DNA of 64,000 nt from Octopus vulgaris. Lineage: Eukaryota. Positions within the stretch are counted from its first letter, which is position 1. Each line of letters begins with the position of its first letter. Location: the NCBI GenBank assembly GCA_951406725.2, contig OX597817.1:93434001-93498000 (forward strand), read 5' to 3'. The notes below the pieces were generated by a model. The model worked only from the letters and a program-made list of their open reading frames with translations, did no database searches and was not told where the DNA came from. Below, piece by piece: positions 1 through 64,000 of the stretch. The position numbers and the translations under genes are program-made.

Positions 1-170
1 TAACAACAACAACAACAGCAACAACAACATCGAAAAATACCTTAGGAATGAGAACCCAGGTTCGAAATTTCCCCAAGACACCTGAAGATGGCTGGAGGGT
101 ATATCAGCCGAAACGTTGTGTTAACAGCAAACAAGATGAGGACAAATATCCGTCGAATGTAAATAATGTA
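1..170 (+). mobile_element. Right arm of a tRNA-head/hammerhead palindromic element (same family as 44323-44873), cut by the window edge
   Basis: (AAC)n followed by gaaaaataccttaggaatgagaacccagg...gtaaataatgta, closely matching 44740-44875. Confidence 0.8.
76..122 (+). ncRNA. Minimal type-I hammerhead ribozyme (Penelope type)
   Basis: Stem I gacac/gtgtt; core CTGAAGA 82-88; stem II ggctg/cagcc; GAAA 110-113; palindromic mini stem III ACGT; GTT cleavage triplet. Confidence 0.75.
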
Positions 171-261
171 AAAAATGTTCATTTTGTTTCGAAAAATTAA
201 TTTAAAAAGCAAACATGGCGAAGTCAGCCTCGCTGAGGGACATGGAAGAGGAGGTGAGTAC

Positions 262-302
<41 letters not shown>

Positions 303-410
303 TATGTATATATATGTGTATATATATATATACATATATATATATATACATACATATATGTGTATATATATACACATACATATGTATCTATATATATACA
401 TACATATATA

Positions 411-446
<36 letters not shown>

Positions 447-564
447 CATATATGTGTATATATATACACATACATATATATGTATATATATATATATATA
501 TATACACAAAGACATATATATACATATATATCTATATATACATATATATGTATACAAACACATG

Positions 565-630
<66 letters not shown>

Positions 631-736
631 TGTATATAAATATGTGTATATATATACATACATATATATGCATATATGTACGCACATATATGTATATATA
701 AGTGTATATATATATATGTATATCTATGTATATATA
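262..736. repeat. (TG)n/(TA)n microsatellite
   Basis: Direct inspection. Confidence 0.95.
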
Positions 737-1995
737 CAGGGTGGGGAAGCAAAATTTACAATAAACGTTAAGTTGTTTTTTCTCAGCAGGCACTAAGTCA
801 ATTGTTTTGAAATCTAGCCTATATGGATGTCATAATCATACCTAAAACTATTATCATTACCTATTCAGAAACTTTTGCCCATATGAGTAATCAGGAAAGC
901 AAAAGTCAAAGAGAGTGTGATTTGTTGAATGCACTCGTCACACCAAATGAGATTTCAAGAATAGTTGGAGTGTCCATAAAGACTGTTTATAATGTAAAGA
1001 ATAGAATGACTATGAGCAAAACTATTAAGAGGAAGTCTGGAAGTGGAAGAATGAACAAAAAACGTACCAAAGCTTTTATTAAAGCTCTCAAATCCAAAAT
1101 CCTAAAAGATCCAACCAAATCCATGAGTAAAATGGCAATTGAACTTGGAGTAGACAACAAGACAATTAGAAATGCACTAAAATATGATTTGAGGTTAAAA
1201 TCTTACACAAGAACACCAAAACACTTGTTGACAACAGCTATGAACGAAAAGAGATTGGAAAGGTGCAAGAAATTTATTACATGGCTCAAGAAAAAGTCCT
1301 CCATTGTAACGATCTTTTCAGATGAAAAGATCTTCACTGTCGATGCTGTTCTGAACCGCAGAAATGACAGATTTATTGCAAAATCAACAGCTGAGGTTAA
1401 GGGGACATTCAAAACAAAACATCCTGTTCAAGTTATGGCTTTTGGTGTCGTGGCTTCCGATGGAAAGATAATGCTTATAAAATTCTACAAAGCTGATGAA
1501 AAGATCAATGTTAATACTTACTATAAGACTCTGAGATACCAGGTATTGCCATGGCTTAAAACAAACTACCTGAATAGCAATTATGTATGGACACAGGATG
1601 GTGCTCCAACCCACATAGCTAGAAAAATACGAGATTTCTGCAAATCTAACTTTAGCAATTTTTTGGAATCATGTTTATGGCCGCCTTCTAGCCCAGATAT
1701 AAACCCTCTGGATTATGCTATTTGGGGCGATCAATGCCGACTCTCTTAAAGATACTATTAAAGAAGAATGGGAGAAGTTGTCTCCCGAATATTTGAGGAA
1801 CACTCGTGCAAGTTTCAGGAAGCGTGTGAAGGCAGTTATTGAGAAAGAAGGGGGGGGACATAGAATAAAAACATTTTCTATTATGTAAATTTTCTTGTGG
1901 CAAATAAATTCTCATGACATTCAATAAATTAATTGGTCATACACTGTCTTTCAGTCCCTGCTTCAAAATATTGTAAATTTTGCTTCCCCACCCTG
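737..1995 (+). mobile_element. Tc1/mariner DNA transposon, maT (DD37D) family
   Basis: Perfect 27-bp TIRs cagggtggggaagcaaaatttacaata at 737-763 and 1969-1995; TA on both flanks. Confidence 0.95.
823..1749 (+). CDS. DD37D transposase, C-terminus disrupted; probable start is the ATG of MSNQESK
   Basis: Motifs [15 protein letters not shown] and [13 protein letters not shown]; 37 residues between 2nd and 3rd Asp; frame breaks after DYAIWG. Confidence 0.88.
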
Positions 1996-2057
1996 TATAT
2001 ATATATACATATATACATATATATGTACATATACATATACATAAATATATATATACA

Positions 2058-2520
2058 TATATGAATAAATAAATGGAGTTAACGCAGGTGTAAATCAAAT
2101 ATTTTACTTTCAACACATGTTTCGAAAATTCCACTGATACTATTCAAAAGAATAAATGGTATAAACAATGCAATCTTCTCTTCAGGAAAGTGAAAAAAAT
2201 GAAACTCGTCAATAAGACATTTTAGCAAAAAATGATGGATTTGTACAGCGATTAACTGAACGCTATTAATATTGTTTAAAAAAACGTTATATGATATAAC
2301 GCCATAAGTAGCTTACAGAAACATGTCTCGAAAGTAAAATATTTGATTTACACCTGCGTTAACTCCATTTATTTATTCATATATTATACAAAAAATTCCA
2401 CGTAAACACGAAGTTTCTACCTTTATAAACAAGGAGTTACAACCTCTTGTGAGATTTTTGCTACCCTGGTAACTATTTATTTATTTTTCGTGTTAATTGT
2501 TAACAAGGTAAAAATACACT
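2058..2520. mobile_element. Small fold-back Penelope-type non-autonomous element
   Basis: Inverted arms ~2058-2123 and ~2318-2383; full hammerhead on the left (minus), 3' half of it on the right. Confidence 0.65.
2106..2191 (-). ncRNA. Type-I hammerhead ribozyme with long loop II
   Basis: Minus strand: actttc-CTGAAGA-gaagatt...aattttc-GAAA-catgt-GTT-gaaagt; 6-bp stem I, 7-bp stem II. Confidence 0.7.
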
Positions 2521-2600
2521 CATCTATTTATATATATACATATATATGTATATTTATGTATATACATACATATTTATACATATATATTTATATATATGTA

Positions 2601-2733
<133 letters not shown>

Positions 2734-2819
2734 TTGTGTGTGTGTGTTGGCTATGTTGAGGCCCAAATATTATCAAGTTTCACTGGTTTCACCTTGTTTC
2801 ACATTTATGTGTTTACTCC

Positions 2820-2857
<38 letters not shown>

Positions 2858-2987
2858 CATATATACATATATAGGTATATGTATATATACATCTATGTGG
2901 ATATATACATACAAATATATGTGTATATATACATACATATAAATATATATGTATATATATATGCGCGTATGTATATATATATGCGCG

Positions 2988-3033
<46 letters not shown>

Positions 3034-3409
3034 AAACTGAAATGCGAAAAGTTTGTTTGTTTGTCTGGTTTTGTCATTGAGAACGGGTTAAAGGCCACTA
3101 GATCCCGTCGGATTGACTCCAAAATTTACAGGGACATGTAAAATGAGGTGACGATGCCAGTGGGCTAGGTTAGAAATCCCCATCTTAAAAGGTGTCGTTG
3201 CTAGGGCCAAAAACGCACTTTGACAAGACGACTCTCATTCTTTTATGTATCTGTTTTCCTCCGTCACTCACTCTCTTTCCTCCCTTCCCATCACTTTCAG
3301 TATATAACGTTGTTTCACGGCGTCTATCTCCCTTACCTTCACTTTCTCTTTATAACGTCCTCAAACGGCGTTCTGTATCTCCCCCTCCCCGCCCTCGACA
3401 GCGCTTTCA

Positions 3410-3451
<42 letters not shown>

Positions 3452-3597
3452 ACGTCTGTCTGCATTCATAGACAGAATTATCATCGCCACTACGACCACA
3501 CAATTATGAGAACAAATATTATGAATCAGATATTCATTGGGTTAATTTATATATGTGTGTGTGTGTGTTCTATATATAAATATATATATAGAATGCG

Positions 3598-3637
<40 letters not shown>

Positions 3638-3693
3638 GCATTATATATATATATATGTGTGTGTGTGTATGCATTATATATACAAATGTATAC

Positions 3694-3735
<42 letters not shown>

Positions 3736-3826
3736 ATCATTTGGGGTACTTAGTTGTGCCCATGAGTTAGTATTTGCTTCTTCCATGGGTATGAGTAAGT
3801 ATCTCATTTATTTCTTTTACCACATG

Positions 3827-3884
3827 TATCACTGACGAAGAGAGGGCTCTTAGTAGCCAACTCTGAAATCGGTCCGATATGGTA
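3827..3884 (+). ncRNA. Type-I hammerhead ribozyme
   Basis: tatca-CTGACGA-agag..ggct/agcc..ctct-GAAA-tcggtccg-ATA-tggta; all three stems pair; predicted cut after 3879. Confidence 0.75.
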
Positions 3885-4029
3885 ATAATGGAATTTTTTA
3901 GAATTTTCTGTCAGCCTTTTTTCGGGTAGCGTGCGTATTGTGAAAAAATTATATGGTTAATGGACAATATGTCCAATTTTTCGGCATATTTGGCTTTAGA
4001 ATCTTTTTCCTTTGCCCTCATTTATGAAG

Positions 4030-4061
<32 letters not shown>

Positions 4062-5054
4062 AATTAAATTAGAGATAAAACCACTATTAACCAAATCAAA
4101 CAGTGAAAAACATAAACGAAAACATAAAATTAAAAATATAATATACAAAATATATAAAATATAAAATTTAAAAATTGAAATTATTTAAATTTAAAATTAA
4201 AATTATTAATTTATATTTATAATTTTTTTAAAAATATATATAACTATCAAAAAGTATTAAAAAGTGTAATATACATATGCACACCTATGTTAAAAGTGCT
4301 GGCGAGTTTGCATGGCAACTATTTTTTTCCTCAAATGAAAGGCGTGGCCTCTAGGACAAAATTCCTCATCTTATAAAATGTGACCCGAGAAGGCTCGAAT
4401 GAAATCGGGTTAAATTAACCAAAATGTGAAAAGAGGTCTAAATGGGGCTTGAAGGGGATTAAAATTTACAGGAGCGGGTGTTTAGGAATTCTCTGTTACA
4501 TCACGCTAAAAAATTTGCGCCAGCCTTTAAATCGTCAATGTGTTGCCGTCCATGATGAAGAAGTTTTGAATGCTTGCCATGGTGAGTCTACTGTCGTGAG
4601 AAAGAATCACTTCAAAGCTTGGTGTTTAGGAATTTTCTTTTACATCAAGTTCAAAATTTTACGCCAGCCGTTAAACTGCCACTATGTTACTGTCCGTCGT
4701 TAAGAAATGCCAGCCATGGTGACTCTACTATCCTCAGATTCTATCCTTTCAAACTTTGGTTTCCAATATTTTTTTATTTTTATTCAGCTCGCAAGTTCGT
4801 CTGTCCCTTTTAAATGTTAGTGTTTTGCCTTCTGCCTTGAAGCAGACCTTTCCGTTGTCACTGTCTGATATTCATGATTGATCTTTCAAACTACTTTCTT
4901 TCTCAACTTACTCAAGATCTTTTGTTGTTTATAAATGGGAGAGAGATAGATAGAGAAAGATTGAGAGTAAGAGAAAGCGAGGGAGAGTCCGAGACAAAGG
5001 AAGAGTAAGAGAGTGGGAAAGGGAAAGAGAAAGGAGAGAGAAACAAAGAGGGAG

Positions 5055-5330
5055 AATCATCATCATCATCATCATAATCGTTTAACGTCCGTTTTCCGTG
5101 CTAGCACGGGTTGGACGGTTTGACCGGGGTCTGGGAAGCCAGGAGGCTGCACCAGGCTCCAGTCTGATCTGGCAGTGTTTCTACAGCTGGATGCCCTTCC
5201 TAACGCCAACCACTCCGTCATTGTAGTGGGTGATTTTTTCGTGCCACCGGCACAGGTGCCACGGGGGAGGGGCACTGGCAGCGGCCACGATCGGTTGGTG
5301 CTTTTTACGTGCCACCGGCACAGAAGCCAG
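5055..5330 (-). mobile_element. SINE-like repeat with (GAT)n tail
   Basis: Minus strand gttggcgttaggaagggcatccagctgtagaaac...aacgattatgatgatg; related copies near 54.5, 55.3 and 57.8 kb. Confidence 0.75.
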
Positions 5331-5562
5331 TCGAGGCGGCGCTGCCATCGGCCACGTTCGGATGGTGCTTTTTACGTGCCGAAAGGATGCAACAGAAAAT
5401 AACAACCACACTCTTATCCGCGCGTAGAGCGGGTCACCTTAAGCTAGTATATATATATATTACAAACGTATATATACATATATATACACATATATATATA
5501 CATATACACATGTATATATATATACATATATATATACTTATAAACATATATATATACACACA

Positions 5563-5945
5563 TATTATGGCTGCCCCCTCGTTATCGAGTATGGCCATTG
5601 CACGAAGCTTAACTGTTACTGGTGCTGTGATCGAATGGGACTTTTTAGCCCAGCCAAAGATCTACAATGTCTTGTACAGAATTGGCAACTAAAAGCTTTA
5701 CCGGTAATAGCCGGCTGTAGTTGTAGCTGGGCTTCATGTACATTTGCATGTCGTTTAAGTCCTCCTGCTGAATTACACTCTCTTCCACATGCCTGAGAGA
5801 TATGATTAGTATGGTGTGTAACACCACCAGTGGCCAGGTTGTCACTCATCTTTCTCACTTTATGACTACGAAGATGACTCTTGAGTCCAGCTTTACTGAG
5901 GCAAGGTCTTGCACAGACACTGCATATTAGCATCATAGGAAGACC
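5563..5945 (-). mobile_element. 3' end of an RTE-like LINE encoding three C2H2-like zinc fingers
   Basis: ORF 5616-5936 with [21 protein letters not shown] and two degenerate repeats, followed by a short RTE-like 3' tail; TA repeats on both sides. Confidence 0.6.
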
Positions 5946-5959
5946 CTATATACACATAT

Positions 5960-5992
<33 letters not shown>

Positions 5993-6066
5993 CGTATACA
6001 TATGTATATATAAGTATATATATATACATACATATATATGTATATACACATACATATATACATATG

Positions 6067-6106
<40 letters not shown>

Positions 6107-6132
6107 TATATATACATATATATATACATATA

Positions 6133-6188
<56 letters not shown>

Positions 6189-6878
6189 TATGTATATATA
6201 TATATATGTATATATATACATATATATATGTATATATTAATAAAAAAGAATTCCAACCTTGTCTGATTTTCACGTTTTATTTACAATCTTATAATGATAT
6301 ATTATAAGATAATATATATATTGAATAAAATATATATATAAATATTATATACTAGTACTTTCATATGAATTCTATCTTCGGGTTATGTAGTAGTGTTGAC
6401 AGTATGCTTCACAATTTTTGACTGTAGCAAGATGAGTGATTCTGTGCTATAAATACAGCTGGGTAGGCTCCAGAGTGCTAGGTTTTGCAAACTGTATTCT
6501 GACCAATCAGTGTGTAGTATCACTCAATTACTTAAGCTGATTGGTTGGTTGAGCTGATTGGTTTAGGCATCATGCTTTGTTGGACAGGTCAAGAGTCCTG
6601 TATCTTGACCCTGGCCGAAGCAGCAATTGTTGGGTTATTTTTAGAAATGTTGTAAATATCCTTTGTCAGAGATTTTTATATTTTTATATTTCAATTGTCA
6701 TCATCATCATTGTCAGCACCTTAATTATTGTTGCTAGTGGTGATGGTGGTGGAAATAGAGCTTTTAACCCTAAATAAGATAATTTTCCTGCTATCTTCGT
6801 CTTGATCACCTTTAGTATTGTTGTTGTTGTTAGTGGTCATGGTCGTAGCAGTGGAAGTAATACCTCTAAGTATTATTA

Positions 6879-9800
6879 TTATTGCTTATTTAGCTTGGGT
6901 TCGAATTTATCAATAAAATTCTTTTCTCTGATTTTCCTCTCGATTTCACTTGGGCTGTGTAATTTGTAGAATGGAAATATTATATATATTTTCCGACCAC
7001 ATGTTGCTAGGTGGTTACTCAAAGGTATCTGACGGACCTCTGGGTCTCTAATCTGTTGCCGGTGTACACGTGAGCGTTCTAATAGTGCGTTTCCCGTCTG
7101 ACCTACATATATTTCTTCACAATTTGGGCATTTGATGCAGTAAATTAAATTTCTGCTTTTGCAGTTCATATTCGCGTTTGTGAATATTTTCCCGGTTTTT
7201 GTGTTTATATATTGACCGGTATGTATGAATTGGCATGTGCCACATCGGCTATCATTGCATTTAGATACCGTGAATGTTTGGTCTTTGTTGCTGAGGTCAA
7301 ATTTTGCCTTTGTTAGTAATGTTTTCAAGTTTTTAGGCTGTCTTTTACTAAGCACCATAGCTCGATCCTTGATTATGTCTTTTAATTCATTACTTTGGGC
7401 AATGATTGGTAGGTTTGCTTTGGCAATGTTGAAGATATTCTGGTGACATGGGTTGTGTGTCACTATGAATGGTATGACTTGTTCTTGTTTTCCTCTTCCT
7501 TGGGTTGTCCTAAGTTGTTGTATAGGTATTTTTATAGCCCGCTGTATGCCATTTTCTATAAGTAGAGATGGGTATTTTTGTTTGAGCAAAAATTCTCTTA
7601 GTTCTATTAGGCGTTTGTTCCTGATATTTGCATCTTCTACAATAGTACAAATTCTTCTGGCTAGGCAGTATGGGATGTTACGTTTTGTATGTGGTGGATG
7701 GCACGACTTAAAATTTAGGTATTGATGTGTGTCTGTGTGTTTATAGTATATATCTGTGGTGATGGTGGTGTCTTTTTTAATTACCATTATATCCAGGAAT
7801 GGTAATTTGGTACTACTCATCTCCTTTGTAAATTTGAGAGATGGGTGTAGGTTGTTCAGGAGGATATTGAACTCTTCCAGAGTATTTAGAGATTCTGTCC
7901 AGATTATGAAACAGTCGTCTAGGTATCTCTTCCATGCCTTTTCAATATACTTTCTAAATCCAGTGCCATAGTTTACCTCCACCTCTTGGTAGAGTTGTTC
8001 TTCTAAGTATCCCATTACAGAGTTGGCGTAAACGGGAGCAAACCTCGTTCCCATCGCCGTGCCTCTAATTTGGATGTAATTCTTTCCATTGAAGAAGAAT
8101 GTGTTATTTTCTAGAATAAGTTTGACTGTGTCTAATATAAATGGCACTGTGAATCTGCTGGGAATCACTTCTCTATGTTTTTCTAACCAGTATTTAATCG
8201 CCTTTATTCCTAAATCGTGTGGAATATTGGTGTAGAGGCTTACCACATCAAAACTTAGTAAAACTGAATTTGTTTCTGTTGTTTGGGAAGATGGGACAGG
8301 AAGTCGATGTCATCCCTGATGAAACTTGGTATGTAAGTACATAGTGGTTTCAAAACAATCTCAATAAAATTGCTTAGACGGTGTGTAGGGCATGCTGGAC
8401 CAGCTATAATAGGTCTAAGTTTTAGGTCTTTTGGATGTAATAATTTTATGTACTCACTTTCTTGTTCTTTTACTGCCTGTTGAATGTTTTTTGATTTGTG
8501 TATTTTTGGTAAGCCGTAGAAGTTGCTGGGTTTTGGTTCAAAATTGGTGATGTAGTCTTTTTCATTATCCGTAAGTGAGTTGTGGTGTGTTGAAATCAGG
8601 TTGTTGATCTTTTTTCATGATGTGGTGGTCTATATTTGCGGGTATTTCACAATAGAAGGTTGTATCCTTCAGTTGGTCTTCAACCAAATCCTTATAGTAT
8701 TCGGTATCCATAATAACAATTGCACCACCTTTATCTGCTTGTTTAATTATTATTGTTTGATCGTTTTGTATACGTTTACATGCAGACATCTCTGATTTGC
8801 TAATGTTTGGCCTAACATTGGTATTGCGTCTAAGGGGAAATTTGAGACAGGATATCAATGTATTGGTCAAGGTAGTTATTTCTTCCTTTTGGTGGGGTGA
8901 AATTTGATTTATTCCTTACTAGGGATTCATCAATCTCATTACTTTTGTTAGCGAAGAATTCTACAAGTCGTAATTTTCGACAGAATTTTTGGATATCCTC
9001 CTTTAATTCTTGGTGGTTGGCTGTTGGTGTAGAATGTGAATTTCAGTCCTTTTGACAGAAGTTGGATTTCATCATTGTCAAGATCTCTTTTTGATAAATT
9101 AATTATTTTAGGATCTATACGTTCAGTTGTTTGGGGTATGTTTCCTCTTCGATTTTTTTCTTTCTCCGGTGTTTGTTGTCCTGACGTAAAAAAATGGATT
9201 TTTTTCTGGTTATGATTTATATTCCTGTTGATGTTTGCTTGATGAATTTTGCGTTTTGGTTGTGGTACTTTACTTGGTTTCGTTATGTTTTCTGTCTTGT
9301 TTTTGGTATTATGTATGCTACTTTTCAATTTCTTGTTAGCATTGTTTTTAACCACCTGGAGAAATGATCTGGGTTTACTTCTAGATCTAGATCGGTTTTT
9401 TGTCCAGTTTCTTGTGGAGTAATCTCTGTTGAGGTCTTGAAAATGATCTCCTGTTATTTCTACTGCTAATGGTCTGTTCAAAACAATATCTATTTTGTTT
9501 GTGCTTTTTGTTCATGTTGTGTGCATTAGGGTGTTTGCATACAAAATGGGAAGAGTTCTTACCGTAGTTCGTCTTCGATTCGTGGTGAAACGGTTGTTCA
9601 TGTTGCCACGTGTTCTGGTGTATGTTGCGTTGGTGAGGTTGTCCACTTTTAATGCTATTTCTCGGAGTTCTGGTGTCTTTACCGTAATTTGTAGCATATT
9701 TGTCGAGAAATAATTGTTTCCGCTGCCAAAACTTTCTTGATCTGCTTTCTTCTTTTGAGATATCTCTGATCCATAGTTCTCGCATTTTTCTGCTATATTG

Positions 9801-9890
9801 CCTGGTCGTTACGATGAAATTTCCATTAGAATTCTTTCGGATTCTGTTAATTTTGTTTGTTGCTTTCCAGACATGTTGGCATATACACAA
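6879..9890 (-). pseudogene. Penelope RT + GIY-YIG polyprotein split by 1-bp homopolymer indels
   Basis: ORFs 6879-8246, 8565-8870, 8948-9481 and 9387-9890; 6879-8246 is identical in protein to the C-terminal part of 10194-11957. Confidence 0.85.
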
Positions 9891-10078
9891 TAGGAATATA
9901 GATATATATATATATGGGTGTGTGTGATTGTGTATAGAAGAATATATTAATAAAAGAATTCCAACCTTGTCTGATTTTCACGTTTTATTTACAATCTTAT
10001 AATGATATATTATAAGATAATATATTATAATTGAATAAAATAAAATGAAATAGTAGAATGTTAAATATTCATTCTGAT

Positions 10079-10123
10079 TGAACTAGTACTTTCATGCATT
10101 GAATTTTGCAATCTTCGGGTTCA
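10079..10123 (-). ncRNA. pLTR hammerhead ribozyme (CCGAAGA core variant)
   Basis: Near-exact reverse complement of 12452-12496. Confidence 0.65.
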
Positions 10124-10193
10124 TGTAGTAGTGTTGACAGTCATGCTTCACAATTTTTGACTGTAGCAAAATACCCGCTATAAATATAGACCA

Positions 10194-11957
10194 GTGCTAG
10201 GTTTTGCAAACTGTATCATGAAAAAGATCAACAACCTGATTTCAACACACCACAACTCACTTACGGATAATGAAAAAGACTACATCACCAATTTTGAACC
10301 AAAACCCAGCAACTTCTACGGCTTACCAAAAATACACAAATCAAAAAACATTCAACAGGCAGTAAAAGAACAAGAAAGTGAGTACATAAAATTATTACAT
10401 CCAAAAGACCTAAAACTTAGACCTATTATAGCTGGTCCAGCATGCCCTACACACCGTCTAAGCAATTTTATTGAGATTGTTTTGAAACCACTATGTACTT
10501 ACATACCAAGTTTCATCAGGGATGACATCGACTTCCTGTCCCATCTTCCCAAAACAACAGAAACAAATTCAGTTTTGCTAAGTTTTGATGTGGTAAGCCT
10601 CTACACCAATATTCCACACGATTTAGGAATAAAGGCGATTAAATACTGGTTAGAAAAACATAGAGAAGTGATTCCCAGCAGATTCACAGTGCCATTTATA
10701 TTAGACACAGTCAAACTTATTCTAGAAAATAACACATTCTTCTTCAATGGAAAGAATTACATCCAAATTAGAGGCACGGCGATGGGAACGAGGTTTGCTC
10801 CCGTTTACGCCAACTCTGTAATGGGATACTTAGAAGAACAACTCTACCAAGAGGTGGAGGTAAACTATGGCACTGGATTTAGAAAGTATATTGAAAAGGC
10901 ATGGAAGAGATACCTAGACGACTGTTTCATAATCTGGACAGAATCTCTAAATACTCTGGAAGAGTTCAATATCCTCCTGAACAACCTACACCCATCTCTC
11001 AAATTTACAAAGGAGATGAGTAGTACCAAATTACCATTCCTGGATATAATGGTAATTAAAAAAGACACCACCATCACCACAGATATATACTATAAACACA
11101 CAGACACACATCAATACCTAAATTTTAAGTCGTGCCATCCACCACATACAAAACGTAACATCCCATACTGCCTAGCCAGAAGAATTTGTACTATTGTAGA
11201 AGATGCAAATATCAGGAACAAACGCCTAATAGAACTAAGAGAATTTTTGCTCAAACAAAAATACCCATCTCTACTTATAGAAAATGGCATACAGCGGGCT
11301 ATAAAAATACCTATACAACAACTTAGGACAACCCAAGGAAGAGGAAAACAAGAACAAGTCATACCATTCATAGTGACACACAACCCATGTCACCAGAATA
11401 TCTTCAACATTGCCAAAGCAAACCTACCAATCATTGCCCAAAGTAATGAATTAAAAGACATAATCAAGGATCGAGCTATGGTGCTTAGTAAAAGACAGCC
11501 TAAAAACTTGAAAACATTACTAACAAAGGCAAAATTTGACCTCAGCAACAAAGACCAAACATTCACGGTATCTAAATGCAATGATAGCCGATGTGGCACA
11601 TGCCAATTCATACATACCGGTCAATATATAAACACAAAAACCGGGAAAATATTCACAAACGCGAATATGAACTGCAAAAGCAGAAATTTAATTTACTGCA
11701 TCAAATGCCCAAATTGTGAAGAAATATATGTAGGTCAGACGGGAAACGCACTATTAGAACGCTCACGTGTACACCGGCAACAGATTAGAGACCCAGAGGT
11801 CCGTCAGATACCTTTGAGTAACCACCTAGCAACATGTGGTCGGAAAATATATATAATATTTCCATTCTACAAATTACACAGCCCAAGTGAAATCGAGAGG
11901 AAAATCAGAGAAAAGAATTTTATTGATAAATTCGAACCCAAGCTAAATAAGCAATAA
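10194..11957 (+). CDS. Penelope (Neptune-type) reverse transcriptase + GIY-YIG endonuclease, 5'-truncated; first ~8 codons are junction sequence
   Basis: FYGLPKIHK, RPIIAG, SFDVVSLYTNI, RYLDD, LPFLDI, KCNDSRCGTC, NLIYCIKCPNC..YVGQTG. Confidence 0.92.
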   Translation: MLGFANCIMKKINNLISTHHNSLTDNEKDYITNFEPKPSNFYGLPKIHKSKNIQQAVKEQESEYIKLLHPKDLKLRPIIAGPACPTHRLSNFIEIVLKPLCTYIPSFIRDDIDFLSHLPKTTETNSVLLSFDVVSLYTNIPHDLGIKAIKYWLEKHREVIPSRFTVPFILDTVKLILENNTFFFNGKNYIQIRGTAMGTRFAPVYANSVMGYLEEQLYQEVEVNYGTGFRKYIEKAWKRYLDDCFIIWTESLNTLEEFNILLNNLHPSLKFTKEMSSTKLPFLDIMVIKKDTTITTDIYYKHTDTHQYLNFKSCHPPHTKRNIPYCLARRICTIVEDANIRNKRLIELREFLLKQKYPSLLIENGIQRAIKIPIQQLRTTQGRGKQEQVIPFIVTHNPCHQNIFNIAKANLPIIAQSNELKDIIKDRAMVLSKRQPKNLKTLLTKAKFDLSNKDQTFTVSKCNDSRCGTCQFIHTGQYINTKTGKIFTNANMNCKSRNLIYCIKCPNCEEIYVGQTGNALLERSRVHRQQIRDPEVRQIPLSNHLATCGRKIYIIFPFYKLHSPSEIERKIREKNFIDKFEPKLNKQ

Positions 11958-12670
11958 TAATAATACTTAGAGGTATTACTTCCACTGCTACGACCATGAC
12001 CACTAACAACAACAACAATACTAAAGGTGATCAAGACGAAGATAGCAGGAAAATTATCTTATTTAGGGTTAAAAGTTCTATTGCCACCACCATCACCACT
12101 AGCAACAATAATTAAGGTGCTGACAATGATGATGATGACAATTGAAATATAAAAATATAAAAATCTCTGACAAAGGATATTTACAACATTTCTAAAAATA
12201 ACCCAACAATTGCTGCTTCGGCCAGGGTCAAGATACAGGACTCTTGACCTGTCCAACAAAGCATGATGCCTAAACCAATCAGCTCAACCAACCAATCAGC
12301 TTAAGTAATTGAGTGATACTACACACTGATTGGTCAGAATACAGTTTGCAAAACCTAGCACTCTGGAGCCTACCCAGCTGTATTTATAGCACAGAATCAC
12401 TCATCTTGCTACAGTCAAAAATTGTGAAGCATGACTGTCAACACTACTACATGAACCCGAAGATTGCAGAATTCAATGCATGAAAGTACTAGTTCAATCA
12501 GAATGAATATTTAACATTCTACTATTTCATTTTATTTTATTCAATTATAATATATTATCTTATAATATATCATTATAAGATTGTAAATAAAACGTGAAAA
12601 TCAGACAAGGTTGGAATTCTTTTTATTAATATATTCTTCTATACACAATCACACACACCCATATATATAT
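10215..12670 (+). mobile_element. Inverted 5'-truncated copy of the same Penelope element
   Basis: Near-identical reverse complement of ~6235-8620. Confidence 0.9.
12452..12496 (+). ncRNA. pLTR hammerhead ribozyme (CCGAAGA core variant)
   Basis: tgaac-CCGAAGA-t-tgca/tgca-t-GAAA-gta-CTA-gttca; stem I tgaac/gttca; palindromic stem III AGTACT. Confidence 0.65.
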
Positions 12671-12681
12671 ATATCTATATG

Positions 12682-12713
<32 letters not shown>

Positions 12714-12714
12714 C

Positions 12715-12886
<172 letters not shown>

Positions 12887-12958
12887 GTATATATATATAT
12901 GTATGTATATATATATATACACATATATATATATACATATATATATGTATATATATAC

Positions 12959-13036
<78 letters not shown>

Positions 13037-14229
13037 ATATACATAGTAGTAGTAACAGAAAAGAAGAATTTCGGTTGTCCCCACGTTGTGGATTGTAATG
13101 TATATAAGAAATTAAAAAAGGAAAATACGCACACTTACATGGTTATAATATAATTTTTAATGTATCGGCTGGTTTCGCAATCGCTATTCATGATATTGTT
13201 AAGGGGGTCAATTCAGGGACAGTGCTTGCGACCGACTTTTGTGAATAAATCCTTTGTCCTGTCAGATTCAGGTGGATTGATAAGTTCTTGGGAGACCTTC
13301 GACCCTTTTCAGGTGAAAGAAAGTTCGAGGAAACACCCCTTAAAAAGCAGGAGATGTGAGTCTGTTGGACAGTTGAGGACAGGGCGAGTTAGTAACAGGT
13401 TGTTTCTGCTGTGACAGTGAACGTGAAAGAGGAGGACAGGCAGAGATGATTAAGGAACTGAGAGAGTTTGCGGCGAGAGGGCATAGCGATTACGGTAGTA
13501 GTTTTCTGAAATTGTTGCAGACGGGAAAGAACGTTCGGTAAAGTTTTGTTTGTGTCTTTTGGTTGTTGTATTTTGATGTGCTGAACTAAAAAGAGAATTG
13601 ATGTGAAAAAAAAGAAGGAAAGAGGAAAAAGAAAGAACATTGCTAAAGAGAAAAAGAAATGAGATTATAAAGAACATTGTGAATTGTGTTACAGAGTTGT
13701 TGATACGTGTTGAAAAAGAAAGAGAAAGACTTTAATGTGATTTGAACATTGAACTGTATCGTTAATGTGAACATTATTTGTTTTGATTCGACGCGAACTG
13801 TTTAAATGCTTTGATTTGTTGTTTTCTTGTTTTCTTGCATTTTCTTTGATTTATTTGATGTTGTAATAATTGTATAAACTGTTGTTAAATGTAAGCCAAA
13901 TTACCTTTCGCCGTGTCTCTCTGTATCTCTTCCTCCTGTTGTTGTTGTTGTTATCTCCGGTCGCCGGCTGCCGAGTTTGCTGCCGCCTTTCCCCCACCGA
14001 ATTCTCTCTCTCCCTGGGTCCGTGGCGAATTCGCCGATTGATCGGGCCGGTAAATCGTCGTCGCTCGACTTGGTAGGGTCCCGGGTTTTCCGAAGAGTTT
14101 GAGCGACGACAGGTGAGGTTCGTAACAATATAATGTTTAATTTATATGAATATATACTTTTTCTTAAGAAGAAATTTGGTCAATGTTGTTTGTAATGAAA
14201 TTCACGAGTGAATTATTTTACAAGTTGAC

Positions 14230-15598
14230 CAGTAAAGGGAGGTAATTGGTTGTTATTATTGTTATTGTTGTGTGTAAGGGAGATAACTGTTTAGGTTTTG
14301 GGTGGGGAATAAATATGTGTACAGAAAGGAGACAGGTTTAAAAAAAGGGGACCTTGTTTAGTAGGGGATTTCTGTACAGTGATGTGATATGTAAAACTAT
14401 AAAAGTTAGTTATGCGTGCATATTAAGATGCATTTGTATTTTTCAATGAAAAAAGTTTCTTTATTTAAGCGTTCTAGTTCAGAGATTGTGTCTTTGCACT
14501 GGTAGAAGGGGAAGACTGTAAAATTTGGTTTGATGTTACCTGCACATTTTTCTATGTGTTCACTAAGAGGAATTTGTCTGTATTGCGGGAAACGGATTTG
14601 CTCCTTATGCAGAGTGATTCTCTTCCTCAAAGTTAAACTCGTTCGTCCAATGTACTGATGACTGCAACCCGAGCAGGTTATTACATAAATTAGGTTCTCA
14701 GAGGCACAGGTGAAATTAGTTTTAATTGTGAACCTCTGTCCTTGTTTGAAAAGGAAATCCGAGCCTTCAAGCAGGTTGAGGCAGGTGCCACAGTTCGGGC
14801 GTCCACATTTTTCAACCGTTGGTTTCGTGGTTGTTTGGTAAAGCTTCGCATTTGTTAGTAGTCTCCTTAGCGATTTGTCTTGATTTTTTGCATTTGATGA
14901 GTTTGTGTGTTTTCAGGATGTCGTTCATTTTTGGATCTCTACTTAGTAAAGGGAGAGTTTGCACAATAGTGTTGAATGCCTCACTGTTTCTGGGGTTGTG
15001 TGTTGATATAAAAAGTAATGCTTTGGTTTGAGGTGTAGTGCTCTGTTTTTTTTTTTTTGTTCTTAGTGATTTTGTGTCTAATTCTTTGGCACGTTTAATT
15101 CCCTCGTCGATAAGAGAGGGTAGATATGATCTTTCAATAAGTGTTGTTTTGAGGTCTTGAAGACGAAGGTCCCGAGTTGTTCTATCAGACACTATTGTGC
15201 AGATCCTTTTTGCTAAGTTAAAAGGGATGTTTATTTTTATGTGTTTCGGGTGACATGAGTTAAAAAGAAGATATTGTTTTGAGACAATATTTATAATATA
15301 TTTTTTATAATAAATGTCAGGTATGATTTCATTATTGACTATTTTTATCATGATGTCTAAAAATGGAAGTTGTTCTTTATTATACTCCATTGTGAATTGA
15401 ATGTTACTATTTATGTCATTTAGTGTTGTTTTGAAATACAAAAGTTTGTCCATATTCTCCTTCCAGATGATAAAACAGTCATCCAGGTATCATTTTTTTA
15501 AACCTGTCTCCTTTCTGTACACATATTTATTCCCCACCAAAAACCTAAACAGCTATCTCCCTTACACACAACAATAACAACCAATTACCTCCTTTTAC
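14230..15598 (-). mobile_element. Second Penelope family, 5'-truncated, with an inverted 3'UTR copy at the truncation point
   Basis: ORFs 14812-15453 (LPFLDI, NSCHPKH..NIP.NLAKRI) and 14406-14630 (GIY-YIG tail); ~15495-15598 is the reverse complement of ~14231-14345. Confidence 0.88.
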
Positions 15599-15619
15599 TT
15601 ATATATATATATTTATACA

Positions 15620-15691
<72 letters not shown>

Positions 15692-15773
15692 TATATGTAT
15701 ATATATATATGTATATATATACATATATATATGTATATATATATGTATATATATACATATATATATGTATATG

Positions 15774-15845
<72 letters not shown>

Positions 15846-15944
15846 CATATATATATGTATATGTATATATATATATGAATATATATATATACATATATAT
15901 ATACATATATATATGTATATATATATATATGTATATATATACAT

Positions 15945-15984
<40 letters not shown>

Positions 15985-16022
15985 GGAAGTTGTTCTTTAT
16001 TATACTCCATATATATATATAT

Positions 16023-16077
<55 letters not shown>

Positions 16078-16113
16078 TATATATGTATATATATACATAT
16101 ATATATGTATATG

Positions 16114-16176
<63 letters not shown>

Positions 16177-16177
<1 letters not shown>

Positions 16178-17520
16178 TGCAACTGGCAAACTTCCAAGAA
16201 AACTGAAGGAAGGTAAAATATGCCCTATTCATAAAGGAGGTAGCAGAGCGGAGGCCAAGAACTACAGACCAATCTCTCTGACTTTGCAAAGGCCTTTGAT
16301 AAAGTCGATCATGGAATGATATGTCACAAACTGCGTGATCTTGGCATAGTTGGAAAATTGGGAGAATAGCTTCATGACTTTCTGAAGGATAGATGTCAGG
16401 TAGTAGTAGCCAATGGGGCCACTTCCATTAACACGCAATAAGTGAGCGGTGTTCTGCAAGGCACTGTTTTGGGACCACTACTGTTCATAATGGCCCTCTC
16501 AGACATGCCCTCAACCACAATCACAAGTTATGCAGATGATACAAAAGTTTCACAGGCAATACAGAACCCTGAAGACATTATGCGCCTGCAATGTGAGCTG
16601 GACAAAATATACAAGTGGGCTGAAAAGAATAGCATGCAGTTCAATGCTGAAAAGTTTCAAGCTTTATGCTATCAGCATGCAAAACTAAATGCAATACCCA
16701 ATAAATACACTGGACCTGGAGGGATTGCAATCCCAGAGGCACAATCAGTGCGAGACCTGGGTATTTACATGAGTGATGACGCAACCTTTCATGTGCATGT
16801 TGCTAAATTGGCAATGAAATGTAGGCAGCTGACCGGATGGATTCTTAGAACCTTTAGAACAAGAGAACAAGAAACCATGATGTTCCTCTGGAGGACACTT
16901 GTCCTAAGCCACTTTGACTATTGCCCTCAGCTATGGTCACCATCCAGTGTCAAGTTAATCACAGAACTTGAGACGATCCAACGAAGCTACACGATGAAGA
17001 TAGCCTCTGTGCAGCATATAAGCTATTGGGAAAGACTCAAGAGATTGAGACTCTATTCCTTGGAGCGTAGGCGAGAGAGATATGCCATAATATACATCTG
17101 GAAGATCCTGGAAGGACTTGTCCCAAACTTTGGCATCGAGAGTTACACAAATGCCAGAACTGGGCGCCACTGCATAGTGCCAAGGACTCCAAATTTGCCA
17201 TCAAGTTATAGGACAAGATACTGTGATAGCCTGGGCTTCAGAGGCCCACAGCTCTTCAATATCCTCCCGAAGAACCTGAGAGACCTGCATGGGGTGGATG
17301 CAGACGTCTTTAAAATATAACTGGATCTCTTCTTGTCAGGTGTTCTAGATGAACCAACTTCACTGCATGAGCTGCAGATGAGGGCAGCTGCATCGAACTC
17401 TCTCATGCACCAAATGGCAATTGCTAAAAAGCATTCGTGAAGTAAAATCATGTAGCAACACCAAATGGCGGTGCCCCAGCATGGCCACAGCTCGTGAGCT
17501 GAAACTAGATAAAGATAAAG
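16177..17520 (+). mobile_element. CR1-like LINE, 3' RT portion with internal deletions
   Basis: SGVLQGTVLGPLLF, YADDTK, YWERLKRLRLYSLERRRER; (GATAAA) tail; same family as 23170-25350. Confidence 0.9.
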
Positions 17521-17548
17521 ATACGTATATATATATATGTATATATAT

Positions 17549-17587
<39 letters not shown>

Positions 17588-17662
17588 TACATATACATAT
17601 ATATATATACATATATATATATAGACATATATATATATACATATATATATACATATATATAC

Positions 17663-17695
<33 letters not shown>

Positions 17696-17857
17696 CATAT
17701 ATATATACATATATATACATACATATATATACATATATATACATATATATATATACATATATATTTATAAATATATACATATATACATATATATATATAT
17801 ACATATACATATATGTATATATATATATATGTATATATATATATACATATATGTATT

Positions 17858-17889
<32 letters not shown>

Positions 17890-17944
17890 CATATATACAT
17901 ATATGTATATATATATATACATATATATATATATGTATATATAT

Positions 17945-18004
<60 letters not shown>

Positions 18005-18007
<3 letters not shown>

Positions 18008-18800
18008 TAGATATGTTTCGACTAATGATTGGTCCAGGCCATGTCTAACTTAATAGCACCATCTGATAGGATTATTTGAATCCTGTTTAAGTCAAGTTTT
18101 GTTTATGGTCCATTCAAGTAGAGATTTTTTGTTGGGTGAGTTGTATCCAATTATGGGTGGCTTATCTGGTATTCCTTGAAGGAATCTATCTAGACTCCGT
18201 TTAAAGTTGATGGGATCCTGTTCCTCTTTGATCTCTTTCGGGACAATGTTATATAGGGCAGGGCCTGTTGAGGAAAAGAAATTATGTTGTAGTGTCCATG
18301 TATGCTGTGATCTTGAATTGGGCAGGGGACGTATGGCCCGTGGTCCTAGTCTTGGATTAACCTTGACGCTAATGTTCAGGTCGTTTGGGCAAAGTTGGCG
18401 GTATATTCTCCACATCGTACAAATGATGTACCGCTCACGGCGACGCCGGAGAGAGTAGAGTTTCAAGGCTATAAGGCGATCCCAATAATCGAGAGCAGCC
18501 ATGCCTTCAATTCGTTTAGTGAGTGCTCTCTGAGGTGATTCAATCCTCGAGATGTTTTCTCTTGTATGGGGAGACCACAGAGGGCAGCAGTATTCGAGGT
18601 GTGGCCGTACAAAGGAGGAGAAAAGTGGTATGATGACACCTTGTTCTCTGGACCGGAAAGTTCTTAAGATTCAGGAACTCATCCTACGAGTTATATCGAC
18701 CTTCTTGTTGATGTGTGCACTCTAACTGAGATCGTCATCAACAATTACACCCAGGTCTCGGATATTGTTAGAGGCTGTGAGCGGTTCCCTTGAAGGAAGA
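18005..18800 (-). mobile_element. CR1-like LINE 3' fragment (different family)
   Basis: ORF 18092-18502 with YWDRLIALKLYSLRRRRERY and FKRSLDRFL. Confidence 0.85.
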
Positions 18801-18814
18801 TATATATATACATA

Positions 18815-19327
18815 TCTATATATATAAAACTGTAGTTGTGTGAGTGTCTGTCCCCTTCGATTTAGATTCCTAACTACTCCCACATTTTGCGGTGCAGTTT
18901 AACCAAATTCGGGTATCTTATAGTCGTGATTCATATCGAGCCCGTCTGAGTATTAGCGCGCGTCTACGATGAGTCTACGATTTTAAAAATAATTTAACAT
19001 CATTTTTTTATTCCATTTTAATGCATAATTTTTCGTGTGTCGATGGCGGCGGATTGGCGTCCATGGTCACACCTGCACCTGTTTGCTTCTCCCCCTTCTT
19101 CCCTCCCTCGTGAAGCTGTGGGGAAGGGAGTGTAAGGAAATCAACGTCGTAAAGCGTTGTCAAGGAGACCAGCGTTCTTTTAGAACAACGACTTCATGGC
19201 TTGAAGACACCAAAACAGAAATGGCTAAGAAAGCCCGAATTGGCATCTATAAGGGAAGTAACTCTCTAAAAATGCTTATATAGTTATTTCCCTTACAAAC
19301 CCGAGCAACGCCGGGCGATACTGCTAG
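18815..19327 (+). mobile_element. Non-autonomous Helitron
   Basis: A|TC 5' start; subterminal hairpin cccgagcaacgccggg; CTAG|T 3' end; no TSD. Confidence 0.85.
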
Positions 19328-19579
19328 TATATATATATATATATATATATATACATACAAGCAATAATAAATCTCTGATCGAGATGTAAACAGTAAGCGC
19401 TCGACAACGTAAAGTATACTAGCCATCTTAATATGGCTAACCACTGGGGGTGGGGGTGTTACTGTAGCTTTTTAGCCCCAGGAGATCATCGTCTCCAGCC
19501 GGCTTTAGACACAATCCTGTACCCTTTAATGATATTCGCAAAGGGAGGTCATATACATATGACCTTCCTTATATATATA

Positions 19580-19621
<42 letters not shown>

Positions 19622-19731
19622 TATATGTATATATATATACATATATATATATGTATATATATATACATATATATATATGTATATATATACATATATATAT
19701 ATATATGTATATATATATACATATATATATG

Positions 19732-19765
<34 letters not shown>

Positions 19766-20153
19766 CATATATATATGTATATATATATACATATATATAT
19801 GTATATATATATATACATATATATATATATACATATATATATATATGTATATACATGTGTATATTCAAAGAAACATTCTTTACTTTGTAGTTTGATCGTA
19901 GGTGATCTATTTCTAGCATACGGCCGACTACCTAAAACACACACGGACACAAAAACACACACGGACACACAGAGACACACACACACACCTCCACAGAATG
20001 ACCATAGAAAGTGTGACCCCAAATGACATTTGTCAGGCCAACCTACGCACAACACACACTCAGTGACATCAAAATGGACGGCCAAAGTTCTTATAAAACC
20101 ACAGGAGGTCCAGTAGACCAACGGAAATAACACTTCTTCACTCTCAGATATAA

Positions 20154-20216
<63 letters not shown>

Positions 20217-20479
20217 TACACATACACACATGTTTTCTCTGTCTCACTTCCTCCTCACCCACTACTACGAAACTATAAAATGTTCAAACTCCCCACAACT
20301 GATTTGATTTGAAAAGCCCACTAGATTGGGAGAAAGCGCTAATCCGAATGATATGATATGATATATATGTAAAAAATGTAATATATAAATAAATATCTAC
20401 AAATATGAACCATCTGATCTGATTACCTCATTTTTTCTAATATATAATACCTGTACATCATCTCCAAACCTTCCGATAC

Positions 20480-20514
<35 letters not shown>

Positions 20515-20515
<1 letters not shown>

Positions 20516-20949
20516 GTCCTGTTATTACCATTATTGTTTTTTGTATTTATATTCGTGTGGCATCGTCCGTTTTTCTGTCCTTGTTTCGTATACACTCAAT
20601 CCTTTTTCCAAGAAATCTAATGCTCGTAGCTTAGTTATTCCTTGGGGCTGGCCGGATCGGAGCGATCTCAAGATTAATCAGCCGAAATTGCGAGGATGAT
20701 CCGGTTCTTGACTGACGATTGAAGGCTTCGAATGTCCCGTCCGTGTTTTTTGTATCGTCTTCTAAATGTTTTACGTTCTTTTCCCAGTTTGTATTTTTCT
20801 ACATATAATATATATAGCGGCGCCCGTACCCTCTTTGGCCTTGTATGTAAGTACACATTCCTTTAAATTTGGTACGACTCTATAACACTGTCTCTCTCTC
20901 CTACATTTCTCTGCCTTTCACACTTTGCACTCTACTTTGATCTGTCTCT

Positions 20950-20989
<40 letters not shown>

Positions 20990-21660
20990 CTCCTCCTCCT
21001 TTTCTCTTTTCTTGCCTCTGATTCTTTGGTCTCCTCTTCCCCCACTCTCACATTTCTCCGTCTTTCTCACTTTGCATCTCACTGATTCTGTCACCAAGCC
21101 GATCCTTGGCACGCTCTCTTTCTTCTCCTCGCTTTAATTCCTTCTTTCTCTCTCATCTCCCCCCTTTGGTGCCTTCGTCTCTCTTTTTCTCTCTCTCTTT
21201 GATTCCTTTACCCCCTTTTGTTTTTCTCTCTCTTCTTCCTCTCACGTGACCGCTAGTCAACCAGCCTTTCGGTTTCTAACCAGCGCCACGAGAACATCGT
21301 TGTCTTCGTCTGCCGAAAAAAGCAAATCTAAATGTACTGTCTATAGTCGTAAGACACACGCTGTTTTTGTCCTGTTATTACCATTATTGTTTTTTGTATT
21401 TATATTCGTGTGGCATCGTCCGTTTTTCTGTCCTTGTTTCGTATATATTCTATCCTTTTTCCAAGACATCTAATGCTCATAGCTTAGTTTTTCCTTGGGG
21501 CTGACCGGATCGGAGCGATCTTAAGATTAATCAGCCGAATTTGCGACGATGACCCGGTTCTTGACTGAAGATTGAAGGCTCCGAATGTCCCGTCCGTGTT
21601 TTTTGTATCGTCTTCTAAATGTTTTACGTTCTTGTCCCAGTTTGTATTTTTCTACATATA
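20515..21660 (+). mobile_element. Non-coding element with two ~290-bp direct repeats around a CT-rich spacer (pLTR-like)
   Basis: ~20515-20810 matches ~21370-21660; degenerate hammerhead-like pieces ggctg..cagccGAA and CTGA(C/A)GA. Confidence 0.6.
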
Positions 21661-21675
21661 ATATATATATATATG

Positions 21676-21721
<46 letters not shown>

Positions 21722-21844
21722 CATGTATATATATATATATACATGTATATATACATATATGTATACATATATATATATATACTTATATATATATATACGT
21801 ATATATATATACGTATATATATATATACATATATATATATATGT

Positions 21845-21876
<32 letters not shown>

Positions 21877-22089
21877 GTATGTATATATGTATATATATAT
21901 GTATATATATATATATGTATATATATATATGTATATATATATGTATATATATATATATGTATATATATATACATGTATATATATATACATGTATATATAT
22001 ATATATACACATATATATATACATGTATATATATATATATATATACATATATATATACACATATATATATACATATATATATATACATA

Positions 22090-22130
<41 letters not shown>

Positions 22131-22160
22131 ATACATAAATATATATACATATATATATAT

Positions 22161-22196
<36 letters not shown>

Positions 22197-22199
<3 letters not shown>

Positions 22200-22532
22200 A
22201 AGGGTAAAGACCCCCTTCGGTCATGAATGACCATGGGATTGCACCTAGAAAGTTACCCTCCCAGGCACAAGTCCGGGCAAGGTAGTTTATGGATGACCAG
22301 CAGTCGCCCATGCATACCAGCCTCCCCTCTCTACACCACTGATGTTATCCAAGGGAAAGACAAAGGTCGATACAGCTTGGCACCAGTGATGTCGCAACTC
22401 ATTTCTACAGTTGAGTAAACTGGAGCAACGTGAAATAAATGCCTTGCTCAAGAACACAACACGCAGCCCGGTCCGGGATTCGAGCTCACAACCTGACGAT
22501 CGTAAGCTCGACGCTCTAACCACTGAGCCACA
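22197..22532 (-). mobile_element. tRNA-derived SINE
   Basis: Minus strand A box tggctcagtgg and B box-like gctcgaatccc. Confidence 0.8.
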
Positions 22533-22544
22533 TATATATATATA

Positions 22545-22957
22545 CTCTTTAATCTTTTACTTGTTTCAGTCATTTGACTGCAGCCATGCTGGAGCACGGC
22601 CTTTAGTCGAGCAAATCGAGCCCGGGACTTAATCTTTGTAAGCCCAGTACTTATTCTATCGGCCTCTTTTGCCGAACCGCTAAGTGACGGGGACGTAAAC
22701 ACACCAGCATCGGTTGTCAAGCAATGCTAGGGGGGCAAACACAGACACATAAACATACACACACACACATATATATATATATATACATATATACGACAGG
22801 CTTCTTTCAGTTTCCGTCTACGAAATCCACTCACAAGGCATTGGTCGGCCCGGGGCTATAGCAGAAGACACTTGCCCAAGATGCCACGCAGTGGGACTGA
22901 ACCCGCAACCATGTGGTTGGTTAGCAAGCTACTTACCACACAGCCACTCCTGTGCCT
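22545..22957 (-). mobile_element. tRNA-derived SINE with internal microsatellite (abundant family)
   Basis: Head ggagtggctgtgtggtaag...ggttcagtccc; tail gactgaaacaagtaaaaga; copies near 34.5, 45.7, 49.9 and 63.7 kb. Confidence 0.85.
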
Positions 22958-22963
22958 ATATAC

Positions 22964-23018
<55 letters not shown>

Positions 23019-23032
23019 CATATATATATACA

Positions 23033-23108
<76 letters not shown>

Positions 23109-23117
23109 CATATATAC

Positions 23118-23148
<31 letters not shown>

Positions 23149-23169
23149 CACATATATATATATATACAA

Positions 23170-25350
23170 ATATCTGGCCTGAATGTCTCTCCTCGCCAGA
23201 CATCGACGTGAAACTTCAACAATTCACGTCTGTAATGCAAGCCATATGCTACAAATGTGTCCCAGAGAGAAAGGCCACTGTACACAAGAACAAAATCCCC
23301 AGAGAGAGGAAAATTTTAATGACACGGCGTACAAAAATTTCAAATCGCCTAAACAAACAAATTGAAAGCAGTGAAAAGTCCCGCCTGAAAATGAAACTGT
23401 TGGAAATTGAAAAATGTCTACAACTCTCCCATGAAAAGGAAAGAGCAGACAAAGAAGCCTGGGCTATAGACAACATAAAATCTAACCCCAGAGCTTTCTA
23501 CAGGTATGTCAAAGAAACAGCTACGGTGCACTGTAGGATAGGGCCACTCCTTGAAAAGGATGGCACACTCACAGGAAATCCAATGAGGGTAAGTGAAATA
23601 CAGGATGAGCAATTCAAGAGTGTTTTCACTCCACCCCTTGGGCATTTCCAAATCACCAATCCAACTGACTTCTTTACCACTGCAGATATAAAATCAGAGG
23701 CAGCGATGATTGATTACATCAATATAAAGGAAAACGATGTAATAAAGGCTATAGATGAAATGAAAACAAACTCAGCTACTGGCCCCGATGGATTCCCAGC
23801 AATCCTCCTAAAAGTATGTAAGAGAGTCCTAGCAAGACCACTGCAGTTCCTCTTTCAGAGCTTCCTTGCAACTGGCAAACTTCCAAGAAAACTGAAGGAA
23901 GGTAAAATATGCCCTATTCATAAAGGAGGTAGCAGAGTGGAGGCCAAGAACTACAGATCTATCTCTCTGACCTCACACATCAGCAAGGTCATGGAACGAA
24001 TAGTCAGAAGGAAACTGATCACCTTCCTTGAAGAAAATGACTTGCTGCCTGACACCCAACATGGTTTCCGACCAGGAAGAAGCTGCTTAACTCAGCTCCT
24101 ACAACTCTATGACTGGGTGCTGAAACGACTGCTCAACCACTCAAATGTGGAAGTGATATATCTCGACTTTGCAAAGGCCTTTGATAAAGTCGATCATGGA
24201 ATGATATGTCACAAACTGCGTGATCTTAGCATAGTTGGAAAACTGGGAGAATGGCTTCATGACTTTCTGAAGTATAGAAGTCAGGTGGTAGTAGCCAATG
24301 GTGCCACTTCCATTAACACGCAAATAGTGAGCGGTGTTCCGTAAGGCACTGTTTTGGGACCACTACTGTTCATAATGGCCCTCTCAGACATGCCCTCAGC
24401 CACGCAGAGAGCCACGATCACAAGTTATGCAGATGATACAAAAGTTTCACAGGCAATACAGAACCCTGAAGACACTAAATGCCTGCAATGTGAGCTGGTC
24501 AAAATATACAAGTGGGCTGAAAAGAATAGCATGCAGTTCAATGCTGAAAAGTTTCAAGCTTTATGCTATCAGCATGCAAAACTAAATGCAATACCAAATG
24601 AATACACTGGACCCGGAGGAATTGCAATCCCAGAGGCACAATCAGTGCGTGACCTGGGTATTTACATGAGTGATGACGCAAACTTTCATGTACATGTTGC
24701 TAAATTGGCAATGAAATGTAGACGACTGGCCGGATGGATTCTTAGAACCTTTGGAACAAGAGAACAAGAAACCATGATGTTCCTCTGGAGGACACTTGTC
24801 CTAAGCCACTTTGACTATTGCTCTCAGCTATGGTCACCATCCAGTGTCAAGTTGATCACAGAACTTGAGGCGATCCAACGTAGTTACACGATGAAGATAG
24901 CTTCTGTGCAGCATATAAGCTACTGGGAAAGACTCAAGAGATTGAGACTCTATTCCTCAGAGCATAGGCGAGAAAAATTACACAAATGCCAGAACTGGGC
25001 ACCACTGCAGAGTACCAAGGACTCCAAATTTGCCATCATGATGTAGGAGAAGATACTGTGATAGCCTGGGCTTCAGAGGCCCACAGCTCTTCAATATCCT
25101 CCCGAAGAACCTAAGAGACCTGCATGGGGTGGATGCAGATGTCTTTAAAATATAACTGGATCTCTTCTTGTCAGGTGTTCCAGATGAACCAACTTCACGG
25201 CAGGAGGTGCAGATGAGGGCAGCTGCATCAAATTCTCTCATGCACCAAATGGCAATTGCTAAAAAGCATTCGTGAAGTAAAATTATGTAGCAACACCAAA
25301 TGGCGGTGCCCCAGCAAGGCCACAGCTTGTGAGCTGAAACTAGATAAAAA
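23170..25350 (+). mobile_element. CR1-like LINE, 5'-truncated ORF2 pseudogene
   Basis: [44 protein letters not shown]; stop codon at 24342-24344. Confidence 0.92.
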
Positions 25351-30580
<5,230 letters not shown>

Positions 30581-30604
30581 CTTGGATGTGCAAATTGTTT
30601 ACAA

Positions 30605-30638
<34 letters not shown>

Positions 30639-30799
30639 TATGTATTTACATATGTGAGAGAGGGGAAACGAAAGAAAGAAGAGTGGAAAGAATGAAATAA
30701 ATGTGAAGGGACTGATAGAAAGAAAGAATGAAGGAATAAGAGAGTCGTACAAAATTTAGATATATGTGCGTGCGTGTGTGCGTGCATGTGTGTGTGTGT

Positions 30800-31500
30800 G
30801 TAGATAAATATATACTTACATATAAAAGACCAAAGTGTACGTACGCCGCTTTGTTATTATATATAAAACAATACAAAATGGGACAAGAACGCAAAACATC
30901 CGGACAGCTAGGTGATACAAAAAAGGGACAACAAAACATCCAGATAGACATACAAAGAAATCAAGGACAGGTCATTTGGAGTTTTCTTTCCTCAGTCGAG
31001 TTCCAGATTATCTTTGGATGTTTTGCGTACTTGTCACATTTTGTATTATATATATATATATATATACACTTACATATAAGAGACCAAAGTGTATGTATGC
31101 TGCCAAATGTATATAAAAAGGAATACAAAAAATGGGACAAGAACGCAAAAGATCCAGACAGCTAGATGATACAAAAGAGGGACAACAAAATATCCAGATA
31201 GATGTATACACATACATGTGTGTGTGTGTGTATAAATATATATATATATATGTATGTGTGTGTATGTATAAACATCCACATTAAGAAATCTAACAACGTA
31301 ATAGAAACAGATATATACTGTAAGCCCACGGACTCCAAACAATATCTACCGTTCAACTCATGTCACCCCAGACACACCAGAATGAATATCCCCTTCAACC
31401 TAGCAAAAAGGATATGTACTATAATTTCTAATTGAAATACCAGAGACACACGAATACATGAACTAAAGGATACACTCATCACGAGGAACTACCCACCTTC
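30800..31500. mobile_element. Penelope-derived fragments (pLTR-like repeats plus RT thumb fragment on +)
   Basis: ORF 31202-31435 TDIYCKPTDSKQYLPFNSCHPRHTRMNIPFNLAKRI; upstream repeats resemble the reverse complement of the 20.5-21.7 kb repeat. Confidence 0.7.
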
Positions 31501-32730
31501 TAAGTGAATTAAGTATAATTTAAATTGGGAGATAGTTTGTAAAGCTAAATCATATCGAATAGGTAATAATGTTTGTGACAACCACCAGTTGGCGATGGGA
31601 AGTGTTTCTCATTGCAAATATATATACTTTTCCCAGGGCTACAGATGCACATATGCAGTCAAGAACCATGAGTATGTAGAGTCATCCACATATATGTAGT
31701 TGCACATGTCTCAAATTTCTTAAGATAATTTAACATAAATTCATAAAAACATATCCTTTATTATTGCTATGTCAGAACTTGGGCTTTTATCTTGCATACT
31801 ACAGCGTGGGGTCACATGATCCTAAGTGTCCATTTTTATAAAAGAGGATATCATTGGAAGATTTAGCAGCTATTTTCTAGCACGTCAAGCTGGTATGTAG
31901 ATCTTACATTAGTGAACCTGTCTTATTTCAGTCTCTCTCCTTCTTCTCCTCATTCTCCCTCTCTCTTTCCCTCACAAAGTTTTACATTCCTCCTAGTTGT
32001 CCCTCAAACACCAACTTTGCATGGCCTCAAACGTTTTCTCTTTATTGGTTTATAAACACCAACAAAAATACCGAATGTAAAAAAATTATATAAAAACATC
32101 CCAATAATTTACAAGTGTATTAATTTTAGTCGCAGTTGTTTATCTTCAGTTCAACTATGATTAAACAGACTTACGATTCTAATTGTAACCACCCAGTTTT
32201 TCAATTTTTTTCTAATCAGACACAATTTATCTAGAACTACACTATCCAATGTACCATACCATTCCCTTTTATGAGGTAGTAGGGGTGAATTTGATGGTCA
32301 CTTATTATTTCAAGCATTCTGAACAAACTTATTTGAATTGTTGGTGTTGTTCTTGCTTCCAGATTTATTAATTTCAGTATGTGTTCACATCTATTTTCCT
32401 ATCACTTCAATTTGCAATTCAGATAATAGATACAGTTACTATTCTTTCAAATATAATTCTCTTTACATTTTACCTCTCACCACATACTTTCTATTTTCAA
32501 ACCTTTTCTCTGTTACAACACACCTGTTTACAACAGAACTATTTACTTGATATTAATAAATATGACACACTCTGAACAAGTACTCGCAAATAGCTCCATT
32601 TCCTGTTCCTTAAACATAACTTAAATACACACACTCACGCATATGAGTGTATGTGTGTACATACACATGCATGTGTATGTAGTCATTAATTTCGCTTTAT
32701 GTTCCGTTATATATACATATATATCCTTTG

Positions 32731-32787
<57 letters not shown>

Positions 32788-33049
32788 CATGCACATCAAA
32801 GTAATGAAGGACAGCAAATGTCCTCAATACTGTAGAGCAGTGATGTACAACCTTTTTCAGGAGGTGCTTCACAAAATTCACGAGAACATTTTCGTGGATG
32901 ACCAAATACGAATTTACTTCTAATTATTTTAAGGAACAACTCAGTAGGACATAAATATTTCAGATTAACAAATTTAATCATATATTATATTAAATAAGAT
33001 ATAAATTTAATACTTTTGTTTACAATCTGACCAGGTGGCACATTATGTA

Positions 33050-33900
33050 CTCGAGTAACATACTTCATATTGCTTTAGAACATTCAGCTAGGTTGCATCT
33101 TAGTTGCCAGTAAGGATCCAACCTTATGACAAACTGGCGTCTCATTCAAGCCTTGTAATTTCAGCCTAAAAATCTTGAAAATCTGTATAAACTGCAACCT
33201 CAGTGTCCTGCAGATTGGAGGCAGTCTTCACATTAAAAATTTGTGACTGCTTTGGTTTTATGAAACTCACTATAGACTACCAAAACTTGAGCCACTTGAA
33301 CCATATGGTGTAGCACTGCTGTAGTATGTGAATAATTTAATTTGGTCATCTGAAACAAACAGTGCTCAATACTGGCAATGACTGCTAACTTTTTAGGGGT
33401 GCAACAGTGGGTTTGAGTAGTGTTTAGGTGACTCTCCTACATCTAATCACTGTCCTGTTCTGCTGTTGTCAAAGAGTATTCATTTCTCATCACAAATAAT
33501 GATTTGATGCAAAAATGATCTTTTTTCAGATGAGAAAGCAATAAGGAGCACACTCTGAGGTGTCTGTTTTTTTTTAATCTCGTTCAGTTGAGGTGGAATA
33601 AACCTATCCATTTTCTTGACTTTTCCAATTTTTTTATAGGTGTCCAAAAACAGTTGTGAGGGATGCTTGGAGTTCTGACGAAAGTTTTTGAAAATTTGTT
33701 CTCAGATTTTGTTCACCTAAAGCATTTAATCCATCATGCCAAATAACTGATTTTGGCCTACCCCTTGGTTTATTTTCAAGGCTATCATTTTGTGAACAAG
33801 AGCTTTGGAACCATCTCTAAATAGTTCTGATGTCAACAAAACTATTACCAAAGGCACGCTTGATATTCCATAGAGCTTCTGCGGCAGAGTGACCTAGTTT
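33050..33900 (-). mobile_element. Decayed mariner transposase
   Basis: Minus-strand fragments resembling NI.RAFG..RWF..LENKPRGRP, IGKVKKMDRFIP.QLNE and IICDEK. Confidence 0.6.
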
Positions 33901-34473
33901 GTACTCATTTGAGAAAACCACTCAACATAGTTTATTATCATTTTCATAAGGTCTGTAGGTACGAATTTTGTATGCCAATATTGTTGGGAAAGAAAAAGAG
34001 TCAAGATTAAATGCAAGGTATATATAATTTAGATTTTTAAATAACTGAAATAACAAGTAATTAAAAATGCGACCATTCATGTGAAACAACCTAATAGTAA
34101 TACCAAAACAGATTACAGAGAAAATAATCCCAGTATTTGGTTACTGAATCAGCACGTGTTAGCTTATGAGAAAAGCTTTTATCAATCTACTTGTAATGAA
34201 TTTTGCTGGGGTTTTTTTTCTAATCTATTCCAACATGCTGATACTTTTAAACAGAAAAAAAAATTTGTCAGTGTTAGTTTTTAAGTCGACCAAGTTAAAT
34301 TATACATAAATAAATGGAGTGTGCAAGTAAGATATACCTTACTAACACTAACAGATCTAGAATGATAATAACTCCAAATAAGAACTGATTTGAGGAGCCA
34401 TGCAAGACCTGCCCAACTCATGCCAGCAAGGAAAAGTAAATACAAAAAAGTTTTTTGACTGTATGGATAGGCT

Positions 34474-34862
34474 CTGGCATGGCTGTGTAGTAAGAAGCGT
34501 GCTTCCCAGCCACATGGTTTCAAATTCTGTCCTACTGCATAGCATCTAGGGCAAGTGTTTTCTACTACAGCCATGAGCCAACCAAAGCCTTGTGAGTGGA
34601 TTTGGTAGATGGAAACTGAAAGAAGCCCATCAAATATATATATATATGTATGTATTTGCACATATCTATGTATGTATCCTTGTGTTTGTACTCCACCACC
34701 ACTTGACAACAGGTATTGGTTTGTTAATGTCCCCATATCATAGCCATTCGACAGACAAAAGAGACACCAACACAATGAGAACCAAGCTTAGAAATAAATA
34801 ATGGCGTCGTTTTGTTTGACTAAACCCTTCGAGGTGGTGCCCCAGCACAGCTGCAGTCTAAT

Positions 34863-34866
<4 letters not shown>
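34474..34866 (+). mobile_element. tRNA-derived SINE (family of 22545-22957)
   Basis: ggcatggctgtgtagtaagaag...gccttgtgagtggatttggtagatggaaactgaaagaagccc. Confidence 0.8.
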
Positions 34867-34909
<43 letters not shown>

Positions 34910-35082
34910 AAATTAGAAAATGGAGAAACATACTTAAATCAATCAAACATCAACCATCAGATGATACCCAATCAATACTTTATTACACCATTACATAACA
35001 GCAAAGGCATTATACAAAATATATTGTAAATATAATTAGACAAGGAATAGAAATATAAAATATAATATATAATTATATCATA

Positions 35083-35193
35083 TCTGACAGCTGTTTTGGC
35101 CGTGAGGACAAGTATGCCTCATTTAACCTATAAGCCATATAAGGCAGGTATAAATGAGACATTAACAAGGATGTCCCACGGCCTCTTCAGAGA
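35083..35193 (-). ncRNA. Hammerhead ribozyme copy, probably inactive (GAAA to AAAA)
   Basis: Reverse complement of 37546-37647 with a CpG-type change at G12. Confidence 0.65.
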
Positions 35194-35520
35194 GTTTAAT
35201 TTAATATAAGTGTGAAAAAATTTTTTTACATATAAATATAAAAATATAAAAATGTGTGCATAGACACTCATAATACTACACATATATATATACTCATTAA
35301 TACAATAATACAAAATAAACAAAATATATCAATATACATTAACAAACACAGTTATTCTACATATTGGACTTCTAGTTCCATAACTAACCTCAAGGAAAAT
35401 ATATGCACATTCACATTTAAATTTAAATCAGACATATATACATAAAAAATAATAAAAAAAACACACAGTTCAGTTCATAAAATTATAACCCTACAAAAGT
35501 CAATAAAAATTACTATTAAT

Positions 35521-35557
<37 letters not shown>

Positions 35558-37181
35558 ACCATGACTGTACCAAGTACATCAATCGGACATCTACATTTCT
35601 ATAAGTCTAATTCCTCTGTCCGCTTGATATTGATTATTCTAGATTGATTCGATTGGCTTATAGTTTTAAATTTGAATCACAAAGGAAATTTTACGGTTAG
35701 TTAGTCAAGAAACGCACATATGCACACGCACATCCACAGATCCATCGCACATACATACATAATTATATGTATACACACACACATACACATACATAGCCAC
35801 AAACACAGCCAAACACATAAAGAAATAAATAATATAAGAGGTATAATCGTAACTATGCAGCCATCAAGCCTCTCCAAAATGACAACAATGCCGCTGTATT
35901 AACTAAGAAGATCAACTCACATATTTCCATAAAATATTTATTGTAAAGATACATATAATTATATCAAGACATAGAATGTAATTTTTTCATATTAATTGTA
36001 ATAATTGTAATTACTTAAGATTAAAATGTGATAAAATAAATAAGAAGGAATAATTAAAATTACAAATAGAGTATAAGTACAAACTAGTATACATGTATCC
36101 ATATATTATTAAAATAAATAATTGATATGTATGTATGTATATATCTACATTTAAATAAATAAATAAATAAGTAAATGACTAAATAAATAGATAGATACCA
36201 TAGAAAACAAATTCAGATAAATACACAGGTACATCTAATATATAGTAATGCTAATATGCATATATCCACATATGCATAAAAGAGTATATAGGTAAATAAA
36301 TAACATAAAATAAAGTGAAGATATATATTGAAGAAAGTACATATATAAACGTAGTATACAGGCTACTATTATGTAAACTCATACCTATAGATAATGAGTA
36401 AAAAAATAAATAGATGAATAACATAATGTACAAATCAAGATGACTACAAATATAGACTAAATATATAAGACTGCTAATATGTATAAAGCCAAATGTGAGT
36501 AAATGAATAGGTTTATTAATAAATAGCATAAGATACAAATTTAGGTGAGTACAAAGATACATTAAATATACAATATATAAGCCTGCCAAATAAAAACCTG
36601 TAAAAACTCATATACTCAACCAAAACAAACAAAATCCAATATAGACTCTCATTTATTGCATATTAGTATTACAGTATCTAAAACCAGGTATCTAACTATG
36701 ATATTCATACACACTCTGTAATTTTAGAAAATACGGTGTCATATGAATTGTGCACCTTATGAAAAAATTACATTCTATGTCTTGATATAATTATATGTAT
36801 CTTTACAATAAATATTTTATGGAAATATGTGAGTTGATCTTCTTAGTTAATACAGCGGCATTGTTGTCATTTTGGAGAGGCTTGATGGCTGCATAGTTAC
36901 GATTATACCTCTTATATTATTTATTTATTAATGTGTTTGGCTGTGTTTGTGGCTATGTATGTGTGTGTGTGTGTATACATATAATTATGTATGTATGTGC
37001 GATGGATCTGTGGATGTGCGTGTGCGTTTCTTGACTAACTAACCGTAAAATTTCCATTGTGATTCAAATTTAAAACTATAAGCCAATCGAATCAATCTAG
37101 AATAATCAATATCAAGCGGACAGAGGAATTAGACTTATAGAAATGTAGATGTCCGATTGATGTACTTGGTACAGTCATGGT

Positions 37182-37218
<37 letters not shown>

Positions 37219-37545
37219 ATTAATAGTAATTTTTATTGACTTTTGTAGGGTTATAATTTTATGAACTGAACTGTGTGTTTTTTTTATTATTTTTTATGTA
37301 TATATGTCTGATTTAAATTTAAATGTGAATGTGCATATATTTTCCTTGAGGTTAGTTATGGAACTAGAAGTCCAATATGTAGAATAACTGTGTTTGTTAA
37401 TGTATATTGATATATTTTGTTTATTTTGTATTATTGTATTAATGAGTATATATATATGTGTAGTATTATGAGTGTCTATGCACACATTTTTATATTTTTA
37501 TATTTATATGTAAAAAAATTTTTTCACACTTATATTAAATTAAAC

Positions 37546-37647
37546 TCTCTGAAGAGGCCGTGGGACATCCTTGTTAATGTCTCATTTATACCTGCCTTAT
37601 AGGTTAAATGAGGCATACTTGTCCTCACGGCCGAAACAGCTGTCAGA
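37546..37647 (+). ncRNA. Type-I hammerhead ribozyme with extended, branched stem II
   Basis: tct-CTGAAGA-ggccgtg...cacggcc-GAAAC-agct-GTC-aga; canonical core; palindromic stem III ACAGCTGT. Confidence 0.85.
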
Positions 37648-38151
37648 TATGATATAATTTGCTGTTATGTAATGGTGTAATAAAGTATTGATTGGGTATC
37701 ATCTGATGGTTGATGTTTGATTGATTTAAGTATGTTTCTCCATTTTCTAATTTTGTATTATTAATTTACGGTAATATTTTTACCCTTGCCCACATAATAC
37801 AGTAGATGAATTAATTGCATGGCAATTTTTAACATTTATGTATTAGTCTTGTTGGGTACCTCTCTAGCAGTATATTGGATATATGTTATCCCATGGTGGG
37901 TTGAATTTCCAACCCCTATCTCATTTTATAACCGATATATATATATATACACACACATATTTCATATAAGTAAAAAAATACTCATGTTGTAGAGCATAAT
38001 TGTTTATTGCTGTTCTCAGATAATATCTTCAACGTTACTATTCTGCATCTCACATGACAATTTCTGAGATGAAGAGTTGGGAAATCTTGAAAATATCCAA
38101 GATGGCACACCTACCTATTGAATTGGGTTCCTACATAAAAATGACTCAGTA

Positions 38152-38961
38152 CAGTGATCCCTCGCTACTTTGCGGTTCAACTATCGCGGATTCACAACTT
38201 CACGGATTTTTTAAATATATGTACATGAACACCTAAAATTTTTCATTAAATACATTAAAATATCAATAATAAATATTATTTCCTAGTCTAAGAACAACAA
38301 AGCGAGCATAAAATAGCAAAAAAAAAGCATATATAGGGGTATTTGAACACAGCTTTCTATTTTATAATCTGGCCTGTGATTGGTGCTTAGACCGATGCTC
38401 AGATCCGCATCATCTTCCCTTGTCTCTCACTTGCAGCCATTTCGCTTCAAGCTTTCTCGCCGAGTGGTTTACTGTACTACTTTACGCTGTGCTGTGTGTG
38501 ATTTTTTTTTTGTTTTGTTTCTTTGCGTTTTCATCCCCTGCAATGGCTCCTAAACGTGCTGCTTCTTCCAAGGCTGGTACTGAGCCTAAACGCAAACGAA
38601 GAATGTTTTTGCAGCCTCGCAAAAAAGAGCCAGTTCCTGCTGCTACTATGGTTGCACATTCAGAAGTGGAAGAGGTGTCCCAGGAAAGGACACCACCGTC
38701 AGCTTCATCATCATTCAAATTTTACTTCAACTTCTTTCGTGTTGAATACAGTAACAATCTTTTTTTTAAATCTAAAGTATTATTGCTTAACAGTTGTCCT
38801 TGTTACTAATAGACTACTGTAATGGGTGGGTTGTTAACAGTACAGGGAGGGTTTTAAAAGTCCAAATACGCGTTAAATAAATACTGTAAATAGTGTGTCC
38901 CTACTTCGCGCAAATTCAGTTATCGCAGCCGGTCTCGGAACCAATCTACGAGGGATCATTG
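38152..38961 (+). mobile_element. Tigger/pogo-like non-autonomous DNA transposon
   Basis: TIRs cagtgatccctcg / cgagggatcattg with TA flanks; transposase N-terminal remnant MAPKRAASSKAGTEPKRKRRM. Confidence 0.8.
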
Positions 38962-39119
38962 TACACAAAGTGGGAGATAATCTGCGAAGTGCTTCAGGGG
39001 AAATAACTTCATTTGCTGGCCCGTTAAATGGGAGGTAACTGTTTTTACCGTAACATTTGAATTTTCAATCTATGTTTGTAATCCAATACACGTAAATAAA
39101 AGGAGCTAGCATCTGTAAC

Positions 39120-40490
39120 TACATTCGATTTTAAGGATTGGCACGATATAATGGAACAATGCAAACAATGTTTCTCCCCTCTGTGTTGAAAGGAACACAC
39201 AGTTGAGTACGGCGAAAAATTGCTCGACCGGTTGTGACGGGCGAGGGTCTAGAGACAGTAGTGGAATGTAGCACCTGCATAGGTAGCATCTCTCACCTAA
39301 CGACAGAAAATGCGAGGCTTTCCAAGAAGATTACAGCAGCCACTAAAATATGGGCGGCACTAACCAGTGAAACGAAGTGCAAACTGCCTAGTTTGGAAGG
39401 TCTGTTCTTCGACCTACGAGTTCATGCCCACGTGTTTGACGACCTCTTGGTAGATTTCTTCCGCAACCGGTGAAATAACCAGAAAATCTTCAGTAGTGTG
39501 AACCGCTGGATGCTGCTGAGAAAGGAGGGTGTCCGAATTTTTCGCTGTACTGGAAAGCCGCATCCTTCTGTTCGGAACTGACTAGGATGCACCCATCCGC
39601 AGTTCGGACTGTGACTTTGTTGCGGTCAGACACTAGACTCAGCCTTGATTCTACATCTCGTCGCCGCAACTTAGACTCCTCGAACAGCTTTAGTTTTTTC
39701 GTATTTTTAGCATGCGGGCTTTAACTCTGACAATGCAGTCTTCGGTGCCTTAGCTAATTGTTTTTTTCTTCTTGCAAAATAGCTCCCACTCAAATCGATT
39801 CCTCTCCACCTCCAGCTCTTTGCTAAACCCTGTCAATTCTCATCTATTTTCCCACTTCAAGGCAACCCATCACTGTTGTTAACCACCTCCTAATTCGCTA
39901 ATCTATCCTTGAGGCTACATTTAGCTTTAAGTAGCCGATTCCTAAGTCGGGTGTGTAGATCGCAAACGTATACAGCATGTCGCCCACAAGCTTGGACACA
40001 CTATCTAGACATGATCTGGATGACCCGTTATGGTTCCTCTGTCATCACAGGTAAACTCGGGAAATCTAGTTACATTCAAGCTTGCTTTTTAACACCATAC
40101 GTCCTAGCCTGCACAATTCTGGTTCCCTTTCAAAACTAGAGATTGGTTCCTCCTCAAGAAAGCTTCAAGACGACTGACGAAATAGAGTCTTTTTGCACCT
40201 GTTGGTCACTGATTCGAAGCCATCATGGTCTGCACCATTAATTTACTGTACAGTTCTAGGAAGATTGCCAACACTTCGATACCTAAAGATTTCTAGAATA
40301 ACACTACCAAGTTGCCAGCCCATGAGATAAATATACCTTGTATTCGTTAAAAAGGGTTCGACTGCATCTCCAGAGAACTACCCTTCTTCATATGCCGCCC
40401 TCACGACAAGGTCTTTAAGCAAGTGAACAAGCTAACCTGTGCACATTTATACACCCTACTCTGAGGACAGTCATATTCAAAAAGAAAACG
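39120..40490. mobile_element. Heavily decayed, rearranged Tx1/L1-like LINE
   Basis: Plus-strand ORF 39234-39473 resembles the pre-RT KSPGLDG region; ~39600-40100 reads on minus as endonuclease/linker (SSRS.LD, FSKELEVERNR). Confidence 0.45.
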
Positions 40491-43400
40491 GAAGAAGTCA
40501 CTCACCTTGGTCCTCAAGCAGGTCGATTGATCTGATCTCCTCCTAGGAAGTTTCAAAAGGCCTTTGTAAAGTATTTCTATTTAACATTTTTGTTAAAAGC
40601 CTGACGTAAGAGAGACATTCTTTCACTTTAACTCTGTATGTCTGAGTTTCTGTAATAATGGTGTCTTTAGATCATCAAACCCTTCCCTATTGATGCTAAG
40701 ATTCTATTTACTACCCCCTCCATCAATTCAGTGTGTGCTTTTTTTAAGCAACAGTAAAGTTGATATATTTTACAGTTGTGACTGATTTTGTCTGTTTTTT
40801 TTTTCTGCGATTGTAATTTGAGTTTTGTTTGTTTTTGTTGCAATCGTGTGATTAGAGGACATCTACCATCCCTTCAAATAAATTAGCATTTATCTTGGAG
40901 CAATTATCTTTTGTCTCCTACATCATTCTTCCATCTGTTATTAGCCTGTTCATTTTTTTTTTGGGGGGGGGGTATTTACTTCATTGCTCAGTAAGATCTC
41001 TGACTCAGGGAAGACTGAAGTAGCTGTGAGTGGGGCTGGTTATTCATGTTTATGTTCTGCTGAGTATCAATAACAATGTTGAGAAATATTTTTTGGGTGG
41101 GAGTTTTGTCAGAGCCTGTTGTTGCTTATGTATTAGTTATTTCAGATTTTGCTGCTGCTCATTAATGCGTTTAAAGGGTGGGGGTTGCATTTTGCCCTTT
41201 AATCCAAGTAGAAATCCCTCAAATAGTTAATGGCACCTGGACTTTCTCCCTTCAACTGCCAAAAATAGCTAAGCTTCATTTGGTAGTTTAATTTGGAGCA
41301 AGAGTTCTATTCCATCCCCAACCTATTTTACTTTTCTATTTTCAAGTATTTCTAGAATATTTGTTTCATCAACTGAAGGCGAAAATATCACCACTATTAG
41401 CCACAAGATTCTTATATCTAGCAGCATGTCCACAACTCTCACCTTCATATACCTGCCCAGATAAGTTGGCATGAAGATGAAATTCATCTTCAACAGAATC
41501 ATGGAATGGCTCCTAGCTTTGACTCACATGGCAAATCTGACGTCTACTCTGCCAAATTGTTTTCCAATTGCTCCCCTGTAGATTTCAGGCATCTTTCTAC
41601 CCATGCATATGTGAGCATCTCATCCTTTAACATCCGTTTTTCATGCTGCCATGGGTTGGACTTTGTGTTTTTATATTTATGCTTTATTATGTTACTGTAT
41701 GTGCTTTTCTTTTCTATAATCTCTGGTATGTCCAACAAAATTGTTTTGTTATAAATCCTGATATTCTAACAGATGATAGAACCACCTACCACAGAAAGCA
41801 ACAGTGACAGTGTTGGAGTTAGCAATAGTTTTTCCTGTATTCAGTTAACATATAGCTGAATTTGTCTTGCAATTGTTTTCTCATGAGATGGCAAATTTTC
41901 ATTGAAAATATATACGTATGCTATTGCTGTTGTAGTTGTTACAATTCTGTTTTTATTATTGCACTATCCTTTAGATTATTATCATTTGTGAAGTTCACAT
42001 GTGTGTTGCTGCTGTGGCAGAAACAGTATGATTCAAACTTGTTACATGTAACATTATTGTATCACTACTCTCTCCATTATTACATCATTTTCTCTTCTTT
42101 CTCAACTTGTCTCATTGTGTCTATTTGTCTCCACAGTCAATGTGGGAAAATTTACATCCGTCTTGAAATTTTAAAAGGAAAAAATTATTTCTTTTCAAAA
42201 AAAAAATTACATCAGTAGAACCTCTGATATTGTGTGGGGAACTTTATACACAGAACAGACTCACCAACACTTAGCAAATTCCTTCTCGTCGATTATACAA
42301 ATATCAAATATAAATAGAATTCCATTCAAAGTGAAGCAAGTCAATATTTTTTTACCCGCTTCTTTTATAAATTCCTCAGAGCTGAAGTTAAGGGTGGCTT
42401 CCTTGAATGCCACCAATAATTAATAATTATTTCAAATTTTGTTACAAGAGCAGGAACTTTAGACGGAAGGATGTCAGTTGATTACATCAGCACCAGTTCT
42501 TAACTGCTACTTTATTTTATTGATCCTGGAGGATCTCAGTTCAAATTCTCTGTGGGATTTGAACTGAGATGGAAAGCATGAAAAATATGCTGACAGCATT
42601 TTCCAATACTTCACTGATTCTGCCAATCCATCACTCTTAATAATTATAATGATGATTTTTCACATAGGTACATGGACACATTGCATTAGAGCATATATCA
42701 ATTTGATGAAAAGCAAAGTCAACTGCAACAAGATGCAAAGGGACATAACTAAATCCAACCAACCAAATGTGACAACCGCAGACCTTAATAAAGACTAAAC
42801 ATAGATATGAAGTCTCAAATGTGAAGGAGGAGGGTAAGGTGTAATCTTATATCAACTCCAGTATTTATCTGGTAATATATTTTATCAACCCCAGAATGAT
42901 GTAAAGCAAACTTAATCTCAGTAGGATTTGAACTTAATGAGAAAATACACCACAAAGCATTTTGTTTGATGCTCTAACAATAACAAATTGATAAAAAAAT
43001 TTTTTTAAACAATAAAAATGTCTTTAAAAACAAAAGACAATTTAGAAAATTTTTTTTAATAAAAATTTTAATAAATAAAAAAAGTTTATCTTATTTAATT
43101 TCTTTGTTAATTGTTTGCATGAGTATGTGTACATTTGTATATATGTGTATTGATTTTTGTGCCTGTACAGATGTGTGTGTATGCACATAAATGTGTTGGT
43201 CTGTGTATGCATGCATGTGAATGTGTTGCTGGCTGTGTTTTGCCAAGTGCATCTGTGCAGTTATGTGTGTGTATGTTACTTTGTGTGTGCATGTACATGT
43301 GTGTGTGCTACTCTGTGTACATTTGTGTTATTACACGTGTGTATGTGTGAGAGTGTCACTACATGTGTGTGTGTGTGTGAGGAATGATATTAAAAATGCT

Positions 43401-44322
43401 ATGAATCCTAAAATGAGAAAAGATTGGTAAAAAATAACTGGATGGCAACAGATGATTTTTTTGGTGTTGTTTTGAAATTTATTTTAATTCTTAATATAAT
43501 ATTAGTAAATATCAATTTCTTTTTCTCTTTTTTCAATTGATGGAATAAATAAACTACAGTGGTGTGATGTGTGTGAAATTAATGTGGCATAAAATGAAGT
43601 GGTGTGAAGTAATGGATGTGGCATGGTGTGTGATACTGCTGATTAGAACTAGAGAATTAATGAGAGAGAGATATTTTGAGAAAAGAAGAGAAAGAAAAAG
43701 AGAGAGAGAGAGAGGGAGACAATAGAACAGACAAACTGCAGACATAGATACACTCTGCTCTAGCTTCCAGAAAGACAACACTAAAATTCAGGATGCTTGC
43801 CAAGGTACAACTATGTACCTCACCAGTGACTGATAAAGACAAAAAGACAACCAACACACACACTCACATACACACTGTACATCAATTCCTGCATGACCTA
43901 TACAGTTTGCTTCACACAAACACTAAAGACTATGGTCTCAGGTATGCGAGTCCAACTGTATGTAAGGGCCTACTTACCACATACACTTATAACAACAGTA
44001 TCCATTAAAAGAAATTAGATGAGGAGATGGAAGTTGAAGATGAAATACATTTGATGTTATGGTGTAGGGAAGGGCAGGAAGAAAGTTTCTGGGACTTTGG
44101 CTTAGAGAACTTCCAGGCAGGACTCCAAAATGATGAGGGGTGGGAGCTGGAGATAGTGTCAGAAGGAAAAGGTGTGAAAATAGAAAGGTGACTGTTGCTA
44201 CAAAAGAGGAATACACAGCAGGTTGGTTTTCTTCAGGATCTGCCAATAATTGGGGAGATGTTTCTGGCAGAGTCTAGCTTAAGTCACCATGGTAGCTGAA
44301 ATGAAAAATAGACTGGTTTTAT

Positions 44323-44873
44323 AATACAGTTCTATATTTAAGAGATGAGAAATTATGTACATTATTTACATTTGACGGATATTTGTCCTCATCTTGTTTG
44401 TTGTTAATGCAACGTCTCAGCTGATATGCCCTTCATCAGGTTGTCTTGGGGAAATTTCAAACCTGGTTTCTCATTCCTAAGGATTTTTTCTATGTTATTA
44501 TTATTATTCAGGTTACTGCCTGGAATCAAACTTGGAATCTTGGGGTTAGTAGCCCGCATTCTATGCCATATGCCTGTGGGCATATGGCATAGTGGTTAAA
44601 AGCGCAGGCTACTAACATCAAGATTCCAGGCAGTGACGACGACGACGACGACGTCGTCGTCCTCGTCATCATCATCATCATCATCATCAACATCAACAAC
44701 AACATCACCATCACCATTCTTTATAAAAGAAGCGGGTAAAAAGAAATACCTTAGGAATGAGTACCCAGGTTTGAAATTTCCCCAAGACAACCTGATGAAG
44801 GCTGGAGGGTATATTAGCCAAAACATTAACAACAAACAAGATGAGGACAGATATCCATCAAATGTAAATAATG
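44323..44873. mobile_element. Palindromic element: two head-to-head tRNA-head + microsatellite + hammerhead units, ~14-bp TSD
   Basis: Centre ctatgccatatgcc-tgtg-ggcatatggcatag; arms are reverse complements; flanks tagactggttttat (44309-44322) and tagattggttttat (44874-44887). Confidence 0.8.
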
Positions 44874-45735
44874 TAGATTGGTTTTATTAAAACATAGAAC
44901 TCATTAGTGGTTCATGGAAAAAGTTACACAAAAGAAGAGAATAGTGAACGAAAGATACAGGAAATAGAAAAAGAGAAAAGAGTACAAGTGTAGTGGCCAT
45001 TTAGAGTTATTCTCATTTTATCAAATTACCTAGGGCCATGTCTGTCTCATTCTGCTGGAAATAAAGTAGGAAAACTGCTATGCTGATGATGCTAAGTGAG
45101 GCAGAAATATGCAACTACAGCTGTCCTTTATCTCCAGACACACAGACTGTCTTTTCCTTAATGGTGCATCAGTTTTGGAAAAGTCTCAATTCTCGAGATC
45201 ATCTCTCCTTATTTGGAGTTGGTCTCAAGTGCCACCAAGTGATTGTTTCGCCTACACTGGAAGCAGAGATATTTTCCTTAAAACAAGAATAATTTTGTAT
45301 AGTATTAACACTTTGTAACATATGAAGTTTTGACAGAAGATTATGATTTAGATCACTTTAAAACAGAAAGTATACATCAGGGTAGTCTCGAATGGTTCGG
45401 CATGAAAAGTGTTCAAATTACATGCCCATGGCCACTACAAAGTTATTTCTCTTGGTTCAATTCAAATATATATATATACATACATATACATACATATGCA
45501 TACATATACACACATCCACATTTGTATAATGTATGTTTGTCTCATTTTCTTGAGATCATGCAACAGATATAACCAAGCATCACCACCATACAAGCTGTGT
45601 GTTTCTGTAAAAACATGTCCAATCATGAGAAAATATTGTGTAGCTGAAAAACTACTTTAAAAATTTCATATGCTCCATGCAAGTATGGAAAAGCCAATGT
45701 TAAAATGTAGAAAAGAGGGGGGGGAGATAAAAGTA

Positions 45736-46050
45736 GGCACAGCATGGCTATGTGGTAAGAAGCTCGCTTCTGAACCACATGGTTAGGGAGTTGGGTAAGT
45801 GTCTTCTATTATAGCCGCAGGCCAGCCAAAGCCTTGTGAGTGGGTTTGGTTGACAGAAACTGTAAGAAGCTTGTCATGTGTGTTTCTCCCCACCATTGCT
45901 TGACAGCTGGTGTTGGTCCCCGTAACTTAGCAGTTTGATAGAATAAGTACTAGGTTTAAAAGAAAAAGTTATTGGGCCAATTCATTCAATTAATAATTCT
46001 TCAAGGCAGTACCCCAACATAGCTAGAGACTGAAACAAGTAAAAGATAAA
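45736..46050 (+). mobile_element. tRNA-derived SINE (family of 22545-22957)
   Basis: Same head, body and gactgaaacaagtaaaaga tail. Confidence 0.75.
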
Positions 46051-46096
46051 GACATCAATACACATTTATACATAGTTTCACCTATCACCAACTTAA

Positions 46097-47309
46097 CCCT
46101 TTCGTTACTATATTTCTGACCAAAATACACCCCTCATGAGTTTCAATTAAATTCTAAAATAATCATGAATCTAGGCTTGTTTCATTAAATAACTGTAACT
46201 TTTTTACTTATCAACATGTTAATGTGATATTTGGAACATAATTAAAGAAAGGGTTCTTAATCAATTCTATTGCATAACTTTTGTCTCAAAGTGACTTTAA
46301 TTACAGGTAAATCCAGGTAAATTGAGCAATAGGTAAAAATAATAAAATTTTGTTTAAACATCACCATAGAAAATGAATCATCAGCTAATATTCAAATGGG
46401 TATGCAACAAAATTTTGACAAAGAAGAATTGTGCACATCACTATATCATCAGTTGAATTTAATGCACAACAGGTGTACCATAAAGGTGGAATAAAGTGAA
46501 ATACTAGAATCCACCGCAAGTTTGACCAAACTAAAGAAATCGGTCAAAAAATAATATACGGCCCTGGTTATGGTATGGAAGTGATAAATTCCAGACCACA
46601 TCGTTCCCTAGGCCATGCTAACATTAGTTTCCCTGTATAAAAACTAAATCCACAACAGTACCCAGTATTTGCTTCACAAATTTTCCAAACTTTGAACCCC
46701 CATTTTGTGTTTGTTTACAATCAGTGTAAATTTGTTTTCTAAGTGATCGCTTCAAACTAGCATACTGAAAAAAATAAAAGTCTAATGGTTTCACTTCCTA
46801 AGAAAGGCTATAGATAAACTTTATCTCCTCAGAAAAATTGCTAATAAAAACATTTAAAAATTTTTTTTACTTCATTCCGATGTAAAATCGTTTTTGCTGT
46901 CGCCATCGCCGATTTGTTTCTTTGGAATCGCTTTCATTTTCGTGCTTCTGTACCTATTTCATTCTTTTTCTCGATATCTCCCTATTTTCCGTTGAAAAAG
47001 CTTTAAATTCGGAATCAATGCTTGATAACATGAAACTCCTATCCATTTTCAAAGTTGAAGAAAAATCGATGCCGAAAAAAATGTGGAAAAAAAATCTCCC
47101 AAAATTCAGGGAATTAAAATTACACGTCGATCGTTGTACAAAACTGTAGATGAACTGTTTACGAAGTACAATCACGTGTTTTCACGAATGTACTAAAGAG
47201 ATTTGCTCTGATATTCTCATTTAAATATGAATAGGTAAATACGGGCAGCTTTGGTCACATTAACCAAAATTTTTTTCTGGCGGCTTTGGGCGGTTTAGTA
47301 ACGAAAGGG
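46097..47309. mobile_element. piggyBac-type MITE
   Basis: TTAA on both sides; 14-bp TIR ccctttcgttacta / tagtaacgaaaggg. Confidence 0.9.
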
Positions 47310-47730
47310 TTAAATTTGTTTCCAAGTCAGTTGATATATCCTCTAGTCCTCTGAACATGAACAGCACAATGACTAGACAGGGTTTTCCGGAGCATTACAA
47401 ATGAATGATACTGTTATGATAACATTTACTGACAAATGTCGTACAATGTCAAATATTATAGACTCATCTAACTGGATCACTCAAATTTGATCCAATCAAG
47501 AGCATTCAAGCCAAATAACCAGACTAAATCACATGGCCCCTGTTGTAAGCATCAGGGGGTCACGTCTTGGAGACCATGAAAAGGGCCATGGGAACTGCGC
47601 TGCCCCCACTGACTAAGCAAAAACAAAAAACACCATTAATGAAAGAAAGCTGCTGGTAGATAGTGGTAACTCATAAAAATTTGTTTTGTTGTATCATCAT
47701 CATCATCAACAACAACAGAGTATTTACCTG

Positions 47731-47820
47731 TCATTCCAGTTTCAATTCTTCTGGCAAAGATGCTTTCGGATGTTTGTTTTCAAAGTGCTGTTTGTAGGTT
47801 TTTACATCAGGCATCAAAGA
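47731..47820 (-). CDS. ZNF706: Zinc finger protein 706, second coding exon
   Basis: Acceptor tttcag| then SLMPDVKTYKQHFENKHPKASLPEELKLE*, matching the family motif MPD.KT.KQHFE.KHPK..LP.EL. Confidence 0.95.
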   Translation of the reverse strand, partial: SLMPDVKTYKQHFENKHPKASLPEELKLE

Positions 47821-48479
47821 CTGAAATTCATGAGAAACAAACACTAAGAATACAGCAAAGTAATCCTTAAATCTTACATTTAAACACCAAAAGAGATCCA
47901 CCAAATAGATTGCTAGCACTGGGAGACAAAAAAAAATTCTTTTAAAAGTTAAAAAAAATTCTCAATGCCATTTTTCTACCACCACTACAACTAATAATCT
48001 CTGATCCTCACAGCTGGCTGGTCTTGTACCACCTCCACTCAGGTATTCCTCCTCATTCACTCGTCTCACAATCCATATTGTGTTCAACCACCCAAGACTC
48101 ACACTAAACATTTTCCCAATCCTTTCTCTCTTCACCTCTTAAAATTACCCTGTCCAGGTTTTTGTTGCAGCCAACAACTTGCTAATTAATCAAGTGAAAC
48201 ATTGTCGTTCCCACTGGTCTATGACGATTATGGGATACAGTACTTTCCTCCAGAACAAATTAATACAAAAGAAATTATGTACATATTTTTAAAAAGTGAG
48301 CATGTATATGTGTGTGTGTATATATATATATGTTTATTCTTGATAGAAGTTTATTTTGGAAAACGACTGATAATCATTCTTTGCACAACAACAATGAATT
48401 AATGGAAGATAAGGCTTTTGGAGGTGACAGCCACAGTGATATATCCGTTTCTTCAGTACACACAAGCAATCTGACTTCA

Positions 48480-48800
48480 ACTAGTTCAACTTTTCAAGTG
48501 ACTTGGATAGTATATTACCATTTGAATGGGTGAAACACCATTTTCGATAATGAAATTAAACTTTTTTTTAAGTGTTGTTGATTCAAAGATCCCTTTGGAA
48601 CTTGATGTGAAGCCTGTTGATTATATTTTTTTTAAACTTGACAGGTCAAGTTTGATCAGTACAATTGCCCAGCAAACCAATTTGTATGTGGAACAAAATG
48701 AAACACCTGTCTTAATTTCATAATGAAAAAGCTGCAAAAAAAAAAAGGGGGCAGGATAAAACTTGTTTTTTGTTCGTGATGTTTGTATGTCCATGGCTTA
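48480..48800 (+). mobile_element. piggyBac transposase remnant in ZNF706 intron
   Basis: PVDYIFF..LISTIAQQTNLYVEQ resembles the piggyBac N-terminal TN.YA.Q motif; TTAA near 48798. Confidence 0.5.
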
Positions 48801-49217
48801 ATTATTTATATTCAAGTTATTACTAATATATTTCTTTACATCAACGTTTTTGAGTATGTGTTTTTAGTTATTATGTAATTAATTAATAAACACAGATGTA
48901 CAACATTTTTAGCACAAATGACTACTTAACAAACAAGTTTTTTGGTAATATTGCCAATTTTCAAAATAACCTAAAGACACTATAAACATTTGAATAAGCA
49001 AACCCACTTTTAGGTACTTTCTGCTCAATCATTATAGGACTGAGTGCTTCACTTAGATATTGAGAGCAGGGGAGGCTGATAACATTTCCAACATTCAAAA
49101 TAACTCATGTTAAATGTGAAAAGGAAGGATTAGCAGGCTGAGTAAATAAAGGAGACAACTCTATGCATTTCTGGTTAGTCATCATTAATGGCAAATATAT
49201 ATACATCTATACATTAC

Positions 49218-49352
49218 CATACAAACAGTGCACTTATAGTTGAGTGCTGCTGCTGCAGCCTTCTTCTGGTCATGTCCAGTGGATTTCTTCATTTTATCTT
49301 TCTTTAGTTTCTGTTTTTGCTGTGACTGAATTTTCTGCTGACCACGTGCCAT
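49218..49352 (-). CDS. ZNF706: Zinc finger protein 706, first coding exon
   Basis: MARGQQKIQSQQKQKLKKDKMKKSTGHDQKKAAAAALNYKCTVCM; acceptor tttttag| 4 nt before the ATG; phase-0 donor ATG|gtaatg. Confidence 0.95.
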
Positions 49353-49889
49353 AATTCTAAAAATACAGAGAGGAAATAGCACCAGTTAATACCAGCCAAA
49401 CTATAATGGACCTACACTAGATACCCAGCACTAATGACCACACTACACTGGAGCTACACCAATAAATCAGCACCTCACCTACAATAACATTAAAGTTTCC
49501 CCTTTACTGGCCTCACTCTGACAACATAATGCGGAATCCACACTAACCACACTACAATGGCCTGGCAACACTCCACTTGCACTGGCATTGCAACACTACC
49601 TACGCTGGCTGCGTAAAACTTCTTTTTTTACATGACTTCATAAAGTTACCTAATTTAGCCATACAACACTGGATTTACATTGACCACACAAACACTTCAT
49701 ATGCTAATTATTATTGCATGGTAACAAAAATTCGTTTCTTTCAGCTGGATGTTCCCAATGAAACACCAACAACAGAAATAATTGTTTGGTGCTTTGGCCA
49801 TGTCATAACAGAACCTCTATGTAGTCACTTAAACTGCCAGATATAAAAGTCTAAATTCCATCAAATCACACTCAATTTATCTTTTATCT

Positions 49890-50165
49890 TTTCTTTTACT
49901 TGTTTCAGTTATTAGACTGTGGTCATGCTGAGGAACCACCTTGAAGAATTTTAGTTAAATGAATTGACTCCAGTACTTATTCTATTGGTCTCTTTTGCCA
50001 AATTGCTAAGTTACAGGGATGTAAACACACCAACATCAGTTGTTAAGTGGTGCTGGGGGACAAACACACACAACCAGCTTCTTTGAGTTTCTATCTACCA
50101 AATACACTCACAAGGCTTAGGTCAGCCCAAGGCTAAAGTAGACATGCCCAAGGTACCACACAGTA
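49890..50165 (-). mobile_element. tRNA-derived SINE (family of 22545-22957), decayed
   Basis: tcttttacttgtttcagt...ctcacaaggc...gcccaaggt. Confidence 0.75.
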
Positions 50166-51446
50166 CCACAGTCACACCTGCACCTAGACTCAAGTGTCTA
50201 AAGAGGAAAAAGGAAAGTAGTGATTTTCTTCACTACTTCAGGGAGTGACGACCCCGTTTGACATGAGTCCCAGGCTCAGCTAGCTCCAGCTGACAGAAAA
50301 GAGACAACCTAAAAAGAAATGGATAATGCAATTTTAAACCCTTAATTTCACAGACGTCTTTGTAATTTTTTATTTTTTTATTTAAATGATGTACATACTG
50401 ATACTGAATTGAATCAAACAGAATAGACTGAACATTGGTTGGTGTGGAGGTGATCCAGAAAGCAAACAACAATCAGTGTAACATCTATCTATCTATCTAG
50501 GTCGTCCCTCAGGATGCTCTGAATGTAACATTTATCCAAATAAATATTAATATTAGAATATTAAATGCAAACTATTTGACATGGTGAGCTGAAAATAATT
50601 TTTTATCAATTGAAATTTTAACCACAATGAAAATTATTCTTACAGCAAAGATTTTTCCCAATGTCATTATTAGAACATTAAGACAAGTTCTCAAATAAAC
50701 TGATGTGTCTGAATCTCCTTTAGTGATTAATGTAAGAAATCTGTTTTTCATAGTTAATTATATAAACATAATAAACTAAGTAAATTATATTAAAATAGTT
50801 ATTTAGAATGAAATTTTCTCTGAATCAGAGATAAAAGAACAGCTGAAAACTATTCTAAGCTTAAAAAAGTAGGTCTGTTGAAATATTAATAAACTAAAGC
50901 TCCACTAACACTGCACTTAAAGGTGACCTGCAGACACTAATCATAGATAAATACTGTATGTTTACTAGTGGATGAACAGTTGATGAATAACTTTGTATTA
51001 ACACAGCGAATATACAAATATATATATACATATACGTCCGTTAATCCCACTAGTTTGACAGGTGAGATAAACGGAAGGAGTTAAGCATTCAGCCTAAAAC
51101 AATTTAGCTTTAAAGCTCTCAATAACACTAGAGTCTCATTTAATTCAAAATTTTCCCATACTTAGAAAGCTAGATAAGGTGCTTTAATTACACATACTTC
51201 TGCAGTCAACAACAAACATCAGAACTAATACCATCTGGTAAGAGATACAGACATCTGTCCAGTTTAGAACATATCTAATCCTTCCTTATTACAATAATAT
51301 ATTTCTAACGTATTGCTAACCAAATATTAGTGTTCTCTATTATAAAACCCACAGTTTACAAAATTTTCAACTTTAAATTCATAATGAATAAAGGGAAAGT
51401 ATTACGAAAATTACTAGTATTGTTTTTGTTACTATCATTATTATTA

Positions 51447-52075
51447 TTGAAGGCAGTAAGCTGGCAGAATCATTAGCATGCTGGGCAAAATGCTTAGCGG
51501 CATTTAATCTGTTACAAATTCCGCCAAGGTCAACTTTGCCTTTCATCCTTTCGGATGAAATAAGTACCAATTACACACTGGAGTCGATGTAATCGAATAT
51601 CTCCCTCGCCCAAATTTCAGGCCTTGTGCCTATAGTAGAAAGGATTATTATTATTAAGGCAGGGATCTAGCAGAATCATTAGCTTGTCAAACAAAATGAT
51701 TAGTAGCATTTCATCTATTTTTAGGTTTTGGAGTTTAAATTCCAAAGTCTACTTTGCTTTCCATCCTTTTGGGATCAATTTAATAAGCACTAGTTGTGCA
51801 CAAGAGTCAATATAGTTGTCTAGCACTCTTCCACCAAAATTTCAGGCCTTATGCCTGTAGTAGAACAGATAATTATTAAGGTGGTGAGCTGGTAGAATCA
51901 TTAACTTAGGACAAAATGGTTAGTGGCATTTCTTCTGGTTCTTTAACATTTTGAGTTCAAATGCTGCAAAGATCAATTTTGCTTTTAAACTATGAAGGGA
52001 GGATTAAAATAAAGTCCCAGCCAAGTAATTGACAAACCTCCTGCTCCTAAAACTACTGCTCATGCCAAAATGTAA
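51447..52075 (+). mobile_element. Three tandem copies of a tRNA-derived SINE
   Basis: Repeated aaggc(g/a)gt.agctggcagaatcattag...ggccttgtgcctatagtagaaaggattatt units; related copies at ~62065-62275 (+) and ~42430-42980 (-). Confidence 0.75.
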
Positions 52076-52363
52076 AATCCTTATTGTTAATATTACTATT
52101 ATTAGCACAGATCTTTGTCAAAAATTAGATCTTAGGATTCCTGTTAATAACATTTGAATACCCTAACTGTCGAATGCTAAACCGCCTACGTAGGTAGTGG
52201 GTAGTGATTTTCTTCACTACTTCAGGGAGTGACGACCCCGTTTGACACGAGTCCCAGGCTCAGCTAGCTCCAGCTGACAGAAAAGAGACAACCTAAAAAG
52301 AAATGGATAGATGGATGGAGTACTACCAGGGTCTCTACTCACAGGAGCCCACGATCGCTGAAG

Positions 52364-52962
52364 CGGCCCTGGTTATGGTATGGAAGTGATAAATTCCAGA
52401 CCACATCGTTCTCTAGGCCATGCTGACTAACATTATTTTCCCTGTATAAAAACTAAATCCACGCAGTACCCAGTATTTGCTTCACAAATTTTGCGAAATT
52501 TGAACCCCCATTTTGTGTTTGTTTACATTTTGCGTAAGTTTGTTTCCGCATTGATCGCTTCAAACAATAACTTCCAGACCACATCATACCCTAAGCCATA
52601 CTGACTAACATTAGTTTCCCTGTATAAAAACTAAATCCACAACAGTACCCAGTATTCGCTTCACAAATTTTCCAATTCGGAATCAATGCTTGATAACATG
52701 AAACTCCTATCCATTTTCAAAGTTGAAGAAAAATCGATGCCAAAAAAAATCTCCCAAACTCAGGGAATTAAAATTACACGTCGATCGTTGTACAAAACTG
52801 TAGATAAACTGTTTACGAAGTATAATCACGTGTTTTCACGAATGTACTAAAGAGATTTGCTCTGATATTCTCATTTAAATATGAATAGGTAAATACGGGC
52901 GGCTTTGGTCACATTAACCAAAATTTTTTTCAGGCGGCTTTGGGCGGTTTGGTAACGAAACG
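52364..52962. mobile_element. Partial second copy of the piggyBac-type MITE with internal duplication
   Basis: Matches ~46558-46760 (twice in part) and ~47005-47309; ends gtaacgaaacgg|ttaa. Confidence 0.85.
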
Positions 52963-53494
52963 GTTAAAGGATGCAAATCATTCCGAATCTGAAAAATATT
53001 AATGATTTGTAGGTACATGGTATTTTGTTATGCAACCATAAAATACTACAAAGTACATGAAATATTTTTATAAGTCAATACCACATTACTATTTTGTTAT
53101 GGTTATTTATAGATATTCTATAGAAATTATAGCTAGTACTGATTTTTGCTAGTGTTTGTTTACATTTAACACCTTGTATATAAAATGCTGTAGTAAAAAT
53201 CAGGGTTGGCTATAATTTCTATAGAATATTTATAGAAATAACTGTAACAAGATAAAAGATATTGTTAGGACATTATATTTAAATCTTGTTGAAGGACCAA
53301 TGTCTCACATATAAATTTAAACTATTTCTTGCTTCTGAAAAAAATTCCCTATGATGCAGTTTTGTCACTGTAAACAATAGTTTTCCTACAGTATTGGTTG
53401 GATATAATGACCCTGGTGTGCCTCGATGAAATCCTTTTGGTTGCATTGTGGTGATAACCCATTTGAAACAGGATTTGAAGTCATTTAAACTTCA

Positions 53495-53868
53495 GGAAAT
53501 GGTTAAAATGCAGCAGGAGTTGAACTCAATTTACAGATGGGCTAAGGATAATAAAAATGCAATTTAATGCTGAAAAATTCCAAGCCCTGCACTACCAGTG
53601 TCCAAAACTGAATATGAAACTTACAGGGTACACTGGTCCACAGGGAATTTCAATCCCAGAGTCTAAATTAGTGAGGGACCTGGGTATCAACATGAGTGAT
53701 GATACCTCTTTCCAAGTGCACATTACCAGGATGGTGACAAAATGCAGACAACTGGCTGGATGGATCCTGAGAACATTCAGAACCAGAGATAAGGAAACCA
53801 TGATGGTCCTTTGGAGGACATTCGTCCTCAGCCGTCTGGATTACTGCTCACAGCTATGGTCACCCAAT
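53495..53868 (+). mobile_element. CR1-like LINE fragment
   Basis: MQFNAEKFQAL..VRDLGI..WILRTF..LDYCSQLWSP. Confidence 0.85.
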
Positions 53869-55170
53869 GACTGGCATAGCAGCAGCATCATAAACTGCTA
53901 CAAAGGCAAAAGAGACAGCTTAGAGAAAAGCAACTGAAGAGGAATAAACTACAAGACCTGGTTATGAAGTTCACTAAGAGTCATAACTTAAATGGTCCAT
54001 GATAGAGTAGACCTAGAGGAGATGAATCTTTCTAGTACGCTACAAGAGAAATACTTGGCTAAGAATAAACTGCCATTCTTGATTTTCATTAATTTGAAGA
54101 AAGCTTCTGACAGACTACCATACTCAGAAATTCAGTGATCACAGAGGATACTCAGTGTAGATGAATGGCTTACAAGGGCTCTGCAAGTTATGTACAAGGA
54201 TGCAGTGAGAATCAACAATGATTTCAATGATGAATTCAGCAATGATCTCAATGATGAATTCAGCAGATAGTAGGAGTCCATCGAGGTTCAGTCCTTCATA
54301 GTCCTACAGACCATCACAGAGGAGTTTAAGACTGGCTGTCTTAAACTCCTCTTCAGCATGAAACTGCTTCACTCCAACCTTTTTCTCTTAGCTTAAAGTA
54401 ACCCCACCTCACGTGCAAGCTGCATGGCAACATTACTAGTGTTGGTGGCATGAAAAAAAAGCACCCAGTAAACACTGTAAAATGATTGATGCGAGGAAGA
54501 ACATCCAACCATAGAAACTCTCTAAAACAGAGACTAGAGTATGATGCAGTCCCTGGGCCCACTGGATCCTGTCAAATCATCCAACCAATGCCAGCATGGA
54601 AAATAGATGATGATTTTATATATATATAAAGTTTTTCTAAAGCCTATAGTGTCTATTGGGAGTGAGCTGGAGTTTATACTGGTTTTTGTGATGTTTAGCA
54701 ATAAGAGTATAAGATTATCCACCCAGTGGACAGGATACCAATTTGTCATATAATGAATTCCTTAGCAATTGTTGAAACACATTTGTAACTGATGAGACTG
54801 AAACAATGCACTTCTGAGCTACATGGCAGTGAAACATGGGTTTTGACTAGAGGACTTGTAAAGGCTTGAAAGAAATGAAGCTAGCATGCTCTGCTGAATG
54901 GGTAATGTCAGTGTATGTACACAACAGAGTGTAAGTGATTTAAGAGGAACACATTGGGTATAAGAGGCATTAGATGTTGTGTGCAAGAGAAAAAAACTGC
55001 CCTGGTGTGGTCATATGATGCATATGGATGAGGACAGTTACAAAAAGTGCCAAGCTCTACTGTGGAGGGAACTTGTGGGACAAAGTGGTGAGAAAGGATC
55101 TTTAGATACTGGGCCTCAGCAAGGAAATGATAAGGGACTGGAAGTTGTGGTGATTTGCTGTACTTGAAAA
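53868..55170 (+). mobile_element. Decayed RTE-like LINE fragments interrupted by SINE pieces
   Basis: LQEKYLAKNK..FINLKKASDR, VGVH.GSVL, L..LERNEASML, WCGHMMHM. Confidence 0.6.
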
Positions 55171-57427
55171 GACATCAAGCTAAGTAAAATTGCTATCTTC
55201 CATACATACAGGCTTGTCCTTTGCAGGTGCTGGTACCACAAAAAATGCACCCATGTTGGTGCTGCGTAAATGCCCCTGTACTGGTGGCACATAAAAAATA
55301 TTCAGCACACTGTAAAGTGGTTGGCTTTAGGAAGGGCATCCAGCTGTAGAAACCATGCCACATTTGGAGTTTGGACAGCTCTGCAGCTGGCCAGCTCCAT
55401 GTTAAAACCGTCCAACCCATGCCAGTATGGAAAACAGACATTAAAAAATGATGACGATGATGCTGGTATGAATTAGACCAAGCAGAGGCAACCTTTTTCA
55501 ATATGAGGCATGAAACATGGCTCATCTCAGGTACAATACTAAAAAAATTCAAGGTAATTTTTCATTAGCATGCCATTCAGAAAGTCATGTGGGGCTGCAT
55601 TTTGCCTCCAATCCTAACTTGCTTTTTATCTCACTGTTCCTTACAATGACGTCACTGAAATACAGATGCTTTGCTTACAAAGGGACACAAAATGTCACTG
55701 CTTCCACTCAATATTCAGAATCAACATTCACATGTACACATGACAAGATTCTGCAGTTTCTGTCTACTAAATTCATTCACAGAGCAATGGTCAACCCAAG
55801 ACTATAATAGAAAATACTTGCCCAAGATGCAAAGCACTTGTACTTAAACACAAAACTACATAGTTGCAACATGAATTTCATAACTATACAGCCTCTTAAT
55901 AAGAACTTGAACAATAAGAATCTATCCAATTCTTGCCAGCATGAACACAGTAATACTAACAATAAAATAAGATATATATACATGCTTGTTCCAATTTATA
56001 GTATTTTGTTATTAGAGTTTCAAGTCCCAGCCCATAGACACTCTTCATCTGAGGCTAACTTGTAGAGTAAATACCTTCCACAGATGGTGTTTAACACTGT
56101 AGTTTGTCAATCGTAATTCCAGTACTTATCAAATTACTAAGTTATGGGACACACAGGACTACACCATTAACAACAGTTTAAACACAGACAAATGACAAAA
56201 AAATAGTTACATTATGTAGTTAGTTTAGCAAAACAAGAAATGTTCATGTTTTACATAAAATCAACTAAAAAACAAAATTGCTATCACCTGAATGAGTTTG
56301 AAGTAGAAATAACACAGTATCAACATAAGACACAAGCATAAATGCTTGAAGAAATGTGGGTATATATGACTATGATGTATAGATACTGTTTAGTGTGTGT
56401 GGATATAGTTCAAATTTACAGAAAACAAAAGACGAAGACATGTGGGAGAACATCAAGAAGGTCATTGACATTTCCAGCCTACGCTATTTAACAGAAAGGG
56501 TTGAGAGGGAAAAAATAGAAAGAACAAAAAAAAAATGGAGAGAAAAAATGTGTAGGGATTAACAGTTCAACATGATGAAATGACCATGTGTATATATATA
56601 TATATATACACACAGAGACAAAATAGTGGTGAAGTAGGTGAAGTATCAGGGTGGAACTTGAAGGTACAAGTTGAATAGAGATCAGAGTGTATGAAGTAGT
56701 GATGGTTAGAGATGGGGAATGAATGAAGAACAGACGTTAAGGAATGGTTGATGATAGAGGGAAGAGTAGGTGATGACTGCAGTGGTTGGATAGAATCGAG
56801 AAGTTGGAAATAGAGATGGAGAAGGATGGTTCATGATACATGAGATGGGGGTGTAAGTGGAAGTAGGCGATGACTGACAGTACAGAAGGTGGTGATGGGT
56901 AGCAAGCCAAATAGTAATAATAGTAGGGAAGGGAAGAATAAGAAGATGTGGGTTAGCAGAATGCATGAGAATAAGGGGAAGGACAGATGTAATGCCGGGA
57001 AAGAGTGAAAGATGTAAGGTAGTTGAAGGCAGATAATTTGGTAGAACAGAGGGTGATTAGCGTAAAATAGGAGTGTAGAGGGGCAATATTAAGAATTAAG
57101 GACGGTTCTGGACGAATTTAGGACAAATGAAGTGGTTCTAGGAAGAGAGAAAGATAACAGGTATCACAGAAAATGATGAGACTTGCAGTTCTACTCCCAT
57201 TTAATCACACCAGCTAAATACCAAAATTATGAAGGTAATGGAAGGGTCAGAGAGACAATGGATGGTGAGAAAAACTTGAGGAGGAAATTGGGGGAAAGGT
57301 GTGTGTGTATTCAATAATGAACTAAAAGCAGTGCTAGAGTTGAAATCATTATCAACTGCACATACTCAACATGTACGTTTTGTTTATTCACAGCAGTATA
57401 GCACTTGAGTGATGAAAACACATGAAG

Positions 57428-57682
57428 AGATAGGCAAGACAACTCACCTCTGATCCCATTCAGGAGTGATGGATAGCGATATTTCGCTATTTTTGTGGCT
57501 TATCAACATGTACCTAAATCAAACAGCGAATAGATTTTACACTAAAAATAATCATAACCAGGTGATTCGATTTGTTCCTAGTTAGATTCAGCTGCTATTA
57601 TGTTGATAAGCCACAAAAATGGTGAAATACTGGTGTTCAACACTCCTGAATAGGTTCAGAGACAAGTTGTCTCACCCATCTA
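57428..57682. repeat. Imperfect inverted repeat (MITE-like)
   Basis: atttttgtggcttatcaacat / atgttgataagccacaaaaat, attcaggagtg / cactcctgaat, gacaact / agttgtc. Confidence 0.7.
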
Positions 57683-58302
57683 TGACTTTCGACTGCTTTG
57701 ACACGCAGCATAATGAGGGAGTCATCCCCCAGGTACTATAATGCATGCAAACATGGATTGGACAGTTTGACTGGAGCTGGCCAGGCTCCAATTGTCTATT
57801 TTGGCATGATTTCTATGGCTGGATGCCCTTGCTAACACCAACCACTTTACAAAGTGTGCTGGGTGCTTTATATGTGGTACTGACACAAAGTGCTTTACAT
57901 ATGACACTAGAATGAGTACCTTATACACGGCACTAGCATGGGTGCTTTATACACGGCACTGGCACAGATGCTTTTTATGTGACACTAGCACCTATGAGCC
58001 TGCAGGACAAATACATCCCATCTAATGTGCTTGAATGTATAGATGACCACGATTAGCTTGATATATCTTCTCAAGCACAGCAAATCTCCAGAAGTCTGTC
58101 GCTTGTCATCTCTTCAGTGAGGCCTAAATTCTGAAGATTCTTTCTCACCACTTTCATAACAGTAACATGAAGTTACACTGTTATGAAATGAATTCAGGAA
58201 CGGCCATCTTTCGTTACAGATCCGTAACTATTTGTTATAAAAGAAAACCATTTTCAAATTTAGAAGGCAGTTTTATACCTTCATAAAGAATTACAATATA
58301 TA

Positions 58303-58640
58303 TCGTAGCACTCTGTCGGTTACAACGACGAGGGTTCCAGTTGATCCGATCAACGGAACAGTCTGCTTGTGAAATTAACATGCAAGTGGCTGAGCACTCC
58401 AGAATCGAGGAGATTCAGTGTGACACAAACCCTTTGAAATACAGGTACAACAGAAACAGAAAGAAAGAGTAAGAGAAAGTTGTGATGAAAGAATACAGCA
58501 GGGTTCGCCACCACTCCCTGCCGGAGCCTCGTGGAGCTTTAGGTGTTTTCGCTCAATAAACACAACGATGGGTCTGGGAATCGAAACCGCGATCCTACTA
58601 CTGCGAGTCCGCTGCCCTAACAACTGGGCCTCTGCACCTC
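58303..58640 (-). mobile_element. tRNA-derived SINE
   Basis: Minus strand head ggcccagttgttagggcagcggactc...ggtttcgattcccagacc. Confidence 0.7.
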
Positions 58641-59464
58641 TACTTATATATATATATATATATACACACGCACACACACATACATTAACCATGCCCCTCT
58701 CCTCACAGGAACCACCATACTGACCACAGAGCATATCTAATCCCATATGCCATGTTCTCAACATTCCAGCCAACCCTATATTAGTTCATTATTTTTTAAT
58801 CGATAATTCCATTTCGACCAATATACCAACTTCACCATACAATATCGAAATAGAAGGAAACTAGAGTCGTGAGATGAACATTCAGTTTCGATCATAATTG
58901 TGTGTGTGTATAAAAAAAAGTCTAATTTTTTACCAATCTGAAAAGCTTTTAGCGTCAAACTTCAGTTTCTATCACTTGAAAACAGTAACATTAAATCTTT
59001 CACTTCATATACTGAGCCCTTTATTCAATTAGGGCTTTTTGTTTTACATATAACATCTATCGTTATTATGCACACACATGTGTAGCAAATATTTGCGTGT
59101 ATTTTTAGAAGGGCTTGTGATCTAACGATACGCCATAAACTAAACCCTTTATGGACGAGAAACCAAAGGTAATAACATAAACCGGCCTTCTACATTTTTA
59201 ATATATGCTTCTTTCGGATTTGTTTTTACAGACGATATATATATACACACACATACCACATGGCAATTTGACTGCTATCTCTTAACAGTTGCAATCGCCG
59301 TTTAACCCTAGGGCAACTGTTATCGTATAAACCTGTAATCACAAACTTTACTGCAGTATCTTTTTGCATATACCTTGTCTGCTTTATCTACATCCCATCC
59401 CTTTTTTTTTTTCTTTTTTGGCACAGTGGGATGTGATTTGGCTGATTCTAATAAATTGTGTGTA

Positions 59465-59516
<52 letters not shown>

Positions 59517-60652
59517 TACACACACACACACACATAGTGAGAGCTTATCAATTAGGAATGGAACCTTATAGGTAACAATAACCGGTTGATAACATTAGAA
59601 GAGATAACATCCTGGACATGTTTGGGACCTACTAAACCTGATAGTACTGTCCCTGGTTATAAGCGATTTCCACTATATATATATATATATATAGTGTGTG
59701 TGTGTACACACGTGTGCGAGTGTAACACAATGTACGGCCTGTTTTAAGCGCGCGCAGTGTTACATTTAATGATAGGGTCCTGCCTCGAGGTGACCCCACT
59801 CACTAACGAAGATACGATTTTTCTTCAGAGATGTTGTATTTCAGAATACTTGAAATAACAATGTCTTGTTTTGTTATGAGCCCCTAAATCAAACCTGATC
59901 AAACAGAACCAAAGTCACATACGTTTCAGCTTTGACTATCCATTTTATTTCATCCAATGTCATTCACTATTTCATTTTGTTCCCTTTTAGATAATTAATA
60001 TAAATTTGAGGAGGATTTGGTTCTTTTTTCAAACAGGTCGAACATCCACGTACAGCTGTTCCCTGGTCAAGTAGGATTATGACAATAGGCATTCCTGCCA
60101 TGGCCATCACGTCTTCGGATTTCATCGTCCTTTAACCAATTTTTAAAAATGTCAGGATGCGTGCTATGAGATAGATTTGGTTATTTGTAGAGGATTGAAC
60201 AATGTCCGTGTTCAAGAGACAATAAAAACAAAGAAATAAGGATAGCCTTTATTTACTATTATGATAGAGGGAAGCGGTAGACATTAACAACAAGGTTGAA
60301 GACAGAAAACGGCGGCAAGAGGAGAAAGCCGGTCGACGGTATTCACACATCTGAAATTACGAACACAATGTGTGTATGTACATATATATAATTATTTATT
60401 TATTCATTATAAGGAAGTATATATACACGTGTATATAAATCCATATTTCATGCGTACAGACGGCTATCTTACATGCAATATAGCAATGTATGCGTGTGTG
60501 TATATACATATGTATTTAAAAATACGAGCCACGTATCTACTATACAGATAGATATACAAACGATTATTTCATATTTATAATATAGTATTGTGTGTGTATA
60601 TAAATATATAGCTCAGTGGGGTAGTTTTGAAAGAAGGGAGGAAATTACTTAC

Positions 60653-60950
60653 TTTGGTTAAATTGAAGTTTTGACTGAAGTTCGTAAGAAGAAAAAACTT
60701 AATATTCCTTCAAAGGTATAATCTTGTCAGTATGTTATAACTATATATATATATATATATTTACTACGTCTGTGTGAGTGTATTTATGTACTAAAGCCTT
60801 GTGAAGGCGGTGGTTTTATATGTATGTGTGAGAGAGAACGTGAGACGACGGCGGAAGTTACCAGAAACCCACAGATACGTAACACTAGTGGTCGTCGTAG
60901 TGGTGCTTGTAGTCATCACGTGACAGAATGGTCCTAGGGTATTTTTTTTA
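60653..60950 (-). promoter_or_regulatory. ZNF706: Probable ZNF706 promoter and non-coding first exon
   Basis: Donor caaa|gtaagt at 60653/60652; local CpG enrichment; ETS-like gcggaagt near 60850; E-box tcacgtga near 60916; first coding exon needs an upstream exon. Confidence 0.55.
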
Positions 60951-62340
60951 TTATTATCGTTGCTTATCATATCAATAAACCAAGTAAAGTAGTAGAATCC
61001 GAAAAATATTTGTAATTTCTGCATCGACAAATAGTAATTTTTGTTCTTTCCTCTCTCTTCCTCAAGCTCTTAATTCCTGAAAAAGTCGTAGAGACGCCGT
61101 CGTGACTTTTGTACGTATATGTGGCCTTTCATTTGATATATGTACATGCGATTGTAAACAACAAGGTGAAAAGAAAACATCTTTTTGACTATTACATAGA
61201 AAACTAGTCTATATTTTTCAAATCCTGACCATACAACGTTACATACAGCCACAATGGAAGAGACATTGTTTGGTCTAAAATAAATAGCCCGTAATGCATG
61301 AAATTTCAGTCACTTCTCAACTTATTTACAAGTTTTTAGCCCCCTGTGGGCAATAAAGAAATATATTTTGGATCATTTTCACAAACACTATGTTCACGAC
61401 ATTCATTAAATGCACTACACATTATCTTGTGTAATACCGATTCTGATTTCTTTTTCAGCTTCATTCATTACAATTGCTTTCACTATTGGTCGTCATTATG
61501 TTTATATAAAACGCAAGATCTTCAAACGTGTTGCCCATCCCTCTCCAGGTCAACGACAGCCGAGTCTTTCAGAGTGAAAAAATAGTGGAATTGTACTTTT
61601 TTCTATGAAATAGTGGAATAGTACATTTTTTCTATTGACACTTAAGAAAACATTGTTTCACTGAGATTTGAACCCAGTCGGATCAAATACCGTATGGCAT
61701 TCTATCCAACGCTCTCACGATTCGGCTATTTCGCCATCTTATGCTAAAACAACCGAAACAGTAGGAATAATGTTATACGGTGAGAACGAAAAGAAAGTGT
61801 GATGTTTTGAGCAGAACTCTTCGTCGAAGAGAAATAAAATGTTTACTTGAGTTGAAAGACAACTATATTAATCACTATATTACACATACAAGAAGCTAAC
61901 GAGGGATTCCTGTGATGTCACTCGACCTGCTTTAAACAAAAGTCAGATTTTTTCTCTGACTGTTTTATATAAGGACAAAAAAACATCCGCTAATATGGCC
62001 CTGTATACTCCTAAAAGATGACTGGAACGCTTTTGACCTCAAGTTTTTATGATCAGGGTTGATATGGCGGTGTGGAGGCAGAATTGTTAACACGTAAGGT
62101 AAAGTGTTTAGCTGCCTTTCTTCTGGGTTTATGTTTTGAGTTCAAATTCCACCGATGTCGACTTTGTCTTTTGTCCTCTCAGGGTGGATAAGTACCAGTT
62201 GAGCACCAGGGTCGATATAATCGACTTACTCCCTCCACCAAATTTTCAAGCCATGTATCTACCGTAGAAACAATAATATTTATTGCTTATGGTTTATCCC
62301 ACTAAAAATCTGTATTTATCTATTGACATATATATATATA

Positions 62341-63400
62341 TTGGGTTGGCAAGAAAGTAGTTTTGTTTTTTTAGTGTGAAATAAAAGTAATTTTTTTTTT
62401 GTACAAAGAATGAACTTTAATCAATTATGTATTTTCCATTTGTTCGATTACCATTTTGCCAACTTTCTGGCAACTGCATAATTCTGTGCTCATAGAACTT
62501 CTGGTCCTTATCAGCCAAAAACTGAAGCAAGTGCAATTTCAGGTCATCATCATTATTGAAAGTTTTACCATTCAAAGAATTTTGCAAACTTCGAAATCTG
62601 ATAGTGCAAGGTGAGGGCTATTTGGTGGATGTGACATTACTTCCCAACCAAGCTCCAATAATTTTTCATGAGTTAGCAAAGATATGTGTGGTCTAGCATT
62701 ATCATGGTAGAACATGATTCCTTTACAATTTGTCAATTCTTTGATTGCTTCCTCCAGTTTCATTAGTTGTTGACAGTAAACATCTGAATTGATCATTTGG
62801 TTCCTTGGAAGTAGCTCAAAATACACAGCACCTTTGTAATCCCACCAAATTAACAGCATGACCATTTTTGATGTGGCTTGTGCTGTTTCATTACACTTGG
62901 ACCATTACCATTTTCGATTGATGTTATTGTAGACAATCCATTTTTCATCACTAATGATGATTCATTTAAAAAAACGGTCGATTTTATTGTTTGAGATGCA
63001 TATTAGTTTAACACTTGGGAAGTGTTAAGTGAATCTCTTTCAACGTATGTGGAACCCAAATATCAAGCTTCTCATTGAGTCCAAGACAGTTTAAGTGATT
63101 TTCAATTGTGTGTGATACATTTAACCTATCTGCAATCTTTTGCACAGTTATATGACAACCAAATTCAATTATGGCTTTGATTTGGTCGTCTCAACTTCAG
63201 TTGGTTGACCAGAATATTGGTCATCTTTGAGAGAAAAATCTCCAGAACAGAATTTTAAAAATTATTCCTGATATGTGCATTCTGTTAAGCAATCAACACC
63301 ATAAACTTCACATATCTCTTTGTGAGCCTCAGCAGCTTTCTTGCCTTTATGGAAATAAAAAGCAAAATATGGCACTGAACTAACAGCTGTAAACAAAATT
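62341..63400 (-). mobile_element. Decayed mariner (DD34D-type) transposon
   Basis: VMLLIWWDYKG..YFELL..INSDVYCQQL..HDNARPH..HPPNSPHLALSDF; TA-ttgggttggc end. Confidence 0.85.
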
Positions 63401-63667
63401 ACGTGCAATTTGCTTCTAAAGTAAGCTAAATATAACAGCTATCAAATGTCAAAAGGAAAAATATCATTACATTGACAAAAGTCATTAAAAAAAAACCTAA
63501 CCATACTTATGTATTTTTTTTCACTATCATCTACTCATTTTAATTTTCTTCTGCTTTTCTGGATTTTTTCCTCTATAGATTGGAATCATTCAGACACTTA
63601 TTTATTCATACATTCTGAATAAAATAAACTTTATTTCTAAATTTATGAAATATGTGCTGGCAAAAAT

Positions 63668-63815
63668 TTTCATCATTAAGCTTGCTTTCCAACCACATGG
63701 TTTCAGGTTCTGTCCCACTGTGTGGCACCTTGGGCAAGCGTTTTCTACCATAGCCTGGGGCTGCCCAAAGCTTTGTGAGTGGATTTGGTTATCAGAAATT
63801 GAAAGAAGCCCATTG
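63668..63815 (+). mobile_element. tRNA-derived SINE, 5' half
   Basis: aaccacatggtttcaggttctgtcccactgtgtggcaccttgggcaag. Confidence 0.75.
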
Positions 63816-63835
63816 TGTGTGTGTGTGTGTGTATA

Positions 63836-63889
<54 letters not shown>

Positions 63890-63893
<4 letters not shown>

Positions 63894-64000
63894 GAATTCA
63901 CAAAAGACAAAGACAGGTGGTGTAGACAACAAACAGATGTATTAGTTTAATACTTGGGAAGTGAAAAAGTCTTTAATGTTTTGAGCCTACGCTCTTCCAC
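63890..64000 (-). mobile_element. Start of a pLTR-like repeat with decayed hammerhead-like end
   Basis: Minus strand gaagagcgtaggctcaaaacatt; related sequence near 56410-56500 and 63000-63030. Confidence 0.4.

Follow-up and report, generated by a model that had tools for sequence, protein, structure and literature searches.

A palindromic repeat in the octopus genome as paired ends of a Penelope element with a tRNA-derived unit in its pseudo-LTR

In the 64,000-nucleotide stretch of Octopus vulgaris DNA analysed here (the window), positions 44323-44873 hold two inverted arms, each with a tRNA-like head, a trinucleotide tract and a hammerhead ribozyme core. What is this sequence, and which machinery put it there? 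An earlier note, made from the letters of the window, saw an RNA polymerase III (Pol III)-driven, ribozyme-bearing SINE that parasitises Penelope retrotransposons and integrates as a head-to-head dimer. We find that a single insertion made the palindrome, in which two 5'-truncated Penelope ends are joined head to head. Each arm is the 3' end (pseudo-LTR, pLTR) of an autonomous-type Poseidon-clade Penelope element and not a separate SINE, the Penelope assignment being near certain. Our full account, in which a tRNA unit captured by those ends acted as a Pol III promoter and gave rise to SINE-like copies, has in our estimate a probability of about 0.65.

The palindrome and the anatomy of its family

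At the locus itself, much of the earlier description holds. The arms meet at 44576/44577, in keeping with the centre near 44576 given before, their paired segments in the window sequence are 93-95% complementary, and the flanking 14-bp direct repeat with one mismatch is a target-site duplication (TSD) that confirms a single insertion event (Table 1). The A box of the right arm is present where it had been placed; the B-box-like motif assigned to the left is found in that arm only, the right arm having lost its own; both arms have an anticodon-like loop; and the hammerhead core CTGATGA reported for the right arm recurs on the minus strand in the left, with GAAA decayed in both. The picture of a ~550-bp palindrome needs amending in one respect: the arms are inverted, but they are asymmetric, with a 33-bp extension on the left arm only. 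Taken singly, the two heads score 2.7 and 5.0 bits on a profile of host tRNAs, within the shuffle range, and Rfam and ARAGORN called no tRNA and no hammerhead in the palindrome. As a side observation, a 23-bp piece of the right arm's extra segment (44720-44742) has an exact opposite-strand match 2.3 kb away (42349-42371), possibly a templated insertion or another repeat.

Table 1. Features of the palindrome and of the second family insertion (window positions)
Feature	Positions	Strand	Remark
Left target-site duplication	44309..44322	none	14-bp direct repeat, 1 mismatch relative to right copy
33-bp Penelope tail, left arm only	44325..44357	-	One-sided tail also in 40/45 two-arm insertions
Left arm ORF N-terminal region, ATG at 44474	44358..44494	-	Decayed minimal hammerhead, core 44439-44433
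Left arm (AAT)n tract	44495..44508	-	Sequence
Left arm tRNA-derived head	44509..44575	-	B box 44531-44522 retained, A box deleted in part
Junction of the two heads, at the element's short inverted repeat immediately upstream of tRNA position 1	44568..44585	none	Sequence
Right arm tRNA-derived head	44578..44635	+	B box deleted; A box 44585-44595 and anticodon-like loop 44609-44615 present
Right arm expanded trinucleotide tract and short extra segment	44636..44743	+	Sequence
Right arm ORF N-terminal region, ATG at 44757	44744..44875	+	Decayed minimal hammerhead, core 44792-44798; end is the no-tail site
Right target-site duplication	44874..44887	none	~2 bases common to element end
Second family insertion	1..176	+	Trinucleotide tract, ORF N-terminal region, intact hammerhead core 77-122; without tRNA head

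A second member of the family opens the window. Its hammerhead core is intact, as had been claimed for positions 1-170; the predicted ribozyme cut falls after 117, and helices I and II fold as expected, with a folding z-score of just -0.9. This copy is a two-arm insertion as well, its short inverted tail arm lying just beyond the window edge.

How general is this anatomy? Exact genome-wide counts in the thousands bear out the expectation of many related copies. Family samples were drawn from a single contig, within its first 14-22 Mb, with an exact 20-mer demanded, and positions are numbered from tRNA-like position 1, which is window 44578 in the right arm. From 81 merged segments at the start of contig C1 we mapped 156 arms, whose 3' ends cluster at +241/+247 and +272/+274. 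There are 55 head-to-head pairs, 45 of them with both 3' ends mapped; in 40 of these 45 an arm with the tail faces an arm without it, four pairs have no tail and one has two. A 10-16-bp TSD flanks 24 of the 45, compared with 9 of 267 mismatched flank pairs, and non-CpG variants are common to the arms at 7.7% within one insertion versus 2.4% between insertions (50 pairs), a slight excess compatible with either one template or two. Integration as a head-to-head dimer survives in part: inverted pairs with TSDs are found, but both arms reach the head in just 6 of the 40 tail/no-tail pairs. The 18-bp pattern of the junction has 749 exact matches in the genome, and its reversed control has none.

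The head-to-head layout, which had seemed new, is not. Inverted arms are standard for Penelope in the available portions of PMC3846280 and PMC8557442, which describe inverted truncated copies, one-sided tails and TSDs. In the excerpts of PMC11167929, the PAc protein acts on both strands, cutting and extending them, and reverse transcription proceeds from two internal sites bounding the tail, on uncleaved RNA. Our two-arm pattern, with one tail in 40/45 pairs and a TSD in 24/45, matches those portions of the first two papers and the two start sites of the third. Two other classes were considered and set aside: a MITE (DNA transposon) is ruled out by the asymmetric ends, the variable arm lengths and the continuity with a reverse transcriptase (RT) ORF, and a non-LTR retrozyme by copy ends that lie away from the predicted cut and the rarity of direct tandems.

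Of 143 arms, 37 retain an intact hammerhead core, which decays mainly at CpG; the predicted cleavage triplet is GUU. The predicted cut falls after +188 and marks neither end of the copies, whose 3' ends lie 53-86 nt past it.

The element behind the arms

From which element do such arms derive? The earlier note advised looking for an autonomous Penelope with the same 130-bp end, and we found one. The 144-bp end, run as a query against the genome (2.8 Gb, 227 contigs), gave 1313 candidates, of which 40 were scored and 30 fetched. At locus L022 a GIY-YIG-like frame lies directly upstream of the head, and its peptide, used as the next query, gave 2864 candidates, with 150 scored and 30 loci fetched, including the query's own. 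At 28 of these 30 GIY-YIG loci the ORF passes without interruption across its stop codon and a further ~30 nt to reach the same head; the hammerhead region follows downstream at 28 of 30. The element thus reads: ORF (RT, GIY-YIG), stop codon, ~30 nt, tRNA-like head, (AAT)n, the ORF start with a minimal hammerhead, and a 33-nt tail. Upstream walking gave full-length copies with the repeat at both ends (L140, L135), and pseudo-LTRs formed by partial tandems, with the ORF start inside, are found at L140, L135, L382 and L386. The ORF's ATG, at +119, falls within what had been described as a ~130-bp segment with a hammerhead; the hammerhead core is there, but the segment is the start of the element's own ORF.

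The majority sequence of the family gives an open frame in which the motifs of RT and GIY-YIG are present. Its RT piece matches RVT_1 (E 2.4e-9); the GIY-YIG piece, for which Pfam returned no match to that family, was recognised by motif and homology. Homologues of the protein carry PF00078 and PF26215, and one is named GIY-YIG endonuclease. Identity is 38% over 735 aa to an 836-aa protein of Anolis carolinensis, which from its species and length is probably the PAc Poseidon of PMC11167929, and 58-75% to further relatives. Relative P0058 conserves the peptide that is read across the hammerhead, and contigs of three further organisms also span the ORF end and the head; the genome-contig search gave 7 loci, inspected in part, and a first metagenome scan and a viral scan gave no relatives. 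Membership in Penelope and in the Poseidon clade fits on each feature tested, and the proposal that Penelope machinery lies behind the insertion is upheld, the head and the 130-bp end both belonging to the RT/GIY-YIG element.

Several other repeats lie in the window. At 6001-12886 there is a different, young Penelope-type family as an inverted pair, its two 2.67-kb arms 96.6% identical, with open frames of 476 and 596 aa that hold RT and GIY-YIG motifs and are 29% identical to the family studied here; no tRNA-like head was found in its 3' region. A 312-aa open frame at 811-1749 appears, by its motifs, to resemble a Tc1/mariner transposase, and the stretches at 16442-17320 and 22731-25046 are presumably fragments of LINE-type reverse transcriptases, judged in the same manner. 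Positions 25400-30300 hold ~4.8 kb of nearly pure (TA)n, and on the minus strand a further pair of tRNA-like heads, at 22474-22531 and 58575-58629 (32.8 and 20.1 bits), probably represent other SINE families.

Might the short copies nonetheless be a separate non-autonomous tRNA SINE with master copies of its own, a parasite of Penelope? Copy numbers lend this idea some appeal. Across the genome, exact matches number 1080 immediately upstream of the head, 4372 within it and 8034 downstream; the match rates in ORF-bearing copies are ~62% upstream (28/45, 20-mer shifted one base), 20% in the head (9/45) and 33% downstream (11/33), and the corrected numbers suggest ~2,000, ~22,000 and ~24,000 arms, respectively. 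Short head-starting copies are roughly ten times as common as ORF-bearing ones, and 60 arbitrary 10-kb stretches (600 kb) hold six loci, all six without ORF 3' sequence; both estimates, from exact counts and from arbitrary stretches, point to 10,000-30,000 insertions. Short copies with intact boxes could, moreover, be secondary sources. Yet a SINE is non-autonomous and has only its 3' end in common with its partner, whereas here the head itself sits inside the autonomous element at 28/30 ORF-bearing loci. Furthermore, no position carries a base diagnostic between 79 short and 54 ORF-bearing arms, which differ by CpG decay, by deletions and at the arm-end column +242, and their median non-CpG divergence from the majority is similar (4.3% for short, 4.9% for ORF-bearing arms; P 0.08). 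We consider a separate SINE borrowing a Penelope tail quite improbable. These medians also indicate that the family is old; at the rate quoted in the accessible part of PMC13282606, its age would be, as a rough estimate, ~12-14 million years.

The tRNA-derived head and the origin of the copies

The derivation of the head from a tRNA, obscured in the single copies of the window, emerges from the family: once its CpG sites are restored, the majority head reaches 23.1 bits on a profile built from 10 host tRNA genes, where 1000 shuffles gave at most 5.7. The A and B boxes and their spacing are kept, and the cloverleaf does not form. The best host match is Arg-TCT (49/75 bases), among 30 tRNA genes of few isotypes. 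A separate observation is that locus L256 holds seven tRNA genes within 3 kb, six of them called Cys.

Where do copies begin? Among the first 78 arms on contig C1 with the exact downstream 20-mer, 40 reach +10; 29 of these end at -10 to +10, six at -30 to -11, and five run into the ORF. The end rate at the head is 5.4 per 100 nt, compared with 0-0.96 beyond the -30 to +10 zone, and many 5' ends fall at 0 to +4. When copies were selected by the head, 29 of the first 30 stopped no more than 25 nt upstream of it. Repeats leading into the ORF begin at the head in L382, L386, L010 and L026, with L364 reaching -181, and several copies jump from ORF sequence to a new unit starting at the head. Copies mostly begin at the head and are in this sense SINE-like in function, though not a SINE lineage. 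Direct tandems of head, tail, short ORF start and new head were also seen (L010:1140-1790, L026:1350-2070, L371, L379); they are apparent template jumps at the head.

What accounts for this common starting point? The tRNA-derived A/B-box unit of the pLTR likely served as a Pol III promoter, and transcripts that Pol III made from the pLTR likely templated most copies. Transcription would start ~5 nt before tRNA position 1 of any head-bearing copy and read through the repeat. The Penelope protein would nick both target strands 12-14 bp apart, and reverse transcription would begin on the uncleaved RNA at two internal sites, the tail end and the no-tail end. The two cDNAs would then run toward the RNA 5' end and join through a few complementary bases, in many cases at the small inverted repeat next to the head, where the 749 exact junctions lie. 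In this way the element would itself be the source of its SINE-like copies, with no need of a separate SINE lineage.

The same junctions can be read in another way, in which a Pol II-transcribed Penelope carries the tRNA piece as the passive fossil of a SINE in its 3' UTR, and ends arise where reverse transcriptase stalls at a hairpin or by fold-back on long tandem transcripts. All 749 exact sites have the junction centred on a hairpin, the available portion of PMC3846280 reads palindromes at Penelope inverted junctions as self-priming, and the small inverted repeat of the head could by itself favour stops or joins. A suitable precedent exists at L339:2440-2760, where a 320-bp tRNA-SINE lies in the Penelope 3' UTR of another animal and is missing from its sister L333; this one-off insertion also serves as a model for tRNA promoter capture. 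The stem, however, is just 4-5 bp, the hammerhead and the tRNA arms have low end rates, single-arm copies and template jumps, in which no fold-back is involved, likewise start at the head, and this reading leaves aside the retention of the A and B boxes and the absence of T4 runs. It is the main rival, and we regard it as unlikely.

Many 5' ends at 0 to +4 would also be expected if RNA ends were made at the head by an RNase P-type cut at a tRNA-like structure, or if Pol II happened to start there, and Penelope pLTRs typically hold promoters according to the excerpts of PMC6765202. But the acceptor and T stems do not form and the junctions include bases upstream of position 1, which makes this explanation highly improbable.

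With the captured Pol III promoter as our preferred reading, how far might such transcription extend? Circumstantial hints at Pol III come from the crowding of 5' ends at the head and from the T4 content. The majority unit lacks any T4 run, a lack that has P about 0.04-0.05 under codon shuffles, is accompanied by an absence of G4 runs and counts as one family-level observation. Across 24 non-independent copies of the family, observed/expected T4 is 0.13, versus 1.24 in 70 relatives, 14 of which have no T4 run at all; another Penelope family in the window has 9 T4 runs versus 3.9 expected. An A/B-box pair scored high in 2 of 45 relatives with 3' sequence, and the absence of boxes in the others is weak evidence because the same scan missed decayed copies of the family (L038/L150, z 1.6-2.1; L058, negative). 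The metagenome contig L287 (2760-3080) holds an intact tandem Poseidon-type element in which the stop codon and the hammerhead flank A and B boxes set 57 nt apart (0/300 shuffles), in the same order as in our family: A-box/B-box pair, short AAT run, minimal hammerhead. It has two T4 runs per 2.8-kb unit, and as L287 was examined because of the T4 lack, the link between T4 runs and boxes is post hoc and concerns one contig. A quick tree, with weak deep support, places L287 away from the family studied here. At 3059-3074 the same contig has a hairpin like the histone 3' stem-loop, with a weak Rfam match (E 0.14). A tRNA match in L284 was set aside, being outside the Penelope 3' end.

We can only tentatively suggest, as a possibility on the doubtful side, that an autonomous coding retrotransposon came to be transcribed end to end by Pol III from a captured tRNA promoter, that its 2.9-kb unit shed oligo-T terminators, that every head-bearing fragment acts as a SINE-like source, and that the arrangement had at least two origins among Poseidon-type elements (our family and L287). 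If full-length Pol III transcription were true, the 2.5-kb coding RNA would have to be translated independently of a cap. Three RNA-seq runs from a related organism speak neither for nor against Pol III: 0.07-0.09% of reads mapped, to both strands equally, 72-77% of the mapped reads ran on into unrelated sequence, and there was no start pile-up at the head.

Relation to known systems

A captured tRNA promoter in a terminal repeat represents a concrete route to SINE-like repeats inside an autonomous element, and the many copies with a fixed 5' stop provide a clean data set on Penelope inverted insertions with one-sided tails. Fragments of this kind may also sit misfiled as SINEs or MITEs in repeat libraries. 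In the published papers searched we found no autonomous Penelope with a tRNA-derived A/B-box pLTR.

The ribozyme itself offers no difference from what is known. As far as the excerpts of PMC4209133 go, the minimal hammerhead of metazoan Penelope-like elements (PLEs) has an extra base between 9 and 10.1, a G10.1-C11.1 pair, a palindromic 15.2-16.2 and a short helix I, and ours is of that type in all these features; the same excerpts describe opposite-strand hammerhead pairs 100-700 bp apart in Schistosoma. A single short repeat in which a hammerhead comes after a Pol III-type promoter is likewise familiar from Schistosoma Sm-alpha and Sj-alpha, which in the portions of PMC6765202 and PMC6155905 at hand are non-coding tandem repeats released by cleavage, whereas our family is the end of a coding element, arranged in inverted pairs whose ends do not fall at the cut. 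In Helenus and Cassandra TRIMs, a Pol III promoter derived from a small RNA lies inside the terminal repeat, its boxes kept and its structure decayed, much as here; these are non-autonomous LTR elements in the available text of PMC10886601, while ours is an autonomous-type Penelope. Animal non-LTR retrozymes are also short hammerhead repeats related to Penelope pLTRs, but the parts of PMC7229834 and bioRxiv 10.64898/2026.07.22.740005 available to us describe tandem arrays and circular RNA and mention no tRNA head.

The closest likeness is with Anolis PAc and the Adineta Pen2a EN+ PLEs. According to the accessible portions of PMC11167929, PMC3846280 and PMC8557442, these have the same ORF with RT and C-terminal GIY-YIG, the same ORF start in the pLTR beside the hammerhead, and the same inverted 5'-truncated arm, one-sided 30-40-bp tail, TSD and partial tandems. 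Those portions describe the promoter motifs of PLE pLTRs as TATA/Inr-like, with no mention of a tRNA-like unit. Unlike PAc and Pen2a, the family studied here has a pLTR that holds a tRNA-derived A/B-box unit, and it is there that most of its copies start.
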